The translations under genes were made by a program, and so were the position numbers. The notes under the pieces are model-generated. The model made no database searches. It saw only the letters and a program-made list of their open reading frames with translations, and had not been told where the DNA came from. From Escherichia phage phAPEC8, in the sequence record NC_020079.1: 64,000 bases of DNA; one strand, given 5' to 3'. Positions within the stretch are counted from its first letter, which is position 1; each line of letters opens with the position of its first letter. Of the stretch, positions 1 through 64,000 are shown in pieces.

Positions 1-2
1 AT

Positions 3-68
3 TCGAGCAATATTCCTGCACTTACTGTTTTGACAATGGCAAACATTAGTGTGGACGTTACCGAGTAA
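3..68 (+). CDS. 3' end of an upstream gene truncated by the window start
   Basis: Open frame from window edge to TAA at 66-68, followed by RBS AAGGGG and the ATG at 77. Confidence 0.3.
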   Translation, partial: SSNIPALTVLTMANISVDVTE

Positions 69-76
69 GGGGTAAA

Positions 77-2230
77 ATGAAACAAGCTATATTTACTGTC
101 ACGCGAGACAAGAGAGTAAATGCGAGTTCATTTAACTACACGACTGTTGATGGAACAGCAGTCGCTGGTAGAGATTATATTGCAAAATCGGGAACACTTG
201 TGTTCCCTGATGATGCTGATTCTGCTACCATTGTGGTTGAAGTATTTGAACGACCAAAGAACTCAATAGATCTTAACTTCTCCCTCCAAGTTTCAGGGAT
301 TAGTCAAAATAATATGATGGTTGAAACAACCATCAATTGTATTATAACTACTATCCAAGAAAATACTACTCCAATAACTTGGACTACAAAAGACGTTAAA
401 ATGTTCTCTCCTATGTATTGGACAATAGATTCTCAAGCAACGGAAAGTTGTTCTATTGTATCTCATGGAGACTCTTTTACTGCAAGATTTGTAAACAGAA
501 CAACAGCAGGTTTGGCAGGGGTTATCTGGAGCACAGTTGACAAATATGACCATAAAGGTGTTGGGTATTTACCCCACACAGATTTAAGTTCAGAGAAACT
601 TTGGTTTAAAATGGAAATTAGTCAAAACATGCCAGGTTTTAAAGAAGAACCTTTGGTGCCGACTTTGACTGTAACTCTCCTGGATAAAAGTGTTCATTAT
701 GTCAGTTTAGGATTCTACGCTTCAGATATTTCAGAAGATGGTAAAACAGCTACAATCAAGTTAGATTTTGGTAATATCTTTTCTGGCCCTAATAATGATA
801 TTCCTTTGGATATGAGTGCTGTAGATAATATTTTCTTCTCTTTGATTACAGCAAGGTATGAAGAAATAGAAGAGGTTGTACCTATTGACAGTCAAGAGGC
901 TTGGTTTACTTTCACTCTTCTTGAACCTACTTCTGGTTACAGTATGATGAAAGTCAGCAACCTTGTCCAGCCTGAACATGATATTCGCATGTGCACATCT
1001 TATGATGATATGTATAACCTGACTCCAGAGAGAGTTATTTATAATACATATGCACTAGGTTATCGTGGGATGATTAACCATTATAACGGAATGTCTCACT
1101 ATTATGAGTTCTCATGGAATGGAACATCTTGGGCTTTAAATAAATCTGTTTTCCTGAATCCGGCTACAGAAGCTTGGCTTAACAGCTTTCATTCTATAGC
1201 AAACGAGAAGGGCTACACAATAATGAACTCTTTAAGTTTTGAATTGATGAGCACAGTTTGTCCTGTAGAATGGGTCCAGCATGATTGGAACGATGCTCTT
1301 GCAGCAACAGGGTATAAACCTCCTAGTTATGTGTTGTCTCCAACTATTGACGAAGGTATGGAATATTTGCAAAATGTTATTAATAAAATAGCATCTATTT
1401 CTCAAGCTAACAATATTCCAGTCGTCATTCAAATTGGTGAACCTTGGTGGTGGTATAATACAGCAAGTAAAATGCCTTGCATATATGATTACACTACCAA
1501 ACTGGCATTCAACACAGAAACAGGTTTATTTGCACAAGATGCAGGAACAATAGATAATTATAAAACAGGAACGCCGTTTGACGAATACTATGCATTTTTG
1601 TCTCGTAAACTAGGATTAAGAGTTACAAAGTTTGCAACAGATCCCAGAGCAACTTACCCAGGAGCCAAGGTAACATTGCTTCCGTTCTTGCCATCAATTA
1701 TCGGCAACGGTTTGATGGAGAAAGTTAACTTTCCGTCTGATTACTACATTCCTGAAACTTTTGATTTTTACTGTTCAGAGTGTTACGACTGGCTTCTGGA
1801 AGGTAAAATGATGAAAGCATTCGATGCAATTACCATACCACATGAAAAATTAGGTTTTGAATATTCTGATATTCACTATCTTTCGGGTTTTGTTCCAGAT
1901 GCTACTCTTGCACCTTTGTATGGCTTCGATCCTGAATCAAACTACCGAACGTATCTTTGGAAAATGATTATAGGCAATATAGTATTGAACGCCAACAAGT
2001 TTGACGGACTTACACAATATATATGGGCCTATCCTCAAATAATGCACGATTCCATCACGGTAGTTAATTCTCAATCTCAAGTTTTCTATATGGGTAACGT
2101 GCCTTTGAACGTTTATTTACAGGATATCACTCTTAAACAGGTAAATGTTGAGATTGCCACCATAAGTGGAATTACATTAGCCACTAAATCTGGAGAAGAT
2201 TTGGTAACAACACAAAAATTTTATATATAG
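77..2230 (+). CDS. Large virion-associated protein with N-terminal Calx-beta-like domain (fibre/adhesin-like)
   Basis: 717 aa ORF; N-terminus FNYTTVDGTAVAGRDYIAKSGTLVFPDDADSATIVVEVF resembles Calx-beta motif; heads a run of fibre/spike genes. Confidence 0.45.
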   Translation: MKQAIFTVTRDKRVNASSFNYTTVDGTAVAGRDYIAKSGTLVFPDDADSATIVVEVFERPKNSIDLNFSLQVSGISQNNMMVETTINCIITTIQENTTPITWTTKDVKMFSPMYWTIDSQATESCSIVSHGDSFTARFVNRTTAGLAGVIWSTVDKYDHKGVGYLPHTDLSSEKLWFKMEISQNMPGFKEEPLVPTLTVTLLDKSVHYVSLGFYASDISEDGKTATIKLDFGNIFSGPNNDIPLDMSAVDNIFFSLITARYEEIEEVVPIDSQEAWFTFTLLEPTSGYSMMKVSNLVQPEHDIRMCTSYDDMYNLTPERVIYNTYALGYRGMINHYNGMSHYYEFSWNGTSWALNKSVFLNPATEAWLNSFHSIANEKGYTIMNSLSFELMSTVCPVEWVQHDWNDALAATGYKPPSYVLSPTIDEGMEYLQNVINKIASISQANNIPVVIQIGEPWWWYNTASKMPCIYDYTTKLAFNTETGLFAQDAGTIDNYKTGTPFDEYYAFLSRKLGLRVTKFATDPRATYPGAKVTLLPFLPSIIGNGLMEKVNFPSDYYIPETFDFYCSECYDWLLEGKMMKAFDAITIPHEKLGFEYSDIHYLSGFVPDATLAPLYGFDPESNYRTYLWKMIIGNIVLNANKFDGLTQYIWAYPQIMHDSITVVNSQSQVFYMGNVPLNVYLQDITLKQVNVEIATISGITLATKSGEDLVTTQKFYI

Positions 2231-2238
2231 GAGTAAAA

Positions 2239-5004
2239 ATGTCAACTACAATTACTAATTTACCCGAAACATCAAAAGTTAATGGTTCTGATTACCTGGT
2301 TTTAGATCAACCTGATAAGACTGTTAAAAGCACAGTTTCCAACTTTCTTACTGACACTGGGGTGGTTTTAGCCACCCAGCTAAAAGATACTTCTGGAGCT
2401 ACCAAGTATCCAGAACTTCAAATGTCACGTTGGAGAGATGAAGGTGATCCTAGAGGATGGGGAGCAGTAGGTGACGGAGCAACAGACGATACTAATGCCA
2501 TAACACAGCTTCTTGCTGCTATGCCTGATGGATGGATTGTTGATGGGCGTAATCTCACTTTCAAGGTTACAACACTACCAGATATAAGCAAGTTTAAAAA
2601 CGCTGCTTTTGTTTACGAGCGTATTGTTGGACAACCCCTTACTTACGTATCTGAGGGTTTCTTTGATGGAAATCTGACAAAAATTACGGATACACCATTT
2701 TACAATGCTTGGACGCAAGATAAGACGTTTGTTTATGACAATGTTATATATGCACCATTTATGGCTGGCGAACGTCATGGTGTACAAAACCTCCATGTAG
2801 CGTGGGTTAAATCAGGAGATGATGGACAAACTTGGTCTATGCCAGAATGGTTAACTCCAATTCATCCTGATTATAATGCCTCTTCAGCAAACAAAGTTAA
2901 CTATCATTGTATGAGTATGGGTGTATGTGGTAATCGCTTATATGCGGTGATCGAAACCCGTTACTTATCTAACATGCGATTGAAGAAAGCAGAACTTTGG
3001 TCACGTCCAATGCCTTATTATAGAAGGCCAACTGGAGGCATAACAATTAGTTCTGGGTCTACTACAGCGACAATTGTTTTAGAAAAGCATGGTCTTAAAG
3101 TTGGAGATGCTGTTAACTTTTCCAATTCAGGTGCAACTGGCGTATCTGGAAATATGACTGTTGCATCTGTAATTAACAAGGATACATTTACTGTTACATT
3201 AGCGAGTGCTGCCACATCTAATATAGATAATACAGGAACTACTTGGCATTTTGGAACACGTTTCTGGGATAGCCCTTGGGAAATTACAGAATTACCAGAT
3301 GTTGCCTATTCTACTAATGCAGATTTATGTGTTACAGAAACCCATAGTTTTACAGTTATAGATGATGATAATTACACTTTTGCTGTTGGTTATCACAATG
3401 GTGATGTTTCCCCAAGAAGATTAGGTATTTTGTATTTCAATAATGCTTACTCTGACCCAAGTTCTTTTACTCGTAGAACAATTAGTCAAGAATATGCTGA
3501 CAATGCAGCAGAACCCTGCATTAAATATTATGATGGAATTTTATATTTAACTACCAGGGGTACTTCAACTTCTGCTGCTGGTTCTACATTAGCAATGAGT
3601 ACCGACCTTGGAGAAAACTGGAACTACTTAAGATTCCCTAACAACGTTCATCATACAAACTTACCATTTGCAAAAGTTGGTAACTACCTTTATATCTTTG
3701 GTACAGAACGTTCATTCGGAGAATGGGAAGGAGAAGAACTAGATAATAGATATAAAGGCACGTATCCTCGAACGTTTATGTGCAAGATTAATGTATCTTC
3801 ATGGCCTACATCTTTATCCGATGTTCAATGGTTTAATATCACTGATCAGATGTATCAAGGGCATATTGTTAATTCTGCATGTGGTGTTGGTTCGGTATGT
3901 GTTAAAGATGGTTGGTTATATTATATCTTTGGAGGCGAAGATTTCTTATCTCCTTGGTCTATTGGGGATAATAGTAAAAAATTATGGTACAAGCATGATG
4001 GTCATCCAGCCGATTTATATAGTTATAGACTAAAGATTACCGAACATGATTTTGTATCACGTGATTTCAAATATGGAGCTACGCCAAACCGTACATTGCC
4101 TGTATCTATGGGTACAGATGGGGTAAGGCATGTCTCAGCCCCTGTAACTTTTGATAATGATGTACAAGTATACTCTTTAACAGTTACTGGCCTTGAGCAT
4201 GATGGGACACAACAATCTGCCGTTAGAATAAAATTAGATGGTGATTATGGGGTTGTTGCAAAAAATGTCCCAATAAAAAATCCTTCTAAACAGCGACTAA
4301 TCCTATGTGGAGGAGAAACTCCTTACGTTACTGATGGATCGCTATTACAACTATATGGTTCAAACCATACGTATCCAAACAGAGCAGTTTTATATGCCCC
4401 AGGAGGAGCATATACCCAAAATAATTTCATGCCGTATTTAGATGGACAAGTTGCATTAGGCGGTGCGTCTAACAGATGGTCAGAAGTGTACGCATCTACA
4501 GGAACCATTAATACTTCAGATGGAACATTAAAAACTAAACCTACAGAGATTGAAGATATTTTACTGAAAGCATGGGAAGATATTCATGTAATCTCTTACC
4601 AATGGCTTAGTGCTGTCGCGGAGAAAGGAGATTCTGCGCGTATTCATTTTGGTGTTATAGCTCAAGATGTAAGAGATATTCTGATTAATTATGGCTTAAT
4701 GGATGAAAATAGCACTGATTGTAAGTATGCTTTTCTGTGTTATGATGAATACCCTGCTATGTACGATAGTGTTGTTACGGGACAAAAAGAAATCCCTTTA
4801 TTTGATGATGAAGGGAATGTTGTAATTGATGAAGAAGGTAATCCAGTAACAATCGTAGAAGATGTTGTAGAAACTATCGAAATAATTCCAGCAGGATCGC
4901 GATGGGGTATCCGCGCTGACCAAATGTTTTTTATTGAGATGGCTTATCAACGTAAAAAGTTAAAAGCTCTTGAAGAAAGACTTGCAACCCTGGAAAGTAA
5001 ATAA
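2239..5004 (+). CDS. Tailspike/tail fibre with C-terminal intramolecular chaperone (peptidase S74-like) domain
   Basis: 921 aa; C-terminus TSDGTLKTK...ARIHFGVIAQDVRDIL...FFIEMAYQRKKLKALEERLATLESK matches the self-cleaving chaperone domain of endosialidase-type tailspikes and L-shaped fibres. Confidence 0.65.
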   Translation: MSTTITNLPETSKVNGSDYLVLDQPDKTVKSTVSNFLTDTGVVLATQLKDTSGATKYPELQMSRWRDEGDPRGWGAVGDGATDDTNAITQLLAAMPDGWIVDGRNLTFKVTTLPDISKFKNAAFVYERIVGQPLTYVSEGFFDGNLTKITDTPFYNAWTQDKTFVYDNVIYAPFMAGERHGVQNLHVAWVKSGDDGQTWSMPEWLTPIHPDYNASSANKVNYHCMSMGVCGNRLYAVIETRYLSNMRLKKAELWSRPMPYYRRPTGGITISSGSTTATIVLEKHGLKVGDAVNFSNSGATGVSGNMTVASVINKDTFTVTLASAATSNIDNTGTTWHFGTRFWDSPWEITELPDVAYSTNADLCVTETHSFTVIDDDNYTFAVGYHNGDVSPRRLGILYFNNAYSDPSSFTRRTISQEYADNAAEPCIKYYDGILYLTTRGTSTSAAGSTLAMSTDLGENWNYLRFPNNVHHTNLPFAKVGNYLYIFGTERSFGEWEGEELDNRYKGTYPRTFMCKINVSSWPTSLSDVQWFNITDQMYQGHIVNSACGVGSVCVKDGWLYYIFGGEDFLSPWSIGDNSKKLWYKHDGHPADLYSYRLKITEHDFVSRDFKYGATPNRTLPVSMGTDGVRHVSAPVTFDNDVQVYSLTVTGLEHDGTQQSAVRIKLDGDYGVVAKNVPIKNPSKQRLILCGGETPYVTDGSLLQLYGSNHTYPNRAVLYAPGGAYTQNNFMPYLDGQVALGGASNRWSEVYASTGTINTSDGTLKTKPTEIEDILLKAWEDIHVISYQWLSAVAEKGDSARIHFGVIAQDVRDILINYGLMDENSTDCKYAFLCYDEYPAMYDSVVTGQKEIPLFDDEGNVVIDEEGNPVTIVEDVVETIEIIPAGSRWGIRADQMFFIEMAYQRKKLKALEERLATLESK

Positions 5005-5052
5005 TACAGCTTAGGTGGTATTTCAATCTTTATATCCCACTTAGAGGTACTC

Positions 5053-5316
5053 ATGGCTAAAGAGAAAAATGGTTTTAAAAAATTTATTCGCGGAATGTTC
5101 TGCACTTACCCCGGCAACGGGGTAAGCTCTACGAAAGTCTGGAACGCTGTAGGCATGTCTGTTATGACAGGCATGTTTATCTTTTTAGGAATAGAAAAAG
5201 AAATTCCTGAATGGATGGGCTGGGCTTTTGTTTTCATGATAACCCCTTCTCGCCTCATGAAAAATCTTATTGATTTACGTTGGGGCAGATCACAATCTAC
5301 CAAAGAGGATGACTAA
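5053..5316 (+). CDS. Small membrane protein
   Basis: 87 aa with hydrophobic segments (MSVMTGMFIFLGI, WMGWAFVFMITP); RBS present; sits inside the structural operon. Confidence 0.35.
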   Translation: MAKEKNGFKKFIRGMFCTYPGNGVSSTKVWNAVGMSVMTGMFIFLGIEKEIPEWMGWAFVFMITPSRLMKNLIDLRWGRSQSTKEDD

Positions 5317-6803
5317 TGGACGAATATGGTTTGACAGATGCGGGATTTGTAATCCCGACTTTTGACGATGTTTTAAACAACTACATGACAGCAGTAAAAA
5401 ACACATTTGGTGCAGATGCAGCCACTTCGGAAGACACTGTGATCGGGCAACTGTTTAGAATAATTGCATACACAGATTACACATTGTGGGAAGGTATGCA
5501 AGGTGTTTATAATACTCAAACACTGGATGGTGCAGAAGGTATTTATCTTGACGAAATCTTTTCTAAACGCGGTTTCTATCGAGCAGGGGCAGCAGCAAGT
5601 ACAGGTTATGCATATGTTAAGAGCAATAACAAAGCAGCTTGGACTTATGAGCTAGGCACGGATATTTACTTCAACTCTGATAGTGATATGAACTACTATG
5701 TTAGCACACCAACTATGTTGAATGCTAAGATTGCAGCTTATCAAATCTCTTGTGCTAATGCAACTGCTACAGGTGTTCCAAATATTACTTTTTATGCACA
5801 AAGTGCGGTAGATGGAGGACTAAACAGTAAAACACTTGCACCTGGTTCTTCTACATTTATAACCGATCTTGAAACTTTTATCAAGGCAAATTTAACAGAA
5901 GCTGATCGTAGTCTTGTATTTTCTGATTCAGGTAACTTATCAATTGGTTTTACTTCTTTAACTAGTGATACTCCAGTGGGACTGGTAACTCCTATTAAAT
6001 TTTATGCTAGTGTTCCGGTTGGAACCAAGTGGAGTGAGATTCCGGTAGTTGCAGCAGAGAAAGGATACAACCCTGTTGGCGTGGAGTCTATTACAGGGAT
6101 ATCTTCTACCTTTACAGGTTATCTTGACAGTGGTAACTTTTATTCATTTTCTCCTGGTCGGGATGTTGAGACAGACGCAGAATTCCGCTCTCGTTTCAAT
6201 GACAACGTTGATGAAGCTAACGCAGGGACACGAGCAGCTATTGTGAAAGCTCTGCTACTTACAGATGGTGTTACTAAGGTGAAGATTTATGATAACCCTA
6301 CATTACATGATCAAGAACATGCTCCGGCTATGACTTTCCAGACTATAGTTTATGGAGGAAGTGCTGAAGAAGTTGCTGAAGTTATTTACAAAACTAAACC
6401 AATCAACAGTTTGACACATGGAACAACCAACATAACTGTTACAACGGAAGACGGAGGACAAGAAATTATTCGTTTTTCTCCTGGTGCTTCTGCTACGTAT
6501 TCCGTAAAACTTGTTTATCAAACTGTCAACGGAACAACTTTAAGTGGAACAGAAAAACAAAACATTGTAGAAGCTTTACAAAACCTGCAAGCTTACTTTG
6601 AATTAGGTTCTTCAGTAACGAACGATCAAATCAAAGGTGTTATTTATGCAGCACTTGCTTTTGGACGCTTGACTTCTCTTCGTGTTTATGTTAAACTTAA
6701 TACTGAGGATGACAGTAAATATACAGAGAATAATATAGTTCCTGCTTATAATGTTGTCCCTTCTTTTGACCTTGATAACATTTCTTACGAGTATGGAGTG
6801 TAA
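5316..6803 (+). CDS. Baseplate J-like (baseplate wedge) protein
   Basis: 495 aa; position and N-terminus consistent with the J/gp47-like family; followed by I-like, fibre and assembly-like genes in the canonical J-I-H-G order. Confidence 0.4.
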   Translation: MDEYGLTDAGFVIPTFDDVLNNYMTAVKNTFGADAATSEDTVIGQLFRIIAYTDYTLWEGMQGVYNTQTLDGAEGIYLDEIFSKRGFYRAGAAASTGYAYVKSNNKAAWTYELGTDIYFNSDSDMNYYVSTPTMLNAKIAAYQISCANATATGVPNITFYAQSAVDGGLNSKTLAPGSSTFITDLETFIKANLTEADRSLVFSDSGNLSIGFTSLTSDTPVGLVTPIKFYASVPVGTKWSEIPVVAAEKGYNPVGVESITGISSTFTGYLDSGNFYSFSPGRDVETDAEFRSRFNDNVDEANAGTRAAIVKALLLTDGVTKVKIYDNPTLHDQEHAPAMTFQTIVYGGSAEEVAEVIYKTKPINSLTHGTTNITVTTEDGGQEIIRFSPGASATYSVKLVYQTVNGTTLSGTEKQNIVEALQNLQAYFELGSSVTNDQIKGVIYAALAFGRLTSLRVYVKLNTEDDSKYTENNIVPAYNVVPSFDLDNISYEYGV

Positions 6804-6805
6804 AA

Positions 6806-7435
6806 ATGGCAGTGAGTGTTGACCATGTAACAACTTGGGCCAGTATCAATGAAGACGTTAAAAACCTTCTGATTGAAGATTTTAAATCTTCTCCTAACAT
6901 TGTCAAGCTCCTCTACATCGTATCCAGTGAAAAGCAAAAGATAGATCAGGCAATGATCTATCTTGCTAAACACCGCTTGATCTCCACAGCCACAGGCAAA
7001 TACCTAGATATCTTAGGAGAAGAAATGGGGATCGAACGTAATGGCTCTGATGATGAAGAGTATAGAACAATATTAAAAATCAGGGCTTACCGCGTAGCCT
7101 CATCGGGGACTCGTGGTGACATAATTGATATCTTCGCCCGTTTCACAGGAACAGAGCGTGAAACGCTTAATACTTACGTAGGTTTGAATAAAACCTTTGA
7201 TGTGTTTTTCTACAACCTGTGTCTTCAATCTGATCAAGCTTTAGAGCAGTTGCTAAGTGTTTTCCCTATTATTAGTAGCTACCGTCTTGGAGCAAAAGCA
7301 GGATCAGCTTTTGGTTTTAGTTCTTATTATGCTACCAAACCGCCTCATGGTATTGGTGGTTTAGGTTCCCTGTACATGGAATCTACTGGGGATGAAACAG
7401 GACGCATGTGTACGCTTCTCAAGCAAATAGATTAA
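6806..7435 (+). CDS. Baseplate/tail protein (P2 gpI / DUF2313-like)
   Basis: 209 aa; synteny after the J-like gene; tight coupling. Confidence 0.35.
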   Translation: MAVSVDHVTTWASINEDVKNLLIEDFKSSPNIVKLLYIVSSEKQKIDQAMIYLAKHRLISTATGKYLDILGEEMGIERNGSDDEEYRTILKIRAYRVASSGTRGDIIDIFARFTGTERETLNTYVGLNKTFDVFFYNLCLQSDQALEQLLSVFPIISSYRLGAKAGSAFGFSSYYATKPPHGIGGLGSLYMESTGDETGRMCTLLKQID

Positions 7436-7444
7436 GGAGTTTAA

Positions 7445-8506
7445 ATGGCGAAGCCAATATATTATCCTGACTGGGCTACACAAACTGTAACGCTCCCAGG
7501 AACTTTAAACACAAACAAAATTAGACCTAAAGAAACCATCCGCACAATTGGTATGGATTATGGTCAAATCATGACTTGCGAAGAGATGAACTGGATTCTT
7601 AATAATATCGGTTTATGGATTCGCTATTTGGTGGATGATTTTCTTCCAACTTTACCTAATACCTACTTGCCTTTAGTGGGAACTAAGATTACAATGGCAG
7701 GTGATGCTACTGGTGAGGCCACTTGGAACGGTAACAAAGAAGTTACTTTATCTATCCAAGTTCAAGATAACAGTCATAATCACTTGTCAGCAAACATTAC
7801 AGATGCTACTAGTTCAACAGTAACACCAAACGTGTTGGTAAAACGTGATGCGGGTGGTGCTATTTATGGTGGCGATGTTTATGTTAACGGTACTTCCACA
7901 ACAGATCCTGCAACACTGTTCTTCAAAAACTTTGCAGGACAAACAAATGGTGAGATTTCTGCCGAGTATCAAAGCGGAGGTCAGCTTTACATCTATCGTA
8001 GAAATCCTAGCACAGGTAGTGTATCGGCAGGTGTTCGTTTATATGATGCAGGTTATGTTCTAATAGATAATCCAAGATCGAACAGTGGACAAGATACTTC
8101 TAACGGAAATGCTTTAGTTCGTTTAGATTATCTGAACTCTCGTTTGACTTCCCTTCAGAACACATTGCAGACGAATATTAACACTGTTCAAAACAACTTG
8201 AATAATGTTAACAACAACCTCTCTTCTCGTATAAACAATGTAGAAAGTAATCATCAAAGTCAGATTACAAATAACTACAACTATGCTAACGGAACCTTTG
8301 TAAGAGATATTCGTTATACTAGCCAAGGTGTGTATTATCCACCAGGGAACGAGGTTTCTTGGACTTATATCTGTTCTTCTGGTTATGTTCTTTCTGGTAT
8401 TATCGTACAGGAAACAGGACGTAGCTCTGCGGATAACATCGGTGGGGTTTACTTCAAACGCCTCCAGCGCAACGTTAACGGAAACTGGTACGATATTGGA
8501 GGCTAA
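7445..8506 (+). CDS. Tail fibre protein (coiled-coil shaft)
   Basis: 353 aa; heptad-like N/Q/L-rich stretch LNSRLTSLQNTLQTNINTVQNNLNNVNNNLSSRINNVESN. Confidence 0.5.
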   Translation: MAKPIYYPDWATQTVTLPGTLNTNKIRPKETIRTIGMDYGQIMTCEEMNWILNNIGLWIRYLVDDFLPTLPNTYLPLVGTKITMAGDATGEATWNGNKEVTLSIQVQDNSHNHLSANITDATSSTVTPNVLVKRDAGGAIYGGDVYVNGTSTTDPATLFFKNFAGQTNGEISAEYQSGGQLYIYRRNPSTGSVSAGVRLYDAGYVLIDNPRSNSGQDTSNGNALVRLDYLNSRLTSLQNTLQTNINTVQNNLNNVNNNLSSRINNVESNHQSQITNNYNYANGTFVRDIRYTSQGVYYPPGNEVSWTYICSSGYVLSGIIVQETGRSSADNIGGVYFKRLQRNVNGNWYDIGG

Positions 8507-9052
8507 ATGATATTTACAAACTTTAAAAAATATATTCCTGAAGACCCTGAACTAAAAGAATTGGTAGAAGCAGAGAACATTCTTTTTCTTCGTTGCGATC
8601 AAGGTTACGACTGGTATGATTTACGTAGCACAGAATTCAATAACGATAAAATGAAAGTCGTTTTTGATGATCAAAATCGTATTGTGTTTTGGAATACTGA
8701 TCCTACACTACTTTGCCCTGAAGATCTTTCTATAGCACAAGTAGATTTTAATATAGATACTTTTGAGGATATTAGGAACAAGGTTCTGGATTTAGAAACC
8801 TTAACTCTTAAGGATAAAGAGTATTCCCGTGAAGAGTTGATGACACAAGCTAGTGCAAAAATTCGCTCTTTACAAGAAACAGCGGTAGCACTTATAACAC
8901 CTTTACAGTATGCTAAAGATTTAGAAATGGCTACTGAAGACGAATTAGCTTATCTTAAAAATCTTCAAGTTTATGTAGTTAAACTAAATCGTGTTCCGCT
9001 TCAAAAAGACTATCCTTACGCTATAGATTGGCCTACATTACCGACAGAATAA
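8507..9052 (+). CDS. Possible tail fibre assembly/chaperone protein
   Basis: 181 aa ORF start-overlapping the fibre gene stop (ATGA); size and position typical of Tfa-like chaperones. Confidence 0.3.
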   Translation: MIFTNFKKYIPEDPELKELVEAENILFLRCDQGYDWYDLRSTEFNNDKMKVVFDDQNRIVFWNTDPTLLCPEDLSIAQVDFNIDTFEDIRNKVLDLETLTLKDKEYSREELMTQASAKIRSLQETAVALITPLQYAKDLEMATEDELAYLKNLQVYVVKLNRVPLQKDYPYAIDWPTLPTE

Positions 9053-9061
9053 GGGATCACT

Positions 9062-9397
9062 ATGGAATTTCAAGAAGCATGGGGACTTGCAAAGGATGCA
9101 ATAATCCCTTTAATCGGAGTCATCTGGTTCTTTTTCAAACAAAAAATGGATAAATTCGGCTCTGATCTTGAGGAAATGGAGGAGAAAAGTCGAGAGCTAG
9201 AGAAGAAGTTGGTCTTTGTTGAATCAACTTACGCAACTAAAGCCGAACTTACCCAGATGCTAAATCAAATTAACTCTACATTAATGGCAAATAACAACAC
9301 CCTTGAGCAAAAAATTGAAAAGATTATGGACCTCAAGAATGCGACTATCCAAATGATGCTAGATGACATAGTTAAACGTACACAGAATAAGGGGTAA
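9062..9397 (+). CDS. Small membrane-anchored coiled-coil protein
   Basis: 111 aa; N-terminal hydrophobic helix (IIPLIGVIWFFF) then charged coiled-coil. Confidence 0.35.
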   Translation: MEFQEAWGLAKDAIIPLIGVIWFFFKQKMDKFGSDLEEMEEKSRELEKKLVFVESTYATKAELTQMLNQINSTLMANNNTLEQKIEKIMDLKNATIQMMLDDIVKRTQNKG

Positions 9398-9400
9398 TTA

Positions 9401-12400
9401 ATGGCAACATTCCCAACATATCCAGCAACGTCTCTCGAACAGGGCGTAGACCTGGTTATTTTCTCATCTAACCAACTCCATGATGTTATTAATGGAAGTG
9501 CTACAGAGAGTATTGAAACAGAATCAGGGTTGATACCAACCCTGAGAAAAGCCCTTGTTGACAACTTTTTCTTTAAAAGTCCATTAGATTGGGCGCAAGG
9601 CACAAACGAAACAGTTTTTAACCAACTTCGTTATTTCCAGAACGGGGTGTTGAGTGGTTATTACTATGCGCCTAACGCTACACTGGTAAACCCAATTCCT
9701 ATGCAAGGGACTCCAGTAGGAGATAACAACTGGGTATTGTGGGGACTGAAGACAGAACAACTAGCAACAGAAGTCACCCCTTGGGTATATTCTGGTGCAA
9801 CTGGTTATGAAACAGTAATCAGTCCTCCCTACATCTTTGATAGTGCTATTGTTACGATCAATGGTGTTATTCAGGTTCTGGGAGAAGCTTTCCGCATAGA
9901 AGATAGTAAAATCATCTTATCTGAACCTTTGGGACACGATCCTGCAACAGGACTGCCAAACAAACTTTTTGCCTATATTGGTAAAATCGTAGCTTCCGCA
10001 GATACAGATCCTAACTTAGAAAACCGTCTTGTCAGTTTAGAAACAAAAACTGAAGAACTGACAGAAAGCATGGATAAAGTACCTTTACAAACTATTGCTC
10101 GTAAATACGGTTTGTTGGATGATGAAGTAGCTTACGCAACAGCGGGTCAATCGTTAACAGGGATTAAAGCTCTGTATGATCCAGTAGCACAATCTTCCTA
10201 CACATTGCCTCCTAACATCACAGGGACTTTAACATCCTTGTCTGTTTCTGGAGTAATGACTTATTCTGGCGGATCTGTAGATCTTTCTGCATTGGCTGTT
10301 GAACGTGGACAGTTTGTTCATTTGCCTACAAGCTTTGGTAATAACGTAACTCTGACAGCTAAAAATCAGACGATTGGACGTGGTGCTGGTCGTTATCGTT
10401 GGGCTGGGAGTTTACCAAAAAGTATTTTGGCCTCAGATACATTGGAGACAAGCGGTGGATTAGGTCCAAATGCATGGGTTCTGACCAATACAGAAGGACT
10501 GTTAACCCCTCGTGGTGGAACATACAACGATTTATTCGATGTTGTCTACTTATCAGAATTTGCTAACAACACAACAACATATACCACACCAGAAGCAGCT
10601 TTCCAAGCGGCACTGTTAGCAGCAAAAGCTTCGAAAAGCAAGATTCTCGATGCTTACGGTTGCGATATGACTTTCACGACAAGCTCTTTTGATATTCAAG
10701 GTATCACTTTGCGTGGGGGTGTGTTCCGTGGTCAACGCGACTATCGTGTGCAAAATGCTACAGTAGAAGGCACAACTTTCCGTAACTCTCGTGTTATGTA
10801 TTGGGGTGGTGCTGTGCGCATGTTCGATTGTTTGTGGGACGGTGCTCCTCGCGCAGGTCAAGTTGGTAGCTTGGTATTCCAAGGCAACCCAATATCAGGT
10901 ACTTTTGAAATTGATAACTGTACTTTTAAAAACGGGTTGTATGGCATCCTTCAACAAGGAACAGGGGAACCAGTAACACGTGGTGTCTTCCGTAACCTTA
11001 CCTTCATGGACATGCAAGGTGATGCAATAGAACTGAACGTCATCAATAAACATTATGACGATGGTTGTGTGATTGAGAATATTTACCTGTCTAATATCGA
11101 TGGGACTAACGCTCCTATTCCTCTGTCCAACTGGGGTATCGGTATCGGTGTAGCTGGTAAAGGACCATATGGTTACGGAATCCCTGATGATCAATATTGC
11201 AAGAATATTACAATTCGTAACGTTTTTGCAAAACGTTGTCGTCAGATTGTCCACGTAGAAGTTGGTCGTAATATCTCTATCGAAAACATTCATGGCGATC
11301 CAGACCAGACCGTATCTGTTGGGACAGGTTTGGCAACTGGCGCAGTTGTAATGTATGGAAGTAAAGATTTTACGATTGACGGTGTTTACGGAGAGCCTAA
11401 AACAGACGGTAGCACACTTGCAAGTAATATCCGTATGATTTATTTGGAGTGGGGAACTAACGCAGTTCTGGACGAAGAGGGTAATCCGGTAGTTCCGGCA
11501 CAGGGTAGACCTTCAAACCCATGCTTTAACTATTCTGTTCGTAATATTCACACCAAAACTGGGCGTGTTTTTGCAGGAGTTTCCGCTGGGCCAGGTTATG
11601 AAAACAGAGTTAGCTTTGAAAATATTCGTTGCGCTGCATTGCAGTTATTCGGTATAGCTTCTTGGCTTTCAATGTCTAACATCACCTGTAATATCTTCGA
11701 TTGTGTTGGTCAACCTGAATCTGGTCCAGGGACATTTTATGATGGATTCTTCCGTAGAGAAAAATCTGTTCTTGAAATGGTTAACGTGAACTGTTACCCA
11801 GATGGCAAGACGATGGTTACTGGTCGTCCACAGTGGAGCCGTTGCCGTTACTCGGATATTCATCGTGTCAATTGTAATGTTGAAGCTAATATGTATACCA
11901 ATATCGCAGGTGGTATTGGAGCTATTGTAGGGACAACGGGCAAAGTTTATTACTTAGAGCCTAATCCTAGTCGAAACATTGATGGAATGCATTTCCCAAC
12001 AGGGAAAGAGTTTGACAAAGGTGATATGATAGTCAAGGCGGATAATACGTTCTTCCTTGTAACAACAAGTGGGGCATATATTCCAGATATCCCAGCTTTC
12101 GGTATTCGAGCTACACAGGCAGGAGATACCTTCCTGACACAGAACTTGACTCCTAACGGGACAGCAACAAATGCTTCTTGGTTGTATCATTACCCTCTGT
12201 CAGCAGGGACACGTATCCGTATTCCTGGCGCTGGTGTAGGTGGAGCAGATTTGGACACAGTTATTACTCGTGCACCTTATCAAGATAATGATACGTGGAC
12301 TAACCCAGTTAAAATAGACATTGCAGATCCAATTGTAACGCCTACAAGTGCTGGAGTTAGAATTAAAACCATACCTAATGATTCCAGTAATGTTTCTGTA

Positions 12401-12454
12401 GGTAATACTGCGGTTATTCGCCCAACGCCAGTAGTAGATGTGCCAACAACCTAA
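9401..12454 (+). CDS. Tailspike with probable right-handed beta-helix (depolymerase-like) domain
   Basis: 1017 aa; central region with repeated short beta-strand/turn units rich in N, G, I/V (NIYLSNIDGTN, NITIRNVFAKR, NISIENIHGD) typical of pectate-lyase-fold tailspikes. Confidence 0.5.
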   Translation: MATFPTYPATSLEQGVDLVIFSSNQLHDVINGSATESIETESGLIPTLRKALVDNFFFKSPLDWAQGTNETVFNQLRYFQNGVLSGYYYAPNATLVNPIPMQGTPVGDNNWVLWGLKTEQLATEVTPWVYSGATGYETVISPPYIFDSAIVTINGVIQVLGEAFRIEDSKIILSEPLGHDPATGLPNKLFAYIGKIVASADTDPNLENRLVSLETKTEELTESMDKVPLQTIARKYGLLDDEVAYATAGQSLTGIKALYDPVAQSSYTLPPNITGTLTSLSVSGVMTYSGGSVDLSALAVERGQFVHLPTSFGNNVTLTAKNQTIGRGAGRYRWAGSLPKSILASDTLETSGGLGPNAWVLTNTEGLLTPRGGTYNDLFDVVYLSEFANNTTTYTTPEAAFQAALLAAKASKSKILDAYGCDMTFTTSSFDIQGITLRGGVFRGQRDYRVQNATVEGTTFRNSRVMYWGGAVRMFDCLWDGAPRAGQVGSLVFQGNPISGTFEIDNCTFKNGLYGILQQGTGEPVTRGVFRNLTFMDMQGDAIELNVINKHYDDGCVIENIYLSNIDGTNAPIPLSNWGIGIGVAGKGPYGYGIPDDQYCKNITIRNVFAKRCRQIVHVEVGRNISIENIHGDPDQTVSVGTGLATGAVVMYGSKDFTIDGVYGEPKTDGSTLASNIRMIYLEWGTNAVLDEEGNPVVPAQGRPSNPCFNYSVRNIHTKTGRVFAGVSAGPGYENRVSFENIRCAALQLFGIASWLSMSNITCNIFDCVGQPESGPGTFYDGFFRREKSVLEMVNVNCYPDGKTMVTGRPQWSRCRYSDIHRVNCNVEANMYTNIAGGIGAIVGTTGKVYYLEPNPSRNIDGMHFPTGKEFDKGDMIVKADNTFFLVTTSGAYIPDIPAFGIRATQAGDTFLTQNLTPNGTATNASWLYHYPLSAGTRIRIPGAGVGGADLDTVITRAPYQDNDTWTNPVKIDIADPIVTPTSAGVRIKTIPNDSSNVSVGNTAVIRPTPVVDVPTT

Positions 12455-12460
12455 TGGAAT

Positions 12461-12480
12461 AGAGGGGGGATTCCCCCTCT
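12461..12480 (+). terminator. Hairpin after tailspike gene
   Basis: AGAGGGGG-GATT-CCCCCTCT perfect 8 bp stem; weak U-tract. Confidence 0.35.
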
Positions 12481-12516
12481 TCTTCCAATAGAATGGTCTA
12501 ATGATAGGAGAGATAA

Positions 12517-14541
12517 ATGAATTTAACAAGACCTAATAGTGCGATAGCCGATCTGGTAGAAGCTACTTATCGAAAACGTCGCAGCTTTGAGGCAGGTTTT
12601 ACATTACGTAATTCCCGTGAAGTTTTGCTGTTAGCAGCAGAAGGGAATTATTACCAATGGAAAGGAACTTTTCCTAAAGTTGTTCCAGCAAACTCTACGC
12701 CAGCCACCACAGGTGGTATTTCTTCCCTTGCATGGCAAAGTGTTGGGACCGCTGATGATATAGCAATTATCAATGCCAAGTTTACGGCAATGCAGCAACA
12801 GATTGATGATCTGTCGGAAACAATACCTGAAGCTGGTAAATCGGCTTATCAGATCGCACTTGATAATGGTTTTGTTGGAACAGAAGCACAATGGCTTGCT
12901 TCTTTGAAAGGGGATACTGGTGCTCAACTTAATATTAAAGGATCATTAGCAAGCACTAGTGAACTACCATCCACAGGTAACGTTGCAGGGGATGGTTATA
13001 TCGTAGGTGATGTAATCTACGCTTGGGATGGTTCTGTTTGGAAACTTATTTCTTCTCTTGGGCCAGAAGGTAAATCAGCTTACGAGGTATGGTTGGCAGA
13101 TGGTAATACAGGATCTGTTTATGATTTTCTTACCTCTATAAAAGGTGATAAAGGTGATGTTGGTCCTACAGGGCCACAGGGAGCACCTGGTGTTAACGCC
13201 AACGGTTTTGATTATCGTGGGGATTTGCCTTCTACAAGTAACTTACCACAACCTAACTCTGAAAACGTAAGCCAAGCTTATTCTATCAATGGTAATCTTT
13301 ATGTCTCTAATGGGACAGCTTGGGTCAACATGGGTAATATTGTTGGTCCTCAAGGTCCACAAGGTGAGGCAGGTAAAGACGGTCTTGATGGAACAGATGG
13401 AGATGAAGGGAAATCTGCATATCAAAGTTGGCTGGATGCTGGTAATGAAGGGACAGAAGTAGATTTTATTGCCTCACTTAAAGGTCCAAAAGGAGACAAG
13501 GGTGATCAAGGAGAGCGAGGTCCACAAGGTGAACTAGGTCCACAAGGACCAGTGGGTGCAACAGGATCAGGCTTAGAGATTATCGGGGTTCTGAACAGTG
13601 AAGCTGAACTTCCTCCTACTGGAGAAGTAGGTGATGCATATAAAATTAATAATGATTTGTATGTTTGGATTCAAGATGCTACGGAATGGATGAATGTTGG
13701 CAGTCTTGGAGGAACATCAATTACAGCTAAAGGTCATGTTCCGAACAGTGAAGCTCTCCCTGTTTATAATAACTATGGCGATGCCTACTTAACTGAAGAC
13801 ACCAGTAATCTTTACATCTATACCTACGATCAAGACACCAATTCCGCATCTTTTGTTGACATGGGAAGTATTAAAGGCGACAAAGGTGAAAAAGGGGATA
13901 AAGGGGATAAGGGTGATCCTGGAACAAATGGAACCAACGGTACTGATGGGACCAACGGTAAGGACGGCGCACAGTGGTTTGTAGCAACAACTAATCCAGT
14001 CGCAGGAGACGGTGTTATCAATGATTACGCCTTCAATACTACCACTGGAGCAGTGTTTAAGAAAACAGATTCTTCTACGTGGACACTTATAGGAACTCTT
14101 CCTAGTATACCAGAAGCCCCTCAAGACGGCTTGACGTATGGTCGTTCTGATGGAAACTGGATCGAAATATCAGGATCAGATCCTACAGAAGCTATAACAC
14201 CAACTAGAGTTACAGCAGGTTTCATGGAACTTGAAACAACTACTGCCAACTCTGGAGCATCTTGGACTCCTTCTGGAACTTCCAATATGTATGTTGTTAC
14301 AGTAACTGATGCTCTGACAGTTGGAGCATGGCCTGGTGTCACTGGCTCTACAAAACCTAAAGCGTTTTCAGCAATGATTTATTTGATTCAAGATACAACG
14401 GGACACACGGTTACACTAGATGCGTCTTATGGAGCACTAAATGATACAGAAATAGCAACTACTGCTAACGCAGTAACAATTTTGCAATTAACGTATCCTG
14501 GTGTGGGTGATATCGTGGACATGGTTGTTGTAACACGATAA
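12517..14541 (+). CDS. Collagen-like repeat tail fibre protein
   Basis: 674 aa with several Gly-X-Y runs (GDKGDVGPTGPQGAPG; GPQGPQGEAGKDGLDGTDGDEG; GPKGDKGDQGERGPQGELGPQGPVGATG; GDKGEKGDKGDKGDPGTNGTNGTDGTNGKDG). Confidence 0.65.
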   Translation: MNLTRPNSAIADLVEATYRKRRSFEAGFTLRNSREVLLLAAEGNYYQWKGTFPKVVPANSTPATTGGISSLAWQSVGTADDIAIINAKFTAMQQQIDDLSETIPEAGKSAYQIALDNGFVGTEAQWLASLKGDTGAQLNIKGSLASTSELPSTGNVAGDGYIVGDVIYAWDGSVWKLISSLGPEGKSAYEVWLADGNTGSVYDFLTSIKGDKGDVGPTGPQGAPGVNANGFDYRGDLPSTSNLPQPNSENVSQAYSINGNLYVSNGTAWVNMGNIVGPQGPQGEAGKDGLDGTDGDEGKSAYQSWLDAGNEGTEVDFIASLKGPKGDKGDQGERGPQGELGPQGPVGATGSGLEIIGVLNSEAELPPTGEVGDAYKINNDLYVWIQDATEWMNVGSLGGTSITAKGHVPNSEALPVYNNYGDAYLTEDTSNLYIYTYDQDTNSASFVDMGSIKGDKGEKGDKGDKGDPGTNGTNGTDGTNGKDGAQWFVATTNPVAGDGVINDYAFNTTTGAVFKKTDSSTWTLIGTLPSIPEAPQDGLTYGRSDGNWIEISGSDPTEAITPTRVTAGFMELETTTANSGASWTPSGTSNMYVVTVTDALTVGAWPGVTGSTKPKAFSAMIYLIQDTTGHTVTLDASYGALNDTEIATTANAVTILQLTYPGVGDIVDMVVVTR

Positions 14542-14544
14542 CAG

Positions 14545-14569
14545 AAGCCCCGAAAGGGGCTTTCTTTTT
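14545..14569 (+). terminator. Rho-independent terminator
   Basis: AAGCCCC-GAAA-GGGGCTT followed by TCTTTTT, directly after the fibre stop. Confidence 0.6.
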
Positions 14570-14582
14570 ATGGAGGGTTTAA

Positions 14583-17258
14583 ATGTTTCCAATTCCAATA
14601 TTTACTATTATGACCAGCACTGGTGTCGTTCCTCTGCCAGCAGGTATTGTTAAAAAAGTAATCACTTTAGATTACCCAGATAATGCTGGTAATTCTAACA
14701 GCAGTTTAGCAATTTTGCTTAATGATGGTAGATTGTTTACTCAAGGCGCAAACCTTTTTGGTGAGATTGCAGATGGAACTCGTAGTGCACGATTCAATAA
14801 TTTCCACTTAGCTTCTACTGTAGTAGCGGATGTGTTTACCGCAGATCGTTGTTTTGTTATTAAAACTAACAGTGGGGGATGGCAATATTCAGGATTGACA
14901 GCAGGATTGGTAGGATCTATAGCAGCAGGTGGTACGGACGCATGTGTAACTACTTGGACCAGCTTTCCATCTGTAATAACAGGGACTATCTCTTTAGCCA
15001 ATCTTAAAGAGGTTAAGGGAGGATATAACAACACTCTCTGGTTAATGAATAGTGGTGTTCTTTACGGATCTGGTCAAAACACAGTAGGCAGTTTAGGTGC
15101 AAGTACTACTAACGAAGTTTCTACTCCTCGTCAGATAACAAGTGCAGCAGTTGCTTTTGATGCAGGTTACAACCAATGCTCTTATGTCAACAATGTGGGA
15201 ACCTTGCGTGTTTGTGGAGCTAGTAAAGGTTTAGCAGGTAATAATAACACAACAACAGCTTTTGTCAATGCCAAGATATCCGCTACTGAAACAGTGTATG
15301 TCAAAGATTACATCAATACAGTTTCCCAGACAATAGTTGTAGGAGATACCTCCGGTGGCACGGGTGCAGTAAACTACTTATATGTTAGATCTAATACAGA
15401 AACAACCTACACTAAACTGGATACCTTTGCAGCAGGTTTCTCAACATGGAAATTTCCACCAAGCCGCCACTCTTTTTTCGTTGGGATCAATAATTCCTTG
15501 TGGGCTATTGGTAAGAACTACACTGCAAACTTAGGTTTGGGGTATGATTCTGCGAGCGGAGATCCACTTCAAGTGGGAAAACCAGTTAAACCTGAAGGAG
15601 TGGGTTCCTGGGATATAAACAAGCTCACAAGCGTTCATACGCTGAATATGGATGTTACTAACCAATTAGGTTATCAAGGAACCTTTTTCGTTTATAATGG
15701 AGATATGTATTATTCCGGTATTTGGAAAGATGGAAAAGCCTCGTATCTGTTCAATAGTGGTCTAAACTATAATAAATTCACACCAATAGCAAGCTCCGTG
15801 ATTACGGGTGATATTCTGGCAACTGGCTTAACTACGGATTCTTTAGGAATTTGTATTGTAGGTGGAACTAAACAGTTGACACATTCTGTTAGCCCAGAAG
15901 GAGGTAAACTTTTCAATATTAAATATACTTCTTCTGCCCCTGCAAACATGACAATATCGTCTACTGGTTTAATGACTTTCCATGCAGAAGGTGGTTTTGA
16001 TGCAGGTATGACAGCCTTAAACGCTGAAGGAACAACTTTATCAGATACCTCTGGAGGATATGCTTCAACATTGAGTGTTTACACCCCTAGCTTATCTGCG
16101 ATGGATGTAGGAACAACACAAACAATGGTAGCAGAAATAACGCCAACAGGAGCAGCAAGCTTACCTGGCATGGTTGTTGAGTATTTCTCTAATGACCCTA
16201 CGGTAGCAACAGTTGACCCCGTTACAGGCGTTATTACAGCGGTTGCTGATGGAGGTTGTCGTATCGGTTGTAGAGCAACTTATCAAGGTGTGGTAACTGC
16301 CGAAGATAGTTCTTATCTCACAGTGAATGCTGTGGTGATTGTGATGGATTATGATTTGACGCAAGAAACTATTCCGGCGGATGTAAAGGTCAACAGGAGT
16401 AACCGTTATGCCAGGGCTTCTGGAGATATCCTTGTACCTACAGAGAGTTCTGCTCCCGTAGCACCTTTAGAATATGTTGGTACAACTCCACAAGGTAGAC
16501 GTGTTGTAGCAGCCAACCGTACACATATCTTTATCAACAATAACTTGACAACAGCTTCCCCGTGGTTGAAGACGAACTTGACAGTCACAGCATCAACAAT
16601 CAACTCTCCGGTTGGAACTACGGCTAACACTTACAAGTTAACACCTTCTACAACTTCAGGACAACATATTTTATCAGCAGTGAATACAGCTTCTGATATT
16701 ACAGCAGGTAAGCACTGGGCGGCATCCGTATTCTTGAAGCCAGATGGGATCACTAAAGTGAAACTCAAATTGACTTCAGGAGATGAGATTAACGAAGGGA
16801 CTTATGATCTTGTAGCTGGAACATTTACAGGTGCAGATGCAAACATAATCGATATGGGGAATGGTTGGTATCGTGTAATTCTACACAAAGTGACAGTTGC
16901 CAAACAAGCATCTATAACCTATGAGATTATAGCTTTGAATGCAAGTGGATCAGACACTTTCGCAGGAGATGGTACGGCAGGTCTTATTGCTTGGGTTCCA
17001 CAGCTTGAGATGGGGGATATGACAAATCCAGTTTGGGCGGGGACACCATTTGTTTGTTCTTATGCACGAGACACTACCAGTGCTGTTACCTTCACTATTC
17101 CTAAGAATGGACATACTGGCGTGGACATTTACCACACTGATGGTACTGTGCAACGAGAGGTCTTCACTGGTACAGCTACAACTTGGATGTTGACGTTCAC
17201 CGCCGCAAGTGCGGATTGGGGATCGAAGTTCATTACAGGTTTGAAATATTACGACTAA
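14583..17258 (+). CDS. Large virion protein with bacterial Ig-like domain(s)
   Basis: 891 aa; T/S/G-rich; segment MVVEYFSNDPTVATVDPVTGVITAVADGGCRIGCRATYQGVVTAEDSSYLTVNAV resembles a Big_2-type Ig-like fold. Confidence 0.45.
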   Translation: MFPIPIFTIMTSTGVVPLPAGIVKKVITLDYPDNAGNSNSSLAILLNDGRLFTQGANLFGEIADGTRSARFNNFHLASTVVADVFTADRCFVIKTNSGGWQYSGLTAGLVGSIAAGGTDACVTTWTSFPSVITGTISLANLKEVKGGYNNTLWLMNSGVLYGSGQNTVGSLGASTTNEVSTPRQITSAAVAFDAGYNQCSYVNNVGTLRVCGASKGLAGNNNTTTAFVNAKISATETVYVKDYINTVSQTIVVGDTSGGTGAVNYLYVRSNTETTYTKLDTFAAGFSTWKFPPSRHSFFVGINNSLWAIGKNYTANLGLGYDSASGDPLQVGKPVKPEGVGSWDINKLTSVHTLNMDVTNQLGYQGTFFVYNGDMYYSGIWKDGKASYLFNSGLNYNKFTPIASSVITGDILATGLTTDSLGICIVGGTKQLTHSVSPEGGKLFNIKYTSSAPANMTISSTGLMTFHAEGGFDAGMTALNAEGTTLSDTSGGYASTLSVYTPSLSAMDVGTTQTMVAEITPTGAASLPGMVVEYFSNDPTVATVDPVTGVITAVADGGCRIGCRATYQGVVTAEDSSYLTVNAVVIVMDYDLTQETIPADVKVNRSNRYARASGDILVPTESSAPVAPLEYVGTTPQGRRVVAANRTHIFINNNLTTASPWLKTNLTVTASTINSPVGTTANTYKLTPSTTSGQHILSAVNTASDITAGKHWAASVFLKPDGITKVKLKLTSGDEINEGTYDLVAGTFTGADANIIDMGNGWYRVILHKVTVAKQASITYEIIALNASGSDTFAGDGTAGLIAWVPQLEMGDMTNPVWAGTPFVCSYARDTTSAVTFTIPKNGHTGVDIYHTDGTVQREVFTGTATTWMLTFTAASADWGSKFITGLKYYD

Positions 17259-17261
17259 TAA

Positions 17262-17295
17262 AAAAGGGAACCCGCAAAGGTTCCCTTTTCTTTTA
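17262..17295. terminator. Bidirectional intrinsic terminator between convergent modules
   Basis: AAAAGGGAACC-CGCAAA-GGTTCCCTTTT flanked by A-run and T-run; lies between the last + strand structural gene and the first - strand gene. Confidence 0.6.
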
Positions 17296-17321
17296 TAAAA
17301 ACTCTTTATAAATCAATAAGA

Positions 17322-18209
17322 TTAGAATGGGATATCATCGTCGAAGTCCATTGGAGGTTCTTCTTGATTGCTTGGAGTTGGTTCTGGTTGTGGTTCAGGT
17401 TTCTTCTCTTCTTTCTTCTCTTCTTTCTTAGGTTGTTCTGCGGAACCACGAATGGCAGCAGCAACTTTATCAGACAGAGCCAGAACTTTACGAGCAGAGT
17501 CAATCAGATCTTCTACAGATACAGTCTTAATGGTATGGTCTTTACAAGCATTGAGAATAGCGTGACCAACAGATGCCCCAAGATCATAATCATTAATATC
17601 AACGCCACGAGATTCAGCAATTTCAGATTTCAGCGTGACAGTTGCAGATTGAACAACCCCAGCGATATCGAAAGCATCGCCTTTAACACCATTACGAATC
17701 AGTTCCAGTGCACCATTTACTGCGTGACCAGTTTCCAGACCTACAGTATCACGTTTTTTATAGGACTGCTTAGGAGCAGCATCGTTGGAACCTTTATTGC
17801 CAGAAGATTTGTTAGACTTCTGAACACCATCGGTAGACAATACTGTAATACGAGATTTTTTAGTATTGTAGTAAGTCTTACCGCCTTTATTATCAACGCG
17901 ATCAATATCAATACTTACTTCTACACCTTTTTCAATAGTGATCCAATTATCACCTTCTTTGACTTGCAGGTTTTCATAACCTTCTTTCAGTTCAATGTCA
18001 CCAAGAGAAATCCAAACACCTTTCTCATCTGGTTTAGCACCTTTCTCTTTCAGAACAAGAGAAGCTCGGTGAGTTGAAACAATCGTTTTCCCTTCCCAAT
18101 GAAAAGTTTTAGGTTCAGCGAATTTATCCAGTTTAACGTAGTCTACGATACCAGTTGCATAAGTTACGGTTTTGCCTTTACGATCAGTTTCAGTATTAAT
18201 TACGGACAT
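17322..18209 (-). CDS. ssDNA-binding protein candidate with acidic C-terminal tail
   Basis: 295 aa; Lys/Glu/Pro-rich linker then C-terminus MDFDDDIPF identical in character to the bacterial SSB tail tip; adjacent to replication genes. Confidence 0.5.
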   Translation of the reverse strand: MSVINTETDRKGKTVTYATGIVDYVKLDKFAEPKTFHWEGKTIVSTHRASLVLKEKGAKPDEKGVWISLGDIELKEGYENLQVKEGDNWITIEKGVEVSIDIDRVDNKGGKTYYNTKKSRITVLSTDGVQKSNKSSGNKGSNDAAPKQSYKKRDTVGLETGHAVNGALELIRNGVKGDAFDIAGVVQSATVTLKSEIAESRGVDINDYDLGASVGHAILNACKDHTIKTVSVEDLIDSARKVLALSDKVAAAIRGSAEQPKKEEKKEEKKPEPQPEPTPSNQEEPPMDFDDDIPF

Positions 18210-18225
18210 TATTATCTCCTCTACA

Positions 18226-18618
18226 TTACATTAATTTTGCACAGAAAGAGCGGAGTCTTTCCATATCATCTTGCTCTAACAGGTATTTACCTTTACCTAT
18301 TCCAACTCCAATTTCACCATTAGGAAAATGAACTATTTGCACTGGGAAACCTCCGAGTTTAATTGTGGCAGCTTTGCCTTCTTCGTCTATAACGTTTCGG
18401 ATTGTATCTTGCAGTGAAATGAATTCTTTGTTTGTAACAGTGGTTTCAATTATTTCAGATGTTTCGACACGAGCAGTTAGCTTCTTGTTTCCACCTTGAA
18501 TAACCAAAATTTGAAAATAAAAAGAGTTGTCAAGACCTACAACATTTTTCTCAACTAGTGTCAAACTGGTATAGTTTCCATAAACAGTTTCAACAGCTAT
18601 CTTAGAACGTTCAGTCAT
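18226..18618 (-). CDS. Hypothetical protein
   Basis: 130 aa ORF, compact operon context. Confidence 0.35.
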   Translation of the reverse strand: MTERSKIAVETVYGNYTSLTLVEKNVVGLDNSFYFQILVIQGGNKKLTARVETSEIIETTVTNKEFISLQDTIRNVIDEEGKAATIKLGGFPVQIVHFPNGEIGVGIGKGKYLLEQDDMERLRSFCAKLM

Positions 18619-18663
18619 TGAATGCTATCCTATCATAAAATGTTTAATATTGTCAAGCTTTAA

Positions 18664-19257
18664 TTACCAAGGAATATCATCTTCTTCCAATCTGGTATCT
18701 ACTTGAGGTGGACGTGGAACCTTAACCTCTTTCACAAAACGAAGATATGGGAAACGTGTAGCAATTTTAATAACATGTTTGGCATCTTCTCTAACATCTT
18801 TGTGCAAGAAGCAGATCCCTGTTTCCAAGGTTGTTTCAAAATCTTTAGAATAATAACAGTCCTTCCCATCAAATGCAGCCTGGCAGATGGACAGATCGAA
18901 CTCATTTAGAAAGGTTGTCATTACGCTTGGTTCCATAATCATAAGGTTGCAAAGCTGACCATCACGTTCAAACTCAAAAACGTGTTTAAGACCAGTAACA
19001 CCTTCATAATTGTCAGAAGCCTCTTTGTTCCCTAGTTTACGAATATTGGTTCCCATTAAAGCAGATGCAATTAATCCTTGTATTTGTTCTTCAGTCCGAT
19101 GTGCAGGAAGGGATGTATAGAAATCCAGATCACGTCCAGCAATATCAAGAATACGCCAATCACGAACAGCACCGCCAGCCAAGACAGAATTAGGATCAGC
19201 GATCTTTAATATGGTAAGAATTTCTTTGGCAATATTGATTTGTTTTGATTTAGTCAT
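18664..19257 (-). CDS. Minimal class II nucleotidyltransferase (CCA-adding/poly(A) polymerase head-like)
   Basis: 197 aa; LAGGAVRDWRILDIAGRDLDFYT carries the GGAVRD signature and downstream D-x-D; C-terminus EEDDIPW. Confidence 0.5.
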   Translation of the reverse strand: MTKSKQINIAKEILTILKIADPNSVLAGGAVRDWRILDIAGRDLDFYTSLPAHRTEEQIQGLIASALMGTNIRKLGNKEASDNYEGVTGLKHVFEFERDGQLCNLMIMEPSVMTTFLNEFDLSICQAAFDGKDCYYSKDFETTLETGICFLHKDVREDAKHVIKIATRFPYLRFVKEVKVPRPPQVDTRLEEDDIPW

Positions 19258-19468
19258 TGATACGCTCCACAGTTACTTTTACAACATCGTCCATATTAAT
19301 CTCATCCCCCAAGACCTCAATAACACCTTCCTCATAAAGTCGAGCACATTCTTCCCACACTTCAGCTTCCGTCATTCCACCTGCAATCTTATTTGCAAGA
19401 CCTTTAATAACATCTTCATTTTGTTCATCAACAAGAATTGAAACATTAAAGCTCACTAATTTACGCAT
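19250..19468 (-). CDS. Hypothetical protein
   Basis: 72 aa; RBS AAGGAGA upstream; start-overlaps the upstream stop. Confidence 0.35.
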   Translation of the reverse strand: MRKLVSFNVSILVDEQNEDVIKGLANKIAGGMTEAEVWEECARLYEEGVIEVLGDEINMDDVVKVTVERIND

Positions 19469-19478
19469 TGTTTTCTCC

Positions 19479-19646
19479 TTATACTTCTAAACGGAAAGTT
19501 TCTTTAGATACAAAATCGTATCCACCTTTTTCAAGCCAATCGTTGTAAACCTCATCGGCTTGAGACTCTATCATAAAATACCGAGTGGTAACTTCGTCTC
19601 CGACAATACGCACAATTTTATAGCAAATCATGATACCATTTCCCAT
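19479..19646 (-). CDS. Small hypothetical protein (55 aa, below ORF-track cut-off)
   Basis: ATG preceded by GGAGGAAG; translation MGNGIMICYKIV...FRLEV; fills an otherwise non-coding gap. Confidence 0.3.
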   Translation of the reverse strand: MGNGIMICYKIVRIVGDEVTTRYFMIESQADEVYNDWLEKGGYDFVSKETFRLEV

Positions 19647-19837
19647 TAATCTTCCTCCAGATCAATTTCATTATAACAATGTATACAGAAACCATCATTG
19701 TGCATATGTTGTTCATAAGACATATCTTTACCACAAGACCAACAACGGATATCCCCATCGTCCCATTCACGTTCTTCTTCACCTTCAAATTCATCTGGTA
19801 GGTAAGGCATACCAAAATAATCTAAATCGTAACTCAT
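19646..19837 (-). CDS. Small zinc-ribbon protein
   Basis: Start chosen at internal ATG (MSYDL) preceded by AGGAGA; CWSCG...CIHC pairs; the longer track ORF would overlap the polymerase. Confidence 0.4.
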   Translation of the reverse strand: MSYDLDYFGMPYLPDEFEGEEEREWDDGDIRCWSCGKDMSYEQHMHNDGFCIHCYNEIDLEED

Positions 19838-19850
19838 ATCTTCTCCTATA

Positions 19851-19868
19851 AAGGGGCAGAAGCCCCTT
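19851..19868 (-). other. Intergenic hairpin after the DNA polymerase gene
   Basis: AAGGGGC-AGAA-GCCCCTT between polymerase stop and next RBS; no strong U-tract. Confidence 0.35.
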
Positions 19869-19886
19869 ATAAAACAATACGTTAGA

Positions 19887-22484
19887 TCAATGACAGGATG
19901 CCCAGGAATTACCCACATCATATCCGGCAGTAAGCTGAACATTAAGATTGTAAAATTCTCCAGCCTTAGTAACAGCTAAGGCAGCAAGTTCACCTGCCCG
20001 ACTATAGGCTGTAAACCATCCACCTTTGGGAGATTCATGAATGTTAGCCCAAATTTGTCCCGTCTCTTTTTCCTTATTATGCTTCCATTCTTCAACTTTA
20101 GCAAGGCATTCTTTATCAATTTTCTTTTGTTCTTCAGGATCGTCTACTTTCTTCCAACCTAACGATTCAGGTGAAAACCATTTGAATTCTACAAGGTTAC
20201 GAGAAACTTCAAGCTGGGCTTCATCGTGATATGCGATCATTTGTTGCACGAAGTCTTTATTCTTCCAGTCATCTTTAAAGAAGTCAACACTTAGTCCTTC
20301 TTCTTCGATCATGTCGTCATAAATAACCATTGCACGTTTAGCACAGATAACCCCACCACTTTGGAACAGAGAGTTAAGAATCGCGTGAGCAGAACGAGTA
20401 GGAACCTTACGACCGTCAATACCCAAAACATATTGTTTACCAGTCTTAACCCAGAAATCGTTTAAACGTTCTTTAAGACGCGCCAATGGGAATGCAGCTT
20501 CCCAGAAAGCATCGAACACCAATTGACCTGTAAACTTATCGCTACCAATTGTTTTAGCAACCTTGTCGGCTTGTGCACCATAGGTAATACCATACTTAAC
20601 AGATTTAGCAGGACTACGTTCAAATTTACGTCCAATAGTTTCAGTGATACGTTTTGCCATCATTGTGTGAACATCATTAGGTTTCTCTAACAGCAGAGCG
20701 TTACAATATTCGTGTGGCTCCGGCTCGTACCGCCAACAGTAGTGTGATTCAATTTTTGCTTCCAAAGAGTCGAAGTCGTAGCCGATCTGGAAGTATTTAG
20801 GAACCTCTACACCAAACAAGTTACGCATCTCCCATCCAAACAAAGATGTGACACGAGGAATATTAGCTACAGATCTATGCTTCATACGAGAGGTTGCAGC
20901 ATCACATGTAGCGGCTGGTGTAGGAATACGCCCATCCGCCCTTACTGCGGCTAAGAAACCTTTATCGTATTCTTGATCTTCTTCGTCTTCTTCCCAATCA
21001 GCACCGCCACCTAAAATAGAGTTCCTACGATGCTTATACGTTAAGTATTCTACAATCTGTGTAGCATAAGGGAATTTCTCACCCAAAGCTTGCAGGTTAG
21101 GACAGATTTCTTTTTCCTGACCTTTGGTAAAACATGGGTTAGTCAATACTTTAAGACCGCGACCTTTACCTTTTGCTATACGCTCTTGAATCTTCCTTTC
21201 CAAGGTTTCCGGTGTGCACTCCAGATGATCACAACGGTCCTGACAAAAATTAGAAGATAGAGTTTGCTCAACGTAAGCTCGAATACCTTTCTGAAGTTCT
21301 TCCTCGCTCTTTTTAATCTTGGTGCCAGATTTAAGAGTCAAGTCTTTATCTTTATATTCAGACGGTACCCAACCTAATCCTACAAGCCAGTTTTTAATAT
21401 GGGTTGTATCGTTCAATGTTGCAGGGATGTTAGGATCACACAGAGGCTCATCTGCTGCAACTGGCAGTTTCCACTCTTTCCCCAACATAACTAACCACCA
21501 ATCGCCATCCCTCTCTTCCAAATGACCATCATGTTTCTTAGCAAAATTGATCATATGGTTAGTTGGCTCTAAGTTCTTTTTAATTTGCAACTTAGGTGGA
21601 ATAAAAGCTTTAAGATAACCTTTTGTTGCTGGTTTAGGTGGCAAAATAGGCTCAACGAGTAAACGAAGACGCTCCATTTCTGCATCCAAAAAAGCAAGGT
21701 TCTCTTCTGCTTGTTTCATGTTAAAAGCAAACCCACGGTGTTCCTGGCGTGTAATAATGTCTGCTACACGTTGTTCAAGTTCAAATGGACCTTCCCATTT
21801 ATCATAATCACCCCATTCTTCCATAAGGTAATTATATACGCTCGTATTGGCTTTGTTGTCATAGATACAGTAATAAAGCATATCCGCAGCAAAAGTCTTA
21901 AATCGATCTTCTTCTGGAATCTCTTTACGGAAATCTATTTTTACATCACCACCTGCTTTTCGAGAAAGTGCTGCCAAGCTATGTCCTGATTTGCCCTCAA
22001 TCTTTCGATCTGGGTTTAACACTTTACTCAAAATCAAGGAGTCAATAAGTTTTACCTTATTTTTGCCCCACGTATTATATTTAACACTGTAATCTAATCC
22101 ATAAAACAGTTTTGTAGCCAACCAGTCGTAGTTGATACCGTTGTGAGCCACAGCCATTTCAACCAGATATTCAGGCTTGTCTTTAAAATAACCTTCATGA
22201 TTAATAAAATCTGGGAAATCTTTTAGTTGAAAATGTGTGTAATCTTGTGCCACATACTCTTTAAGAACATATGTGTATTTACCATCTGACTCTTCATAAG
22301 GACGCCCATCAAAGATGTATTTAGGGCCATCGTGGAAAGCTACTATTTCTCCTGTTTCATGGTTCTCTAAGACAATACAGTGCATTTGAAATGTGTCTTT
22401 GAGACGATAAGGACTAGCTAAATAATCAATAGTGTCATTATTCAACAATCCGTTTGCTTCAATATCCCATGTAAACTTACTCAC
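19887..22484 (-). CDS. Family A DNA polymerase, T7 gene 5-like
   Basis: 865 aa; N-terminal WDIEANGL (Exo I D-x-E); RSPAKSVKYGITYGAQ (motif B); IAYHDEAQLEV (motif C); C-terminus ...NSWASCH parallels T7 gp5 ...NWAICH. Confidence 0.85.
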   Translation of the reverse strand: MSKFTWDIEANGLLNNDTIDYLASPYRLKDTFQMHCIVLENHETGEIVAFHDGPKYIFDGRPYEESDGKYTYVLKEYVAQDYTHFQLKDFPDFINHEGYFKDKPEYLVEMAVAHNGINYDWLATKLFYGLDYSVKYNTWGKNKVKLIDSLILSKVLNPDRKIEGKSGHSLAALSRKAGGDVKIDFRKEIPEEDRFKTFAADMLYYCIYDNKANTSVYNYLMEEWGDYDKWEGPFELEQRVADIITRQEHRGFAFNMKQAEENLAFLDAEMERLRLLVEPILPPKPATKGYLKAFIPPKLQIKKNLEPTNHMINFAKKHDGHLEERDGDWWLVMLGKEWKLPVAADEPLCDPNIPATLNDTTHIKNWLVGLGWVPSEYKDKDLTLKSGTKIKKSEEELQKGIRAYVEQTLSSNFCQDRCDHLECTPETLERKIQERIAKGKGRGLKVLTNPCFTKGQEKEICPNLQALGEKFPYATQIVEYLTYKHRRNSILGGGADWEEDEEDQEYDKGFLAAVRADGRIPTPAATCDAATSRMKHRSVANIPRVTSLFGWEMRNLFGVEVPKYFQIGYDFDSLEAKIESHYCWRYEPEPHEYCNALLLEKPNDVHTMMAKRITETIGRKFERSPAKSVKYGITYGAQADKVAKTIGSDKFTGQLVFDAFWEAAFPLARLKERLNDFWVKTGKQYVLGIDGRKVPTRSAHAILNSLFQSGGVICAKRAMVIYDDMIEEEGLSVDFFKDDWKNKDFVQQMIAYHDEAQLEVSRNLVEFKWFSPESLGWKKVDDPEEQKKIDKECLAKVEEWKHNKEKETGQIWANIHESPKGGWFTAYSRAGELAALAVTKAGEFYNLNVQLTAGYDVGNSWASCH

Positions 22485-23278
22485 TATCCCTCCTTTCTAA
22501 TGTTCTCCAGAACCCACTGAAGTTCTTTTAAACTTAAACTTCTTACTCCCGCAGTTTTACTAGCTTCAGCTTTAAGTAACGGGTAAGCCTCAATGATACG
22601 CGTTTTAAGATCAGAAGTCAAGGCTTTTAAAAAATAGGTAGATGCTTCAGATAAAGAATCCTCTTCTGATAACACTTTACCTGCACTTGCTCCCGCTCTC
22701 CTAACGGCTATGTCGTAGTCTTTACTGTTGCCTAATACGAATAGTCGATTTTCTCCTAAAACAACGGGAGAACGCTTCTCGTTGCGTTTAATCCATATCT
22801 GGAATACACAAGGAACATCCCAAGGTTCTCCATGAAGAATAAAAGATCCTTTTGGACATTCTTCTTCGTAAAGAAGATGCATGTGGGGATTTAGTTTGTG
22901 TGCAAAAAAGATTTTTTGAAATGTGCGAGGCAAGATAAAACAAATACCACCTTCGTTATCCAGCATTTCAGCACAATGGTTAAAGAATTTAATGGCAAGA
23001 CTAGCATTTTTTCCAAACGGAGGATTACCGACAAAAGCAGTTACACTGCCAACAGACTCAACAGATTGAGCTAAAAAATCTGCCTCAATACAATCTTCAA
23101 ACTTAGGGTCAATATCAAAAGAAGTTATGTTTTTAAAACAAGAAGAGAAAGCTCCTTCTCCCGCAGATGGTTCTACGTAGTTAGCTTCCTCTCCAAAAAT
23201 TTCTTTGATCTTATCACATAAGAACCCCGCATAAGCGGGGTTAGTGTAATATTGATCAAGTGTGTTCAACTTGCTCAA
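22484..23278 (-). CDS. N6-adenine methyltransferase (probably DNA)
   Basis: 264 aa; EPSAGEGAF (AdoMet-binding motif I) and GNPPFG (NPPF catalytic motif IV). Confidence 0.6.
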   Translation of the reverse strand: MSKLNTLDQYYTNPAYAGFLCDKIKEIFGEEANYVEPSAGEGAFSSCFKNITSFDIDPKFEDCIEADFLAQSVESVGSVTAFVGNPPFGKNASLAIKFFNHCAEMLDNEGGICFILPRTFQKIFFAHKLNPHMHLLYEEECPKGSFILHGEPWDVPCVFQIWIKRNEKRSPVVLGENRLFVLGNSKDYDIAVRRAGASAGKVLSEEDSLSEASTYFLKALTSDLKTRIIEAYPLLKAEASKTAGVRSLSLKELQWVLENIRKEG

Positions 23279-23287
23279 TAGTCCTCC

Positions 23288-23719
23288 TTAGTTGTTAGCG
23301 AACTCAATAGTGAGGTCAACTTTACCATCGTCAGAAATAACCATGTTTTTGGTATTTTTAAAGATGATATCTACTTTACCTTCACTTACACGACAGAATG
23401 CAACACCATCTGCAACTTTATCGATATAATATTTGTAAGAAAGAATACCCACTTTACTACGACCAGCACCTTTTGTGAAAGAAGGGCTTACATCGAAACG
23501 GAAACCTTTAGAAGAAACAACACGGTAAGAACGTCCAGTTGGAAGATGTTCAATAACAGAGACATTATTCTCAACAACTTTTACAGCAAACTCTTCAGGA
23601 TGATCCTCAACAATCATATGTGGGATGGCAAATGCCAACGCTTGTTTGTGTTTAATAACACCAGCACCCAGAGCACCAGCAGCTTTAACTTTTGCATTCA
23701 GATCGATTGTCATACGCAT
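23288..23719 (-). CDS. Hypothetical protein
   Basis: 143 aa ORF between primase-helicase and methyltransferase. Confidence 0.35.
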   Translation of the reverse strand: MRMTIDLNAKVKAAGALGAGVIKHKQALAFAIPHMIVEDHPEEFAVKVVENNVSVIEHLPTGRSYRVVSSKGFRFDVSPSFTKGAGRSKVGILSYKYYIDKVADGVAFCRVSEGKVDIIFKNTKNMVISDDGKVDLTIEFANN

Positions 23720-23797
23720 TTTTACTTCTCCTCTTGTTTGGTTGATGAGACAAGTATAAGTCTCTTCCGTAAAGTTGTCAACAGGTATTTTTAATAA

Positions 23798-23813
23798 AAG
23801 GGCCGAAGCCCTT
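23798..23813 (-). other. Hairpin at the primase-helicase stop
   Basis: AAGGGC-CGAA-GCCCTT overlapping the stop codon. Confidence 0.35.
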
Positions 23814-25590
23814 AATAGTTGCTATCCGTAGGCAAATTAGCAGGATTGTTGAAATACTGCTCTTTGTCATGCAGAGTTGCAGTTCTAATGTCATAGTAAA
23901 ACTGCCCTGCCGGACCAGTTTCTGAGAACTCACGGTTTTTTAGGATAAAGCAATGAGTCGTATTGCGTTCTACAGGGTCTTCAGCGGCTTTATCTCGTTC
24001 CAAAGCCAAGGTAATACCAGCACCTTTAGCCAAGAAACTACTACCCATTGCATCGTCCTCTGTTAAGTGTTCATTGCCACCATTAGCCGATTTCTTAACG
24101 TGTGAGATGACAATAATAGTTATAGCATACTCTTTCATGATGCGCTTCAACCATGTTGCTAACTCTTCCTGGGCTTGAACATCCATACCAGAAAGCAAAT
24201 CAGAATAAGGGTCGATAACAAGAATTGTTACTCCAAAATAGATGATCATCTCCAAAACTTTTTCTTTGATAGACTCCACATCTGCTCCACGATCATCACA
24301 CACATAAAAACGTGGTGATCCATCTTCTCTTTCGTAAAAATCTAGGATTTTTTCTTTATTCTCTTCCAAGATTTGAAATTTCTCTTCCGGTGTTTTCCTG
24401 TGTAGAGGAATATGCAGGAACGAGGACAACAGGTTACGAGAATATTTCTTATAAGTTGCTTCCAAGGACAGAATACCTAGGGTATGTTCTGGGTGCGCAA
24501 CAATAATATGTTTGGTGATCTCGTTCACCATCAAAGTTTTACCGATACTGGTCTTTGCCAGGATAACTGTAATCTCTTCCTCTACTAAACCACCACCCAG
24601 CATATTTGCAGCAACACGCATAAAAGGAGGCAAGGTAATCATCTTGGATTCCAAGCATTCTAATGCAGCTTCATACAAGACATTAGAAGCATAAACACCT
24701 GCTGGGGTGTATAGACGAGCACTCCAAAAAGCTTTTACGAAATCTTTTGCACGACCTTCTTCCAGATACTGATTGGCATCCTTAAGATCCATCTGCATAC
24801 GGTAGACTTTGTTACGAGGCAACACCTTAACAATATTTTCAAATGCCTCATTACCTGCTTTGTCATTATCCATGCAAACAATAATCTTCTTAAATTTTTC
24901 AAAGAAAGGATATTGTGCCTGAACTTGTTTATACATACTGGTTTCACCAGTTGTGCCACTAACTACTGCTGGAAGTTCATATTTGTTGTCCAAGTTTTCA
25001 GACAGCATTTGATAAGCTGCCAGAGCATCGTGTTCACCACCTGTAATTACCACAGTATGAGAACGGTCTGCAAAACGAATTTGTCCAAAAAGATCTACAT
25101 CTTTACCTACTTGACCAATAGGTTTACTGAAATCTTTAGGATGAATACGACGCTTAAAACCAACCAATTCTTTACCGATAGTAGTTGGATATAAACAACT
25201 TTCTACTACCATCTGATCCCCTTCCTGGCGGTATTCATAACGAACACCATAGAAAGATGAAACTTTTTCTTTAATGCCTCGATAACCACGTGGGTTGGTT
25301 GATGTTTCTTGAACAATTTTACGATGAATCTGTTTATTAAATTCCGAACCCACAATCTCCTCCTCTTCTTCTAAAACTTCACCATTTTCTCGTAACCATT
25401 CTACGCTAGGAATAGTGTATTCACACGCAAAGCACTTAGCACCTTTATGCTCTCCATTAGAATCTAATCCATAAACCATCAGGTTATTACGAGAGCGATC
25501 CTTGCCATTTTTCATGCAGCGCGGACAACCTGTATGTCCTTCCTTGCTAAGATCAACATCAAATCCATATTTAGTTATAATGTGCGACAC
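23812..25590 (-). CDS. Bifunctional primase-helicase, T7 gp4-like
   Basis: 592 aa; N-terminal Cys4 zinc ribbon (CPRC...CFAC); central primase region; C-terminal DnaB-like helicase with Walker A-like AKTSIGKT. Confidence 0.75.
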   Translation of the reverse strand: MSHIITKYGFDVDLSKEGHTGCPRCMKNGKDRSRNNLMVYGLDSNGEHKGAKCFACEYTIPSVEWLRENGEVLEEEEEIVGSEFNKQIHRKIVQETSTNPRGYRGIKEKVSSFYGVRYEYRQEGDQMVVESCLYPTTIGKELVGFKRRIHPKDFSKPIGQVGKDVDLFGQIRFADRSHTVVITGGEHDALAAYQMLSENLDNKYELPAVVSGTTGETSMYKQVQAQYPFFEKFKKIIVCMDNDKAGNEAFENIVKVLPRNKVYRMQMDLKDANQYLEEGRAKDFVKAFWSARLYTPAGVYASNVLYEAALECLESKMITLPPFMRVAANMLGGGLVEEEITVILAKTSIGKTLMVNEITKHIIVAHPEHTLGILSLEATYKKYSRNLLSSFLHIPLHRKTPEEKFQILEENKEKILDFYEREDGSPRFYVCDDRGADVESIKEKVLEMIIYFGVTILVIDPYSDLLSGMDVQAQEELATWLKRIMKEYAITIIVISHVKKSANGGNEHLTEDDAMGSSFLAKGAGITLALERDKAAEDPVERNTTHCFILKNREFSETGPAGQFYYDIRTATLHDKEQYFNNPANLPTDSNY

Positions 25591-25602
25591 TTTGTTCTCC
25601 TG

Positions 25603-25881
25603 TTAAAATGGTTCGTTAGTCTCCATCATATATTCTGCTTCTAGTTCTTCCATATGCTTTCTAAATTGGAAAGCAATTTCTGCTACAGTTACATTTAAAT
25701 CTTTTTCAAAAACTTCTGTAGAGCCTTCATAAAAACGAATACCGTCAATTAAAAGCCCTCCGTGGTAATCCCAATCACTTTCACGAGAAAGCGGGTTAGG
25801 CTCTTCATAATAGTAATCCACCTCCACGACTAAAGCTTTCCCGTTACGAGCGGTGTATTCAAAATCAAAAGTGTTAATCAT
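25603..25881 (-). CDS. Hypothetical protein
   Basis: 92 aa, start-overlapping the upstream gene. Confidence 0.35.
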   Translation of the reverse strand: MINTFDFEYTARNGKALVVEVDYYYEEPNPLSRESDWDYHGGLLIDGIRFYEGSTEVFEKDLNVTVAEIAFQFRKHMEELEAEYMMETNEPF

Positions 25882-26825
25882 TATAGCTCCTCAAATAAAA
25901 GTCTACGACGCTCATTCAACACATCAATGTGATAATGAGTCCTGACATACTTAGCTAATGCTAATCCTTTCTCCATGCAAACATCGGGAGCACTTAATAA
26001 GTATTCCGTAATATCTTTCCACTCGGAAGGTGTTTCAGCAAAGAATAACAAATCTTTAAACTCTTGTGTATGATAATTCTCACGAGGAGAACAGATCAAA
26101 GGTAAACCCTTAGCACCTGCCTCAAGAATTTTAAGATTGCTTTTTGCATTATTAAACACGTTATCAATCAATGGCGCAAGACTGATTTGATGACCATCGT
26201 AAGATTCCATGTAGTTGGCATATGGTCTTACACCTTCATAAACACAAGTTGGTGCTACATTTTCTCTGATTACAGACCATTCACGACTACTTAAAACTTC
26301 AGAATCCCTACGAAAACCACATATTGTAAGATCTTTACCAAAATCGGGCAAGATAGCCAAGTCTTGTTTATGTGTTTCACTTCCAGCCCAGACTAATGGA
26401 GTTTTGGAGTAGCGATCACGGGTCAACACAAATTGACCTTCATCGTAAGGAAGTCCATTAGGGATTATGTGCACATTATCATTGTATTGTGAAAGTTCAA
26501 CTTGCAAAGCAGGTGTCGTAGTTGTAACGAGATCGCTGTGCTCTAAAAACCATTTTAAATGTTCACGAATACCTGATTCAAAAATACCTTCTAACATGTG
26601 TCCTTTTGGAATAACTAAAGAGTCATCCAAATCCATAACCATTTTAAAGCCTAGGTTTTTAAGGGCTAAAAAGCCCTCTTTACCTTTTGTTGGCACCCCG
26701 TTAAAAACGAAAACGTTGTGTTTAGGTTGTGAAGAGAACTGCCTTGAGTAAGGCAGCACTACTCTATGGAAATCGCAGACACTATAATTGATTCCGTTAC
26801 GATTGTCAAGAATTATTTGTCCCAT
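25881..26825 (-). CDS. GT-B fold glycosyltransferase (group 1-like), paralog 1
   Basis: 314 aa; C-terminal KILEAGAKGLPLICS resembles the group-1 donor-binding motif; paralogous to the next gene. Confidence 0.5.
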   Translation of the reverse strand: MGQIILDNRNGINYSVCDFHRVVLPYSRQFSSQPKHNVFVFNGVPTKGKEGFLALKNLGFKMVMDLDDSLVIPKGHMLEGIFESGIREHLKWFLEHSDLVTTTTPALQVELSQYNDNVHIIPNGLPYDEGQFVLTRDRYSKTPLVWAGSETHKQDLAILPDFGKDLTICGFRRDSEVLSSREWSVIRENVAPTCVYEGVRPYANYMESYDGHQISLAPLIDNVFNNAKSNLKILEAGAKGLPLICSPRENYHTQEFKDLLFFAETPSEWKDITEYLLSAPDVCMEKGLALAKYVRTHYHIDVLNERRRLLFEEL

Positions 26826-26832
26826 ACTTCAC

Positions 26833-27783
26833 CTACAAACTTTCAATAACCTGGCGTCGCAACTCGTTTGCATCTGCCAGATTATAATGTGTTCGAACAT
26901 GTTCAGCCAAGAACAAGCCACGATCTTCCCGATAGTTTGGATTGCGAAGAAGCTTAACAATTTCGTAATGCCATTCTGCTTTATTCTCTGCGTAAGCAAC
27001 AGCGCGAGCATCTACAGGGTTAAAATAAGGTAATACCTTAGAACAAACAATTGGAATACCTTTTGCTCCAGCTTCCAGGATTTTGAGATTACTTTTACAA
27101 TTATTAAAATCGTTATCTACCAAAGGAGCTATAGCAATAGCATGACTTTCGTAAACACTCATGTAATTATCTAAATCTTTTACAGCGGCTTTATATTTGG
27201 CATTTGGTAAATTTCTGCGAATCTTAATCCACTCTTGTCCTGTGATGCTTTGTGATGCTTCATATCCCGCAATAGTAAGAAGTTCATCATCGAAAGTATT
27301 AGAGACTAGTCGTAAATCGGGTTCGTGACTAGCACCGCCAGCCCATACAACAGGGGTACCGGATGAACGATCATTTGACAAAGTGAATTGTCCGCTATCA
27401 AAAGGAAGTGCATTTCGGATCACAACAACATTCCTATTTAAGTGGCGGATCTTATATGCCAAATATTCCGTAGTCACAATAACCACATCAGCAAGCTTAA
27501 CCATAGCTACAATAGCATGAGTGTTTGACTCGTATAGACTTGCTAAATAATGTTCTGGATTGAGTTGGTAGAAATCATCTAAATCTACAACAATCTTAAC
27601 ACCTTGACGTTTCAAAGATAAAACGTATTCTGCACCTTTAGAGTGGATACGGTTAAACACAACAACATCTTTCTTAGGTTGAATATTATTGTTGTTAAAG
27701 GGCATAACAATACGATGATAGTCACAACCGCTATGAGGTTTTGCATCAATTTTTAGTTTAGACCATTTTTTTTTATTTGACAT
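26833..27783 (-). CDS. GT-B fold glycosyltransferase (group 1-like), paralog 2
   Basis: 316 aa; KILEAGAKGIPIVCS; shared CD(F/Y)HR(V/I)V, VWAG, NxxxNxKSNLKILEAGAKG blocks with paralog 1. Confidence 0.5.
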   Translation of the reverse strand: MSNKKKWSKLKIDAKPHSGCDYHRIVMPFNNNNIQPKKDVVVFNRIHSKGAEYVLSLKRQGVKIVVDLDDFYQLNPEHYLASLYESNTHAIVAMVKLADVVIVTTEYLAYKIRHLNRNVVVIRNALPFDSGQFTLSNDRSSGTPVVWAGGASHEPDLRLVSNTFDDELLTIAGYEASQSITGQEWIKIRRNLPNAKYKAAVKDLDNYMSVYESHAIAIAPLVDNDFNNCKSNLKILEAGAKGIPIVCSKVLPYFNPVDARAVAYAENKAEWHYEIVKLLRNPNYREDRGLFLAEHVRTHYNLADANELRRQVIESL

Positions 27784-28456
27784 GTGCTAGTGCCTCCTCA
27801 TAGGAAATTCGGATTTTCCCATTTTTAATATCCTCTAAAGATGCTTTATATTCTTCCCAGTTAATCCCAATAGCAGCTTCTTTCTCTTCTTTTGTCAGAT
27901 TAGCAAAAGGCATAGGATTGTTTCCAAAAACATCGTCTGGGTGGATATAAGCCATGATACGAAGTGGACAAGGTGTTGCCTGAATACCATGATTCAAACC
28001 AGCAGCTTGCAAACGGTGTCCCCATTCAGCATCTTCAAAACCATAACCGTGAGTGTAAGGACGGAAATAACCCATCTTCTCAACAACGGCACGAGAATAC
28101 ATTGCAAATTGACACATTGCAAGTTCCCAGAGAATAACTTCTCCTTTGCTTCCAACAACTTTATCTTTGAAATACTCCGGCATACCAAAGAAATCCCATC
28201 CTCCAGAGACAGCTTGATCTACAAAGTATGTTTCCCATCCCTCCATGACTGGGTAGCAATCGTCGTCAAAAATAAACCAATAATCATAACCTTCTTCATA
28301 AAACTGGTGCATAAGTTCATTCCTGGCATAAGCTACACCTTTACGATCTGGATCGTTGAATACTCGAAAATCTGCACGTGGATCTGTTACAAGGTAGTCT
28401 TTAAGTGGACGGACACCTACAGTGATAACACCCACTCCGATTTTAATATTTTCCAT
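27773..28456 (-). CDS. GT-A fold (family 2-like) glycosyltransferase
   Basis: 227 aa; FIFDDDCYP (DxD) and GYGFEDAEWGHR (GT2-type ED motif). Confidence 0.5.
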   Translation of the reverse strand: MENIKIGVGVITVGVRPLKDYLVTDPRADFRVFNDPDRKGVAYARNELMHQFYEEGYDYWFIFDDDCYPVMEGWETYFVDQAVSGGWDFFGMPEYFKDKVVGSKGEVILWELAMCQFAMYSRAVVEKMGYFRPYTHGYGFEDAEWGHRLQAAGLNHGIQATPCPLRIMAYIHPDDVFGNNPMPFANLTKEEKEAAIGINWEEYKASLEDIKNGKIRISYEEALAHVK

Positions 28457-28464
28457 TTTCTCTC

Positions 28465-29028
28465 CTAAATAGTTTTACTGTGATCATGACAGTGTAATAA
28501 ATGATGTATAGACCGTTGAGGATTTGTTTGACCTAATCTGTAAATGTGAAACAGATACATTCCCCGCATCAATCCTAACCTCTTTCCTTTTTCATGTAAA
28601 GTGCGAGAGAAAATTAAGTCGAATTGGATAGATTTTTCTTCGAAAGGAATTTCATTCCACAATGATTTTCTAAAAAGCAAAAAGAAACCTGCCAGAGGTG
28701 TTCCGAAAGGAACTTCTTCAACATTTACTTTATGATATTCTCTTGCAATCTTAGCATATTCTATATGGTTTAGAATATCGGGATCATCGTTAATTTGGTT
28801 AGAGAAAAGCTGATAACCACTACCTAACCTGTTACAAGTTGCACCTATTACATCAAAAGGCGGGTTTGACATAACAAGCTCTTCAAGCATAGATGGTTGA
28901 TCAGGTAGGAGGAACATTGTATCGGTATCTCTTAAACACACCCAACTATCATCTGGAAGAACGGCAATGGCTTCATTGATAGCCTTGCCGATATTTCCTG
29001 TCAGATAGGGAGTAATATAATAAATCAT
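28465..29028 (-). CDS. Possible small GT-A-like transferase
   Basis: 187 aa; N-terminal beta-strand then DDSWVCLRDTDTMF (D-x-D like); co-operonic with three glycosyltransferases. Confidence 0.3.
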   Translation of the reverse strand: MIYYITPYLTGNIGKAINEAIAVLPDDSWVCLRDTDTMFLLPDQPSMLEELVMSNPPFDVIGATCNRLGSGYQLFSNQINDDPDILNHIEYAKIAREYHKVNVEEVPFGTPLAGFFLLFRKSLWNEIPFEEKSIQFDLIFSRTLHEKGKRLGLMRGMYLFHIYRLGQTNPQRSIHHLLHCHDHSKTI

Positions 29029-29044
29029 TCTCCCCTCCGTTATA

Positions 29045-29236
29045 TTAACTGTCGGCTACAATCCCGCGTTTAATCATTTCCTGTTGGATTTGGATGACAC
29101 GATCTCGTGCTTCCATGTATTCTTTAAAAGATTCTTGAAGATGGTCACGAGCTACGTCTCGTAGCTTAATCAGTTTGTCGTTTGTCACTTCTTGAAGAGA
29201 GATTTCGCCAGTTTCATTGGTCCCAAGCGTTTTCAT
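29045..29236 (-). CDS. Hypothetical protein
   Basis: 63 aa ORF in operon context. Confidence 0.3.
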   Translation of the reverse strand: MKTLGTNETGEISLQEVTNDKLIKLRDVARDHLQESFKEYMEARDRVIQIQQEMIKRGIVADS

Positions 29237-29444
29237 TTACAACCTCCTTAATAGCTACTGCACAGTTCTTACAAATACATTGACCTTTGTTCTTAGAAAT
29301 TTCAATGTAAGGTTCATTTTCGTTTTCTCCGCGTCGTGAGTCGTATATTACTGTATTGAAGCAGACAACGCAAATGTTTTTAATAACGACATATTTTTGC
29401 ACTTTCTGTTTAGTGCGAAAATTGACTTCAATGACTTCTCCCAT
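29214..29444 (-). CDS. Small zinc-ribbon protein
   Basis: Start placed at internal ATG (MGEVIEVNF) with RBS GGGGAG and ATGA coupling; CVVC...CKNC. Confidence 0.35.
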   Translation of the reverse strand: MGEVIEVNFRTKQKVQKYVVIKNICVVCFNTVIYDSRRGENENEPYIEISKNKGQCICKNCAVAIKEVVNENAWDQ

Positions 29445-29728
29445 CAATGAATCTCCCCTAAAATGTTGTTTTGAGACATTACTGCGGAGCATTCTACAGC
29501 ATCATGAGTCCTTGCAAAACGCTCCCACAACACAGCATCTACTTTAAGAACCATACAAGGATAAATACTGTCGTTGATCATGTCAATGCTATATTTATCT
29601 ACATCCTTTTCATCTTCCATAAACAAAGTAGCGTATGCTTCTAAATGCTTACGGGTGTAGTATACATCCTCTTCAGTAAGACCGACAACCAGGTAACTTG
29701 CTACAACAACAGTATTATCTTCTTGCAT
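29444..29728 (-). CDS. Hypothetical protein
   Basis: Start placed at internal ATG (MQEDNTVVV) with RBS AGGGGAG. Confidence 0.3.
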   Translation of the reverse strand: MQEDNTVVVASYLVVGLTEEDVYYTRKHLEAYATLFMEDEKDVDKYSIDMINDSIYPCMVLKVDAVLWERFARTHDAVECSAVMSQNNILGEIH

Positions 29729-29729
29729 T

Positions 29730-30251
29730 TTAACTCCCCTTTGGTAGATAGAAACCATGCACTTTATCTCGATAAACAAGACGCATATCACGTTCCCAGT
29801 GTGTCCTTATATTCCGTTTCTTGAAGTATAGAGCACCTTTAGTAACATCTAAAACAGACCGCAATTCAGGAAAATGTTTCTCTAAATAAAGTAAACGCTC
29901 CGCTATTGCTTTTGCTTCCTGCCACTTATCTTTCTCTGTTACGTTAAAAGTTTTCGCATATGAGAATTGCCCTTTCTGGAACAAGACTCCTCTGACTGTG
30001 TTAGGGAAGTAGGTATCATTTCTTCTGTTGATTACCACATTCCCAACGGCATTCATTCCTTTTTTACCCAGACCGCGACCTTCTGCGTAAATTGCACAAG
30101 CTAATAGAATTTTATCATTATATTGCTTTGTACATTTGTGAACTACTTTAGCGGTTTTTACGTTTGCAGCTTCGGCTTTCGCCACAACAGGTGTAAATGT
30201 AAAAGCAGTTAAGGATAGTAACGCAACTGTTACAAAGTTTTTTATCAGCAA
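29730..30251 (-). CDS. SleB/CwlJ-like cell-wall hydrolase with signal peptide
   Basis: 173 aa; signal peptide LLSLTAFTFTPVVAKA; CAIYAEGRG motif; TTG start behind RBS AAGGAGG. Confidence 0.55.
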   Translation of the reverse strand: MLIKNFVTVALLSLTAFTFTPVVAKAEAANVKTAKVVHKCTKQYNDKILLACAIYAEGRGLGKKGMNAVGNVVINRRNDTYFPNTVRGVLFQKGQFSYAKTFNVTEKDKWQEAKAIAERLLYLEKHFPELRSVLDVTKGALYFKKRNIRTHWERDMRLVYRDKVHGFYLPKGS

Positions 30252-30283
30252 ATTTTGCCTCCTTTTTAAGTTAACGAACTTCT

Positions 30284-30332
30284 AGTATAACACGATAGAG
30301 GCTTTATTGCAAGAGGGGGATTTCTCCCCCTC
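30284..30332 (-). promoter_or_regulatory. Hairpin plus sigma70-like promoter (TTGCAA-N17-TATACT) upstream of the hydrolase gene
   Basis: GAGGGGGA-TTTC-TCCCCCTC perfect stem right after terD stop, followed by -35/-10 hexamers. Confidence 0.4.
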
Positions 30333-30350
30333 AAAATCATTTGTTAATTA

Positions 30351-30953
30351 TTATGGACATTCATACCATTCTTTTTTACCACCAAAGGCCATCACCACAT
30401 CGCAAATATCCAGACCAGCTTTACCTACACCATATGCTTTCAGCTTCCATTCCCCATCTTCACGAACCAGCGAAGCCACGTGGCAGATTGTGTTGCCAGC
30501 TACTTCAGGAGCCAGGAAGTCAAAATCCAGAATTTCCACATTGCGCTCGGAGTCGAAGATTTTAAGCATACCTTCAGAAGCATGACCAAAACGTTTCAGA
30601 CCTGTATCATCATCAATGGTCAGAACAAAGGCAATCTCTTGTGCATCAGGAGAGATTTTAGCCAGAGTAATATCAATCTGCTCCATGCTGCCAGTTCCAT
30701 CACGAACATCGTCACCAGCGAAGGTAGAACGTTCAGGATCAAACTTGTTAGCATAGCAAACCAGATGACGTGCAGACAGCATTTCAGGATTGCCAGCGGC
30801 ATTATGACGACAAACCAGTGCACTTACATCCAGATCCAGTTTAGAATCAGATTTCCAAGAGAATTCCAGGCGCAGTTCTTTCAGAGCCGGAGCAACTTTC
30901 TTCAGGGAAATTTTTTCGCTAGAACCTTTTTTCAGGGAAATTTTATCAGTCAT
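30351..30953 (-). CDS. terD: TerD-family stress protein
   Basis: 200 aa; block-wise match to E. coli TerD: ISLKKG..ISLKK, DLDVSALVC, GDDVRDGTGS, FVLTIDD, GEWKLKAYGVG. Confidence 0.8.
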   Translation of the reverse strand: MTDKISLKKGSSEKISLKKVAPALKELRLEFSWKSDSKLDLDVSALVCRHNAAGNPEMLSARHLVCYANKFDPERSTFAGDDVRDGTGSMEQIDITLAKISPDAQEIAFVLTIDDDTGLKRFGHASEGMLKIFDSERNVEILDFDFLAPEVAGNTICHVASLVREDGEWKLKAYGVGKAGLDICDVVMAFGGKKEWYECP

Positions 30954-30968
30954 CTTTTGTCTCCTCTA

Positions 30969-31238
30969 TTATTTAAGTGTAATACCAGTTACAGTCAATT
31001 CTACTTCCAAAAGCTTAGATGTGTTTTGGATTGATACTAATTGTGCATGATGGTTTAGTTCTACAGCAGAATAATCATTTTCCCCATCATCTACTTTTAA
31101 ATAAACAATGATTTCACTAAGGTCTAAACCATTTTCGTCAAATGCATTTTCATAGACGAAAGTATCTCCTACATCCAAATCTTTAATGGTAAGGCATCGT
31201 TTATTTACTTTTTGCTCATCAATTTCGAAGTTTAACAC
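30969..31238 (-). CDS. Small protein, paralog B of a duplicated pair
   Basis: 89 aa; shares DLDVG(D/A)TF(V/M)Y...Y(E/D)...GLD and C-terminal T(G/N)ITLK with ORF 32260-32604. Confidence 0.4.
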   Translation of the reverse strand: MLNFEIDEQKVNKRCLTIKDLDVGDTFVYENAFDENGLDLSEIIVYLKVDDGENDYSAVELNHHAQLVSIQNTSKLLEVELTVTGITLK

Positions 31239-31467
31239 TTCTTCCTCCTAATGTTATCTCCGGTTTGTATATACGAAGAATTATAGCATTTTCATTTTCT
31301 TTGTCAACCCATTCTTCATAATCGGGCCATACATGAATCTCTACTCTACTTACAATATCTTCCATCCGCACAATCCCAATGAAATACTCTTTGAGACTGC
31401 GCATAATGAAAGCTTCTCTCTCGCGCCAATAATTTTCTACGACTTGAGAGGCAAGCTCGTCGATCAT
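31219..31467 (-). CDS. Hypothetical protein
   Basis: 82 aa ORF, coupled. Confidence 0.3.
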   Translation of the reverse strand: MIDELASQVVENYWREREAFIMRSLKEYFIGIVRMEDIVSRVEIHVWPDYEEWVDKENENAIILRIYKPEITLGGRSVKLRN

Positions 31468-32258
31468 TTTTTAGCACCTACTTTAACAACCCACTCTCCG
31501 AACTCTTCAGATAAGAGTTTGTCATAAAGCTCTGAATCTGTCAAGTCTAAATCTTTAATGCCAATGAAACCAACATTATCATAAGCATTTGCCAGTTCTT
31601 TCAGGAAGCCAAACTTCTCATTACCAACGCCAACCATGAACCAATAAATAGGTTTATTCTTATTCTCTTCGATAAGACGACGAACAGCACTAGGATCACC
31701 ATTCTCACCATCCGTTTGGAAGAATACAACACCAGGGGTAACGTCAGCACCTGGTTCAGATACAGCTACAACCTTTTCACGCTCTACAGATACTGTTTCA
31801 GTTTTACCAAGCAGACGATTAAAGAAGCCTTTCTTTGGAGCCTCCTCTTGTACCACTTGTTTAGTGGTAATATATTTGGTAACAGTGCCAAAATACTCGT
31901 CGTAGATATCTGCCATTACAGGGGCGTAGTTTGTTCCACCTCCGATACGAACATTACGCATACATTTACCAACATAATCATCGTAAACGTCTGCTGTTGC
32001 TGGGGTAAGCTCTTGAGAACTCGTATTAAAGGCCCACATATCAATTTGTTCATTATCGTCGAACAGCATACCAAAAGGAAGCAGTTTACCTACAAAATCA
32101 CTCACTACCCCACTAGCATATAGACCATGCATACTACCAGAAATATCTAGAGCACATGCTACACGAAGAACAATCTTACCTTCATTCAGGTTCTTATTCT
32201 TTTTCAGAGAGAAAGCAAGGTTTTCTTGACGTTTTTTCAGGCTGATTTTCTCGGACAT
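31464..32258 (-). CDS. von Willebrand factor A domain protein (TerY-like)
   Basis: 264 aa; MIDAS elements DISGSM (DxSxS), GGGT, FFQTDGENGD; N-terminus MSEKISLKK..SLKK echoes the TerD N-terminus. Confidence 0.7.
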   Translation of the reverse strand: MSEKISLKKRQENLAFSLKKNKNLNEGKIVLRVACALDISGSMHGLYASGVVSDFVGKLLPFGMLFDDNEQIDMWAFNTSSQELTPATADVYDDYVGKCMRNVRIGGGTNYAPVMADIYDEYFGTVTKYITTKQVVQEEAPKKGFFNRLLGKTETVSVEREKVVAVSEPGADVTPGVVFFQTDGENGDPSAVRRLIEENKNKPIYWFMVGVGNEKFGFLKELANAYDNVGFIGIKDLDLTDSELYDKLLSEEFGEWVVKVGAKK

Positions 32259-32259
32259 A

Positions 32260-32604
32260 TTATTTCTCCTTCTTAAGTGTAATGTTGGTAACTTCTAAAT
32301 CTACTTCCACCATCTTTGTATCTGGTGGGATGCAATGAGTATAGCCTCGTTGTGCTAGTGATCCATTAATACAGATCGCACTGTTTGTGGAATTTTTAAT
32401 GAACACCAAGTTACGGTAGGTATCCAACCCTGCGTCTTCATAGGCATCATAATACATGAATGTGGCCCCTACGTCAAGATCTTCGAAAGCAATAGGTAAA
32501 TCCTGACTTTTTTCTTCTTGAATATTGAATCTAAACACGCATACCTCCTCTACCAATTTTGAAGCCCAAATCGTAAGCTTCCTTAGTGATCTTTTGTAAC
32601 TCAC
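32260..32604 (-). CDS. Small protein, paralog A of a duplicated pair (true start probably internal)
   Basis: 114 aa as tracked, overlapping the upstream gene by about 70 nt; paralogous core begins near FRFNIQEE. Confidence 0.4.
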   Translation of the reverse strand: MSYKRSLRKLTIWASKLVEEVCVFRFNIQEEKSQDLPIAFEDLDVGATFMYYDAYEDAGLDTYRNLVFIKNSTNSAICINGSLAQRGYTHCIPPDTKMVEVDLEVTNITLKKEK

Positions 32605-33094
32605 TTATAGGAAGTGTTACAAGAGGATCATCTTCTTCAATTTCCATCTTGTCATCTTCTGTTTCAATGAGAGTATTATGCACTTTGTGATAAGGGTTGT
32701 CAACACGTTTAAACTTATTCTTTTCTGTGCTGAAAAAACAATCTGGATCTTCTTCACCATCACCCCAACCTTGGTTAGGATCTCCGTCAGATTGTTCTGT
32801 AGGGATTTCACCTGTAAAGTACTCTTCCAGCACCATAGCGATACCGTCCCTTGGATTTGAGGAATGCATCAAATCACAAACCTTACTCCAATCCATAGCC
32901 CATTCAAATCGTTCACGAACACCATTTTCATCCTCCTTTCCAGAGAAAACACAACCATAACTATCATAGTTGCCATACATCTCTTCAATAACAACACCGT
33001 CCTTCAAAAGAAAGAGATAACAAGGTGATCCGTCGAAAGAAGTAGAAAGGGCAGCTTTGCCCGATTCTTTGCACAAAAAGCTAAAACAACCCAT
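32531..33094 (-). CDS. Hypothetical acidic protein
   Basis: 187 aa ORF. Confidence 0.35.
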   Translation of the reverse strand: MGCFSFLCKESGKAALSTSFDGSPCYLFLLKDGVVIEEMYGNYDSYGCVFSGKEDENGVRERFEWAMDWSKVCDLMHSSNPRDGIAMVLEEYFTGEIPTEQSDGDPNQGWGDGEEDPDCFFSTEKNKFKRVDNPYHKVHNTLIETEDDKMEIEEDDPLVTLPISELQKITKEAYDLGFKIGRGGMRV

Positions 33095-33492
33095 TACAAA
33101 CCCTCCTTCAGATTATCAAGAGCTACAGTGGTTTCACAAAATTCTCCATAAGCTTTATGATGTTCCAGAAAAGCTTCGGGTCCACCCCAGTCATTATCTT
33201 GTGTATTCCAGCCATCAATAAAAGCATCTTCAATGATTGTGATCAGTTCCTGTCGAGTCAACGTAATGGTATCAGGTTTCTGCGTAGTTTCCACACGGAA
33301 CCCTGGTTCTTCATAAAAACCTTTAGTTACAATGGATTCTAACTCTTCTGCATCACAGAGGAAGTAGCCACAAAGATAACACCCACCGTCATCATCTTTC
33401 ATTACTTCATAAACTTCACCACTTGCTAACTTGATGAAAAGAGTAGGGTCTGTTACTGTAAGTTTTAAAAGAATACCTGTTGGATTATACAT
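33094..33492 (-). CDS. Hypothetical protein
   Basis: 132 aa ORF; start-overlaps the upstream stop. Confidence 0.35.
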   Translation of the reverse strand: MYNPTGILLKLTVTDPTLFIKLASGEVYEVMKDDDGGCYLCGYFLCDAEELESIVTKGFYEEPGFRVETTQKPDTITLTRQELITIIEDAFIDGWNTQDNDWGGPEAFLEHHKAYGEFCETTVALDNLKEGL

Positions 33493-33658
33493 CTTCTTCC
33501 TCCTCTAAGATATGGAACCCGTAATTACAATAATCCTGAAAGGTTTCGTGTGCAAGATCTTCTATATCTTCTTGAGACATATCATCTTCAATTTCGATAT
33601 CTACAACCTCATTGCATCCACACCAAGCCGTTTCAATATTCACTCGTAATATTTTCAT
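33485..33658 (-). CDS. Small acidic protein (57 aa, not in ORF track)
   Basis: ATG overlaps upstream TAA (TAATG) and its stop overlaps the next ATG; MKILRVNIETAWCGCNEVVDIEIEDD... Confidence 0.3.
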   Translation of the reverse strand: MKILRVNIETAWCGCNEVVDIEIEDDMSQEDIEDLAHETFQDYCNYGFHILEEEEDV

Positions 33659-33858
33659 TACTCCTCCTCCTCCTCATTGAAGTCAATATCTGCAAGGAGT
33701 TCGAATTTACGGAAGTTACGACAACCTTCATAAATATAACAATCACGACAAACTGCTAGAACACTTGGGGGATATATGCCTCCCATCGGTGCGAATCGTT
33801 TTTCGTCATCATAACGGACACCAATGTCTTCATCAATTATATAGATACGGATTCTCAT
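33658..33858 (-). CDS. Small Cys-containing protein
   Basis: 66 aa; CRDCYIYEGC; acidic C-terminus; coupled to telA stop. Confidence 0.35.
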   Translation of the reverse strand: MRIRIYIIDEDIGVRYDDEKRFAPMGGIYPPSVLAVCRDCYIYEGCRNFRKFELLADIDFNEEEEE

Positions 33859-34967
33859 TTACCAAGCCCTCGTTTCACAGCAGCTACCATCCCGTCTTCC
33901 AGAGATTGAACTTCATTAATATAATCAACACGAGCAGCACGGGCTTCCGTATTGATGCGGTTAGTTTCTTCCAACATCTTAACCAAGTTTTCCTGATCGT
34001 GACGCAGAGTTTCAATATCCAACACTTGACGGTTAGCCAGTGCTGCTGCTTCGATCTGATTCTGTGTGGCAAGATCGCTACCCAGTTTAATTGCCAGGTT
34101 AAATTCATCAAGAACGTTATTCTGCGTCTCTGCTGCTTTCATTTGACGTAAGCTCTCGATATACATTGAGAAGTTAGCAGAGTAAGCAGGAATAACATTA
34201 TTTACTATGTTACGCGCAGATCGCATTAAGCTTGCAGAAACTTTTTGCATACCTTGTACACGCGGTCCCATTTGGACACACAGTAGGCGCAATGCTTTTA
34301 AATCTGCAATACGAATCTCCAGAAGATCCAAAGTATCTCGGATCACTTGTCGCTGTTCTACTGCATCTTCTGGAAGAGCAGCCAAAGCTTGTTCTTCTTT
34401 TTCATAGGTTGCTGTTAGAAGCTGCATATCTCGGTTCAAACTTGCAGCATATTGTCCAATAGCTTGATGTAGCTTTTCAAGATATACCAAGGAATCTTCT
34501 TCTTTGCGAATATCCATTTGAAGGTTCTTTACCAACTCTTCAATACGGTTATTAACATTATCAAACTCCCCAAACAGATCTTCTTTCATACCCATAACTT
34601 TTTTAATGAGTTTAGTAATACCCTTGCTTTGTTTAATAGAGTTTGGATCAAGTTGTTTTGCCTGTTTAATCAAAGCTGTGAGTCGTTCACTCATCTGATC
34701 GCCTTGATTACTACGTTGATGTTTTAATACCTCGGCATTCAAGGAACGCAAGGTTGTTCCTGCCTCTGCCCCAATCTCTTCAATCTCTTGTCGGGTCATA
34801 GAAGGCAAAACTGGAACTTCTTGCGGTGCCGCTGGTGCATAAACAGGACTGGCATCTAACACGCTTGGAGCGAATACAGATTTACTTGCATCGGTTGTTG
34901 CAGCAAATACGCTCATTTCAGGCTTCTTCTGACCACCAGTAGCTGCTTTTAAAAATGGACTTGTCAT
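33855..34967 (-). CDS. telA: TelA/KlaA-like toxic-anion-resistance family protein
   Basis: 370 aa, largely helical/coiled-coil, size and composition of the TelA family; sits in a Ter gene neighbourhood. Confidence 0.6.
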   Translation of the reverse strand: MTSPFLKAATGGQKKPEMSVFAATTDASKSVFAPSVLDASPVYAPAAPQEVPVLPSMTRQEIEEIGAEAGTTLRSLNAEVLKHQRSNQGDQMSERLTALIKQAKQLDPNSIKQSKGITKLIKKVMGMKEDLFGEFDNVNNRIEELVKNLQMDIRKEEDSLVYLEKLHQAIGQYAASLNRDMQLLTATYEKEEQALAALPEDAVEQRQVIRDTLDLLEIRIADLKALRLLCVQMGPRVQGMQKVSASLMRSARNIVNNVIPAYSANFSMYIESLRQMKAAETQNNVLDEFNLAIKLGSDLATQNQIEAAALANRQVLDIETLRHDQENLVKMLEETNRINTEARAARVDYINEVQSLEDGMVAAVKRGLGK

Positions 34968-35554
34968 TCTTCATTCTCCTCTTCTGCATCTCTTATATAT
35001 GGTGAAACACCGTACTCTTTAGCTACTTTAACCCAATCGTCCCATTTATACAACCATAATTTTCCTTCGGTCCCTTCTTTATCTGATTTCAACCACATAT
35101 TAGGTTGCTTACCTGGGTACATGCGATTAGGTTTACGATTATAACCTCTAACACATCTTGTCGCAAACCCATCTACCAGAACAAGAACATATTTATATTC
35201 GTGGTTCAACGGCTCTTTGGAAGTGGCTTTAGGATTAGCCCCTAATTCTGCTGCCAGTTTTTGCCAATGAGCACCGTGCCTACTAAACTTACCCATACAA
35301 CCATCAATAGCATGAGCAATTTCGTGCTTCATTGTGTCCACGATCATATCTCTTGTGGAGTTCTTATGCAAGTGCCAATTTACAACAACAATTTTATCTC
35401 GGTAGTTGCACCAACCGAAAGAGTTATTCACTTTGTTTCTAACACAAGCTTTATATCCTGCTTCACGTAACATGTTGTAGTAAACAGGAAAATCTTCTTT
35501 TATTTCCTGCATCACTTCCCACCACAAGAGTTGCAAGTCTCTCTCGGTATGCAT
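34964..35554 (-). CDS. SprT-like zinc metallopeptidase
   Basis: 196 aa; HEIAHAI (HExxH) followed by GKFSRHGAHW. Confidence 0.5.
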   Translation of the reverse strand: MHTERDLQLLWWEVMQEIKEDFPVYYNMLREAGYKACVRNKVNNSFGWCNYRDKIVVVNWHLHKNSTRDMIVDTMKHEIAHAIDGCMGKFSRHGAHWQKLAAELGANPKATSKEPLNHEYKYVLVLVDGFATRCVRGYNRKPNRMYPGKQPNMWLKSDKEGTEGKLWLYKWDDWVKVAKEYGVSPYIRDAEEENEE

Positions 35555-35557
35555 AAC

Positions 35558-36151
35558 TTACACCTTAAAAGCGAAATGCGTGGTCGTGGCTTCAAAATCA
35601 GGGCCAGATAAACTTGCACTGAAATCTGAAATATTTGTAATTAAAAAGCTTTTATGCATACCTAACACAGCCACGCTTTCAATATCTTCTACTAACATTT
35701 CAATCATGTTAGAAACATGGCTGAACGTATAGTTTTGTTTTTTGATGGTGTAGAAAGAAAGACTCCCACCTGCTGTATAAGATACCTCTTCAAAATCTTT
35801 AATCGTATATTGTGTACCATCAGTAAAGAAAATGGTAGCTTTATTAGTAGCACGTTTCTTGTTTTTTGGTCCTTTTTTACGTTTACTGCGAGTAGGCAAA
35901 CCGTTTGGGAACACCGTAGCTACAAATTCTTCAGGGGAAACCTCCTTACCGAAATCATAATCGTAAGAAACAGCGTCTATACACTCGTCGTCTTCATTTT
36001 TAAAATAATGAAAATAGGGCCAATTTGAGAGATTATCGAGCATCTTATGCGCATCCACAACAGAGAACGTATCCCTCAAAGCACGTGTGATTTGCAAAGC
36101 ATTAGGCAAACTTTTAACACCTGTAATGGAAGTACGAATAGAAATTGTCAT
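35558..36151 (-). CDS. Hypothetical protein
   Basis: 197 aa ORF. Confidence 0.35.
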   Translation of the reverse strand: MTISIRTSITGVKSLPNALQITRALRDTFSVVDAHKMLDNLSNWPYFHYFKNEDDECIDAVSYDYDFGKEVSPEEFVATVFPNGLPTRSKRKKGPKNKKRATNKATIFFTDGTQYTIKDFEEVSYTAGGSLSFYTIKKQNYTFSHVSNMIEMLVEDIESVAVLGMHKSFLITNISDFSASLSGPDFEATTTHFAFKV

Positions 36152-36165
36152 TGTTTTTCTCCTTA

Positions 36166-36603
36166 TTAACGTCGCTTGCTACGAGATGAACTCTTTTTAC
36201 TTAAAGGGCTATTGTAAGATTTACGAGTTGTATAGCTACTATTTGTTTTAAAAGTTTGTCTCGGCTTTTCATAAGTTTTTATCTCTTGTTTAGGCTTACC
36301 ATAAAAATTAGTTTTCGGTTTAGGTGTATTATAATGCTTATTAATAATCGTTCTGTTATCGTTATAATCCCCACTGCTACGATTACTACCACCACTCATC
36401 ATATGCCCTAACAACATACCTGTAGCAAACTCACCAACACCGCTACTACTAGAACCGCCACCATTGTTGATAATAGTTGTATCTCCGTCAGATCCTTGTT
36501 GAGCGTATTGTTGAGGAGGTTGTTGGTATTGTGCAGGATTTGTTTCATCCTCGCAAGCTGTTAAAAAGATACAACCAATTAAAATCAGGGCTAGTTTTTT
36601 CAT
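36166..36603 (-). CDS. Lipoprotein with Gly/Ser-rich region
   Basis: Start at ATG behind GAGGAAAG; signal MKKLALILIGCIFLTAC (lipobox LTAC); Q/G/S-rich linker. Confidence 0.5.
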   Translation of the reverse strand: MKKLALILIGCIFLTACEDETNPAQYQQPPQQYAQQGSDGDTTIINNGGGSSSSGVGEFATGMLLGHMMSGGSNRSSGDYNDNRTIINKHYNTPKPKTNFYGKPKQEIKTYEKPRQTFKTNSSYTTRKSYNSPLSKKSSSRSKRR

Positions 36604-36790
36604 ATTTGCTTTCCTCATTTTGACTATTAATACATCTGTGTTTGAAATCTCCAGAGAAGCAATAAAGTTGCTCTCCATCTCGGTATAAACTCACTTTACT
36701 GCCGTTGATTACGCTTGTCAATACAAAAATTACAACAAACAACCCTATTGCAAAACAAATATTTTCAAACACAACCAACAAGTATTTCAT
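36545..36790 (-). CDS. Small membrane protein
   Basis: 81 aa; hydrophobic N-terminus LLVVFENICFAIGLFVVIFVL. Confidence 0.3.
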   Translation of the reverse strand: MKYLLVVFENICFAIGLFVVIFVLTSVINGSKVSLYRDGEQLYCFSGDFKHRCINSQNEESKYEKTSPDFNWLYLFNSLRG

Positions 36791-37137
36791 TTTAAAAATA
36801 CCTCATCATCAGTCTCATTATCCCAGAAGAACAAATCCCAACCATTCGGATCATTCCATTTGGCTGCTGGAGAAGTCCATATTTGTTCGATATCAATATT
36901 CAAAACTTCACCGTTTCGTTTTGAAACAGCTTTAGTTAATTCCCAACGAGATACAGGCTCTACTTCCCCTGAACCACTCCCACAACAAGCTACCACGTTA
37001 GGAGGCAAATTAATTGGATCTTTGGTCACGATCATAACGCTTACCCCAGGGTAAACTTTTGAAAGATAATCTAAAACGTAATCCACATCACCAGATAAAT
37101 CCCAAACAAGTTCTTGAATTTCATCAAAATTATTCAT
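36787..37137 (-). CDS. Hypothetical protein
   Basis: 116 aa ORF. Confidence 0.35.
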   Translation of the reverse strand: MNNFDEIQELVWDLSGDVDYVLDYLSKVYPGVSVMIVTKDPINLPPNVVACCGSGSGEVEPVSRWELTKAVSKRNGEVLNIDIEQIWTSPAAKWNDPNGWDLFFWDNETDDEVFLK

Positions 37138-37179
37138 AAGTCTCTCCTATAAAATAGCCTCCCGAAGGAGGCTCATCTA

Positions 37180-38154
37180 TTAAACAGCAGCTTCTTCTTT
37201 TTCAGGGAAGATAAAGCTTGCAATAACACCAAGAGCTAATGTGCCTAGAACAATCATCAGACTTACGTTAGGGGAAATATCATGCGGGAGGAATGACCAC
37301 TTGGCATGAAGTGTTTCACCGAACGGGTGATACATAAGTTTAGCACCGACAAATACCAGAACCACAGCAACAGCTTTCTCTAAGTGAACCAGATATTTCA
37401 CAGCCACACTTAACACAAAGAAAAGTGCACGTAAACCAAGAACAGCCATCAGCATTGCAGAATAAACTAGCAGAGGTTCTTGTGTCACACCGATCACAGC
37501 CGGAACTGAATCAAAAGAGAAGACAATATCTGTAAGCTCAATAACAAACACACAAAGAAGAGCAGGAGTTGCATATTTAATACCATTCTTAATGGTGATG
37601 AACTTTTCACCATCTAGTGCATTGTGCACAGGCAGAACTTTACCTACTAAACGAACAGCCCAATGCTTAGAGTAATCAATATCCTCTTCTTCGTCACCAC
37701 CTTTGATGATAGCCACGGCAGACCAAGCTACAATCAAACCGAACAACACTTGGACCGACCAATGAAGGTTAAACAAAGCGGTCCCTGCTGCAACAAAAAT
37801 ACCTCGGAAGACAATGGCTCCTGCAATCCCCCAAAGTAAAATCTTATGTTGGAGATGTGTGCTCTTAATTCCAAAGCTTGCAAAAATTGCCATGAACACC
37901 ATCAAGTTATCTACAGAAAGACTCTTTTCCAACACATAGCCACTTAGGAAAAGCGCGGCAAACTCTTTACCATGTTCTACCCAAATGAATGCGTAATATC
38001 CTAAAGCTAAAGCAATCCAAAAAACAGACCAAAGCAAAGCAGATTTAATTCCAATTTCTTTATTCTCTTTATGACCAAAGAAATCGATACCAATAGACAA
38101 TGCTAAAATACCAACCAAAACAACTACATCAATAATGGGGAAACCAAGTTGCAT
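37180..38154 (-). CDS. terC: TerC-family integral membrane protein
   Basis: 324 aa; multiple TM helices; EKSLSVDN motif characteristic of TerC. Confidence 0.75.
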   Translation of the reverse strand: MQLGFPIIDVVVLVGILALSIGIDFFGHKENKEIGIKSALLWSVFWIALALGYYAFIWVEHGKEFAALFLSGYVLEKSLSVDNLMVFMAIFASFGIKSTHLQHKILLWGIAGAIVFRGIFVAAGTALFNLHWSVQVLFGLIVAWSAVAIIKGGDEEEDIDYSKHWAVRLVGKVLPVHNALDGEKFITIKNGIKYATPALLCVFVIELTDIVFSFDSVPAVIGVTQEPLLVYSAMLMAVLGLRALFFVLSVAVKYLVHLEKAVAVVLVFVGAKLMYHPFGETLHAKWSFLPHDISPNVSLMIVLGTLALGVIASFIFPEKEEAAV

Positions 38155-38173
38155 TATTTTCTCCTTTCTCTTT

Positions 38174-38232
38174 GCGGGGAACCACTCCCCGCCTCATGTG
38201 ATACATCTTACTCTATTCTAAAACTTTGTCAA
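38174..38232 (-). promoter_or_regulatory. Early-type promoter plus 5' hairpin cassette driving terC
   Basis: - strand reads TTGACA-N16-TAAGAT-gtatcacat-GGCGGGGA-gtggt-TCCCCGC-aaagagaaaGGAGaaaataATG; same architecture as the 60-64 kb cassettes. Confidence 0.55.
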
Positions 38233-38235
38233 CAC

Positions 38236-38457
38236 TTATTTTGAAGAACTTGAGGAAAAGATCCCACGTAGTACAGCCATGATAAATGCCACACACACCA
38301 CAGTCCAGAAGGTGACAGGAACAGTGATATCTGTGTGACCCATCATTTCAACAACGTAGTTATAAGCCAGCAGCAGAAGCCATGCTGGAATCATACTAAT
38401 CAGAAAAGCAATAACAAACACAATAATCACTGCAAGAATACCTGCTAAAACGCCCAT
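38236..38457 (-). CDS. Small two-helix membrane protein
   Basis: 73 aa, strongly hydrophobic. Confidence 0.4.
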   Translation of the reverse strand: MGVLAGILAVIIVFVIAFLISMIPAWLLLLAYNYVVEMMGHTDITVPVTFWTVVCVAFIMAVLRGIFSSSSSK

Positions 38458-38470
38458 AATATTTCTCCTC

Positions 38471-38944
38471 TTAAAGTTTATAAATAGTCACATCGTGACC
38501 TGTTTTTACTAAAGTTTCTTCAATCATCACTTGGATGATAGCCCAATTACCTCCAGCATGTCCAGCGCCAATCATAGGTAAGCCGATCTTACATTTTTGG
38601 TCACGGAGAAGCAAATCGTTAGCCATAGCTATTAGTGCATCGTAAAGTGCATCATAGTCCAACTGACGACCTTTAGCATTGTATCCGTAACGGTATTGCC
38701 CGTATAGATTATATACCAAAGGGTCTGATTGTTCGTCTGGCACTCCTAAACTAAAACAACCTAGTTTACTTTGATCACCAGCCATTGTGTCTAAGTCTGC
38801 TGCATATGCGTAAGGAAATGCTCGTTTGATTTGTGGGGCAATACCTGCCCCCATATTACACATACAGTTGCAACAATGAGCAATAACAGTTACTTCACCT
38901 GCTTTAGCGGCATCAATAAGATTACCTGTTTTCATTTTAAGCAT
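38471..38944 (-). CDS. Macro domain protein (ADP-ribose binding/processing)
   Basis: Start at ATG behind AAGGAG; VIAHCCNCMCNMGAGIAPQIKRAFP and IGLPMIGAGHAGGNW parallel the two macro-domain glycine-rich loops. Confidence 0.55.
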   Translation of the reverse strand: MLKMKTGNLIDAAKAGEVTVIAHCCNCMCNMGAGIAPQIKRAFPYAYAADLDTMAGDQSKLGCFSLGVPDEQSDPLVYNLYGQYRYGYNAKGRQLDYDALYDALIAMANDLLLRDQKCKIGLPMIGAGHAGGNWAIIQVMIEETLVKTGHDVTIYKL

Positions 38945-38957
38945 TTTTAGCTCCTTA

Positions 38958-39785
38958 TTACAGAATGTGTTGTTTTGTGTAACGATCCAAGAATTCAAAG
39001 TTTTCAGCATACTTTGAAATTCGGTTGTAACCTTCTCCCAAGCATCCAAAGAAAAGTTGCTCTACATAGTAATGTGGCAATTGGCTAAGAATGATTTTGA
39101 AGTCTTCATGATTTTGGCCCATAAGATACTTAATAGGACGAACAAGACACTGTGCATCACGTTCTTCATTAATCATTTTAACAAACGCTTCCGGTGTATT
39201 AATGTAGTTAAAATTCAGTTTAGCTTCGGTATCTGCTTGATTACCTTCATATTTTGCAAAATACAGGAAGTAAACATCATTTTTAACTTGATTTTCATTA
39301 AGGATCTCAATCAGTTTGTCTTCATGCGTTCCAGTGATATTTACATCATCAATGAATACAAGCTTCTTATCACCCCAGAATTCTTTGTTACAGTAGAATG
39401 TATCCCCATCAATAAGTTTCTTACGACTAGCTTTATCCAAGAAACCATAATCGTTGATATAGCTAACTTTACGATGAATAATGTCCAGTTCTGCTGAACG
39501 ACCTTGATCATATTGTGATTGCAACATATTAAAGTAATTAATAAAATGATCTGTCATCATTGTTGCAGCATTATGCACATGGTTGTAAGGAGAAGGAATG
39601 ATAACAAATTGTTCCCCAATATGTTTCATTGCCACTTGAGCAAAAAACTGAAGTGCCAATTCTTTACCCATACGACGCGCGGCTTGGTTACTACCAAATT
39701 TCAATTTTGAATAATCTTGGATATCAAAAGTAGCAGTTTCCAGGTCATCAAATTTATTTGCAAAAATTTGAGTTTGATTACGCAT
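38958..39785 (-). CDS. Phosphoribosyltransferase (type I PRTase fold) domain protein
   Basis: 275 aa; KLVFIDDVNITGTHEDK matches the PRPP-binding motif (hydrophobic-DD-x-x-TG-T). Confidence 0.55.
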   Translation of the reverse strand: MRNQTQIFANKFDDLETATFDIQDYSKLKFGSNQAARRMGKELALQFFAQVAMKHIGEQFVIIPSPYNHVHNAATMMTDHFINYFNMLQSQYDQGRSAELDIIHRKVSYINDYGFLDKASRKKLIDGDTFYCNKEFWGDKKLVFIDDVNITGTHEDKLIEILNENQVKNDVYFLYFAKYEGNQADTEAKLNFNYINTPEAFVKMINEERDAQCLVRPIKYLMGQNHEDFKIILSQLPHYYVEQLFFGCLGEGYNRISKYAENFEFLDRYTKQHIL

Positions 39786-40434
39786 TTACAATTTCTCCTC
39801 TTTTAAGTTTCTCTAGTAAGTCGTTAGGGTTCTTAATATGACAGAAGTTAAATCCTAAGTCAACACATTTTCCATCATATTCTTCACTATCGCCTACGTG
39901 CAATACTTCGTGCCCTAACAGAGGGATCGGAGAATACGTGAGCGTGCGAGCAAAGAATCGCGGATCTGGTTTACAAAGTAAAGCTTCATCCGAGAAATGG
40001 GTGAACTCAAAACAATTCCAACTATCAAACTTACAAGCACGACGCAGGATATCCCCTGATATAAAGTTGGTATTGCTCTTAATACTCAAATCATAACGTC
40101 CCGAAAGATACAGCAAGTACATCGGCAGATCCACGGCTACGTGTGGTGGAAACTTAAGGAACCACTGTTCACACTCGAAACGAAGCTTTGCAGACTTCCA
40201 AGGTGTTATCCCAAGTTCAGAACCAAGTCTTTCCCAGGCGTATGCTGCACACTCGGCTTTGCCTTGAAGTGCTGCATTATCCAGTTCCTTTTTGATCTTC
40301 TTATAAGCTGCTCTTGCTTCCACTTCCGTAATATCTCCATATTTTGCGATAGTCCAGGCTCGCATGTCTGCGTAATTGGAGTTTGCTGTGATCAGTGTGT
40401 TCCATACATCAAAAGAGATATGTTTAATAGTCAT
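39778..40434 (-). CDS. HAD-superfamily hydrolase/phosphatase-like protein
   Basis: 218 aa; N-terminal ISFDVWNTLI (nucleophile Asp motif I variant) and HVGDSEEYD (motif IV-like). Confidence 0.45.
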   Translation of the reverse strand: MTIKHISFDVWNTLITANSNYADMRAWTIAKYGDITEVEARAAYKKIKKELDNAALQGKAECAAYAWERLGSELGITPWKSAKLRFECEQWFLKFPPHVAVDLPMYLLYLSGRYDLSIKSNTNFISGDILRRACKFDSWNCFEFTHFSDEALLCKPDPRFFARTLTYSPIPLLGHEVLHVGDSEEYDGKCVDLGFNFCHIKNPNDLLEKLKRGEIVNA

Positions 40435-40435
40435 A

Positions 40436-41041
40436 TTAAGCCCACCATGCGTCTAAGTTAAGATTACTGTCCACTACCACTTGTTCTATGTGGTAGCCTT
40501 TTATCTGTATCCCACTGTTCAAGAGCATATCATACGCTTCATTGAAACGCAACTTATCTTCTGCGGAATATAAGCGAGCATTATAAAATCGGTAATCAAT
40601 TTCTTCAGCATTAGAAGAAATACGGAAGAAGTTTGTTTCTACTTCGGGATCACTTGCTGAAGTCTTAATGTGAACTTCTCCGTAATTTTCTTTACTTAGA
40701 TCCATGAAAAGAACACAGGCAACATGTTTAAACATTCGTTCCAGTTTGTAACGAACAACATTGAAACCTGCATTCTCAAGTTTTTCTACACACTGCAACA
40801 TTAAAGTAGTGTCGAGATCGCTTTGATACTTTGTTAACATACGATCACGTTGAGACTTTGTATCCCGATGTAAATCAATTGTTGTGCATTTGGCACCAAT
40901 AATCTTAGCTGCTTTCATCAACTCTTCAGAACTAACGTTAGATAAAGTAAGATGAAAGTGGGCTTTCCACACTTTTTTAGCAGGGACACCAAAAGATTTA
41001 TCCCCACTATTCGGCATGTTGACTACTACACTATGTTGCAT
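40436..41041 (-). CDS. Hypothetical protein co-operonic with HAD/PRTase/macro genes
   Basis: 201 aa; no confident motif. Confidence 0.35.
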   Translation of the reverse strand: MQHSVVVNMPNSGDKSFGVPAKKVWKAHFHLTLSNVSSEELMKAAKIIGAKCTTIDLHRDTKSQRDRMLTKYQSDLDTTLMLQCVEKLENAGFNVVRYKLERMFKHVACVLFMDLSKENYGEVHIKTSASDPEVETNFFRISSNAEEIDYRFYNARLYSAEDKLRFNEAYDMLLNSGIQIKGYHIEQVVVDSNLNLDAWWA

Positions 41042-41056
41042 TACTTATCTCCTCAC

Positions 41057-41248
41057 TTAAAATGGAAGTCTTTGAAGTTCATCTCCTCCGATATCAAGTA
41101 ATTTAGCAACATCTCGATCAGAAAGCAACTCTTTTCTTTGTAAAATATCCACAAGGGTTGCAAGAATGTCCTTAACGTCCCGATCACTGTTCTTCAAAAG
41201 TTCTCCTGCCGTCCCTACTCTATCTCCTACAGCAAAATATGTAACCAT
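41057..41248 (-). CDS. Hypothetical protein
   Basis: 63 aa ORF. Confidence 0.3.
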   Translation of the reverse strand: MVTYFAVGDRVGTAGELLKNSDRDVKDILATLVDILQRKELLSDRDVAKLLDIGGDELQRLPF

Positions 41249-41260
41249 GAAACCTCCTAG

Positions 41261-41731
41261 TTAATCTGATTGCCAACCACTTGCCGTTTTGGTCCATAAT
41301 CTTTGATTATCTGACCCTCTGAAAGGTTTTGTAGTTGGATTGTTTATTTCATACTTTCCGTCTACAATAATGTCAACAAGATTTTTAATATACAAAGGCA
41401 CTTCCTCAAAAGTATACCCTGTATACACCATTATATCTTTGCTTGACCCATAAACGTCTCTAACCTTTTCTATAAGGTTTTTAACATTGTAAATATTCTG
41501 TGGATCTAATGGCTCTCCTCCTAAAATTGTTAAACCTTTTACAAACGGTCTTGACAAATCTTTTAAAACTTGCTCTACATTTTCGTGAGTAAACGGTTTC
41601 CCATAAGAATAAGACCAGGCTTTTTGGTTAAAACAGCCACGACAACCGTGGCTACAACCACTAACCCAGAGGGAGCACCTAACTCCCTCACCATTAATAA
41701 GATCTACAGGTTCGTATCCTGCAAAATTCAA
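41261..41731 (-). CDS. nrdG: Anaerobic ribonucleotide reductase activating protein
   Basis: 156 aa; radical-SAM Cys cluster CSLWVSGCSHGCRGCFN; start-overlaps nrdD stop. Confidence 0.75.
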   Translation of the reverse strand: MNFAGYEPVDLINGEGVRCSLWVSGCSHGCRGCFNQKAWSYSYGKPFTHENVEQVLKDLSRPFVKGLTILGGEPLDPQNIYNVKNLIEKVRDVYGSSKDIMVYTGYTFEEVPLYIKNLVDIIVDGKYEINNPTTKPFRGSDNQRLWTKTASGWQSD

Positions 41732-43542
41732 AAATGTTTCTCCCTTTGCAAAACTTCCTGCATTTTACCTTTGTTGTAAGGCCGTGAATTAGGGGCAGAA
41801 AGATACCCTGATACACGTCTAACTACAGAAATAGTTTCTTCTTCATGGTTGCCACAATCAGGACACTCAAACCCTTTAGCCGTTGCCTTAAATTCTCCAT
41901 GAAAACCACACTTAAAGCATTGATCCACGGGCTGATTAATACCAAAATAGTGAATATGTTCATAAGCGTAGTCTACTAAAGTCTCCAAAGCTTCTAAGTT
42001 ATTCTTTAAGTTTGGTGTTTCGACATAACTTATGTTACCACCATTACTAATCTGTGCAAAACCTGCTTCATAATCCCATTTTTCAAAAGGATTTGTTACC
42101 AACCACACAGGTTGATGAAAAGAGTTAGTAAGATAATCTCTTTCTACCAAACCTGGGTATTTTTCATTTAAAGCTGTTGCAAACTTATAGCACAAGGATT
42201 CTGCTGGAGTTCCATAGAGACTAAACGCCAAATTAGATCGTTCTTTAAACACAGCACACACATCTTTCATATGTTGCAGAATGTTTTTACCAAGTTCCTT
42301 TTTATCTTTTTCTTCTGGATAAAGGATTTCCAAAGCTTCGGCAAGACCTACATAACCAATACTAATAGAAGCATAACCACCTTCAAACAAAACACCAATT
42401 TCATCGTTGGCATTTAAACGCGCTAAAGCCCCTTCCATGAAAAGAATAGGGTTTTCAGATGCTTTGGTATGTCTGATACGGTTTACACGTAGCATGTGAG
42501 CATCGTAGGCTATCTCCATATGTTTATTAAGAAGATCGGTGAAAGATTCTCCTTTACTTCTCGCTTCCGCAGCGATCAGAGGTAAGTTGATAGAAACTAC
42601 TCCAAGGTTGAATCGTCCATCGTATTTTTCTCCTTGTTCTGTGGCATAGTACGACAAAAAGGAACGACAACCCATACTCGTAACAGTGCCATCTGCTGAT
42701 CCCGTAACTTCTTTGTTCAAAGGAACAGAAATAAAATCTGGATAAATACGATCAGCACAACATGCCAAAGCTTGTTGCTTAAGGTCATAGTTAGGATCAC
42801 TAGGTTTCATGTTAACACCTTCTTGTAAAAAGAAAATAACTTTAGGGAATACAGGCGTTACATGATCTTTGCCTAGACCATTACTATGCACTTTAAGATA
42901 GTTAGCTGTGATCATTCTGCCAAAAACAGAGGTATCCAGACCCATACTGATTGTAATAAAAGGAGATTGTCCATTAACACTCATTAAAGTATTAACCTGA
43001 TACAAGAGAGTTTGCATAGCATCATATACATCTTGTTCGGTCATTTCTAGGGCTTCTTTCCTTGCATAACAACCGTAGCGACGTTTGGTTATCTCCATGT
43101 TTTTAAGGAAACTAGCTTCAACATAAGGACTAAGACCTTTATCAATGTGCGCACACGTCTGACCTCCATACTGACTGGAGGCAACAGCTTGGATGATTTG
43201 AGTTAGCACTGTGGTAGCTACTCCAATAGATTTTGGTTTTTCTATCTGTGCGGCACCGATTTTAAAACCATTTTCTAACATATCTTGATAATTAACAAGA
43301 CAACAGTTTGTAAGAGGAGAGAGCAGATAATCCAAGTCGTGAATATGTCCAAAACCTTCTGTATGCCACTCTGACAAGTTTTTTGGCAGTATCTGTGTCA
43401 TTGCCATATGTTTGCTTAAAATCCCCGCCAAGAGATCCCTATGCGTGTTAACGAGGTGGGAAGGTTTGTTTGCATTCTCTCTAGTGTATGTTTCTGAAGT
43501 ACGATCTAAAAAAGAAAAAACATCTTGGTACAAATCTTTCAT
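41728..43542 (-). CDS. nrdD: Anaerobic ribonucleoside-triphosphate reductase (class III)
   Basis: 604 aa; C-terminal zinc ribbon CFKCGFHGEF...CPDCG and glycyl-radical-type motif RRVSGYL. Confidence 0.85.
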   Translation of the reverse strand: MKDLYQDVFSFLDRTSETYTRENANKPSHLVNTHRDLLAGILSKHMAMTQILPKNLSEWHTEGFGHIHDLDYLLSPLTNCCLVNYQDMLENGFKIGAAQIEKPKSIGVATTVLTQIIQAVASSQYGGQTCAHIDKGLSPYVEASFLKNMEITKRRYGCYARKEALEMTEQDVYDAMQTLLYQVNTLMSVNGQSPFITISMGLDTSVFGRMITANYLKVHSNGLGKDHVTPVFPKVIFFLQEGVNMKPSDPNYDLKQQALACCADRIYPDFISVPLNKEVTGSADGTVTSMGCRSFLSYYATEQGEKYDGRFNLGVVSINLPLIAAEARSKGESFTDLLNKHMEIAYDAHMLRVNRIRHTKASENPILFMEGALARLNANDEIGVLFEGGYASISIGYVGLAEALEILYPEEKDKKELGKNILQHMKDVCAVFKERSNLAFSLYGTPAESLCYKFATALNEKYPGLVERDYLTNSFHQPVWLVTNPFEKWDYEAGFAQISNGGNISYVETPNLKNNLEALETLVDYAYEHIHYFGINQPVDQCFKCGFHGEFKATAKGFECPDCGNHEEETISVVRRVSGYLSAPNSRPYNKGKMQEVLQREKHF

Positions 43543-43613
43543 TATTAATCCTTATTTTGTGAGTAGAACTATTATTCTACCTCTTCCAACCGAAAAAAGC
43601 TTTGAGGAAAATC

Positions 43614-43635
43614 AAAAAAGGCGCAAAGTGCGCCT
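43614..43635 (-). terminator. Rho-independent terminator (- strand)
   Basis: + strand AGGCGCA-AAG-TGCGCCT preceded by an A-run, giving a U-tract on the - strand transcript. Confidence 0.5.
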
Positions 43636-43642
43636 TTAAGTT

Positions 43643-45031
43643 TTATCGTTTGGAGAGGAATTGTCTTCCCATGATCTTACCGTTCTTTACAGCGGTCCCA
43701 TCGTGTCCATTATAATCCCAAGTTCCATCAATGTTACGCAAGAAGCTATCACGAACAGTGTAGGCTTTACCGTTCTCTACTTTACTTTCTTCAACAATGA
43801 TTGCCATAACAAGCTTATTTTCAATTTCGGTAGTAACCGATTCTTTAATACCCTCTGTAACTTCACGATCATATTGGATATAAACTCGCTCCTCGGTTAC
43901 TTGCACATCAACCACATTTTTAAATGTGTATGTCTGTTGTGTAGTGTAGAGGACACGAACGACACTCTTCTTACCTACCGGAGGCTTCTTACGAGGCTTA
44001 CGGTAACGTGGTTTAGGGTTGTTAGTTGGAAGCCAACCAACAATATCCCGATCATATCCAACATGACCCCAAGTGAAATGCGTAGCCGATCCACTATCCG
44101 TAGTTCCGTCACGAAAGAGAACTTCTACGTGACCACCACAAGGGCGGTGTCCACCATTATTATAGTTGTATTTTGCCGTGCGCGGGAGAATGAAGTATTC
44201 TTTAATCGCCCACTCTTCCAGATTGTCGATATTCCAAGTGAATACTGTTCCCTTAGCAACATCTGTTTGACCATTGTTGAAGCGAACCTGCACGAAATCT
44301 TCTGAAGGCATAACACCTGTGTTCGGAAGATATTCAAATGCAGTATCTTCCGCTACAAACTGTTCTTCCTCTTGCTCCTCAATACTTGGCACAGGCGCAG
44401 CTTCATCGTATTTCGCAGCAAACATATTTTTAAATTCTTGAGCCGTGACTTCTACAAGGCCGCGATCACCAGTAGCAGCAGAGTGTGGGCGTGGTAAATC
44501 CCCAACTTCAATATGCATTGCATCTAAGCCTGCTTGACGATCAAAGAAGATAACCTTGCGGAATTGTTTATCTTTATATTGTGGCAGTTCATACATACTT
44601 GGGTCGATTGTCTTCAAACGTTCAGCATCTTCTGGCTTCCAGAAGCTTTTACCTGTTGCAAATCTAAAGTCTACCAGTAGTTTAACAACATCTCCTAATG
44701 ATAACCTATCTGCATCTACGAAAACGTCTTCGATTCCCAATAACCCTGATTTCTTAAGAATCAGATCTAACATGTAACCTCCTGTGGTTTGTTCTGCGTC
44801 TGGATAACGATCAACACTGGTGCTGGTTACACCGTTTATTTCACCAGTGGAGGCATTGTAGGAAATATATGGGAAGGTCATATCGTTCATTGCAAAATCA
44901 CCTGAACAGGTTGGATCATCTTCTCCCTCCCAGCCATACACCTTCACAATACCTTCACACAATTTGTCATACACACCAGCGCGACGTGCTGCTTCAGCAA
45001 CTTCCTGTTTACGGGCAAATTTATTAATCAT
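43643..45031 (-). CDS. Large hypothetical protein
   Basis: Start set at ATG (MINKFARK) behind AGGAGG; about 462 aa. Confidence 0.4.
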   Translation of the reverse strand: MINKFARKQEVAEAARRAGVYDKLCEGIVKVYGWEGEDDPTCSGDFAMNDMTFPYISYNASTGEINGVTSTSVDRYPDAEQTTGGYMLDLILKKSGLLGIEDVFVDADRLSLGDVVKLLVDFRFATGKSFWKPEDAERLKTIDPSMYELPQYKDKQFRKVIFFDRQAGLDAMHIEVGDLPRPHSAATGDRGLVEVTAQEFKNMFAAKYDEAAPVPSIEEQEEEQFVAEDTAFEYLPNTGVMPSEDFVQVRFNNGQTDVAKGTVFTWNIDNLEEWAIKEYFILPRTAKYNYNNGGHRPCGGHVEVLFRDGTTDSGSATHFTWGHVGYDRDIVGWLPTNNPKPRYRKPRKKPPVGKKSVVRVLYTTQQTYTFKNVVDVQVTEERVYIQYDREVTEGIKESVTTEIENKLVMAIIVEESKVENGKAYTVRDSFLRNIDGTWDYNGHDGTAVKNGKIMGRQFLSKR

Positions 45032-45581
45032 GATTCCTCCTATTAATTGCCATAGATGCACGAGGTTCGGCTATGGCTGTTGCATAAATATATGGATGAC
45101 CTTGTGGGGACAATCTTGTTCCGAATGACCCTAATTCTAAACCATTCATGTCTTCCACGTCAAGCCCTATTTCTGTTTCTACAATTCTTGTTTGGACTTT
45201 GTAGTAGGTCCAGAAGAAGTATCGCATTTCTTCGGCATACTCTTTCACTTCACCAAAGCTGGGATAGAACTCAATCAACTCCAGCTTCAAGAAGATGTTG
45301 AAGTGAGAATCATCCAACACTTCCTCTGTGCGGTAACATGGTGTCAGGGCCATGTAGGGATGACCAGCGATAAACTCGTAGCCATCCTTTTCCATTTGCA
45401 AGAATGATTGCTCGGCACTGGCAACATAAAACTTCCCATTAGGATGCCCCAAAGGAGCATCTTCTTTGCCAGGTGGCAGTGTGAATGCCAAAATATCTGC
45501 ATCCACTAAATAAGGAACATCTAACATTTCAGCAAAGCGTCCATAACTCTGGATGGCTTCGGCAATCACACCTGTGTTCAT
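45024..45581 (-). CDS. Hypothetical protein
   Basis: 185 aa ORF. Confidence 0.35.
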   Translation of the reverse strand: MNTGVIAEAIQSYGRFAEMLDVPYLVDADILAFTLPPGKEDAPLGHPNGKFYVASAEQSFLQMEKDGYEFIAGHPYMALTPCYRTEEVLDDSHFNIFLKLELIEFYPSFGEVKEYAEEMRYFFWTYYKVQTRIVETEIGLDVEDMNGLELGSFGTRLSPQGHPYIYATAIAEPRASMAINRRNHD

Positions 45582-45829
45582 GACCTTCCTCCTGTGCGAA
45601 ACGCACGTTTAGTAATGTTTGACATAATGATCAAATCTTGTAAAGTCGTACCTGGGAACTGTTGTTCTAACACTCCCTCGACAGCACCTATAATATCAGA
45701 TAGTTCAACAAGTTGCATTATTTTGCAATCCTGTTCAACAGCATCGAAAAGTTCTTCCACTTCCTCTTTAATCTTTTCTATGCTTCCGTAAGATTGTTTC
45801 TTAATGTCTGTTATGTGATACCCTGCCAT
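45578..45829 (-). CDS. Possible MazG-like nucleotide pyrophosphohydrolase domain protein
   Basis: 83 aa; EEVEELFDAVEQ...ELSDIIGAVEGV resembles the MazG/HisE helical EExxE..D motif pair. Confidence 0.3.
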   Translation of the reverse strand: MAGYHITDIKKQSYGSIEKIKEEVEELFDAVEQDCKIMQLVELSDIIGAVEGVLEQQFPGTTLQDLIIMSNITKRAFRTGGRS

Positions 45830-47422
45830 TTAACGATCCTCTCTGATTTGATTAATCTTACGAGCAAGGGCCGCTATAAGTTTATCTTCTTCAGATACAG
45901 GAGCCGTGCTCTTACCTAAACGATGCATGTCTAAAATCTCTTGAACAGTTCGGTTCCATTGCAGGCATTTAATACAACGTGTATGTGCAACATACAGAAG
46001 ATTTCGTTCTGATTCTTCAAGACCTACCCACTCACCCTTCTTATCATAATTGGAAGGAAAGTCATTTGCAACAATAACCTGATCCCATTCCAAACCTTTT
46101 GATTTGTGGGCTGTAGTTAAAGTAACTTTAGCCGTTGGAGAGTTACGGTGCATACGTAAAGTATATGCAATATTATTAGCTTTACCAGAAACAACAATGT
46201 TTAAAAGTCGTTTTGCATCAGGATCTGATTCTGCACACTCTACAAATTCTTCCCAAGAAGTGTAAGGGAGAACTGTCTCATGCTTAACTTTGTCCAAATC
46301 ACCTCTACGTAAAGCATTAACACTATCAACCATAGAAATGAAATCTTTGGTATCTACGTTAATAATAATCTCTTCTCCGTTAGCGATTCGGTCCATAGCT
46401 TCGAGCAACAGAGTCAAATTCTTACGGAAAATAATGGTGTAAGGTTTACTATAATCTACCACATCAGAATGAAAACTTCCAGTGACAGTATCATAACCTT
46501 TGCCTACCAGCGGATGCTTCAGAGGTGAACGATCAGAAAGGATCGCATTAGCAATTTCCGCAACTTTAGGACCAAAGCGAAAACAAGCTGTCAGAGGCAA
46601 CTCAACCCCATATGTAGCCGTTTGCTTCATCATGTTCTGGCTTCCACGGAACTGATAAATACTCTGAAATTCATCACCCACAACAACAATACGTTTAGCC
46701 GATTTAGCATTGCGAAGGATAGACAGGAATGCAGGGTTAACATCCTGGAATTCATCTCCGAAAATAATATCATATCCTAAGTCTTCTTTGCTCAATTCAA
46801 ATAGTTTCACATAGGTGTCATGAGTCATAATTGTTTCTGATTTAGGATCAATACGCTCACGCCAAAGTTGCTTCGCATATTTAACAACTTCGTTAATAAG
46901 TTTTTGTTCGTTGATGTTTTTACGTTTTAGGTCTGACATATGCACTTTAGGAAAATGTTTATGTCCAATATGTTCATCGTCAGAAAACTCATATTTAGCT
47001 AAAGTTTGTTTGACCATTAACCCGATCATTGCACGAGTCAGTAGCACTTTACCATTCTTATCGATCAAGTTCTGAATCTTGAATTTCTTGGCAATCTCAC
47101 TACCAGTTCCAGCTACGTTAACATATTGACCTTCTGGACGAGATAATTTGTGTCGAAGGTTTTGTGGAAGACGCTGGTAACAGATAGAATGTAGCGTTCG
47201 GCACATAACATTAGGCGGCATTTTACGTCGAGCTTCCTCTGCCATACTTTTGTTAAATGCCAAGTATAGAATACTATCATTTGTGCCATTAGCCAACATA
47301 TACAGTGTTGACGTTTTACCTGATCCAGATTTAGCTTGAATTGTAACGAAACGATTTTCTTTATACCCGCTTTCAATAGCGTATTGTTCCTCGGTAGGTG
47401 TAAAACTCAATTGTGTAGACAC
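45830..47422 (-). CDS. SF1 DNA helicase, UvrD/PcrA-like
   Basis: 530 aa; FTPTEEQYAI...IQAKSGSGKTSTL (motif Q/I, Walker A) and VVVGDEFQSIY (motif II). Confidence 0.6.
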   Translation of the reverse strand: MSTQLSFTPTEEQYAIESGYKENRFVTIQAKSGSGKTSTLYMLANGTNDSILYLAFNKSMAEEARRKMPPNVMCRTLHSICYQRLPQNLRHKLSRPEGQYVNVAGTGSEIAKKFKIQNLIDKNGKVLLTRAMIGLMVKQTLAKYEFSDDEHIGHKHFPKVHMSDLKRKNINEQKLINEVVKYAKQLWRERIDPKSETIMTHDTYVKLFELSKEDLGYDIIFGDEFQDVNPAFLSILRNAKSAKRIVVVGDEFQSIYQFRGSQNMMKQTATYGVELPLTACFRFGPKVAEIANAILSDRSPLKHPLVGKGYDTVTGSFHSDVVDYSKPYTIIFRKNLTLLLEAMDRIANGEEIIINVDTKDFISMVDSVNALRRGDLDKVKHETVLPYTSWEEFVECAESDPDAKRLLNIVVSGKANNIAYTLRMHRNSPTAKVTLTTAHKSKGLEWDQVIVANDFPSNYDKKGEWVGLEESERNLLYVAHTRCIKCLQWNRTVQEILDMHRLGKSTAPVSEEDKLIAALARKINQIREDR

Positions 47423-47436
47423 GTATTTCTCCTCTC

Positions 47437-47952
47437 TTAATAAAAACTCTTGACAATCCTCATCATTTCCTTAGCTCTGCTGGCATAAGGTTCTTTTAGA
47501 TTAGGTGGCAAATGTGCATTAATGTACCCCATTTGTTTTTCCCATGTCCACTTATCTTTAAATCTTGGCATGGTGTCTCCTGCTAAACTGTTTTCTTTTC
47601 GTGTTTGAATAATCCAATTGCATGGAAAATGCACACCACCTTTACGGAAGGGAATATAATGTCCCAATGTGAATGCCTTATTGTTCTTTAAACGTCCAGC
47701 TAAATTAAGATTAACAATAAGACTACGAAACACGTAGTATTGATAAAGATTGTCAACAGTATATACAGAGTAGTATGCTCTAAGTGCATTATCTCTACTA
47801 AGATTACCAACATCCAAACTGCACCAGTTTAAATTACTTGGATCGTAGTTGTGATTATCAATCCATTCTTCTCTTTCCTCAAATTCTGCATTAACAGCAG
47901 ACTGCCCTGCTGTAGATACAAAAAGAGAATTTGCATCAAAGAACATACTCAC
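47437..47952 (-). CDS. Hypothetical protein
   Basis: 171 aa ORF. Confidence 0.35.
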   Translation of the reverse strand: MSMFFDANSLFVSTAGQSAVNAEFEEREEWIDNHNYDPSNLNWCSLDVGNLSRDNALRAYYSVYTVDNLYQYYVFRSLIVNLNLAGRLKNNKAFTLGHYIPFRKGGVHFPCNWIIQTRKENSLAGDTMPRFKDKWTWEKQMGYINAHLPPNLKEPYASRAKEMMRIVKSFY

Positions 47953-47960
47953 TCCCCCTT

Positions 47961-48371
47961 TTAGTTTACATCGTTTAGAGCATTACCAATCTTTAAGATA
48001 ATAACATCATTAAGAGCTTCTTCTCCATTAAGGCCAGAGAAAGCAGGAGTAACGAAAGTTACCATATAATAATGGTCTTCTTGTAGGATTGCGATAACGC
48101 CGTCTAGTTTAACATCTCCTGTGAAACGAAAAACTTTCAACTTTTGTTCTAAAGGAAGATCTCCTTCAACATTTAAAACCATATCTCCGACACCAAACCT
48201 TTCTGCCCCGATGTAGATGTAAGCTTTGTCCTCTTTTTTATGATAATACAATGTTGCTTGTTTGTCTTGTAGTGTTGTGATACCAAACACATCTACATCA
48301 ATAATATTTTTCAAAAATTCTCCTCCCAAATCCAATAATTGTCTACATAAGTAGGATGCCTTTTGTCCCAC
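47961..48371 (-). CDS. Hypothetical protein (start uncertain; overlaps upstream gene by 60 nt as tracked)
   Basis: 136 aa ORF. Confidence 0.3.
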   Translation of the reverse strand: MGQKASYLCRQLLDLGGEFLKNIIDVDVFGITTLQDKQATLYYHKKEDKAYIYIGAERFGVGDMVLNVEGDLPLEQKLKVFRFTGDVKLDGVIAILQEDHYYMVTFVTPAFSGLNGEEALNDVIILKIGNALNDVN

Positions 48372-48679
48372 TCTTTTCTAGCCCAAGCTACGGCTGCTAC
48401 CAATACATCTCCATGACAAGGTTGAGGTGAGCAGTAGCAAACTAAATCTTTCCCTTCTAACTCTAATAAATCTTCAAGAGTGATCTTACCACAACGAATT
48501 TGCTCCCACAACCACTCTTTATACCTTTGTATGGTTGATCCTCGTGGTTCATCATCTTTTAACTTAAAAGGATTTGCAAACTTAGAGGCTTTTAGTCCCA
48601 TATGTGGCATTGCTCTACCAATATAAACAGCACCCTCTGGGATTGTTTTGCCTAAATGGTAAAAGTTTAATACCTTCAT
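48311..48679 (-). CDS. Conserved phage protein with CxC...CHG motif (DUF4326-like)
   Basis: 122 aa; LVCYCSPQPCHGDVL. Confidence 0.35.
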   Translation of the reverse strand: MKVLNFYHLGKTIPEGAVYIGRAMPHMGLKASKFANPFKLKDDEPRGSTIQRYKEWLWEQIRCGKITLEDLLELEGKDLVCYCSPQPCHGDVLVAAVAWARKEWDKRHPTYVDNYWIWEENF

Positions 48680-48680
48680 A

Positions 48681-49043
48681 TTAACCTAAACACATACGTG
48701 CGATCAGACCTTGGATGAGTTTATCTGCTTCTTCACGATCATAGTCGGTATCTTCTATACCACCATCTTCGTCACGATAAACTTTACCTTCCAGGTACCC
48801 AGCATCGATCAAACCAATAATCAAATCGAACTGCCAGCAAGAGTTACCGAAAGGGCGTTTTCCACTGAAACTATCTTCTTCTTCCCAAAGCGTAGAGAGC
48901 AGTCGTCTGAAATATTCACGCACAGTAACAGTGCCAAGATCATCGTCTTCAAAAACAACATCTAAAGCATCTGGTTCAGCTTTCTCTACAACAGGCACAT
49001 AACGTTGACCATTAATAACAACATCTACAATCGTTTCTCTCAT
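48681..49043 (-). CDS. Hypothetical acidic protein
   Basis: 120 aa ORF. Confidence 0.35.
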   Translation of the reverse strand: MRETIVDVVINGQRYVPVVEKAEPDALDVVFEDDDLGTVTVREYFRRLLSTLWEEEDSFSGKRPFGNSCWQFDLIIGLIDAGYLEGKVYRDEDGGIEDTDYDREEADKLIQGLIARMCLG

Positions 49044-49402
49044 TTTTCCTCCTTCTTGTATTCTAAGAACATGTCAACTTCATAAGCTGTCCGTTCATCA
49101 AATTTACTAGGATCTACTAAAATAAAAAGTTGTTTGTTTATATCTTGAAACTCTTTTACTACAATGTAAAGGTGTTTCTTACACGAGAAGCCTGTTGCTT
49201 GATAAGCATCACCCCAATCATCCACACCTTTTAATGTTTCTACATACTTACATTTTATTTTATCTTTACCGTCTTGGTAAAGTGCTTCACCTCCGAACCA
49301 TGTGAAGAATTTAGTGCGATCTGCCCCAACCTTAAAGCCGTCACGAGCAAAAACACCAGTAGAGGCTAATAACAGCAAGGCAAACAGCACTTTTCTCATC
49401 AC
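49040..49402 (-). CDS. Secreted/periplasmic protein
   Basis: 120 aa; signal peptide MMRKVLFALLLLASTGVFA. Confidence 0.4.
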   Translation of the reverse strand: MMRKVLFALLLLASTGVFARDGFKVGADRTKFFTWFGGEALYQDGKDKIKCKYVETLKGVDDWGDAYQATGFSCKKHLYIVVKEFQDINKQLFILVDPSKFDERTAYEVDMFLEYKKEEK

Positions 49403-49707
49403 ATCTCCTCGTCGGACTTCAAGGCTTTAGAGAATACCACATTAAACATTTCACCGCAACCATTATTAACGTAATACATGATATAATTATCATCTTCGTC
49501 TACAGGCGCACGGTACTCAAGTTCATAACTGTATAGGTTAGAATTACTTGTGCAACCTTGTGGATACCAAAAATAAAGTTCATCACCGGATTCTACCCAT
49601 TTAAGACCCGTCCGATCTTCAAACACCAATGTAGAAGGATTTTCTGAATCTTTCACAGCTTCTTCGTAATACTGATGAACCGTAACTGCTAATGATAATG
49701 TACTCAT
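49399..49707 (-). CDS. Hypothetical protein
   Basis: 102 aa ORF. Confidence 0.35.
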   Translation of the reverse strand: MSTLSLAVTVHQYYEEAVKDSENPSTLVFEDRTGLKWVESGDELYFWYPQGCTSNSNLYSYELEYRAPVDEDDNYIMYYVNNGCGEMFNVVFSKALKSDEEM

Positions 49708-49877
49708 ATAACCTCCTCATAGCCTTTGCAGACAACTAAACGCCAAGTCTTTTTATAGTGCTCTCGGATCTCAAGAGCAGCGTGATAAGATGGAATGTGT
49801 TGTGCTAAAAGCATCCATTCACAGTCCACACCCATACGTCCGTAAAGTGCATACTTGATTACTTTGTTTTTAGTCAC
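49704..49877 (-). CDS. Small hypothetical protein (57 aa, GTG start; not in ORF track)
   Basis: RBS AAGGAG 7 nt before GTG; stop overlaps the next ATG. Confidence 0.25.
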   Translation of the reverse strand: MTKNKVIKYALYGRMGVDCEWMLLAQHIPSYHAALEIREHYKKTWRLVVCKGYEEVI

Positions 49878-49896
49878 AACACTTCTCCTTAGTTAA

Positions 49897-50094
49897 TTAA
49901 ACTTTTTCCCAAGTACCAAAAGCACAGGAAGGATAGATCCCAACTTGAGGGTTTCCGTTATCATCTTTGAAAGTAAAACTGTTGTTGTCTTTATCAAGAA
50001 CTGTAGAATAAATCTTACCAACAGTAACGCAGTTGGAAGCTTGACCCAGTTCAGTGAGAGTAAGACATTTCATTTTCTGTTTCTTTGTAGCCAT
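49897..50094 (-). CDS. Hypothetical protein
   Basis: 65 aa; preceded by TTGACA-N18-TAGAAT promoter (+ coordinates 50125-50154). Confidence 0.35.
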   Translation of the reverse strand: MATKKQKMKCLTLTELGQASNCVTVGKIYSTVLDKDNNSFTFKDDNGNPQVGIYPSCAFGTWEKV

Positions 50095-50176
50095 TTATAA
50101 AATCTCCTTAGTAAGTGAATCTTTATTCTACACAAAGAGCTTTGCACATGTCAAGTAACTCTTTGTCAGATTAGTC

Positions 50177-50446
50177 TTAATGATTAGTGATGTTGATGAC
50201 AATTTTAGTTTCAACCTTAGCCCAACAGTAATCTGCTTCATTAAAACGACTAGTCACAATGTATTCTCCTGCACGAGAACCTGTTAAGCACACTGCACCT
50301 GTATCTGTAGCTAAGTAGTAGTCCCGTTCTTGTTCACTTACTTCTGAATCGTAGTAGTAGAAAACAGACATAGGTTCAATTTCATCTAAACGATATAATT
50401 TTGGAACAGGGGATTTCTCGATAAACTCGATAGAAGTCTTACTCAT
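50177..50446 (-). CDS. Hypothetical protein
   Basis: 89 aa ORF. Confidence 0.35.
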   Translation of the reverse strand: MSKTSIEFIEKSPVPKLYRLDEIEPMSVFYYYDSEVSEQERDYYLATDTGAVCLTGSRAGEYIVTSRFNEADYCWAKVETKIVINITNH

Positions 50447-50679
50447 TTGTTTTCTCCTAGATCTAAACTAATTAAGAAGTCACGAAGGATGATCATTTGT
50501 TCTGTAGACAATGATAATACACCTTCTCCATAAATATCACCAGACCATTCAGCAGTTAGATCTAGTGTACCAGTACCAGGAAACCAATCAACAGTGATCT
50601 GATTACCATTAGAGTCAGGTAGTATTTCACTGACTAACATAACACACTCTCCTATTATTGTTCTTGATCTTACGATCAT
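50443..50679 (-). CDS. Hypothetical protein
   Basis: 78 aa ORF. Confidence 0.35.
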   Translation of the reverse strand: MIVRSRTIIGECVMLVSEILPDSNGNQITVDWFPGTGTLDLTAEWSGDIYGEGVLSLSTEQMIILRDFLISLDLGENK

Positions 50680-50816
50680 CTACCGATAAGAACAAGTACT
50701 TAAATCTCTGTTCTTCGAACATCTAACGATAGAGATTAATTTATTACATAATCTATACTCGCTATCGCTCGACCCTTCGGGGTTAGGGTAGCATATTTTT
50801 TGAAAAAAGTCAACAC

Positions 50817-51134
50817 TTATTTTTTGGTAAGTAGATAAACCAATTGTTCACCTGCTTCTGGTGCATATAGTGCTTTAGTATCGAAGTCAAAGAAGTGAGT
50901 GACTCCTGTTACTTTGGATGCATGAATAGATAATCGTGCAAGCTTAAGCAGATTATCCATTTCCGCAATCTTTGCACGAAATACTGCACGTGTAGCGTCA
51001 AAAGCTGCATGTGGCATATATTTACGATTTAGACTACTACGTTTAAATTTACGATAATCTGCAATGATCTTGTTACGTTCTTTGTTCAAGTGCTTTACCA
51101 GTGCAGTATATACATGTGGTTCTTTGTTAGCCAT
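50817..51134 (-). CDS. Hypothetical basic protein
   Basis: Start set at ATG (MANKEPHVY) behind GAGGAG. Confidence 0.35.
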   Translation of the reverse strand: MANKEPHVYTALVKHLNKERNKIIADYRKFKRSSLNRKYMPHAAFDATRAVFRAKIAEMDNLLKLARLSIHASKVTGVTHFFDFDTKALYAPEAGEQLVYLLTKK

Positions 51135-51339
51135 TGTTAATCTCCTCTTCATATGTTGGTAGTGCATGGTATGCGATCACAGGTGCCAAGTCAAAATAAA
51201 AATGACCATTGATAACAGCTATCGTGCCATTGCGTGTTTTGTTAACTTCACAGAATCCCTTCTTGCCGTTTGCCATGATTACAAGCCACTCTCCGATAGG
51301 AACATCCTCAGTACCAGATACTTTAATCCATCCACTCAC
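51127..51339 (-). CDS. Hypothetical protein
   Basis: 70 aa ORF. Confidence 0.3.
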   Translation of the reverse strand: MSGWIKVSGTEDVPIGEWLVIMANGKKGFCEVNKTRNGTIAVINGHFYFDLAPVIAYHALPTYEEEINNG

Positions 51340-51593
51340 TTTACTTCCCCTTTGTAATCGGACACTATACCAGGTCTTACTTTTGCCTTAAGATGTTTCA
51401 ACTCTGCCATAGGAGTTGCCACTTGTATAGGGTTAACTTCAACCTCGTAGATAGTATACTCATAACCCGCATACTTCCCGATGGAATGCAGGTATTTGAT
51501 AGCATGTTCAGGTGAATCTGCTTCAACATACCCCAAATCTTTTGTAGTGCGGCCTTCACAGTCGCCTTCTGTAGTTACGTGATAAAGTGTCAT
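51336..51593 (-). CDS. Hypothetical protein
   Basis: 85 aa ORF. Confidence 0.35.
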   Translation of the reverse strand: MTLYHVTTEGDCEGRTTKDLGYVEADSPEHAIKYLHSIGKYAGYEYTIYEVEVNPIQVATPMAELKHLKAKVRPGIVSDYKGEVK

Positions 51594-51739
51594 AAAACCT
51601 CCTCATAGTAAGGTAAAGCCTTGATCAGTTGTTCTGAAGTGCCATTTTGCACCCACGTAACACCCTTGTCAAGAGAAACATACCCTTTCTTATTGATAAA
51701 TTTACGGAGACAACCAGTGAACTTGTTTTTGTAGATCAT
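51590..51739 (-). CDS. Small hypothetical protein (49 aa, not in ORF track)
   Basis: ATGA overlaps at both ends (translational coupling); MIYKNKFTGCLRKF... Confidence 0.3.
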   Translation of the reverse strand: MIYKNKFTGCLRKFINKKGYVSLDKGVTWVQNGTSEQLIKALPYYEEVL

Positions 51740-52179
51740 TTCTTCTTTCCTTTCTTTAATTTGTTGTGACCTTTACCCTTATAAAGCTTGTGATTACGAG
51801 TAGACGGGTTATTTTGGTTCTCCAGTCGGCTAACAGGTGTATTCCAAAGGTTTCCTGCTACAAAAGATGCTGCCACAAGTTCTTCCAGGTATACAAAATC
51901 CAAAGCAGGTATCTTTGTTTCCCTCATCTCGCGTTCTACATTAGACAACACGCCTTCTTCCTTACTGTCTTCTTTTTCAATTACAGACCAACCCTCTTCC
52001 TGCCAAGCTTCTCCTCTGAACCAAGTTTCCATGTTATAACCTTGTTCGTCGAGAATAACACCATCTCGCATCTCAAACCATTCGCCACCACAAAAATGGC
52101 GGTGCTCAACACGTCTACCTTCCTTCATTGCTTCTTTAGCTTCGGGCCAAGTCAGTTTGATGTTTTGGATGTTTTGCAT
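51736..52179 (-). CDS. Hypothetical protein with Lys-rich tail
   Basis: 147 aa; first gene of the - strand block. Confidence 0.4.
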   Translation of the reverse strand: MQNIQNIKLTWPEAKEAMKEGRRVEHRHFCGGEWFEMRDGVILDEQGYNMETWFRGEAWQEEGWSVIEKEDSKEEGVLSNVEREMRETKIPALDFVYLEELVAASFVAGNLWNTPVSRLENQNNPSTRNHKLYKGKGHNKLKKGKKK

Positions 52180-52209
52180 TTGTTTTCTCCTTTTGTTTGG
52201 TAGGAGTTG

Positions 52210-52268
52210 ATCTTAACAAGATTAAAAAGTATGTCAATACTTGATCTGAAATTATTTTCAGGTATCAT
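52210..52268. promoter_or_regulatory. Divergent sigma70-like promoter pair at the strand switch
   Basis: - strand TTGACA-N17-TAAGAT (+ coordinates 52210-52238) and + strand TTGATC-N16-TATCAT (52241-52268). Confidence 0.45.
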
Positions 52269-52293
52269 GTATGAACATTAACAAGAGAGGTAG

Positions 52294-52587
52294 ATGATGA
52301 ACATTACTTTAGCAACTAAGAATATTTCTGAAACAATTAACGGTTTTGGTGTGATTGTAGCCTTGCACGGTAACAATGAGAAATGGTTGGCTTCTTTTGA
52401 AGAAGATCGTCAACACAACATTATTTTAGATGCCCCTATAAAAGTTATGCATATCGTTGGTGAAAACAAAGTGCTCACTTCCTCCCGTTCAAAGGAACAA
52501 ATTACAAACGAATTAGTAAAACTGCTTGACAATGTTCTTAACATGTTTGATAATGCGCCCATCGACACAAAACGTGTCTTAATGTGA
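52294..52587 (+). CDS. Hypothetical protein
   Basis: 97 aa ORF. Confidence 0.35.
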   Translation: MMNITLATKNISETINGFGVIVALHGNNEKWLASFEEDRQHNIILDAPIKVMHIVGENKVLTSSRSKEQITNELVKLLDNVLNMFDNAPIDTKRVLM

Positions 52588-52599
52588 AAGGAGAATATA

Positions 52600-53091
52600 A
52601 TGGCTTACCCTGATTACATTGACGAACGTGCTATGGGTTTCTTCCGTAACTTCTTGGTTGGTCGTTCTCACGGAGACAACGGTTCCAGTTATAAAACAAG
52701 CTGGGATAGTCAATGTGGCGCTAAGGCTACCAAAACTTTGAAAATGCCAGGTCGTCCGTTGTGCGCGTATTGTGGTAATGAAGCCTTAGCTCTTCAACCT
52801 TGTATTGAACATGGTGATTATACTATTAAAGGTTACACTTGTGTCTGCAAAGGTGCAATGGACGAGGCGGATTGGGTAAAAGAAAAAGCAGAGATGGAGG
52901 AACGCCATAAACGAGAAGTTTATGAAATGGAAAAACGTATGCCTGTTCCAGATTTGCAAGTTAAGAAAAATATTGTTGCGAAAATGATGGAAAAAGTCCA
53001 GAAAGCAGAGACGGAAGAAGACCTAAACCGTGCACTGGAAAACTTGCGTAATTTTAAAGAAGAAAAAGAGTTGCGCGAGATTATGTGGTAA
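52600..53091 (+). CDS. Cys-rich (zinc-binding) protein with charged helical tail
   Basis: 163 aa; CAYCGN...CIEHGDYTIKGYTCVC. Confidence 0.35.
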   Translation: MAYPDYIDERAMGFFRNFLVGRSHGDNGSSYKTSWDSQCGAKATKTLKMPGRPLCAYCGNEALALQPCIEHGDYTIKGYTCVCKGAMDEADWVKEKAEMEERHKREVYEMEKRMPVPDLQVKKNIVAKMMEKVQKAETEEDLNRALENLRNFKEEKELREIMW

Positions 53092-53128
53092 GGTATACTA
53101 TTTCCATCAATTAAGAGAGGAGAACCAA

Positions 53129-53416
53129 ATGTATTATTCACAAGATGAAGTAGCAAACATTAAACTGGCAGTGGGCGATCTTATTGTGTCACCTAACTAC
53201 TATTGGGATAACACAGATTTGGTTGAAGTAGTAACCTATGTTGGAGTTGAAGGTATTGTGCTCTACACACTAGGTGGAGGTGTTGTTGGGGAAATGGAAC
53301 GTTATACGACAACGAAGAAACTGGTAAGCTCTTATCACATGTTTTTACACCAAGGTTCGGAAGAGTATACAGCTTTCTTGTTGAAATTAGATGCAGATCG
53401 GGAGAAGGCACGATGA
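53129..53416 (+). CDS. Hypothetical protein
   Basis: Start at ATG behind GAGAGGAG (track ORF starts further upstream). Confidence 0.35.
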   Translation: MYYSQDEVANIKLAVGDLIVSPNYYWDNTDLVEVVTYVGVEGIVLYTLGGGVVGEMERYTTTKKLVSSYHMFLHQGSEEYTAFLLKLDADREKAR

Positions 53417-53769
53417 AAATTGTACACGATGAAATTCAAATAGAAGAAAGTGACCTGATGGATTTGGATGCAGCTTTGGGGAAGGTAATCTATGCAGGAA
53501 TTAAAGCCTTCCGTGAGAAGGCAAACAATAGCACGTTTGTCATGATCCCCACTAAACTGATGCGTGTTTTGTATCCAAATAGAAGTGCGCCGTATACAGA
53601 TGAAGAAGAGGAGACAGGTAGAAGAGAGTGGTTAAATATTTTAGAAAAGATGGAGAATGCTTTTATTGATAGTGGTAATCCAGAAATCGTGTATGCTGAA
53701 GATCAAAGGAAGGCACGGTTAGAGGGCCGTCTTTTATTCGCTAGTTATTTTGATAATCTTTGGAGCTAA
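53413..53769 (+). CDS. Hypothetical protein
   Basis: 118 aa ORF. Confidence 0.35.
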   Translation: MKIVHDEIQIEESDLMDLDAALGKVIYAGIKAFREKANNSTFVMIPTKLMRVLYPNRSAPYTDEEEETGRREWLNILEKMENAFIDSGNPEIVYAEDQRKARLEGRLLFASYFDNLWS

Positions 53770-53771
53770 AT

Positions 53772-53948
53772 ATGTCTGAATTCTTCACAATGGCTTTCTT
53801 AGGGATCTATCTGATTATTAGTGCTGTTGGCTTAATCATGTCTCTAATAGAGGAAATGGGAATTAAGTGGAATTGTGTATTCGGTATAGCTCTTATGCTC
53901 ACTCCAGTTTGGATTTACATTTGCAAATCGGTTGAACTAATTGGTTAA
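53772..53948 (+). CDS. Small membrane protein
   Basis: Start at ATG behind GGAG; two hydrophobic helices. Confidence 0.35.
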   Translation: MSEFFTMAFLGIYLIISAVGLIMSLIEEMGIKWNCVFGIALMLTPVWIYICKSVELIG

Positions 53949-53958
53949 TGGAGGTAAT

Positions 53959-54297
53959 ATGTTTAGTAAAGAAATGAGAGAGGTGATCGCTACTCTGGTA
54001 GTTGATCATGGTGTTGAAGTTGAGCGTCACATTTGGAAAGATGAGCCTCCTTTCTTTGATTTGGCATCACGGGCTAAAAGTCACATGTATCTCCTTGAAG
54101 ATGATAAGGATTTTATTCTGCGTATGCGTTATGATCGAGAGTTTAGAATTCCTCTTGACACAGATCCTGATGATGTAATATTGTGGTTGGCAGAGCATTT
54201 CGCATTTAACGCTCTACATGGAAGAAGTTTTGGTAATGAACGTTGGGATACCATTTGTCGTAAACATAATATTGAACCAGAATACGGGAGTATGTAA
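53959..54297 (+). CDS. Hypothetical protein
   Basis: Start at ATG behind GGAGGT. Confidence 0.35.
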   Translation: MFSKEMREVIATLVVDHGVEVERHIWKDEPPFFDLASRAKSHMYLLEDDKDFILRMRYDREFRIPLDTDPDDVILWLAEHFAFNALHGRSFGNERWDTICRKHNIEPEYGSM

Positions 54298-54548
54298 TGT
54301 TAAGCGTTAAGCCTAAGATGATCAGTGAAGACCAGAAAGATTTCATTTACAAGTGTGGACGAATCTGGAGAGAGTATACCAAGGGTAACGAGGTCGTGGT
54401 GGTTACTGAACACGAGATTGAAATCTCTGATCTTTTCGGTGATTATTTGCAAGTGATCAAATTAGGCATTGACAGAGGTTTGGTGCAGGTGTTAACATTA
54501 TCCCAAGTTGAAGCAGAACACTTAGACAAAATCATTGTCGAGTTCTAA
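54297..54548 (+). CDS. Hypothetical protein
   Basis: 83 aa ORF. Confidence 0.35.
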   Translation: MLSVKPKMISEDQKDFIYKCGRIWREYTKGNEVVVVTEHEIEISDLFGDYLQVIKLGIDRGLVQVLTLSQVEAEHLDKIIVEF

Positions 54549-54561
54549 GAGGAGAAAGAAT

Positions 54562-54726
54562 ATGATCTCTTTAGAATCAATAGCTTTTAAGAAAGGGTAT
54601 ACCGCAGGGTTCAAGTTTGGTATGTTTAATAAAGTAAATCCATACTGTCCAATGACACACAAAAAGGAATTCGAAGAATGGGAAGATGGATTTTCTAAAG
54701 GCTACCAGGCAAAGGGTTGGTTGTAA
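54562..54726 (+). CDS. Small hypothetical protein
   Basis: Start at ATG behind GAGGAGA. Confidence 0.3.
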   Translation: MISLESIAFKKGYTAGFKFGMFNKVNPYCPMTHKKEFEEWEDGFSKGYQAKGWL

Positions 54727-54735
54727 GGAGAGAAT

Positions 54736-54900
54736 ATGATTTTAAACTTCATCATCAATTTGTGTTTGACATTGGGACTACTTTGCGCAATAGTATCCCC
54801 TCTGGTTGGTGAATATTGTTCAGAACTGGCGATGTTTATAGTTCTTGGTGTGGCTGTTGCTAACATGTTTGTCGCTGCGATTTGTATGTTGTGGGAATAG
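54736..54900 (+). CDS. Small hydrophobic membrane peptide (54 aa, not in ORF track)
   Basis: RBS AAGGAG; MILNFIINLCLTLGLLCAIVSPLVGEYCSELAMFIVLGVAVANMFVAAICMLWE. Confidence 0.35.
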   Translation: MILNFIINLCLTLGLLCAIVSPLVGEYCSELAMFIVLGVAVANMFVAAICMLWE

Positions 54901-54911
54901 GAGGGAAGTTT

Positions 54912-55268
54912 ATGAAAAAATTAATCTTAGTCACATTGCTGGCTACCGTAAGCTTCACCACTTACGCTCAAAAATTTGTAGCAGTTAAAACGGATATTGG
55001 TAAAGATGTTGTGATCACAGGCAACAAGTTTTACTATACACCTGGAAATGGTGTTCTAGAAGAGTGTAAAGATATTGAGGCATATACAGGAAAAGAAGAT
55101 AACACGGAACGTCCTTTTTATTCGATTATAGCTACTTGCAAAAATGAAATAGTAGCTATTAAACAATACAAAGATGCCCCTGGAGGAGAGTACTTATTAA
55201 TCAAGAATATTAAGAGTGAAAAAACTGCAAAGTTTACAGTAATTATTTTAAAAGGAGAAACGTTCTAA
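54912..55268 (+). CDS. Secreted protein
   Basis: Start at ATG behind GGAGGG; signal peptide MKKLILVTLLATVSFTTYA. Confidence 0.4.
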   Translation: MKKLILVTLLATVSFTTYAQKFVAVKTDIGKDVVITGNKFYYTPGNGVLEECKDIEAYTGKEDNTERPFYSIIATCKNEIVAIKQYKDAPGGEYLLIKNIKSEKTAKFTVIILKGETF

Positions 55269-56407
55269 TGAAATACACTATTTTTGGAGATGTGGCTGTT
55301 GTAAATAAGGAATATGGTGTTGAAGCTAATAAACTTCCTGCTGGAGTTTGGGTTGTCAACTGCGATCCGCACGGTAACTACTCTTTAGTGCGTGGCGAAA
55401 GTTTCTCTCTTCCGAACACTCTTTATGGGGAAACTAAAGACCGCGCCGCACATGTTATTAAAACATTTGCTCGTCGTAGTAAAGAAGGTAAAAATACTGG
55501 GGTGTTACTGACAGGGACAAAGGGCAGTGGTAAGACGATGTTAGCTAAACTGATTAGCATGTCCCTAATGTCCACAGAAGGTTTAGGTATTCCGACCATT
55601 TTGGTTACACAGCCTTACACAGATGCTGGCTTCTTAGAATTTATGAGTAAAATTACAGATCGTGCTGTTGTTTTATTTGACGAATTTGATAAAGTGTACG
55701 CTAAGAAAGAAGATCAGGAAGCACTGTTGACCTTGTTGGATGGAACAGGAAGTGGGAATAAACTTTACATCCTCACTAAAAATAGTGGTTATATCTCGGA
55801 ATATTTTGTAAACCGTCCTAGTCGTATCTACTACAGTTTCAATTACGATAAACTGTCTAGTGAAACTATGTTAGATTACTTGGATAAGAACTTGGTAAAT
55901 AAAAAACACGTAGATAACTTCCAACGTTTATGGGATGTTAGCACAGAGTTGTCTTTCGATGTTATTCAAGGCATTGTAGAAGAATTGAATTTCTATCCAA
56001 AAATGACTTTTAAAGAATGTCTTGAAATGATGGGTATTTCTTTAGGCAATGATGCTAAATGGAATGTGGCTTCTATTGTAGCTAATGGCAAAACCTTGAA
56101 GGTGAATTGGATCAATAACTGGCACGACTTTACCCCTACTAAGTTTTTGTCGGGTGCTTGTTCCTTGAACATCTATCTACAAAGCTTGAAAGATGATGAA
56201 GTGGAAGCAATGGAAACCAATAGTTATGTTATCCTAGACGAAGATGGCGATCCACATATTGATCTATGTGCAACTGCTGATGGTCTAACTTGTGATCTGA
56301 TTGAAGGTGGTAAGATCCTGGTGATGAGCACTACACCAGGAAACACTCTGCGAGTGGTGCTGGAGCCTGTAACACAACGTTCCACTACTTTGGGTAGCGT
56401 ATTCTAA
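55268..56407 (+). CDS. AAA+ family ATPase
   Basis: 379 aa; Walker A LTGTKGSGKT; Walker B VVLFDEFD. Confidence 0.55.
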   Translation: MKYTIFGDVAVVNKEYGVEANKLPAGVWVVNCDPHGNYSLVRGESFSLPNTLYGETKDRAAHVIKTFARRSKEGKNTGVLLTGTKGSGKTMLAKLISMSLMSTEGLGIPTILVTQPYTDAGFLEFMSKITDRAVVLFDEFDKVYAKKEDQEALLTLLDGTGSGNKLYILTKNSGYISEYFVNRPSRIYYSFNYDKLSSETMLDYLDKNLVNKKHVDNFQRLWDVSTELSFDVIQGIVEELNFYPKMTFKECLEMMGISLGNDAKWNVASIVANGKTLKVNWINNWHDFTPTKFLSGACSLNIYLQSLKDDEVEAMETNSYVILDEDGDPHIDLCATADGLTCDLIEGGKILVMSTTPGNTLRVVLEPVTQRSTTLGSVF

Positions 56408-56424
56408 TAAGTTGAGATTCATTA

Positions 56425-56449
56425 AACCCGCTTCGGCGGGTTTTCTCTT
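56425..56449 (+). terminator. Rho-independent terminator
   Basis: AACCCGC-TTCG-GCGGGTT then TTCTCTT. Confidence 0.6.
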
Positions 56450-56482
56450 GTATGGATATCAGATTAATAAGAGGAGCAACAG

Positions 56483-57667
56483 ATGGCAGCACCAAAATCA
56501 TGGGAACAATATAAAGAAGAGTGTCAACCAATAGCAGAGAGTAAGCAAATCCAAATCTTAGGATGGACGGGAGAATGGAAAGGGGTTAATACAAAACTTG
56601 ATTTGTTGTGTCATTGTGGTTATAAATGGGATACTACAAGTATTAACAGTTTTAAACGTGGTGGTGGTTGTCCTATGTGTGCAGGTCAAATTAAAGATTT
56701 AAAAACATACCTTACTGAATGTAAACCAATAGCGGAAGCTAAGGGGATTACCATCATAGGTATCGTAGAACCGTTTAAAGGTGCGCGTACGAAAATGATG
56801 CTACGTTGTAGGTATGGTCATGAATGGAATACATGCAGTTTTGATAGTTTTAAACATGGCAGTGGTTGTCTTATATGTAGGTATGAGAACACAAGGAGGT
56901 CACAAACAATACCAGACGATCAACATATTGCAGATTTCTTTTCTACAGGGAAGTTTAAGGAAGGTACTATTTTCACCAATACGGGGGAACGTAAAGGGTG
57001 TGATCCAATATGGATGGTTCAGTGTCCTGTTTGTTCTCATGATGAATATGTTAAAGCTGGACTATGTGATGGTAAGTTTTATATGACGCGTAGCAATCTT
57101 AAATATGGACACTTACCCTGCCGTTGCTCTGCATCTTATAGGTATACAGCGGAACAGATTACGTATAAAGTAAGAAAGAAAATAGAAAAGAAAGGGTATG
57201 TTTGGATAGGATGGATTACCAAACCATCTTCTATAGGTAAGTTTAAATATGTATGTAAGAGTCATGGGGAACAAAAAGGAACTGCAAACAACCTTTTAAA
57301 CATAGGACAAGGTTGTCCGCAGTGTGCTAACAAAAATCAACAACAAGCCTACATTAATTATATTTACGATGAGCAAGATATTCTCTGTGCACTGAAGTTT
57401 GGTATTGCTAATAATAGTAATCGCCGTATCAAAGAACAAAATAGTCGTAATGTGTTTACTATGAAACAGGGTCAAGTGTGGCACTTCCCTACTGTGAAGC
57501 AATGCAAAGATGCAGAAAAGCGTTGTAAGCGTGTCCTTCACACGGAAGCAGTGAGCAAATATTCTATGCCAGATGGCTACACAGAGACAGTAGAGTTATC
57601 TTGCATGGCCTCAATACAAAACATTTATAAACTTTATGGTGGAATATTACAGGAGGAAACATGTTAG
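56483..57667 (+). CDS. Tandem zinc-ribbon repeat protein, possible nuclease-like C-terminus
   Basis: 394 aa; four ~55 aa repeats each ending in a CxxC knuckle (GCPMCAGQ, GCLICRYE, CPVCSHDE, GCPQCANK); C-terminal YINYIYDEQD...KFGIANNSNRR weakly GIY-YIG-like. Confidence 0.4.
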   Translation: MAAPKSWEQYKEECQPIAESKQIQILGWTGEWKGVNTKLDLLCHCGYKWDTTSINSFKRGGGCPMCAGQIKDLKTYLTECKPIAEAKGITIIGIVEPFKGARTKMMLRCRYGHEWNTCSFDSFKHGSGCLICRYENTRRSQTIPDDQHIADFFSTGKFKEGTIFTNTGERKGCDPIWMVQCPVCSHDEYVKAGLCDGKFYMTRSNLKYGHLPCRCSASYRYTAEQITYKVRKKIEKKGYVWIGWITKPSSIGKFKYVCKSHGEQKGTANNLLNIGQGCPQCANKNQQQAYINYIYDEQDILCALKFGIANNSNRRIKEQNSRNVFTMKQGQVWHFPTVKQCKDAEKRCKRVLHTEAVSKYSMPDGYTETVELSCMASIQNIYKLYGGILQEETC

Positions 57668-58026
57668 TTGACGTTCAAATTATGCGCAACGAAAGGATGG
57701 ATTTCTTTGAAGCAGTAGAGAAACATCTGATCCGATGGGACTATGAATTTGTTCCTGCTGGATGTGGACCAGTAGAGCATTTAGCGGAAGACGATGATGT
57801 ATACATGATCATTCGTCAAGTGTACCAGACAGACCAGTGTGAAGAAACTCCTGAACTAATTTTGTTTGAGTGCAAAGATCTTGCAAAATATTTTGACTAT
57901 GGCGGAAAAGAGGGTCATAATCTCTCCAGATACAATAAACGTCTACTTATCTTAGACTACATGCGGAACAATAAACACAAACTCATCGACGCAGACGCAG
58001 TTTATGGCTACTGGTGGATGGACTAA
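57661..58026 (+). CDS. Hypothetical protein
   Basis: 121 aa ORF. Confidence 0.35.
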   Translation: MLVDVQIMRNERMDFFEAVEKHLIRWDYEFVPAGCGPVEHLAEDDDVYMIIRQVYQTDQCEETPELILFECKDLAKYFDYGGKEGHNLSRYNKRLLILDYMRNNKHKLIDADAVYGYWWMD

Positions 58027-58039
58027 CAAAGGAGAAACT

Positions 58040-58228
58040 ATGGCACGTTTAGCAGATCATGAAATCTTTAAACCTATTCTGAACCACTATGATGAACTTA
58101 AAGCAGTGTTGGATTGTTATAGAGAGGATGAAGAACGTTTGGAAGTCAATCTTAAGATAGTTCTGATGAAAGCTTTTCAAGACGGGCAAGCTAAAGTTTT
58201 AGAAGGCATGAAAAATGAGAATAACTGA
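58040..58228 (+). CDS. Small hypothetical protein
   Basis: Start at ATG behind AGGAGA. Confidence 0.3.
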   Translation: MARLADHEIFKPILNHYDELKAVLDCYREDEERLEVNLKIVLMKAFQDGQAKVLEGMKNENN

Positions 58229-58757
58229 TGAATATGTATTCTTCTTTTCACATAAAGATGTGTTTAGTAATTGGTATATTGCACCCTTTACAGAAACTGA
58301 ACCAGGTTACAATCAGACATTTAATTGTGTCGAACAATACATGATGTGGCGTAAAGCTTTGCTTTTTAATGATCACAACACTGCACAGGCTATTCTGACT
58401 CATAGTTTGATACGGAAAGATGAGAAGATCCAAGCTTATTACAAACGTATGGGTAGGGCAGTGTCAGATTTTGATAACAACGTATGGGAAGAGAACCGTG
58501 AGCGTATTGTTATGCGAGGTTTATGCTTGAAATATGTACAGAATCCAGATTTGTATGCAGACTTACACCTTTACCAATACAAAACGTTTGTTGAAGCAAG
58601 TCCTTACGATAAGGTTTACGGTATTGGAATGGGAATGTATGAACCAGGGGTGCTAAATCCGGTCAACTGGAAAGGGCAAAATCTTTTAGGTAAATATCAT
58701 AACAAACTGATCGAAATACTTTTCCCAGACAAAATACCGCAAAGACGATATTTGTGA
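58215..58757 (+). CDS. NADAR (YbiA-like, DUF1768) domain protein
   Basis: 180 aa; YVFFFSHKDVFSNWYIAPF, FNCVEQYMMWRKALLFND, GQNLLGKYHNKLIEIL match conserved NADAR blocks. Confidence 0.55.
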   Translation: MRITDEYVFFFSHKDVFSNWYIAPFTETEPGYNQTFNCVEQYMMWRKALLFNDHNTAQAILTHSLIRKDEKIQAYYKRMGRAVSDFDNNVWEENRERIVMRGLCLKYVQNPDLYADLHLYQYKTFVEASPYDKVYGIGMGMYEPGVLNPVNWKGQNLLGKYHNKLIEILFPDKIPQRRYL

Positions 58758-58812
58758 TATTTTAACTTTTTTCATTTTTAGAACAAAGGTGTCACTTTGT
58801 AGCACAGAAATA

Positions 58813-58848
58813 AGGCTCCTACAGCACCGTAGAGAGCCTGTTATTTTG
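58813..58848 (+). terminator. Rho-independent terminator ending the + strand block
   Basis: AGGCTCCTAC...GTAGAGAGCCT stem followed by GTTATTTTGT. Confidence 0.5.
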
Positions 58849-59000
58849 TCCTATACAAACCCTTATCTTTTTCAGTTTGCATCACTAGGATTCGATCTAA
58901 GTGGGTTCCTGAAGGTTTACCAATAAGATTAAAGGTTATCTCAAATTCCCACTACCTATTATCTCAAAAATCCCTCAAATTATTTAAACTTTTTAAGAAT

Positions 59001-59047
59001 TTACAAAAGTGAAAGTTGAAAACCAAAATTTAAAGTTTAGGAAAATT
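59001..59047. repeat. AT-rich direct repeat, copy 1
   Basis: ttacaaaagtgaaagttgaaaaccaaaatttaaagtttaggaaaatt; about 75% identical to the copy at 59139-59186. Confidence 0.5.
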
Positions 59048-59138
59048 ATCTTAAAATGTTAGATACAAAACAAAACTCAAAAGTCAAGGAAAATTTTAAA
59101 AATTTTGCGCGCCCACAGTATTTAAAGTTTTTTTGCTT

Positions 59139-59186
59139 TTACAAAAATGAAAGTACAAAAGCAAAATTTAAAGTTTACAAAAATTT
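59139..59186. repeat. AT-rich direct repeat, copy 2
   Basis: tttacaaaaatgaaagtacaaaagcaaaatttaaagtttacaaaaatt. Confidence 0.5.
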
Positions 59187-59223
59187 ATGCAGGTGGGAAT
59201 GAGAAGAGTTCTCATGTGGAAAT

Positions 59224-59242
59224 GCAAATGATAATGATTCGC
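59224..59242. promoter_or_regulatory. Fur-box-like palindrome 1
   Basis: gcAAATGATAATGATTcgc; 14/19 to consensus GATAATGATAATCATTATC. Confidence 0.35.
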
Positions 59243-59281
59243 ATTTAAGTTTATAAATGAGATTGATTCTTATTCAATAAG

Positions 59282-59300
59282 GTAAATGATAATCATTCTC
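59282..59300. promoter_or_regulatory. Fur-box-like palindrome 2
   Basis: gtAAATGATAATCATTctc; core AATGATAATCATT perfect, 17/19 to consensus. Confidence 0.45.
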
Positions 59301-59531
59301 ATTTAGAGAATGACGCGCAGGGGTGGTGTTTGTCTCGCGCTCCCGTGTCCCCTCGCCATGTAATAAGAATAACAGATCCAACCAGGAAAGCAAGCGATTA
59401 TTTTATCTTTACATTTCTTTACAAATATATAGCGCCCAGCCTACCGGCGATCAACCTTCCAACCAGTGCCCCTGGTATGTTAGCCCCGCCTTTACGCCGT
59501 GGGGTGGCGCTTCCTCTTCTGTATGTAAAAC

Positions 59532-59560
59532 AGTATAAGCCCGATCCCTGGGCTTGTCAA
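59532..59560 (-). promoter_or_regulatory. Strong sigma70-like promoter on - strand facing the GC-rich non-coding segment
   Basis: - strand TTGACA-N17-TATACT; the same DNA on + strand forms hairpin AAGCCC..GGGCTT followed by a T-rich run. Confidence 0.4.
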
Positions 59561-59562
59561 TA

Positions 59563-59829
59563 TTATTTTTTGTTTTCTTGCCAGGATAGGACACCTAACC
59601 AAAAATGCATGTCGCCCCGCGCCCCTGGTGGGATCTTGCTTTCCCCGCCGCCACTGCAAGCCCATAAATAACCATCAGCGAACGGATCAAAATTTTCTAT
59701 TTCTTCCACCTTATGATCGCCCAGGTTGAGAACTGTTTCAACCTTTAAGCCCGTTGCGCTTGCTACCTGGTGCACCGTGCCGCCTTGCCAGCCCAATGAG
59801 TGCATAAGGTGTAATGTAGTATTTGTCAT
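59563..59829 (-). CDS. Hypothetical protein with high-GC, host-like composition
   Basis: 88 aa ORF; GC-rich codons unlike neighbours; upstream TTGCTA-N17-TATTAT. Confidence 0.4.
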   Translation of the reverse strand: MTNTTLHLMHSLGWQGGTVHQVASATGLKVETVLNLGDHKVEEIENFDPFADGYLWACSGGGESKIPPGARGDMHFWLGVLSWQENKK

Positions 59830-59938
59830 GGTGTCGCCCTTTCTTTGTTGTGCGCCCTGGTTGGCGCGGTAGAAAGATAATAGCCCTTTCCTTTACATAT
59901 AGCAAGCAAAAAGAAAATAAAAAAGATTGAAAAAGTGG

Positions 59939-59997
59939 TTGACGTTCCTCACCTGGTAGCGTAGTATTCATCTTGTAGGGCGGCAATGGTGCCGCTC
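59939..59997 (+). promoter_or_regulatory. Promoter-hairpin cassette 1
   Basis: TTGACG-N17-TAGTAT then GGGCGGCAATGGTGCCGCTC hairpin, RBS, ATG 60017. Confidence 0.55.
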
Positions 59998-60016
59998 ACT
60001 ATTTGGAGTTAAGATC

Positions 60017-60214
60017 ATGGCAACATTGCACATTGTGGCGAAAGCTGGACAAATCAACGTAATAGTAAACGGTTTTACTGAGTTCAGTCATCCCCAGGAT
60101 GATCATGAAACGGTTTTATCTTTCATTGATTCCCTGTTAGAAATGGGAGTAATTACAGAAGACCAGCACGCTACAAAATGCAAACGCGTTAATCAAATTG
60201 CAGGAATAGAATAA
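60017..60214 (+). CDS. Early small protein
   Basis: 65 aa; RBS GGAG. Confidence 0.45.
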   Translation: MATLHIVAKAGQINVIVNGFTEFSHPQDDHETVLSFIDSLLEMGVITEDQHATKCKRVNQIAGIE

Positions 60215-60220
60215 AAAGTA

Positions 60221-60282
60221 TTGACAACAAACAACAACCTGATAAGATGTACCACATAGGGCGGCGGAATGGTCCACCGCTC
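60221..60282 (+). promoter_or_regulatory. Promoter-hairpin cassette 2
   Basis: TTGACA-N16-TAAGAT then GGGCGGCGGAATGGTCCACCGCTC. Confidence 0.55.
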
Positions 60283-60304
60283 ACAACAGAAGAGAGAAAT
60301 CATC

Positions 60305-60577
60305 ATGGCATCATATAGCGCAACAATGATCGTAGTCGGCACCACTGGTAAACCTATGAGCGGTGGCGGATCTTTCGCAAATATCAACATTGACGGGCGT
60401 TTATCCCTGGACGCAGCGATCACCGTGGCGCGGGAAACATTTAAGAAAGAATGTAAATTCAATAAACAAGATTATCTCGGTTTCGCTATTGAAAAAACCG
60501 CGCGTTTTGTTGATTATAAAAGCCCAAAAATGGTTGATACTACACTAAAAGCGCAAGATGTAGCGTTTTTGCTTTAA
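60305..60577 (+). CDS. Early small protein
   Basis: Start at ATG (MASYSAT) behind AGAAGAGAGA; the longer track ORF begins inside the hairpin. Confidence 0.45.
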   Translation: MASYSATMIVVGTTGKPMSGGGSFANINIDGRLSLDAAITVARETFKKECKFNKQDYLGFAIEKTARFVDYKSPKMVDTTLKAQDVAFLL

Positions 60578-60580
60578 GGC

Positions 60581-60635
60581 TTGACATTAACGAATAATTT
60601 GTTAATATGTTACATAAAGCGGGAATAGTTCCCGC
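60581..60635 (+). promoter_or_regulatory. Promoter-hairpin cassette 3
   Basis: TTGACA-N16-TAATAT then GCGGGAATAGTTCCCGC. Confidence 0.55.
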
Positions 60636-60653
60636 TATTTGTAAGGTGGTAGA

Positions 60654-60911
60654 ATGTTTTACATCAAATTAAAAGGTCACGTGATCGCGTTCAAAGATAA
60701 CGCTTTTTACAGATTAGCAAAATATGCGTTAATACATCCCCACTATGTTTATATAAGGGGGCGTGATGAAATAAATATCTTTGATCAAACAACATGCGAA
60801 AACATCGAGATCCGCAAGGTTGGCGTACGTGATTATCGTACATCTTTCTACCCTTGCAAGGATTCAGCAAGTCTTTTTAAAGTATGCCAATTGTTGAAAA
60901 AAGGTGGTTAA
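60654..60911 (+). CDS. Early small protein
   Basis: 85 aa; RBS AAGGTGG. Confidence 0.45.
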   Translation: MFYIKLKGHVIAFKDNAFYRLAKYALIHPHYVYIRGRDEINIFDQTTCENIEIRKVGVRDYRTSFYPCKDSASLFKVCQLLKKGG

Positions 60912-60912
60912 T

Positions 60913-61470
60913 ATGGGCCGCGAATATGTGATCCAGTCTTGGGTAAAACATGAAGCAGATGATCCGCGCATCATTCCCGATCATCTTATCGATGAATCCA
61001 CGGGATATAGCGGTGAGCAAATAGGTAACAGATTAGCACGTAGTAACGGCAACGTAAAAGCGCGTTATGTGCGCCCTGGCTGGCTGGCAAATGGTAACGC
61101 TGATTTATCCAGTGCGGAAGATGCGAGCGACGGCGCGAAAGATAATCCTTTGTACAAAGTTGATCCGGCTTTTCGTGTCCTAGATGAATACCCCAGCAAG
61201 ATAGCGGCGCTTGATGAAGCATTGGAAAGTAAGCGCATCACCTGGACCGCTTACAACATGGCAAAAAACGTACTTGATGGTAAATTGATTCAAGCTGAAA
61301 GAAAATTAGCCAAAATTGCAGCCATAGCCCAGGAGGAAGACGAGGAGACAACGGAAGAGGAAGAGTACGAAGAGATCCCGCCGTTGTTGTGTGTTGATGC
61401 TTTTCCTGATTATCAGCCGACAGAGGAAGAAAAAAGGATCGCACTAGAAAACTTTGAAAATAGTCTTTGA
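60913..61470 (+). CDS. Early protein with acidic C-terminal region
   Basis: Start at ATG (MGREYV) behind AAGGTGG; EEDEETTEEEEYEE stretch. Confidence 0.4.
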   Translation: MGREYVIQSWVKHEADDPRIIPDHLIDESTGYSGEQIGNRLARSNGNVKARYVRPGWLANGNADLSSAEDASDGAKDNPLYKVDPAFRVLDEYPSKIAALDEALESKRITWTAYNMAKNVLDGKLIQAERKLAKIAAIAQEEDEETTEEEEYEEIPPLLCVDAFPDYQPTEEEKRIALENFENSL

Positions 61471-61525
61471 CATATCGCCGCCACTGGCATAATATTTACC
61501 ACGTAGGGCGGCAATGGTGCCGCTC
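61467..61525 (+). promoter_or_regulatory. Promoter-hairpin cassette 4
   Basis: TTGACA-N17-TAATAT then GGGCGGCAATGGTGCCGCTC. Confidence 0.55.
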
Positions 61526-61552
61526 ATAGTGAAATTATGCAAGAGGCTTACA

Positions 61553-61660
61553 ATGATTAATAAAGGAAATAGCTTGACAGTTGGAACGATTAACGCTATC
61601 ATCTTAGTCGTTCCATTCTGGATCACCGTGGCAGTTATCGCAACAATCATTTTCAAGTAA
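61553..61660 (+). CDS. Small hydrophobic peptide (35 aa, not in ORF track)
   Basis: MINKGNSLTVGTINAIILVVPFWITVAVIATIIFK; first ORF after cassette 4. Confidence 0.3.
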   Translation: MINKGNSLTVGTINAIILVVPFWITVAVIATIIFK

Positions 61661-61670
61661 GGGGCACACC

Positions 61671-61862
61671 ATGTTTAAAAATATCACTGGCAACGTAGCA
61701 ACATTGAAAGCAGGCGACAAAGTAGAATTGCACCGGATCACAATGACAGTAGCGCACGTCGAGAAAGTGCCACCGCATCACCGCAAGATCTCGCTAATGT
61801 GCGACAAAGGGCGCAACATTACCGCCACACTGCACGAAAAAGATAACGTAGTCATTTTGTAA
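61671..61862 (+). CDS. Early small protein
   Basis: 63 aa; RBS AAGGGG. Confidence 0.4.
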   Translation: MFKNITGNVATLKAGDKVELHRITMTVAHVEKVPPHHRKISLMCDKGRNITATLHEKDNVVIL

Positions 61863-61872
61863 GGTGGACACT

Positions 61873-62154
61873 ATGAGCAAGGTAATTAACTATAAAGAGT
61901 TAAGCCCTACCCTTTCAATGAGTGAATGTACCGATGGGTATTGGCTGTATGATGAAACGCGCGGCATGAATTTAGCAATGCAAGCGAAAACCGAACAAGC
62001 GGCATATGTGCAAGCCCTGGAATATTACCAGCGACGACTACAGGAAGTCGAAAGCAATTATAAAAGCCTGAAATCAAAGGTTGATCACTTTATCAACCAG
62101 GTAGCAGATGACGATGATGATCACTACTGCGAACGATGCGGATCATATAGTTAA
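61873..62154 (+). CDS. Early small protein
   Basis: Start at ATG (MSKVINYK) behind AAGGTGG. Confidence 0.4.
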   Translation: MSKVINYKELSPTLSMSECTDGYWLYDETRGMNLAMQAKTEQAAYVQALEYYQRRLQEVESNYKSLKSKVDHFINQVADDDDDHYCERCGSYS

Positions 62155-62162
62155 AAATATCT

Positions 62163-62224
62163 TTGACAACGTTTAAAATTAGTGTAAGATGTATCACATA
62201 GAGCGGCGGAATGGTTTCCCGCTC
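62163..62224 (+). promoter_or_regulatory. Promoter-hairpin cassette 5
   Basis: TTGACA-N16-TAAGAT then GAGCGGCGGAATGGTTTCCCGCTC. Confidence 0.55.
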
Positions 62225-62245
62225 ACAACAGAGAGATTAAAGATT

Positions 62246-62473
62246 ATGGCTATCAATATTGTTCGCGTATCCGGTACCGTTGGTAACTCCCAGGTTGTAG
62301 CAGTTATCACAGAGAAGAAAGGGGATGATCTTCACTCTTCCTTGAATAGCTGGGCGGTCGCTAACTTCGGGCAATGGTCGAGCGTTGAGTACATCGAATC
62401 CTACCAGGTGCCGACGATTAGCCTAACCGATCTCAACGTTGATCGCTTGTTGTGCCTGGATGAATTAATCTGA
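62246..62473 (+). CDS. Early small protein
   Basis: Start at ATG (MAINIV) after purine-rich RBS; the track ORF start at 62189 lies in the hairpin. Confidence 0.45.
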   Translation: MAINIVRVSGTVGNSQVVAVITEKKGDDLHSSLNSWAVANFGQWSSVEYIESYQVPTISLTDLNVDRLLCLDELI

Positions 62474-62483
62474 AAAAAGATTG

Positions 62484-62541
62484 TTGACACCGGAAAGAAA
62501 AAGAGTAGAATATATTACATAGGGCGGCAATGGTGCCGCTC
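62484..62541 (+). promoter_or_regulatory. Promoter-hairpin cassette 6
   Basis: TTGACA-N16-TAGAAT then GGGCGGCAATGGTGCCGCTC. Confidence 0.55.
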
Positions 62542-62564
62542 ACAACAGAAGAGAGATTATCACG

Positions 62565-62780
62565 ATGGCTAATATCCGCACTTTACTGAAAAATGCAAGT
62601 CAAGTTTTATTTTCAGATGACGAGTATTTCAATAAAGACATTACAGGCGTGAAAAATTTAAAAGACGTGAAGGATGTTATCGGTATCCGTGGATCTTTAC
62701 GTAAGGGCGATTACTACGGTAACAAGGTGCAATATAAACTGTCAAAGGATTACAATTTTACTTTGACAATTATTTCATAA
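62565..62780 (+). CDS. Early small protein
   Basis: 71 aa ORF. Confidence 0.45.
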   Translation: MANIRTLLKNASQVLFSDDEYFNKDITGVKNLKDVKDVIGIRGSLRKGDYYGNKVQYKLSKDYNFTLTIIS

Positions 62781-62786
62781 AACCGC

Positions 62787-62846
62787 TTGCAATACTGCAA
62801 AAATAAAGTAAACTATATTCATCAAGGCGGGGAATGGTCCGCCGCC
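62787..62846 (+). promoter_or_regulatory. Promoter-hairpin cassette 7
   Basis: TTGCAA-N16-TAAACT then GGCGGGGAATGGTCCGCCGCC. Confidence 0.45.
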
Positions 62847-62870
62847 TAACAAAGAGAAGAGGAAAATATC

Positions 62871-63038
62871 ATGATCACTTTCGCTACCCGTGAAGCCGCT
62901 CGCAACGTTGCACGTAAAGTTAACGCCGCCAACCTGGGCGCTACACTTAAAGCCCCGGTAAAAGATGAATCAGGAAAATGGATCTTCCCTGGTTTGCGTC
63001 ACGCTGACAAGTTAGGTACTTTAAGCCTTAAAAAATAA
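62871..63038 (+). CDS. Early small basic protein (55 aa, not in ORF track)
   Basis: MITFATREAARNVARKVNAANLGATLK...; first 15 nt identical to the gene at 63113. Confidence 0.35.
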   Translation: MITFATREAARNVARKVNAANLGATLKAPVKDESGKWIFPGLRHADKLGTLSLKK

Positions 63039-63041
63039 TCG

Positions 63042-63078
63042 TTGACTTTTCGTTATAGCGCCTTATAATGGGCGCTAT
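63042..63078 (+). promoter_or_regulatory. Promoter with palindrome overlapping the -10 (cassette 8, variant)
   Basis: TTGACT-N16-TATAAT embedded in ATAGCGCC-ttataatg-GGCGCTAT. Confidence 0.5.
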
Positions 63079-63112
63079 AGAGAAGAGAAACCACTACTAA
63101 CAAGGAAACATC

Positions 63113-63334
63113 ATGATCACTTTCGCTATTGTCGCCGTTGTCGCTGGTCAAGTTTACGTAAATGAGACATTTACTACAGAAGACAAGGCGGCAGGAGATA
63201 TAACCGCCGTTTACAACGAGTGCAAGGCAGTAGAAAGGATGTTAGCGCCTTGTATGCTAATGAGTGAACGCCAGGACGGGATAACAGTATTTACTAACAT
63301 TGAAACAGGGTACCAAATGGTAGTAACAAAATAA
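63113..63334 (+). CDS. Early small protein, N-terminally hydrophobic
   Basis: 73 aa; MITFAIVAVVAGQVYV. Confidence 0.4.
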   Translation: MITFAIVAVVAGQVYVNETFTTEDKAAGDITAVYNECKAVERMLAPCMLMSERQDGITVFTNIETGYQMVVTK

Positions 63335-63337
63335 AGC

Positions 63338-63394
63338 TTGACACGGATTTAATTTTCAGTAAACTGTTACACGTAGGGCGGGAATAGTTCCCGC
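63338..63394 (+). promoter_or_regulatory. Promoter-hairpin cassette 9
   Basis: TTGACA-N16-TAAACT then GGGCGGGAATAGTTCCCGC. Confidence 0.55.
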
Positions 63395-63412
63395 TAAAAA
63401 GAGAGAAAGACC

Positions 63413-63766
63413 ATGAAAGCACAAAATGCAATTAAAGAGTACATCCTTGCCGCTATCGATTTTAATGATCACGGTATTACAACCGAAAAAGAGAAGATCG
63501 CGGAATTGATGCGCCGTTTTAATTCCGAGTACTGGTACCCTGATAACCAATCACGTTTTAATTATAGTATTGTTAAAGCACTTGCATCATGGTTACAAGG
63601 TTTGCCATCAGATATCAATATCGCTTTCGAATATTGGGAAATTGATCGCTTGTTAACATCCTGGGGATACATTAAAGAGAATAGCAACGATGATAAAATC
63701 CAACGAGAAAGGGAAAATTATTGGCTTTATATTGCAGGCGTGATCCTTGCTTGCTCTTATGAATGA
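63413..63766 (+). CDS. Early protein
   Basis: 117 aa; RBS AGAGAGAAAGA. Confidence 0.45.
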   Translation: MKAQNAIKEYILAAIDFNDHGITTEKEKIAELMRRFNSEYWYPDNQSRFNYSIVKALASWLQGLPSDINIAFEYWEIDRLLTSWGYIKENSNDDKIQRERENYWLYIAGVILACSYE

Positions 63767-63772
63767 TAAACC

Positions 63773-63826
63773 TTGACAATTTTACAAAACAGTTTAAATT
63801 AACAATATAGCGGCAATGGTGCCGCT
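63773..63826 (+). promoter_or_regulatory. Promoter-hairpin cassette 10
   Basis: TTGACA-N16-TAAATT then AGCGGCAATGGTGCCGCT. Confidence 0.5.
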
Positions 63827-63845
63827 CATATGAAGAGGAAACAAA

Positions 63846-63992
63846 ATGAATACATCTGATCGCGCAGAAAAAATTCAATCTTCCAAGATCCGCAAGGCCT
63901 GGAACGAGGAAGTGATCCGCAAAGGCGACAAGCGCAATAAAACAAAGCGCGGGAAGAGTGACAAATATAATTGGATGGATTTAGAGGATTAA
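63846..63992 (+). CDS. Early small basic protein (48 aa, not in ORF track)
   Basis: MNTSDRAEKIQSSKIRKAWNEEVIRKGDKRNK...; RBS GAGGAAA. Confidence 0.35.
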   Translation: MNTSDRAEKIQSSKIRKAWNEEVIRKGDKRNKTKRGKSDKYNWMDLED

Positions 63993-64000
63993 CATAACAA

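Follow-up and report, generated by a model that had tools for sequence, protein, structure and literature searches.

A predicted T5orf172/GIY-YIG-type endonuclease with four CapR-type zinc fingers in a fixed, mosaic slot of Phapecoctavirus genomes

One gene of the 64-kb window (the whole 64,000-nt stretch of DNA that was analyzed) encodes a 394-aa protein with four CapR-type finger units followed by a C-terminal T5orf172/GIY-YIG-type nuclease domain. The gene occupies a fixed slot between conserved flanks, where its alleles vary in length and in the ancestry of their modules. With a probability of roughly three in four, we read it as a sequence-specific endonuclease of the T5orf172 branch of GIY-YIG enzymes, directed by a CapR finger array and acting in an allele-targeting, homing-type role. 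Megablast places the window in an Escherichia myovirus of the genus Phapecoctavirus (subfamily Stephanstirmvirinae), with Dompiswa phage TSP7_1 (98.3%) and then Escherichia phage nepoznato (96.9%) as the closest relatives. The ORF has exactly the boundaries given by an earlier sequence-only reading, which had described four tandem zinc-ribbon repeats with a possible nuclease-like tail and had proposed an anti-host or homing function. The features of the locus are listed below.

56424..56443, + strand: intrinsic-terminator-like hairpin AAACCCGC-TTCG-GCGGGTTT, then a T-rich tail (consensus scan).
56469..56476, + strand: ribosome-binding site AAGAGGAG, 6 nt ahead of the ATG at 56483 (read from the sequence).
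56483..57667, + strand: endonuclease ORF, four CapR-type zinc-finger units, then the C-terminal T5orf172/GIY-YIG nuclease domain.
56501..56686, + strand: unit 1, type A, aa 7-68 (CapR 47.1 bits; family HMM E 5e-29).
56699..56884, + strand: unit 2, type A, aa 73-134 (CapR 30.3 bits; unit 1 vs. unit 2, z = 30).
56909..57130, + strand: unit 3, type B, aa ∼143-216 (CapR 52.1 bits over aa 156-216).
57149..57331, + strand: unit 4, type A, aa 223-283 (CapR 29.4 bits; family HMM E 1.2e-23).
57338..57652, + strand: T5orf172/GIY-YIG-type nuclease domain, aa 286-390 (∼105 aa), with conserved Y290, N292, K305, G307, R315, E345, G365 and E368.
57651..57667, + strand: 3′ end of the endonuclease gene, containing the AGGAGG (57651-57656) and the ATG (57661) of the next ORF.

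The protein contains 24 Cys residues and four CxxC pairs, at aa 63, 129, 181 and 278. The Pfam model PF21817 (CapR homology domain) matched it in four stretches (119.5 bits, E 7e-35), and each isolated unit scored above the gathering score of this model (24.2 bits), in agreement with the four tandem repeats first noticed in the sequence. An internal repeat was not found by self-BLASTP of the protein, so that shuffled pairwise alignments and profiles were required. In Smith-Waterman alignments scored against 500 shuffles, unit 1 aligned with unit 2 (z = 30) and with unit 4 (z = 6.3), and unit 2 with unit 4 (z = 3.1). Unit 3 gave no significant pairwise alignment with the other units and was detected by profile only. 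An HMM iterated from units 1, 2 and 4 located aa 7-68, 73-134 and 223-283 and passed over unit 3. The internal-repeat check proposed with the sequence-only reading was therefore positive, with unit 3 added by profile. The estimate of ∼55 aa per unit was too short: units measure 62-66 aa, and unit 3 ∼75-80 aa. Units 1 and 2 share a 64-nt DNA stretch that is 77% identical, with a period of 198 nt (66 codons). The E-C-x-P-I-A-E and SFKxGxGC motifs claimed for these two units were recovered at aa 13-19 and 56-63 of unit 1 and at aa 79-85 and 122-129 of unit 2.

The units fall into two types, in the order A-A-B-A. The type A units (1, 2 and 4) have the consensus ligands C-x2-3-H...C-P-x-C; their variant order, C-x(1-3)-[C/H]...C-x2-C, makes them CapR-like by profile and not by the literal motif. 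Unit 3 (type B) reads C181-x2-C184-x28-C213-x-C215, with all four Cys invariant in 42 homologues, and it follows the published CapR CxxC...CxC motif, but with a spacing of 28 instead of the published 24-26. The proposal that every unit ends in a CxxC knuckle was correct for units 1, 2 and 4; in unit 3, however, the CxxC (C181/C184) is the first knuckle and C213-x-C215 forms the end. From these patterns, each unit most likely binds Zn through four Cys/His residues. The likely ligands are C43, C45 (or H44), C63 and C66 in unit 1, and C109, H113, C129 and C132 in unit 2, of which C129 and C132 are invariant in the 42-sequence family alignment. All four predicted ligands of unit 4 (C258, H261, C278 and C281) are invariant in the same alignment.

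The full-length AlphaFold model combines a pLDDT of 90.8 with a pTM of 0.45, values typical of independently folded beads. The model contains four repeats, each with a helix, three strands, a short helix and then the Cys knuckle, followed by a C-terminal domain. In unit 1 of the AF2 model, helix 7-20 precedes the three strands and helix 54-58. In units 2 and 4 the CxxC lies at a helix N-terminus, which agrees with the probable treble clef of DUF4379, the related Pfam family. The label 'zinc ribbon' was dropped, and the units are better described as CapR/treble-clef-like fingers. Foldseek against the PDB returned no significant match for either the C-terminal domain or the full-length model, so that the CapR unit fold is not tied to any solved structure.

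The C-terminal domain spans ∼105 aa (286-390) and not the 90 residues originally assigned to it. Of the GIY-YIG-like spacing proposed for it (YIY...KFG...R), KFG (305-307) and R315 stood, but 'YIY' (293-295) did not, because the family-invariant residues of that strand are Y290 and N292. Candidates for the first 'GIY' Tyr equivalent are either Y290 or N292, or Y293 or Y295. The isolated domain scored 18.6 bits with T5orf172 and 19.5 bits with MUG113, and the whole protein 15.4 and 16.6 bits, respectively, all below the Pfam cutoffs of 20 bits (T5orf172) and 22.3 bits (MUG113). Among 26 diverged C-termini of the family, 12 matched T5orf172 (best E 4.7e-06) and 7 matched MUG113. With the domain profile, HMMER was run exhaustively over 1.84 billion cluster representatives and yielded 1,646 proteins at E ≤ 1e-3 (637 at E ≤ 1e-10), in all of which the domain is C-terminal. 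Within a wider set of 138 representatives (E ≤ 1e-3), T5orf172 was matched by 8 and MUG113 by 10; some exceeded a T5orf172 or MUG113 cutoff outright, e.g., P0080 at 22.6 bits, its match covering positions 4-99 of the 101-position profile. The nuclease domain is accompanied by CapR fingers in 116 of the 138, by DUF723 in 29 and by DUF4379 in 13. Other searches were less informative: the C-terminal domain alone found only two proteins in a word-indexed homologue search, the C-terminal alignment gave no significant match in a PDB profile search (the best, E 0.7, was a GIY-YIG protein), phmmer, run on PDB sequences, matched only antibodies, spuriously (E 0.25), and NCBIfam gave nothing meaningful for the protein.

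The C-terminal domain has the β-β-α-β-α core of the GIY-YIG fold. R315 (nt 57425-57427) and E345 (nt 57515-57517) are invariant in all three alignments (26, 42 and 138 sequences), where K305, G307, G365 and E368 are likewise invariant or nearly so. The hallmark YxG, Arg and Glu positions of the GIY-YIG protein 1zg2 are matched by G307, R315 and E345 in a profile alignment that is itself not significant. T5orf172 domains are an accepted subfamily of GIY-YIG, and the counterparts of the catalytic Arg and Glu in I-TevI are R27 and E75. On these grounds we assign the tail to the T5orf172/GIY-YIG nuclease domains, as a divergent member with its catalytic residues intact. The suspected nuclease tail is thus backed by the matches of its relatives to T5orf172 and MUG113, by the invariant Arg and Glu, and by the fold. 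The invariance of these two residues across 138 diverged representatives argues for selection on catalysis. It is very improbable that the GIY-YIG resemblance is fortuitous and that the C-terminal domain of this zinc-finger protein is non-catalytic.

The homologue searches that had been recommended pointed in the same direction. A tblastn search with the protein matched 452 phage records and revealed homology to 'putative homing endonucleases' of ICP1 (∼31% identity over aa 77-321, E 4e-25), and PHROG 681 'endonuclease' matched at E 1e-81. Orthologues are labelled 'endonuclease' in RefSeq and, in one GenBank record, 'putative homing endonuclease'; the UniRef name of a relative is 'CapR homology domain-containing protein'. 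We assign the gene to the phage homing-type endonucleases in which a T5orf172 domain is combined with repeated CapR fingers. This class is already known, and the gene itself is ordinary, since the architecture has been published and near-identical copies are annotated 'endonuclease'.

The capsid-operon repressor CapR is encoded by a phage satellite of Vibrio cholerae (PLE), and its ancestry was followed back to N-terminal domains found in the T5orf172 homing endonucleases of ICP1 (Netter et al., 2021, PMC8096241). Its four Cys are needed for DNA binding, and zinc-dependent, sequence-specific binding has been shown, by EMSA and Cys-to-Ser mutants, for PLE CapR only (PMC8096241). CapR domains are present in 95 of 229 phage T5orf172 homing endonuclease genes, and most of the others have the related fingers DUF723 or DUF4397; repetition of the fingers is common, the intragenic repeats recombine, and the genes are located at genetic-exchange boundaries (Barth et al., 2023, PMC10448857). 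The searchable supplement text of that study does not name the coliphage endonuclease family.

ICP1 Gp174, Gp165, Gp121, Gp53 and Gp130 resemble the protein described here in having repeated N-terminal CapR fingers and a C-terminal T5orf172 domain, and ICP1-type genes evolve in the same way, with repeats inside the gene, shuffled modules and a location at an exchange boundary. In contrast to the ICP1 genes, this gene (i) is found in Escherichia Stephanstirmvirinae and not in the Vibrio ICP1 lineage; (ii) encodes four fingers of two subtypes in the fixed order A-A-B-A; (iii) carries a divergent nuclease branch that is sub-threshold in Pfam T5orf172/MUG113; and (iv) occupies one fixed syntenic slot with alternative alleles, instead of being sporadically present. 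PLE CapR shares its four-Cys CxxC...CxC hallmark with unit 3, which has the top Pfam CapR score of the four units (52 bits), but it is a single-finger transcriptional repressor without a nuclease, whereas here four fingers are joined to a nuclease domain.

It is quite unlikely that the protein is a DNA-binding transcriptional regulator, in the manner of PLE CapR or of I-TevI as an autorepressor, with an inactive or secondary nuclease. Such a role would agree with the derivation of the CapR repressor from fingers of this kind (PMC8096241), with the dual repressor/nuclease role of I-TevI discussed in PMC10448857, and with the terminator-like hairpin and conserved spacer ahead of the gene. CapR, however, lacks a nuclease domain, whereas that domain is kept in all alleles here, and its catalytic-type Arg and Glu do not vary across the 138 diverged representatives.

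ICP1 Odn (Gp88), an anti-satellite nuclease directed at the replication origin, is the only biochemically tested relative of this T5orf172 domain type: it cuts DNA in vitro in a Mg-dependent manner, and changing E180, its equivalent of the I-TevI catalytic Glu, inactivates it (PMC8263062). Odn also has a C-terminal T5orf172 domain with conserved catalytic Arg and Glu, but its DNA-binding domain is a RepA_N captured from a satellite, where the protein studied here has CapR fingers. I-TevI and the Seg proteins of T4 have the reversed domain order, with the nuclease N-terminal, and bind DNA through NUMOD or helix-turn-helix elements in place of a zinc-finger array; there is no detectable sequence similarity. 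The eukaryotic structure-specific repair nucleases Slx1 and HIGLE share 13-15% sequence identity with the nuclease domain; they carry a RING/PHD-type finger C-terminal to the nuclease and have a different biology.

The gene lies between an ATPase gene and a 121-aa ORF. The upstream neighbour (55268-56407) encodes an AAA+-type ATPase (PHROG 2376, E 4e-111) with weak clamp-loader/DnaC-like similarity. The terminator-like hairpin lies inside the 75-nt spacer, 3′ of the ATPase gene and 5′ of the endonuclease gene. Downstream, the endonuclease gene and the 121-aa ORF overlap by 7 nt, and the same overlap with the downstream start is found in all alleles. Since identity to the relatives is back from ∼57638, the '...EETC' C-terminus is common to the alleles.

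The contrast between the slot and its flanks is sharp. The ATPase gene is 95-99% identical over its full length in 63 of 63 matching Phapecoctavirus records (∼71% at the nucleotide level in Justusliebigvirus), whereas at least 80% of the endonuclease gene is covered in only 13 records, and its matches are block-wise. Collinearity with relatives, at 95-98%, ends at position 56410 of the window and is back at ∼57638; the flanking 300-nt windows are 94-100% identical, and the gene itself ranges from unalignable to ∼80% identical. Six relatives were compared at this slot, which in them is occupied by genes of 332, 335, 402 and 486 aa (3, 3, 4 and 5 CapR stretches, respectively), and the spans of ∼30 sampled Phapecoctavirus records form classes that match the allele sizes. 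The 77 close homologues follow a single plan: type A fingers (n = 1-4), a type B finger, a type A finger and the nuclease domain. Synteny of the gene extends to another genus, Justusliebigvirus.

Single modules have different closest relatives, as seen in the following comparisons by module.

Unit 1: 91% identity to VEcB (Justusliebigvirus), 52% to ukendt, 49% to the phAPEC8-type allele.
Fingers overall: 49-91% to VEcB, 39-57% to ukendt, 35-49% to the phAPEC8-type allele.
Nuclease domain: 50% to VEcB, 97% to ukendt, 34% to the phAPEC8-type allele.

At the DNA level, the spacer and unit 1 are 91.6% identical to VEcB, as against ∼71% for the VEcB flanks and syntenic ATPase gene. From these alignments, modules are shuffled between related phages within a fixed slot, apparently by finger swap or duplication and by exchange of the nuclease domain.

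The homing role proposed by the sequence-only reading is favoured by part of this evidence. The gene is free-standing and joins a nuclease to a predicted long-site DNA-binding region, the architecture of a homing gene, and its conserved flanks, variable body and mosaic module ancestry are signs of horizontal exchange and recombination. The pattern of presence and absence, however, did not favour it. For a 3,490-nt query, the ∼30 sampled Phapecoctavirus records span 3,291-3,782 nt, so that an allele is present in each, with the exception of EP57 (1,863 nt). No intact empty site was found among these records, and the sporadic presence/absence classically taken as a mark of homing is therefore missing.

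Of these records, only EP57 (vB_EcoM_EP57, OR544956.1) is without the gene. Positions 56398-57647 of the window are deleted in it, and the ATPase gene is fused in frame to the downstream ORF in a 1,506-nt CDS. We rejected EP57 as an 'empty site', because the deletion is imprecise (the ATPase stop codon is removed) and is accompanied by several others nearby. The EP57 genome is 130.7 kb long vs. ∼150 kb in its relatives, with four separate deletions within 5 kb (54304-54429, 56398-57647, 58151-58523, which removes 372 nt, and 58836-58960 of the window). EP57 may have a truly streamlined genome, or its deletions may stem from the assembly.

Allele replacement and module shuffling in a fixed slot, as judged from the alignments, are equally compatible with homing between alleles and with a retained beneficial nuclease. 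Likewise, synteny in two genera and the translational coupling to the downstream ORF would suit a gene of long residence and possible use no less than a selfish gene. It is possible, though not probable, that the gene encodes a domesticated resident nuclease and not a selfish homing element. The phage would benefit, e.g., from the cutting of competing phages, host DNA or a satellite, as Odn does, and the finger array would diversify in an arms race with its target. Consistent with this, every sampled Phapecoctavirus carries an allele and the slot is syntenic in Justusliebigvirus (the EP57 deletion aside), the ribosome-binding site and start of the downstream ORF lie inside the 3′ end of the endonuclease gene, and sharply bounded hypervariability is what diversifying selection on specificity is expected to produce. 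RepA_N-T5orf172 'Odn-like' anti-satellite nucleases have also been proposed in phages of the same group, Inny, Muut and Mt1B1_P17 (Barth et al., 2023, PMC10448857), but these are different genes, which carry RepA_N and not CapR fingers. Against an anti-satellite function, a DNA-level search of 5,426 complete E. coli genomes found no relative of the DNA-binding region, unlike the Odn/RepA and CapR/ICP1 cases, in which phage and satellite have sequence in common, and PADLOC returned no defence-system match. Relatives of the finger-coding DNA amounted to one weak match on a Burkholderia plasmid. An Odn-like origin by capture of a satellite domain was downgraded, given the finger DNA without a relative in E. 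coli genomes and the silence of PADLOC.

For the preferred homing-type reading, the most likely mechanism is that (i) the four ∼65-aa CapR-type fingers, arranged as beads on a string with one Zn each, would jointly read a long asymmetric DNA site; and (ii) the tethered C-terminal GIY-YIG domain would nick both strands nearby by means of R315 and E345. In its most likely biological role, the enzyme would cut genomes with a different allele during mixed infection, and these would then be repaired from the genome of the cutter. Repair would copy the resident allele together with its flanks, so that the allele would spread and the flanks would be homogenised. Changes in finger number or identity, through recombination, would presumably retarget the enzyme.

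A further and rather doubtful suggestion is that the slot serves as a vertically retained 'specificity cassette', in which the fingers would act as semi-independent reading heads for one DNA sub-site each. A single GIY-YIG nuclease would then be retargeted by gain, loss or swap of fingers, as the 3-, 4- and 5-finger alleles might indicate, and the driver may be an arms race of allele against allele or of phage against parasite. If so, engineered zinc-finger nucleases would have an analogue in nature in this locus, with a modular recognition code that can be decoded.

Phage genomes are full of homing-type endonucleases, and we know of no T5orf172/CapR endonuclease with a mapped target site or a solved structure. 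The locus amounts to a natural experiment: alleles with 3, 4 or 5 fingers, whose modules are shuffled but whose nuclease scaffold is shared, are found in dozens of coliphages that are nearly isogenic (flanks 94-100% identical). It offers a tractable system for DNA reading by CapR-type fingers and the modularity of recognition, and for nuclease-driven allele replacement and recombination boundaries in lytic therapy phages. Its main value is that the isogenic allele set could serve to work out how CapR fingers recognize DNA.

Several observations concern the remainder of the window. The endonuclease gene is part of a rightward gene block starting near 52 kb, whose members are small and for the most part uncharacterised. 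The GC skew is positive from 1 to 18 kb, negative from 18 to 52 kb and positive from 52 kb, and its sign switches at ∼18 and ∼52 kb mark coding-strand switches. ARAGORN detected no tRNA or tmRNA genes in the 64-kb window, no Rfam family reached its gathering threshold there, and neither the fingers nor the nuclease domain had a paralogue elsewhere in it. In other genomes, tblastn with the protein matched two places in nepoznato (MN850571.1) and 2-3 places in some Stephanstirmvirinae relatives, which points to at least one further CapR/T5orf172-type gene elsewhere in these genomes.

Three other spots of the window vary or repeat. A ∼510-nt segment at ∼52602-53115 contains a small ORF, which is annotated in phages WPEC2 and P3322 as a hypothetical CDS of 492 nt. 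The window, these two phages and, by annotation, apparently EP57 have the segment, and ukendt, phAPEC8_ev052, REC and SF1-1 lack it; this second presence/absence polymorphism lies ∼4 kb upstream of the endonuclease gene. At ∼58150-58540, around a 74-aa ORF and the start of a 180-aa COG3236-like ORF, identity to several relatives falls to 80-82% amid downstream sequence of 95-99%. At ∼59226-59305, an extra reverse-strand BLAST match to relatives (52-79 nt, 73-96% identity) indicates a short inverted repeat in an ORF-poor region downstream of the gene cluster.

Follow-up and report, generated by a model that had tools for sequence, protein, structure and literature searches.

The window analysed here is a stretch of 64,000 nucleotides from Escherichia phage phAPEC8 (sequence record NC_020079.1). 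A NADAR gene is found in this window as the last of four co-directional genes in an overlapping chain. The features at the locus are as follows.

56483-58228, + strand: three co-directional genes upstream of NADAR, their ends overlapping into it (from ORFs and overlaps).
56483-57667, + strand: CapR/T5orf172 endonuclease-like gene (Pfam; PHROG 'endonuclease').
57661-58026, + strand: ORFan of 121 aa.
58004 or 58040 to 58228, + strand: ORFan of 59-74 aa, depending on the start.
58215-58757, + strand: NADAR (AdfN-like) coding sequence, stop codon included; ATG-to-TGA ORF of 180 aa.
58814-58849, + strand: terminator-like hairpin (58814-58838), then UGUUAUUUUGU; 57 nt past the NADAR stop, with a U-rich tail.

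An earlier note, made from the letters of the DNA, had placed a NADAR-domain gene at 58215-58757, and exactly this ORF was found. Its ATG is located 8 nt downstream of AAGG, in a 14-nt overlap with the end of the upstream ORF, and in the alignment the start M1 (MRITD...) is common to nearly all homologues. The Pfam NADAR/DUF1768 search proposed in the earlier note was carried out. PF08719 matched residues 11-161 (profile positions 3-154 of 163, E 1.8e-35) with 123 bits, above the curated gathering cut-off of 35.1; apart from NADAR, the Pfam search gave no family at E<=0.1. A family of unknown function, phrog_1017, also matches the protein (E 5e-52). The equivalog NF053876 (NADAR family anti-phage protein DS32_2) scored 16.5 bits, below its cut-off of 240. 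The NADAR ORF is real and the profile matches are far beyond chance.

phAPEC8 belongs to the genus Phapecoctavirus (Stephanstirmvirinae), and the 3 kb around the NADAR gene share 91-96% identity with many Phapecoctavirus genomes. Escherichia phage ESCO5, a close relative, encodes an identical protein (AOT23291.1, 100%), and its DNA is ~97.7% identical to that of the window. In the records of ESCO5, Mt1B1_P17 and other phages the gene is labelled "GTP cyclohydrolase II", and the note in one record gives the source of the label as "Uncharacterized domain COG3236 / GTP cyclohydrolase II". This identity was rejected, as NADAR is the sole Pfam match. The label is a widespread mis-annotation carried over from RibA-NADAR fusion proteins, and it is corrected here. 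Across positions 57000-60000 of the window, these coliphages show 93-98% identity to several GenBank records that bear the names 'Campylobacter phage' (B15, A150 and others) and 'Acinetobacter phage vB_AbaM_ABPW7'. The host labels of these records are questionable.

Among phapecoctaviruses the NADAR gene shows dN/dS of 0.03-0.07, with dS up to ~1.5. The protein is thus maintained by strong purifying selection. These estimates were made from GenBank relatives, since a scan of IMG/VR for related loci yielded only 5 loci. A strong hairpin terminator is present ahead of the four-gene block, at 56424-56443. The hairpin downstream of NADAR is bulged, was missed by a simple terminator scan and was found by RNA folding (-16.2 kcal/mol, z -4.2), 0 of 200 shuffles folding as well. 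It is invariant in four relatives, one of them with diverged flanks. This hairpin is the probable 3′ end of the transcription unit, and the three upstream genes and NADAR probably form one unit, whose co-transcription we infer from the arrangement of the sequence.

The product of the endonuclease-like gene is 394 aa long and carries four CapR-homology repeats and a treble-clef zinc finger (DUF4379), with weak T5orf172/MUG113 matches. The length of the gene varies from 999 to 1209 nt in phapecoctaviruses and from 1194 to 1404 nt in Justusliebigvirus, as expected for a mobile homing-endonuclease-like gene. No Pfam match was found for the ORFans of 121 and 74 aa, which fall in genus-specific PHROGs only. 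The former has only 8 close homologues and its AF2 model is poor (pLDDT 65.8). Both ORFans are present in Phapecoctavirus and absent at that position in Justusliebigvirus.

An AlphaFold2 model of the NADAR protein, built from 39 homologues, has a mean pLDDT of 95.8 and a pTM of 0.89 and displays the alpha+beta fold of the NADAR superfamily. In PnNADAR of Phytophthora nicotianae (PDB 8bau), ADP-ribose is contacted by E43, K50, K75, R79, W89, R93, E125, D130 and W133, and the residues corresponding to E43, K50 and E125 are important for hydrolysis by the E. coli C7 NADAR (Schuller et al. 2023, PMC11543638). By alignment, with the codons checked, the nine contacts map to phAPEC8 E40, K47, K77, R81, W91, R95, E127, D132 and Y135. 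All nine residues are kept save for W133, which is replaced by Tyr. Their positions in the gene, and that of a clade-specific insertion, are given below.

58332-58334, + strand: codon of E40, equivalent to PnNADAR E43, C7 DarG1 E88 and T4 AdfN E36 (alignments to 8bau, T4 gp30.3 and YbiA).
58353-58355, + strand: codon of K47, equivalent to PnNADAR K50, C7 K95 and T4 K43 (alignments, codon check).
58404-58439, + strand: clade-specific insertion of ~7 aa, within residues 64-75, ...LIRKDEKIQAYY... (homologue alignment).
58443-58499, + strand: segment with K77, R81, W91 and R95, equivalent to PnNADAR K75, R79, W89 and R93 (alignments, codon check).
58593-58619, + strand: segment with E127, D132 and Y135, equivalent to PnNADAR E125, D130 and W133 (alignments, codon check).

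The Glu equivalent to E40 coordinates the distal ribose (PMC11543638, PMC11825919). The Lys equivalent to K47 coordinates phosphate and is essential in C7 NADAR, and K75, R79, W89 and R93 of PnNADAR make the pyrophosphate and adenine contacts (PMC11543638). Catalytic residues, whose absence would have spoken against the earlier assignment, are present: E40, K47 and E127 are invariant across the 39 homologues, as are K77, W91 and D132. The Glu at position 127 is of the YbiA/NADAR type; DarG1 has Asp and the T4-type NADARs have His (PMC11543638, PMC11825919). The change of Trp to Tyr at 135 is conservative and specific to the whole Stephanstirmvirinae clade. The same Tyr is carried by AdfN^Bas60, an active enzyme (PMC11825919). 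The ~7-aa insertion sits just ahead of the K77/R81 phosphate-binding helix and, among the homologues, is found only in the phAPEC8 clade and the Justusliebigvirus/Bas60 group. The phAPEC8 NADAR is thus predicted to be intact and catalytically competent.

The NADAR superfamily has been divided into DarG1, T4-type phage, YbiA-type and "NADAR" proper (PMC12945103). In a neighbour-joining tree, the phAPEC8 protein is placed inside the group of NADAR proper, with PnNADAR, YbiA and T4 successively further out. Stand-alone bacterial NADARs, encoded on large chromosomal contigs, are 42-47% identical to it. PnNADAR is 35% identical and gives 125 bits with the family profile, and E. coli YbiA is 28% identical and gives 63 bits. 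PnNADAR and the stand-alone bacterial NADARs, the 'NADAR family' proper (Schuller et al. 2023, PMC11543638), are encoded by cells; unlike them, the phage clade has its own insertion ahead of the K77 helix.

Several known identities were considered and rejected. DarG1, the NADAR antitoxin of DarTG1 (E. coli C7, G. lovleyi; PDB 8bat), shares the fold and the expected hydrolysis of guanine-N2-ADPr with the phage protein. The latter differs in its catalytic Glu in place of Asp (C7 D171), in a Phe two residues before E127 and in having no N-terminal extension, the NADAR core beginning at about residue 5 of 180. Sequence searches of the PDB with the phAPEC8 NADAR returned no DarG1 structure, and the PADLOC DarG model did not match it. 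The neighbours of the gene are the CapR/T5orf172 endonuclease-like gene, the two ORFans and a non-coding region; no ADP-ribosyltransferase match, as expected for a DarT1, was found among them with Pfam and PHROG. AdfN^T4 (gp30.3) is likewise a phage-encoded orphan NADAR, its E36 and K43 corresponding to E40 and K47; it removes G-ADPr and counters DarTG1. It has His where phAPEC8 has E127, and the identity is 18%. Full activity of AdfN^T4 depends on the context of a T-even infection; that of the Bas60-type enzyme does not.

The earlier note had also considered a role in metabolite recycling or the riboflavin pathway, and this alternative turned out to be the weaker one. The protein would in that case be a housekeeping N-glycosidase like YbiA and would destroy reactive intermediates of the riboflavin pathway, as metabolite damage control. 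The GenBank label 'GTP cyclohydrolase II / COG3236' hints at such a role, a Glu at position 127 is characteristic of the YbiA type, and the NCBIfam model TIGR02464 ('riboflavin biosynthesis intermediates N-glycosidase') matches with 112 bits, above its cut-off of 73.7, a match that also counts against a function directed at DarT1. TIGR02464 is not specific for the riboflavin activity, because it is a domain model of NADAR domains first found fused to riboflavin enzymes and fits other NADARs too. The identity to YbiA (PDB 2b3w; riboflavin-intermediate N-glycosidase) is low, YbiA lies outside the phage clade in the tree, the phage protein falling in a non-YbiA NADAR branch, and the profile match of PnNADAR far exceeds that of YbiA. 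The phage protein has a single domain and no RibA or RibD, and no riboflavin genes are present among the neighbours of the gene. The gene for YbiA has a housekeeping role and lies in an operon under LexA control; YbiA hydrolyses G-ADPr itself and does not protect cells from DarT1 (PMC11125620). A riboflavin-directed function appears most improbable. By its sequence the phAPEC8 NADAR is not of the DarG1 type, the T4 type or the typical YbiA type.

The closest relative with experimental data is AdfN^Bas60. Phage NADARs able to overcome DarTG1 were given the name "AdfN" (Johannesman et al. 2025, PMC11825919), and besides the T4 type the enzyme of BASEL phages Bas60-62 was assayed (PMC11825919). 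When supplied on a plasmid, AdfN^Bas60 neutralised the toxicity of DarT1 in cells without phage, and in its presence RB69, T5 and Bas25 could again form plaques on DarTG1 hosts; DarTG2 was unaffected (PMC11825919). This evidence comes from ectopic expression only, not from deletion in the phage of origin (PMC11825919). Bas60-62 are phi92-like phages (PMC8594841), now placed in the genus Justusliebigvirus of the same subfamily as phAPEC8. The gene was identified via the locus tag bas60_0111 in MZ501100.1 (phage PaulScherrer/Bas60; QXV83846.1), where it is annotated as "putative YbiA-like N-glycosidase". The PADLOC candidate defence component PDC-M42C matches both the phAPEC8 NADAR and AdfN^Bas60 (E 2e-35). 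Bacterial relatives of the phage counter-defence NADAR therefore occur in candidate defence loci.

The phAPEC8 NADAR and AdfN^Bas60 are 59% identical over 172 residues (E 4e-69). Both are stand-alone phage NADARs of ~180 aa at the same genome position, with the same catalytic residues, the 7-aa insertion and Tyr at the W133 position. Both genes come after the same ATPase and endonuclease-like genes, and downstream of each are a long intergenic stretch and small genes in the same succession. The proteins differ at 41% of residues, in a 7-residue loop near residue 30 that is extra in Bas60 and in the C-terminal tail. Unlike Bas60, Phapecoctavirus has two small ORFan genes between the endonuclease-like gene and NADAR. 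In the neighbour-joining tree the phAPEC8 and Bas60 groups form one clade. Because of this synteny, the single clade and an insertion found in no other homologue, the two proteins are, as judged from sequence, orthologues. The phAPEC8 protein is a phage-encoded orphan NADAR with a tested AdfN of the Bas60 type as its orthologue.

The phAPEC8 NADAR is probably a stand-alone ADP-ribosylglycohydrolase, the Phapecoctavirus orthologue of AdfN^Bas60, which undoes guanine ADP-ribosylation by DarT1 and acts as an orphan antitoxin. In infected E. coli carrying DarTG1, DarT1 would place ADP-ribose on the N2 amino groups of guanines in phage DNA, and this modification would block replication and transcription of the phage. 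The NADAR protein would bind the ADP-ribose, with K47, K77, R81, W91 and R95 on the phosphates and adenine, and E40 and E127 on the distal ribose. It would then hydrolyse the N-glycosidic bond, so that unmodified guanine is restored and the phage can replicate. Such an enzyme would be an orphan type IV antitoxin, its target being the modification and not the toxin. The substrate, the guanine specificity and the in vivo role are inferred by analogy with the tested orthologue and the family; a literature search found no experiment on the phAPEC8 NADAR or on any Phapecoctavirus NADAR. YbiA and T4 gp30.3 hydrolyse G-ADPr in vitro yet do not rescue cells from DarT1 (PMC11125620). Confidence in an anti-DarT1 function is kept short of high because in vitro activity in the superfamily does not always mean protection in vivo, and because the work was done on the Bas60 orthologue only. 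At 41% divergence from AdfN^Bas60, the in vivo substrate preference could differ. The suggestion in the earlier note that DarT-like DNA ADP-ribosylation is reversed stands for guanine-ADPr and DarT1, by way of the 59% identical AdfN^Bas60. It does not stand for thymine, as every NADAR tested, AdfN^Bas60 included, fails on thymidine-ADPr and against DarTG2 (PMC11825919, PMC11125620).

The enzyme could have a broader specificity as a nucleic-acid de-ADP-ribosylase, with cytidine-ADPr and/or RNA guanosine-ADPr made by enzymes other than DarT1 among its targets. DarTG1 would then be one of several targets, and this overlaps and is compatible with the anti-DarT1 function. The protein lies in the non-DarG1, non-T4 branch, nearest to PnNADAR and the stand-alone bacterial NADARs (42-47%), and NADARs outside the DarG1 and T4 types also remove cytidine-ADPr (PMC12945103, PMC11833690). 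G-ADPr on RNA is removed by all NADARs tested (PMC11833690). Against this, no anti-phage system that ADP-ribosylates cytidine or RNA guanine is known in E. coli, and action against DarTG1 is the sole in vivo phenotype known for AdfN^Bas60. Such a breadth of targets seems unlikely.

Small molecules derived from ADPr might instead be the targets, the protein degrading or sequestering immune signals, or binding ADPr and so inhibiting an NADase defence. The phage NADAR U56 reportedly inhibits Retron-Eco1, an NADase defence, by binding ADPr. Iyer et al. 2022 suggested roles of this kind from contextual evidence, and a phage NADAR (Carabias 2024) works without enzymatic activity, as cited in PMC11825919. 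The phAPEC8 protein has intact catalytic residues that are maintained by purifying selection, and the closest tested homologue works on ADP-ribosylated DNA, so that this role is improbable.

Reversal of guanine ADP-ribosylation by DarT1 is thus the preferred function. Function is no longer an open question for this NADAR, because experiments on the orthologue from the sister genus were reported in 2025. The phAPEC8 NADAR is real but was to be expected, its phage counter-defence family being one already characterised. One more genus is added to this family, whose characterisation dates from 2025, and no new question arises. Collections for phage therapy and for biocontrol of pathogenic E. coli make use of phapecoctaviruses, and awareness of their AdfN-type counter-defence helps to predict host range on DarTG1 strains.

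The earlier note had proposed a second ADP-ribose-processing fold in the phage, a macro domain, and this protein is also real by Pfam, PADLOC and PDB matches.

38471-38944, - strand: macro domain ORF (Pfam Macro, 22.3 bits against a cut-off of 22).

The PADLOC DarG model matches it with E 2.7e-10, S. coelicolor SCO6735 (PDB 5e3b) with E 1.9e-12, the T. aquaticus DarG macrodomain (5m31/5m3e) with E 1.2e-6 and human TARG1 with E 5e-6. The ORF adjoins a PRTase_3 protein (E 1.3e-41). NADAR lies far from this macro/PRTase cluster, as had been stated, at a distance of ~19 kb and on the opposite strand. The neighbours of the macro ORF (38958-39785, 39778-40434 and 37180-38154, all on the - strand) include the PRTase_3 (ComF-like) protein, a weak HAD-like hydrolase and a TerC-family membrane protein. 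The homologous macro gene of some Vibrio phages adjoins a ribose-phosphate pyrophosphokinase, an arrangement that hints at salvage of ADP-ribose.

SCO6735, the DarG macrodomain and TARG1 are reported to reverse the thymidine-ADPr of DarT2 (PMC12945103). The catalytic Lys80 of DarG is not conserved in the macro protein; the aligned segment of SCO6735 is also without Lys there, and SCO6735 without that Lys still removes thymidine-ADPr. By analogy, a thymine-directed partner role is possible for the macro protein. The two enzymes might then form a shield, NADAR clearing guanine-ADPr (DarT1), and possibly cytosine-ADPr, and the macro protein clearing thymine-ADPr (DarT2); this proposal is a tentative one. 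AdfM, an anti-DarT2 factor of the macro type, has so far been reported only from chimalliviruses, the nucleus-forming jumbo phages (2026; PMC13309987). The macro family phrog_335 (annotated "phosphatase") is a common one, present in ~2,900 phage records, T-even phages included. If the two-enzyme shield were true, macro-type anti-DarT factors would extend from jumbo phages to common coliphages. The pairing of NADAR with the macro protein, as a possible joint defence against the two DarTG types, is the more useful lead.

Downstream of NADAR, an Rfam scan of 58000-61000 gave a chance-level snoRNA match only (E 0.9), and no tRNAs were found in the 64-kb window. The stretch 58976-59185 is very A/T-rich (25-28% GC), with no gene annotated there in relatives. 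It contains a 72-nt direct repeat (58976-59047 and 59114-59185, 82% identical) and three copies of a 29-nt unit, and several weak promoter-like hexamer pairs overlap the stretch. Four 15-bp palindromes with an exact spacing of 29 bp follow at 59198-59310: TGAGAAGAGTTCTCA, TGATAATGATTCGCA, TGAGATTGATTCTTA and TGATAATCATTCTCA. The pattern TGAKAATNATTMTCA, with <=2 mismatches, has 5 matches in the window against 1.9 expected by chance, and 4 of these are within 59198-59310. Two of the four palindromes are 1-2 mismatches away from TGATAATnATTATCA, the E. coli Fur-box 7-1-7 motif. By its sequence the array looks like a set of operators for a dimeric regulator; in phage tuntematon it is annotated only as 'repeat_region'. 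A GC-rich island (59310-59900; 48-51% GC against ~37% around it) may have been acquired separately. It carries an ORF of 88 aa (59563-59829, - strand), which has no Pfam match and is a 'hypothetical protein' in relatives, together with a promoter-like site (59905-59877, - strand) and a two-way hairpin (59535-59557).

Follow-up and report, generated by a model that had tools for sequence, protein, structure and literature searches.

A conserved non-coding hub of AT-rich repeat modules, Fur-operator-like boxes and inward-facing promoters in rV5-like phages, with a possible role as a replication origin

In phage T7, replication begins in AT-rich DNA that follows a pair of tandem promoters; the primary T7 origin consists of the promoters phi1.1A and phi1.1B followed by this AT-rich region. 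Similarly, the T4 origins oriF and oriG each comprise a promoter and a downstream unwinding element, and are primed by an R-loop. Iteron origins, among them lambda ori, P1 oriR and those of the iteron plasmids, carry direct repeats of one orientation beside AT-rich DNA. Repeats of another kind are found in the untranslated repeat region 3 of T5, which is rich in DRC repeats and palindromes and which Davison regarded as the likely site of the injection stop signal; the text of that paper makes no mention of Fur. The rV5-like, Phapecoctavirus and Justusliebigvirus phages are widely isolated and have been proposed for therapy, and they are not known to have a mapped origin or any mapped cis-acting control site. 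Skew analysis in the rV5 genome paper tracked only transcription and revealed no origin, and the genome map in that paper shows an unnamed 'non-coding' box. In the searchable literature we found no description of the hub that we analyse here, of its modules or of its Fur-like boxes, and nothing relevant on an origin, on repeats or on Fur in these phages.

The hub is a 1.1-kb non-coding control region that is common to >200 rV5-like phages. We examined it in a 64,000-nt stretch of Escherichia phage phAPEC8 (NC_020079.1; hereafter the window), which represents a phAPEC8-like Phapecoctavirus (Stephanstirmvirinae) with a genome of ~150 kb; many Phapecoctavirus phages are 97-99% identical over the island and its flanks. 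The non-coding stretch, or island, extends from 58758 to 59562, between the plus-strand block and the array of small early ORFs (Table 1). An initial annotation of this DNA had reported AT-rich direct repeats in the island and had placed them between the end of a plus-strand block and the early array; the location is borne out, with the terminator of the plus-strand operon and the small-ORF array flanking the island. Each of the small early ORFs from 59939 onward has its own sigma-70 promoter and hairpin, and the 88-aa ORF on the other strand has its own leftward promoter, so that early transcription diverges at ~59.9 kb and the island forms the non-coding leftward arm. At the other side, the motif TGATATTTG is found in 2-4 copies at the same relative position in every lineage, despite differences in the upstream gene. 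The hairpin terminator is T-rich on both sides and is thus probably bidirectional, in which case it would also halt leftward early transcripts; a rho-independent terminator is annotated at the corresponding site of phage ASO2A.

Table 1. Coordinates of the features in and around the non-coding island
Feature	Position	Strand	Description
Tail fibres, spikes	1-17 kb		
Minus-strand block	~17 to 52 kb		Pol I-type DNA polymerase, primase/helicase, ribonucleotide reductases, helicases
Pol I-type (Pol A-type) DNA polymerase	19887-22484		In minus-strand block
Fused T7-gp4-like primase/helicase	23812-25590		In minus-strand block
Plus-strand block	~52 to 58.7 kb		Last genes: AAA ATPase, HNH endonuclease, NADAR
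NADAR-domain gene	58215-58757	+	End of plus-strand block
Boundary motif GATATTTG-TGATATTTT	58746-58762	+	Overlaps NADAR stop codon; left edge of island
Hairpin terminator of plus-strand operon	58813-58849	.	RNA fold -16.2 kcal/mol, z = -4.2
24-nt tandem repeat, 2.1 copies	58936-58984	+	TTATCTCAAA twice; TRF
Module M1	58976-59047	+	Box A TATTTAAACTTTTT, TTTACAAAAGTGAAAGT, box B CAAAATTTAAAGTTTA, then A/T tract
M2, probably a decayed middle module	59048-59113	+	Half copy 59064-59096, tract GGAAAATTTTAAAAATTTT, then GCGCGC
Module M3	59114-59185	+	Second full copy, 82% identical to M1
Four palindromic Fur-operator-like boxes	59198-59305	.	29-bp period; centres ~59207, 59236, 59265, 59294
P2 leader	59306-59360	-	GC-rich 5' hairpin, then terminator-like hairpin reaching first Fur-like box
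Predicted promoter P2	59366-59393	-	TTGCTT, 16-nt spacer, TATTCT; reads leftward; read from sequence
CTTTACATTTCTTTACAAA box	59407-59425	.	Direct 10-bp repeat of CTTTACA; almost no variation in any lineage
P1 leader	59436-59526	-	Almost invariant, e.g. GCCACCCCACGGCGWAAAGGCGGGGCTAAC, GGAAGGTGRATCGCCGGTAG
Predicted promoter P1	59532-59560	-	TTGACA, 17-nt spacer, TATACT; reads leftward
88-aa ORF	59563-59829	-	phrog_19316, unknown function; sole coding unit of leftward early arm
First rightward early promoter	59939-59967	+	TTGACG, 17 nt, TAGTAT; start of early array

The island itself is non-coding; its sole ORF (48 aa, 59056-59202) has no visible RBS and contains a 2-nt indel near its end in several close relatives, and we therefore rejected a coding function. 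Searches of Pfam and PHROGs detected no initiator-like, Rep or DNA-binding domain among the neighbours of the island (the NADAR protein, the HNH endonuclease, the AAA ATPase and the small ORFs), no terminase, ParA or ParB gene adjoins it, and a permissive Rfam scan of 57500-61500 returned no family. The motif TATCTCAAA occurs in the window only within the 24-nt tandem repeat, and some, but not all, lineages carry it at the equivalent position. We considered TATCTCAAA as an additional link to T5 and rejected it, since there is one T5-like match and the motif is absent from many rV5-like lineages.

The repeat proper consists of two 72-nt copies, M1 and M3, that are identical at 59 of 72 positions and lie 138 bp apart from start to start. 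The initial annotation was right about the existence of the AT-rich direct repeats, about their number and about their spacing, but it gave a length of about 47 bp, and its start at 59001 cuts the first 25 nt from copy 1; the identity of about 75% that it gave is also too low, as 59001-59047 and 59139-59185 are ~87% identical when compared by eye. The shorter length is explained by the internal structure of the modules. Each full module holds two versions of a AAATTTAAAGTTT-like core motif, WATTTAAASTTT, with a sub-period of 46 bp (58981 and 59027 in M1, 59119 and 59165 in M3), and a decayed copy of the core is found near 59073. With at most one mismatch, the core motif has 9 matches in the 64 kb compared to 3.06 expected, and 5 of these fall within 58758-59176. 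We also considered the core as a dispersed phage promoter motif, a role that we rejected because its occurrence is restricted to the island. When the island (28% GC) was shuffled 500 times with dinucleotides preserved, the best pair of 72-mers had a mean of 36.8 identities (sd 1.6) and a maximum of 43, against the 59 observed, and a gapped alignment of M1 with M3 gives z = 10.4. Thus, chance is ruled out, and so is low-complexity AT composition, which had been raised as an explanation of the similarity.

The DNA between the two full copies, which had been said to contain further motifs, holds the half copy in M2, and the likeness of the whole of M2 to the modules is weak (z ~2, reached by 31 and 74 of 1000 shuffles). 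In sister genera, three modules are present with a period of 64-75 bp, so that 138 bp corresponds to about two periods with a decayed unit in the middle. M2 is therefore best read as a decayed middle module, a reading that comes from this comparison and not from the window alone.

The modules contain A/T tracts such as AAAATTTTAAAAATTTT and short palindromes, and the least stable duplex in the entire 64 kb is located at 58977-59076, whether stability is averaged over 100, 200 or 300 bp; its nearest-neighbour dG is -1.084 kcal/mol per step, compared to a mean of -1.289 (sd 0.057) for the window. Autocorrelation gave no 10-11 bp signal of helical phasing of the A-tracts. Matches to TTTACA-18-CAAAAT were considered as sigma-70 promoters within the modules and were rejected, since they are not retained in the Justusliebigvirus modules.

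The modules are under strong purifying selection. Among 8 Phapecoctavirus genomes, no site varies in M1 (0/72) or M3 (0/72) and a single site varies in M2 (1/66), which is 1 variable site in the block of 210. By comparison, 90 of 543 sites vary in the NADAR coding sequence (Fisher p = 6e-13 against the module block), 19 of 125 in the non-coding DNA just upstream (p = 4e-8 against the modules) and 18 of 108 in the palindromic boxes (p = 2e-8). At greater distance, in the comparison with the phiWec186/188/190 phages, M3 is the best conserved module with 16% differences, M1 differs by 21%, and the flanks and coding sequences by 29-46%. The repeats are found by BLAST at one place per genome in most records, and, with so few variable sites, they behave as a single-copy, sequence-constrained cis element. 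Their presence in related phages, on which the initial annotation had made its claim depend, is thus confirmed. These data also bear on the simplest explanation, a functionless duplication in AT-rich spacer DNA. Such DNA duplicates easily; however, the 1/210 variable sites contrast with ~15-17% in the flanks and the neighbouring gene, the repeat architecture is kept across two subfamilies, and composition is excluded by the shuffles. The conservation data make this explanation very unlikely, and we give it almost no weight.

For comparison across lineages, we took homologous regions from phage records with annotation and used an invariant 26-mer to retrieve others from collections of viral and metagenome sequences. 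The same island layout is found across the Stephanstirmvirinae and Vequintavirinae; from left to right, it consists of the copies of TGATATTTG, the direct-repeat modules, the palindromic boxes (AATGAKAATNATTMTCATT, one to six of them, usually with a 29-bp period) and a nearly invariant GC-rich element of ~250 bp that is found in 230 phage records. We found no match to the GC-rich element or to the block of the Fur-like array in 5,426 E. coli genomes, and we therefore rejected a host origin for either. In many lineages TRF detected two to three module units of 64-75 bp, and arrays at the same position are present in Justusliebigvirus, in Klebsiella phages, in the PVP-SE1 group and at some other loci of the Vequintavirinae type. 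Three full modules, spaced 66-75 bp apart, are present in Justusliebigvirus and in two further type-I lineages. Repeats at the module position were seen by eye in Certrevirus and in the rV5-type phage LTH01; TRF reported no array with the module period in CR9 or phiTE.

The sequence of the module core is specific to the lineage, but the position, orientation and approximate number of modules are kept. The module types among the lineages are TATTTAAAGTTT, GGTTCTCGATCG, AAAATCCATAATTTT and GAGAACTTGAGGGG; Phapecoctavirus, Justusliebigvirus and some Klebsiella phages have the core TATTTAAAGTTTTT, the PVP-SE1 and Certrevirus group has GGKTCTCGATCG, FBKp34-like phages have AAAATCCATAATTTT, and an rV5-type phage has GAGAACTTGAGGGGTTTTTCA. 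We considered the 88-aa ORF as a partner that determines module specificity, but lineages that differ in module type have the same conserved N-terminus in this protein; it thus shows no co-variation with the modules and was rejected in this role.

Two predicted promoters, P1 and P2, face the modules from the right. Within 58-61 kb, no sequence matches the sigma-70 consensus better than P1 (11/12), and its spacer forms a hairpin that is also terminator-like for the 88-aa ORF. P2 is weak here (8/12, below the threshold of the sigma-70 scan) but stronger in Certrevirus, in which it reads TTGCAA, 17 nt, TATATT. In an alignment of 21 diverse sequences, the critical -35 and -10 positions of P1 are invariant while the sequence of the spacer varies, with the hairpin potential always kept; in P2, GCTTG and TA..T are invariant and the spacer is variable; and the orientation of both promoters towards the modules is conserved. 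From the predicted start sites of P2 and P1, the distance downstream to the AT-rich modules is ~150-550 bp, and neither promoter is followed by a conserved ORF.

In the P1 leader, the pairs found by RNAalifold are mostly invariant, with only one covarying pair. The P2 leader folds with -24.3 kcal/mol (z = -2.7) into two hairpins; its stem varies (GCGAGGGG here, AGCGGG in CR9) with pairing kept as judged by eye, but RNAalifold did not predict the stem. The second hairpin resembles a weak terminator, and much of the transcription may thus stop before the modules. Any leftward transcript reading through this hairpin would traverse first the palindromic boxes, then the modules, before it reached the strong terminator at 58813-58849. 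Leftward transcription is supported by the metagenomic phage L021, in which a cassette with an HNH endonuclease gene is inserted at GATCGC^CGGTAG: the cassette reuses the P1 leader as the 5' UTR of the HNH gene and bears at its far end an outward-facing sigma-70-type promoter (read by eye from the sequence, not from a scan).

If the leftward promoters are active, the modules could act as RNA within a long non-coding early transcript from P1 or P2, for instance as a U-rich sponge for an RNA-binding protein of the host. Such a role would agree with the lack of an ORF downstream and with the 47% U of the modules in the RNA sense. However, when the modules were folded as RNA in either strand, they had no more structure than shuffled sequences (z = +0.4 and -0.5), which favours a role at the level of DNA; a terminator-like hairpin precedes them; and the wholesale replacement of the cores between lineages, with position and number kept, fits better with co-evolution of DNA and protein. 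We consider a function as RNA improbable.

The four palindromic boxes between the P2 leader and the modules look like Fur operators, to judge from their match to the consensus. Compared to the 7-1-7 Fur consensus TGATAATNATTATCA, the box at 59229-59243 has 2 mismatches and that at 59287-59301 has 1; they are the top sites in the window, save one unrelated site with 2 mismatches. The box at 59285-59303 has an exact run of 12 nt, ATGATAATCATT, in common with the classical 19-bp GATAATGATAATCATTATC, and is identical at 17 of 19 positions to the element upstream of fhuA, an established Fur operator, as read from the E. coli K-12 genome. The boxes begin ~45 nt downstream of the predicted P2 start site, and neither the sigma-70 scan nor the 21-sequence alignment revealed a conserved promoter inside the array. 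They thus resemble E. coli Fur operators in sequence but differ in their setting, in that they form an array with 29-bp phasing in a virulent phage, downstream of a promoter and not over its -35 and -10 elements. The 29-bp period recurs in most lineages. Fur-like boxes are also found in three other places: in T5-like phages, inside the left terminal repeat (BLAST with 59220-59320); in the terminus-like non-coding region of the Justusliebigvirus phage BME3, with a perfect TGATAATGATTATCA inside the 342-nt terminal repeat; and in the equivalent region of Phapecoctavirus B15.

We tentatively favour the reading that the repeats are the protein-binding and unwinding part of a lytic origin that is activated by transcription, as in T7 and T4. 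Early in infection, the RNA polymerase of the host would start at P1 (59560->59532) and P2 (59393->59366), and leftward transcription, with no ORF downstream, would cross the putative Fur operators and enter the three AT-rich modules of ~69 bp. The DNA would open at the modules, possibly with an R-loop or a primer RNA, and a factor bound to the lineage-specific module cores may help the opening; the RNA-sense G-skew of the leader, which bears on an R-loop, is only modest (+0.12). The opened modules would then let the T7-gp4-like primase-helicase and the Pol A-type polymerase load, and Fe-Fur bound between promoter and modules could gate the read-through.

Several features of the hub match this type of origin. 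As in the T7 primary origin and in T4 oriF and oriG, promoters, here two in tandem, read into a non-coding, AT-rich and easily melted segment, and the phage, like T7, has a fused primase-helicase of the T7 type together with a Pol A polymerase. The hub differs from the T7 and T4 origins in three respects. First, its promoters are of the host sigma-70 type rather than the phage RNA polymerase or MotA type. Second, the promoters are separated from the AT-rich DNA by ~150 bp of Fur-like operators; we know of no role for Fur boxes in any origin, and we count this against the origin reading. Third, the AT-rich part consists of three conserved modules. The weakness of P2 in this genome, the terminator-like hairpin ahead of the modules and the lack of a GC-skew inflection at the island also count against an origin.

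The initial annotation had likened the repeats to the iteron arrays of replication origins and had considered the location typical for an origin or regulatory hub. The likeness to iteron origins extends to direct repeats in the same orientation with an AT-rich unwinding region, and, as in the lambdoid pairs of ori and O protein, the repeat sequence is specific to the lineage while position and number are conserved. However, iteron origins have at least three helically phased direct repeats of ~17-22 bp, whereas the units here are 69-72 bp long (72 nt in the modules of the window), in two copies plus one decayed copy, with a ~69-bp period and the 46-bp sub-period. Unlike an iteron array, the modules lie neither inside nor beside a cognate initiator gene, although a distant or novel initiator could serve them. 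The DnaA box TTWTNCACA has 7 matches in the window and 0 in the island, the IHF consensus WATCAANNNNTTR has none in the island, and GC skew shows no inflection there. A classical iteron array is therefore not supported, given the unit size and the lack of DnaA and IHF sites and of an initiator gene, while a cis-acting hub, possibly an origin, is a reasonable reading of DNA that is conserved, selected, single-copy and the least stable in a non-coding island. The initial annotation had missed the array of Fur-operator-like boxes and the conserved promoters directed at the repeats, which are the most telling features for how the hub may work.

The same arrangement suggests another function, in which the modules are architectural or regulatory sites for a nucleoid protein or an early phage protein, perhaps nucleated by Fur that spreads from the neighbouring boxes, and replication is not involved. 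They would silence, insulate or terminate the leftward early transcripts where the plus-strand operon converges on them. Fur polymerises into flanking AT-rich DNA at the aerobactin promoter, and here the Fur-like operators directly adjoin the modules, which lie exactly between the leftward promoters and the convergent terminator and contain A/T tracts and short palindromes typical of protein sites. Nevertheless, neither 210 bp of near-invariant sequence nor a set of three modules conserved across subfamilies is obviously needed for insulation, a good terminator is already present, and the 10-11 bp phasing of A-tracts is not seen. We regard this explanation as somewhat unlikely.

The position of the hub relative to the genome ends bears on two further explanations. 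The only genome end reported in the subfamily comes from the BME3 paper, in which PhageTerm gave direct terminal repeats of 342 bp; another paper states that Stephanstirmvirinae have direct terminal repeats. In the BME3 record, the first 342 nt recur at the end, although the record is untidy there, and the start or end points of several further records fall no more than a few hundred bases from the BME3 terminus-like region. The BME3 modules, at 12,065-12,207 of 147,371 bp, are 8.2% from the reported end, with only the early array between. In B15, the closest relative of the window, the terminus-like region is located ~12 kb to the right of the island, beyond the end of the window. We discarded the phiWec188 record as a source of genome ends, since it starts in a coding sequence and is uninformative.

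If the modules were a packaging site, that is, a pac-like site for the terminase small subunit, or a partition centromere, as the initial annotation had also proposed, we would expect the former at a physical genome end or beside the terminase gene, and the latter, like parS and sopC, beside parA and parB genes in a phage with a plasmid lifestyle. Sites such as pac and parS typically consist of direct repeats that occur once and include bends, the modules of the PVP-SE1 and Certrevirus group carry clustered GATC (CTCGATCG) like the P1 pac site, the hub and the terminus-like region both carry Fur-like boxes and TGATATTTG, and the LTH01 record is cut inside the hub. However, the BME3 reported end and the start and end points of other records lie ~11-13 kb from the island (the end data being those of a single paper and an untidy record), the island adjoins no terminase or ParA/ParB gene, the module motif is absent from the terminus-like region, and these are virulent phages with no known plasmid state. 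The distance of ~12 kb to the BME3 end and the lack of an adjoining terminase or ParAB gene weaken this proposal in particular, and we consider it quite improbable.

A distance of ~8% from a genome end recalls T5, and the hub could instead be a boundary or DNA-entry control element like T5 repeat region 3. It would then mark the inner edge of the first ~8% segment to enter the cell, with the early host-takeover genes, and factors of the host or the phage, bound to the modules and Fur-like boxes, would pause or license the entry or the use of what remains of the genome. The two regions are alike in that both are untranslated, border early or pre-early genes at ~8% from a genome end (for the rV5-like phages, the end reported for BME3) and combine a cluster of DRC-like or Fur-like palindromes with a direct-repeat array. 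The Fur-like boxes are linked by BLAST to repeat region 3 in the left terminal repeat of T5-like phages, and the order of direct-repeat array and then Fur-like palindromes is the same in both groups. The first-step transfer of T5 comprises 7.9% of its genome, compared to the 8.2% for BME3, and TGATATTTG occurs with a Fur-like box at the reported BME3 end as well. However, the direct repeats of the T5-like phages (DRD, GTCGGATTTGCACA) are unlike the modules, and the paired DnaA boxes in the inverted repeats IRD' and IRC', which are central to Davison's model, have no counterpart in the island. The terminal repeat that contains the T5 region is 10 kb long, compared to the 342 bp reported for BME3, in a record with messy ends, and the region here is not inside a long terminal repeat. 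According to strand annotations, the early genes run away from the island, while those of phiR2-01 run towards its repeat region, and the match at 8% could be coincidence. We also know of no two-step injection in phages with contractile tails, which we count against this explanation, and we consider it unlikely. It is similarly unlikely that the rV5-like phages (>200 genomes) and the unrelated T5-like phages share in their hubs a checkpoint for genome entry, for replication or for both that depends on a host factor and is tied to iron status. If they do, the AT-rich modules would correspond to the T5 repeats, and the T5 injection stop signal would involve Fur in addition to DnaA.

What was an AT-rich repeat is now a defined element, made up of three modules, a Fur-operator-like array and two predicted promoters, and present in two subfamilies. 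If Fur binds the boxes, lytic development of these phages would be linked to the iron status of the host, and the T5 repeat region thought to hold the injection stop signal would gain a new candidate factor. If the hub is an origin, as we tentatively favour, it would be of use to phage engineering and would help to explain the way in which replication by a T7-type replisome begins in a myovirus of 150 kb.

The GC-rich element of the non-coding island occurs in 230 phage records, while no copy was found in E. coli genomes. The element, which carries the two conserved promoters predicted to read leftward into the repeat modules, has no match in Rfam and shows little covariation. To its left, two of the palindromic boxes differ from the Fur consensus TGATAATNATTATCA by one and two mismatches, and one box is identical to an element upstream of E. 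coli fhuA at 17 of 19 positions; by sequence, the four boxes are near-consensus candidate Fur operators. T5-like phages have the same boxes in their terminal repeats, as do the Justusliebigvirus phage BME3 and B15, the closest Phapecoctavirus relative, in their terminus-like regions. The left island edge carries TGATATTTG repeats in every lineage, irrespective of the upstream gene, and at the reported genome end of BME3, TGATATTTG adjoins a Fur-like box.

Features of the island and its surroundings
Feature	Location	Remarks
HNH/CapR-domain endonuclease	56483-57667	394 aa; just upstream of island
TGATATTTG repeats	58746-58762; L008, about 45-60; L010, 1490-1530	
Fur-operator-like boxes	59198-59305	four, palindromic; 29-bp period
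GC-rich element	59306-59562	minus strand; ~250 bp; almost invariant
Promoter P1	59560->59532	within GC-rich element; sigma-70-type
Promoter P2	59393->59366	within GC-rich element; sigma-70-type
CTTTACATTTCTTTACAAA box		within GC-rich element
Invariant leader		within GC-rich element; contains SD-like GGAAGGTGRATC
Early array	59939-64000	repeated units
HNH endonuclease cassette	L021 (metagenomic phage sequence), 6310-7060	interrupts invariant leader at GATCGC^CGGTAG

In BME3 (stretch 9000-13000; also L008 and L052), the distance from the island to the reported end, an interval that holds only early genes, is 8.2% of the genome length, compared with 7.9% of the T5 genome for the T5 first-step-transfer DNA. 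The end of the BME3 record is scrambled: it has N's, a 257-nt piece occurs twice, and the annotated direct terminal repeat is offset relative to the true 342-nt identity. In the window, each unit of the early array has a small ORF with an RBS, preceded by a sigma-70 promoter, an ACATAG-type start and a GC-rich 5' hairpin; almost none of the products belongs to a known family.

Among the matches to the island and its flanks, several near-identical Phapecoctavirus genomes are labelled as 'Campylobacter', 'Acinetobacter', 'Klebsiella' or 'Pseudomonas' phages, and in at least some of these the host label is probably wrong; the Campylobacter B15 record is flagged UNVERIFIED.

In L021, the P1 leader forms the 5' UTR of the inserted HNH cassette, at whose far end we read a sigma-70-like promoter and a hairpin. 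Mobile promoter/stem-loop cassettes are known from T4-type phages, and the L021 cassette looks like one of these. For the rV5-type phage LTH01, the linear record (PP430345.1) is cut within the invariant GC-rich element, between GAGC and TACCGGCGAT, only a few bases from the position of the L021 insertion; this cut may reflect a convention of annotation or a real end. A homing function is probable for the HNH/CapR-domain endonuclease encoded upstream of the island, and the region seems prone to insertions of the homing-endonuclease type.

Follow-up and report, generated by a model that had tools for sequence, protein, structure and literature searches.

A 29-bp-phased array of predicted Fur boxes in a non-coding island of Escherichia phage phAPEC8 and its counterparts in other large lytic phages

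Fur boxes are textbook elements. One phage-borne example is found in the Shiga-toxin prophages, whose stx1 promoter is Fur-repressed, giving an iron-responsive phage transcript. In the host, tandem Fur boxes located upstream of the ftnA promoter counter H-NS silencing in AT-rich DNA. The E. coli operators of ryhB, fecI, entC-fepB, fepA-fes and sufA are built from a 19-bp 9-1-9 repeat with partner sites at 6 bp, and they overlap the sigma-70 promoters of iron genes. Sites where two Fur dimers bind are recognised by a 6-bp offset (Chen et al. 2007, PMC2189734). In the lambdoid phages, a strong Fur box is located in a non-coding, end-proximal control region of lambda (48450-48468) and of DLP12 (upstream of nohD/nohB), and the Qin nohA site is listed as gel-shifted by Fur (Chen et al. 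2007, PMC2189734, Table 4).

Among lytic phages, the described locus that comes closest to the one studied here is that of T5. The region annotated as 'injection stop signal (iss)' spans 9140-10149 of the T5 record (NC_005859), and the shear point of first-step transfer has been estimated at ~9618 (Davison 2020, bioRxiv 10.1101/866236). Recent T5 papers still leave the cause of the DNA stop at 8% unanswered, and T5 is known to degrade the host DNA within minutes. For the DRC and pal repeats of this region, only a speculation on function has been offered, namely that they are cleavage sites for the A1 protein (Davison 2020, 10.1101/866236). Fur is mentioned neither in that paper nor in T5 papers from 2023 and 2026. 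Furthermore, full-text searches of the literature covered found nothing that links Fur to these arrays, to T5-like phages or to phage DNA, and nothing relevant on Vequintavirinae transcriptomes, and no description of a conserved, strictly phased multi-Fur-box array on lytic phage DNA was found in the literature searched.

Here, we analysed 64,000 nucleotides of Escherichia phage phAPEC8 (NC_020079.1), a stretch hereafter referred to as the window, in which a phased array of predicted Fur boxes occupies a non-coding island. The array has the 19-bp 9-1-9 repeat of the E. coli operators, in the same register and with the same 6-bp partner sites. However, the E. coli operators overlap promoters, as described above, and have no 29-bp lattice. 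Like the array, the boxes of lambda and DLP12 are strong and end up in a non-coding control region, but the lambdoid cos-side box is single and the phages are temperate. The stx1 system has one operator on the promoter of one cargo gene, whereas the phAPEC8 array has no such promoter or cargo gene. The region upstream of ftnA, considered as a host precedent for a phased array, was rejected, as it has weak matches only and no 29-bp array.

Layout of the array and its match to Fur operators

The segment 59198-59303 of the window is a 106-bp non-coding stretch with four 19-bp inverted repeats of the 9-1-9 type, with the consensus AATGAGAATnATTCTCATT. The boxes start at 59198, 59227, 59256 and 59285, which gives a period of exactly 29 bp, and 7 to 8 of the 9 pairs in each box are symmetric. 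The three 10-bp spacers that separate the boxes are mutually unrelated in sequence, and the regular spacing therefore does not come from recent tandem duplication. Boxes 2 and 4 each have a second, weaker overlapping site that is shifted 6 bp upstream (59221 and 59279). The sites are listed here with their scores under a Fur matrix built from E. coli sequences only.

59198-59216: putative Fur box 1, AATGAGAAGAGTTCTCATG; 11.3 bits; the weakest copy, with 3 mismatches to the array consensus and 7 of 9 symmetric pairs
59221-59239: site overlapping box 2, 6 bp upstream of it, AATGCAAATGATAATGATT; 19.4 bits
59227-59245: putative Fur box 2, AATGATAATGATTCGCATT; 25.3 bits
59256-59274: putative Fur box 3, AATGAGATTGATTCTTATT; 20.8 bits
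59279-59297: site overlapping box 4, 6 bp upstream of it; 16.7 bits
59285-59303: putative Fur box 4, AATGATAATCATTCTCATT; 28.2 bits; the strongest copy and the top match of the 64-kb window

Part of this arrangement had been noticed in a sequence-only reading of the window, which described two Fur-like 19-mers and one palindrome. These strings are present, but the box at 59256-59274, the 29-bp period and the true register were missed. The 19-mer at 59282-59300, GTAAATGATAATCATTCTC, had been given as a 17/19 Fur box with a perfect core; its core AATGATAATCATT is intact, while its match to the classical Fur 19-mer GATAATGATAATCATTATC is 16/19. It is the sole match with at most 3 mismatches to the classical 19-mer in the 64-kb window, where 0.01 would be expected. 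The 19-mer at 59224-59242 does resemble a Fur box, with 14/19 identities to the classical 19-mer, and it falls within the box 2 cluster after a 3-bp register shift. The segment 59199-59215, ATGAGAAGAGTTCTCAT, is not the perfect palindrome that it had been taken for, as it consists of 7-nt arms flanking a non-symmetric GAG centre and is self-complementary at 14 of its 17 positions. Fur box 1 encloses this segment. In the register of that reading, the E. coli Fur matrix gives -14 and -10 bits, against 25.3 and 28.2 bits in the 9-1-9 register. The meaningful register, 3 bp further to the right, is the 9-1-9 one that Chen et al. (PMC2189734) give for a single dimer. In this register, the overlapping pairs 59221/59227 and 59279/59285 reproduce the geometry of a two-dimer Fur site.

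Two matrices, one derived from the host and one from the phages, were used to compare the boxes with known Fur sites. The E. coli-only Fur matrix, a palindromic 19-mer, was derived de novo from nine segments of E. coli footprints or promoters, with zero phage input, and it converged on the consensus AATGATAATCATTATCATT. Its five best matches in the 64-kb window are all inside the array. At 18 bits or more, there are 4 matches in the window, all of them in the array, compared with 0.2 expected from shuffles; at 20 bits or more, 3 matches are observed against 0.04 expected from shuffles. A chance origin of these matches is excluded. The phage-only matrix was symmetrised and made from 41 distinct copies of the motif, taken from the window and ten other phages (22.9 bits), and it was scanned over four 50-kb stretches (200 kb) of E. 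coli K-12 MG1655. The best 14 matches in these 200 kb are all within promoter regions of known Fur targets (ryhB, fecI, sufA, entC, ydhY, fepB, fepA-fes, fecA, fepD-entS, ydiE, yrhB and feoA); these promoter regions account for ~1% of the sequence scanned. The scores reach 27.4 bits at ryhB (AATAATAATCATTCTCATT) and 24.6 bits at fecI. Moreover, once the coordinates are corrected for shifts of +777 and +1977 between versions of the genome, the centres of the matches coincide with the DNase I footprints and the site positions in the tables of Chen et al. 2007 (PMC2189734).

The resemblance to Fur boxes that had been read from the letters is thus borne out by matrix scoring (28.2, 25.3 and 20.8 bits, with the top five window matches in the array), and the comparison with known Fur sites by position-weight matrix, which had been proposed as a check, gives the same result in both directions. 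As the reciprocal matrices pick out each other's sites and nothing else, the array elements are Fur boxes on sequence grounds, an identification that is strongly supported. A score of at least 25 bits under the E. coli-only matrix is found at one site in 200 kb of E. coli and at two sites in the phAPEC8 window. The array boxes have matrix scores that are comparable to or higher than those of the chromosomal operators, and by this measure of predicted affinity the three strong boxes equal or exceed the best of them. We consider it very probable that E. coli Fur binds the array.

A difference from the host sites is found at position 6, where the phage consensus favours G (GAGAAT rather than GATAAT, 60%) and the E. 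coli Fur sites favour T (59%). The half-sites GAGAAT/ATTCTC are nevertheless present in the strongest host operators, those of ryhB, fecI and feoA. No Fur homologue was detected in the 64-kb window at E <= 1 by tblastn with the E. coli Fur sequence, and a tblastx comparison of T5-like phages with the window found no shared flanking protein, the array itself being the sole match. A host factor is therefore the economical binder. ARG boxes, the operators of ArgR, are 18-bp even palindromes (TGAAT-N4-ATTCA) that occur in tandem pairs 21 bp apart. They were rejected as an identity for the array, since the best matches have at least 4 mismatches and the array boxes are 19 bp long with a period of 29 bp.

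The island and its promoters

The array region is 97-99% identical to the genomes of Phapecoctavirus (Stephanstirmvirinae; ESCO5, ESCO13 and vB_EcoM_ASO2A). The array sits in a gap of ~800 bp without annotated genes (58758-59562). To the left of the gap, there is a plus-strand gene for a NADAR-domain protein (58215-58757), and to the right a lone minus-strand ORF of 88 aa (59563-59829). The neighbouring ORFs belong to unknown-function families according to Pfam and PHROGs, with one NADAR domain and one CapR/HNH endonuclease among them. By GC content the gap can be divided into three parts: 58758-59197, which is AT-rich (29%) and contains local direct repeats; the array, 59198-59303 (26%); and 59304-59562 (50%). 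Outside the array, the island has the following features.

58976-59185: AT-rich repeat region (~25% GC) made of two 72-nt direct repeats (58976-59047 and 59114-59185) with iteron-like sub-repeats, without notable ORFs
59306-59311, plus strand: -10-like hexamer GAGAAT, directly after box 4; a conserved column (CAGAAT/GAGAAT/CTGAAT) among relatives
59366-59393, minus strand: predicted sigma-70 promoter P2, with -35 TTGCTT (59393-59388), a 16-nt spacer and -10 TATTCT (59371-59366)
59430-59520, minus strand: GC-rich block of 90 nt, nearly invariant (…ACGCCACCCCACGGCGAAAAGGCGGGGCTAAC…GGAAGGTGGATCGCCGGTAG), downstream of P1
59532-59560, minus strand: predicted sigma-70 promoter P1, TTGACA-17-TATACT, an 11/12 match, directed at the array

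Promoter P2 is directed at the Fur array, which would be located at about +55 to +160. Ahead of P2, there is an A/T-rich element, TTTGTAAAGAAATGTAAAGA (59425-59406), which is invariant and occurs once in the window. The hairpin 59535-59557, a bidirectional terminator that belongs to the 88-aa minus-strand ORF, is inside the spacer of P1. Both promoters were followed through an alignment of 13 phages from two subfamilies. The hexamers of P2 are conserved (-35 TTGCAA/TTGATC/TTGCTT, -10 TATATT/TATTAT/TATTCT) at a spacing of 16-17 nt, and the sequence of the spacer diverges. Promoter P1 is also conserved in the relatives, with TTGACA/TTGACG/TTGCAA followed by TATACT/TAAACT/CATAAT/TATATT. Downstream of P2, there is a GC-rich segment prone to form hairpins, followed by the boxes; further leftward come the AT-rich repeats and the terminator of the operon that converges from upstream, with no ORF.

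On the other strand, the hexamer GAGAAT may belong to a weak rightward promoter that would be occluded by Fur. In the Vequintavirinae, its equivalent CAGAAT is 18 bp from a -35-like TTGAAT, and the last Fur box fills the spacer. In the phAPEC8 window, the -35 element that would go with GAGAAT is degenerate (GTAAAT), and this pair was not listed by the promoter scan. The window has no good sigma-70 promoter overlapping any of the boxes, and no ORF in either direction that the boxes would obviously control.

The AT-rich repeat region and the inward-firing promoters are origin-like traits of the island, which has them without a DnaA box or a GC-skew switch. No DnaA box, LexA box or TTATCCACA was found in the 64-kb window, and the GC skew does not switch at the island. 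The words of the AT-rich repeats are confined to the island, and they were rejected as genome-wide phage promoters because they are local. The GC-rich block is a candidate for a non-coding RNA or for protein-binding DNA. Its consensus fold is modest (-18.6), and its one clearly compensatory pair is too little for it to be called an RNA gene. Scans of the island for tRNA genes and Rfam families gave zero matches.

Phased arrays in other phages

The position of the array is conserved across two subfamilies. The 29-bp spacing of the boxes is kept, while the spacer sequences and the number of copies vary. The boxes and their spacing are found in Phapecoctavirus and in the following phages.

Justusliebigvirus VEcB: four boxes
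Klebsiella Stephanstirmvirinae phage: four boxes
rV5: two boxes plus one
Cronobacter CR9: four boxes
Pectobacterium POP18: three boxes
Proteus Mydo: two boxes
Salmonella PVP-SE1: one perfect AATGAGAATCATTCTCATT

Spacing was analysed on loci that were found by BLAST and hence not selected for it. Exactly 29 bp separates the primary sites in 13 of 30 gaps, and most of the other gaps are 29±6 bp or multiples of 29 bp; when all consecutive sites of the phage arrays are considered, the commonest gap is 6 bp (23 cases). The pattern of two boxes 29 bp apart occurs in 57 stretches of a viral-contig collection, and 43 of them have at least 3 primary sites. These stretches include T5-likes, Vequintavirinae, Stephanstirmvirinae, Rak2-like jumbo phages of Salmonella and Klebsiella, and the Shewanella phages 1/4 and 1/40. 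About 20 of the 57 have little or no similarity to reference phages, and some of these have flanking DnaA boxes to the left and right. The same pattern occurs in 36 stretches of the 298 Gb of bacterial and archaeal genomes; five of these 36 have at least 3 sites, and three of the five are phage contigs binned into MAGs. Host chromosomes use Fur boxes, yet essentially never in the 29-bp layout; the phased array is a phage invention. At the level of sequence, several unrelated families of lytic phages that infect Enterobacterales and their relatives have kept this type of array; it is common to T5-like siphoviruses, rV5/phAPEC8-like myoviruses, jumbo phages and others, and hardly occurs in bacterial chromosomes. 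In T5 and in several unclassified viral contigs, the arrays overlap no promoter, being 100-250 bp away from one or within terminal repeats.

When the array was used as a BLAST query, T5-like siphoviruses were detected with 75-87% identity over 55-95 bp. In these phages, the motif fills a large non-coding region at the inner end of the terminal repeat. The E. coli matrix places Fur-model sites of T5 at 9552, 9587, 9610, 9656 (28.2 bits), 9691 and 9697, all of them within the annotated iss. The shear point at ~9618 therefore falls inside the Fur-box array, beside a DnaA box, a LexA box and the major nick. Judging from the listed position, the repeats of the T5 array probably correspond to the DRC/palE-palJ elements of Davison's Repeat Region 3. 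Like that region, phAPEC8 has the DRC/pal motif in multiple phased copies, with 29/35-bp spacing and 6-bp overlaps, and in both phages the array is in a large non-coding island that borders a block of small early genes. However, the array of T5 is part of a 10-kb terminal repeat and has DnaA boxes, a LexA box and nine GTCGGATTTGCACA repeats as neighbours. Of these companion elements, neither the paired DnaA boxes nor the LexA-box-like palindrome of the DRE repeat is present in the phAPEC8 window, and the DRD repeat GTCGGATTTGCACA is absent from the island.

Possible functions of the array

From the letters alone, it had been suggested that an adjacent phage transcript is controlled in response to iron, or by another repressor, or that the element titrates a regulator of the host. 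We propose that the array could act as an iron-dependent barrier or operator. In an iron-replete cell, metal-loaded Fur dimers would coat the ~106 bp cooperatively and form a protein barrier in the non-coding early control island, and this barrier would stop or repress host RNA polymerase coming from P1 and P2. Under iron starvation, apo-Fur would open the barrier, and transcription across the island would thus be iron-responsive. For the statement as a whole, a Fur array together with its role as a barrier or operator in an early control island, we see the case as evenly balanced. The barrier or operator function on its own is put forward tentatively, with a chance that falls somewhat short of even. 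It is favoured by the conserved minus-strand promoters P1 and P2, which are aimed at the array, and by the Vequintavirinae, in which the last box is bracketed by TTGAAT and CAGAAT. The degenerate rightward -35 element and the lack of an ORF under control in the window count against it, and a barrier that fails under iron limitation brings no obvious benefit. The reading is further weakened because T5 and several metagenomic arrays do not adjoin promoters in the same way. The arrays are not ordinary operators, since bacterial chromosomes have essentially no strict 29-bp phasing of this kind, and this phage-specific phasing points to a higher-order Fur-DNA complex over a simple operator.

Such a complex might instead be a landmark on the genome. 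The phased Fur array, in some phages together with sites for other host factors, would then identify a cis-acting locus connected with the entry, packaging or replication of the DNA or with the ends of the genome. Promoter regulation would not be its main job, and its role would be the one assumed for the T5 injection stop signal. We regard this as unlikely, though with a real share of the probability. The phasing is specific to phages, and the T5 iss contains the same type of array with the ~9618 shear point inside it. An array is also found in the direct terminal repeat of the Klebsiella jumbo phage fENko-Kae01, and at the record ends of the Shewanella phages 1/4 and 1/40; two strong boxes are in the annotated DTR of Justusliebigvirus BME3, and one strong box is 34 bp from the right cos end of lambda and at the same place in DLP12. 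DnaA boxes are located on the flanks of two arrays (L060 and L061), and the phAPEC8 array adjoins AT-rich, iteron-like repeats, with promoters aimed at it, as an origin might. On the other hand, two-step injection is not known for Stephanstirmvirinae or Vequintavirinae, the phAPEC8 island has no DnaA box, LexA box or T5 DRD repeat, there is no GC-skew switch at the island, and the physical ends of the phage fall outside the window, with no reliable termini in the records of relatives. Furthermore, a cytoplasmic protein on DNA that has already entered has no obvious way of halting entry. In its most general form, which we consider a long shot, large lytic phages would use host Fur to assemble a defined nucleoprotein complex on the DNA that enters first or is close to the ends, and in T5 this complex would be the missing host component of the iss. 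If this were true, first-step transfer of T5 would depend on fur and iron, and the island of rV5/phAPEC8-like phages would be the same device, so that infection would have a staged or iron-gated start there too. The Fur-box array makes the question of the T5 DNA stop at 8% testable.

The remaining explanations differ in what they take the boxes to bind, or in whether they bind protein at all. The array could be a decoy that, once amplified by replication, titrates holo-Fur off the host promoters, so that iron uptake and other Fur-controlled genes would be derepressed and iron would become available for phage functions, for example an iron-dependent ribonucleotide reductase. Multicopy Fur boxes do derepress Fur-controlled reporters, as used in the Fur titration assay, and the sites here have a very high predicted affinity, are not tied to a promoter, would favour cooperative loading by being phased and overlapping, and are kept in large lytic phages with high-copy replication. 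But a cell contains thousands of molecules of Fur, which four to nine sites per genome would rival only late in infection, and a sponge needs neither exact phasing nor fixed placement near conserved promoters or in terminal repeats. In T5, where the host DNA is destroyed within minutes, derepression of the host would be pointless. We consider a decoy improbable. It is very improbable that the boxes serve another protein with Fur-like specificity, encoded by the phage or provided as a different host factor, and resemble Fur boxes by mimicry or coincidence. The G at position 6, where E. coli has T, and the flanking small ORFs without assigned function would fit such a protein; the GAGAAT/ATTCTC half-sites of the ryhB, fecI and feoA operators, the lack of a Fur homologue in the window by tblastn and the ill-fitting geometry of ARG boxes speak against it. 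So does the fact that the motif is common to phage families with no detectable shared flanking protein, including Shewanella phages and jumbo phages. Finally, the palindromes could work in the RNA of the leftward P1/P2 transcripts, by forming hairpins or terminators, instead of being bound by protein as DNA; we see hardly any chance for this. A scan flags a minus-strand, terminator-like hairpin at 59314-59292 that overlaps box 4, and the consensus fold puts a small hairpin on the box; yet the stems are AT-rich, the loops have 1-5 nt and the U-tract is not consistent in relatives. The match to Fur operators, the 29-bp lattice and the arrays of T5, which lack such promoters, are all left unexplained by an RNA role.

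The finding of the arrays suggests that many coliphages of the therapeutic type (Phapecoctavirus, Vequintavirus and Tequintavirus) read or exploit the iron status of the host. Iron is limiting at infection sites, and such a reading of iron status would therefore matter for phage therapy.

Some phage records were also considered as guides to genome ends. The ETEC-TG record was rejected, being a circular record that merely breaks in the island, and so was the 148-bp end overlap of phiWec187 as a terminus, which is within coding sequence and looks like an assembly overlap. In the record of Justusliebigvirus BME3, the two copies of the annotated DTR are 861 bp apart.

A modular island and its gene surroundings

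In phage rV5 (rV5_ev156, stretch L006, 2012-2300), the conserved block associated with the promoter P1 is absent, and a module composed of a Fur box and a GC-rich GGTGnTTGTCTCC element is present in two copies. The doubling of this module, together with the loss of the P1 block, shows that the island is built of modules. P1 is a conserved minus-strand sigma-70 promoter (59560-59532), which fires toward the array of predicted Fur boxes. The block downstream of it, of about 90 nt (59430-59520, minus strand), is nearly invariant in the Stephanstirmvirinae and in most Vequintavirinae. Its consensus fold is modest, with one compensatory pair (ACCAG/CUGGU versus ACCUGG/CUAGGU), and a search of Rfam gave no match for it. 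The block is a candidate for a phage non-coding RNA or a protein-binding site.

Left of the array, the island comprises AT-rich direct repeats (about 25% GC), which contain the iteron-like sub-repeats TTATTTAAAGTTTTT and CAAAATTTAAAGT:

58976-59047 and 59114-59185, local 72-nt direct repeats
59016-59048, 59064-59096 and 59154-59186, local 33-nt direct repeats

Equivalent repeats, diverged in sequence, are found in VEcB and in a Klebsiella relative. Promoters point toward these repeats, and the whole resembles an origin; of the origin hallmarks, neither a DnaA box nor a skew switch was found there.

The open reading frame at 58215-58757 (plus strand) encodes a NADAR-domain protein (Pfam E-value 2e-35), which is labelled 'GTP cyclohydrolase II' in several GenBank relatives. 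The segment 56483-57667 (plus strand) encodes a protein of 394 amino acids that has a treble-clef zinc finger and four CapR-homology stretches and is placed in a PHROG endonuclease/HNH family. This protein is probably an endonuclease of the homing type. The length of its gene differs among relatives; both ASO2A and ESCO13 have 1461 nt. On the downstream side of the island, almost all small early open reading frames have their own sigma-70-like promoter, and directly after each promoter comes a hairpin that the annotation calls a terminator. Such 'promoter-hairpin-gene' units recur over 5520-9125 in the ASO2A annotation (L001), which corresponds to about 60200-64000 of the window.

Predicted host-protein sites in other phages

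The T5-type region of the annotated injection stop signal (iss), which carries a similar Fur-box array, also has a perfect LexA-box-like palindrome, CTGTATAAATATACAG / CTGTATATTTATACAG, adjoining the array and one or more DnaA boxes:

T5 NC_005859 (L017), 9411-9426 and 9510-9518, positions of this combination
L003, about 2864 and about 2964, sites of the same kind
L005, about 2826, site of the same kind

Since these elements occur together, the T5-type island unites, as predicted from sequence, sites for three host DNA-binding proteins. LexA is not mentioned in Davison's T5 paper (bioRxiv 10.1101/866236).

In lambda (NC_001416, L080), a strong predicted Fur box, GATGATAATCATTATCACT (48450-48468, 20.7 bits), lies 34 bp from the right cohesive end. 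Immediately to its right is GGGTCCT (cosQ). The counterpart in DLP12 of MG1655 (L079, 3092-3110) scores 23 bits. This lambda/DLP12 box is the counterpart of the cluster named 'nohB' in Chen et al. 2007 (PMC2189734).

Justusliebigvirus BME3 (PP239276, L077) has a 342-bp repeat, a DTR by annotation, in two copies 861 bp apart. Within it are two strong predicted Fur boxes, each with an overlapping partner at 6 bp:

L077 17222-17246, 17417-17441, 18083-18107 and 18278-18302, Fur-box pairs

Host labels of array-bearing and related records

Three contigs from metagenome-assembled genomes (MAGs) bear the array: L116 (NYTN01000042.1, 'Rhodobiaceae MAG'), L109 and L105. One is 100% identical to the IMG/VR contig L048, another matches a Stephanstirmvirinae locus at 93% identity, and the third matches a T5-like locus at 88%. 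Judged by these matches, they are phage DNA, viral contigs mis-binned into bacterial MAGs. Several records named 'Campylobacter phage' or 'Acinetobacter phage' (MG065650.1 and others) share 97-99% identity with E. coli Phapecoctavirus; these host labels are probably wrong or derived from contamination.
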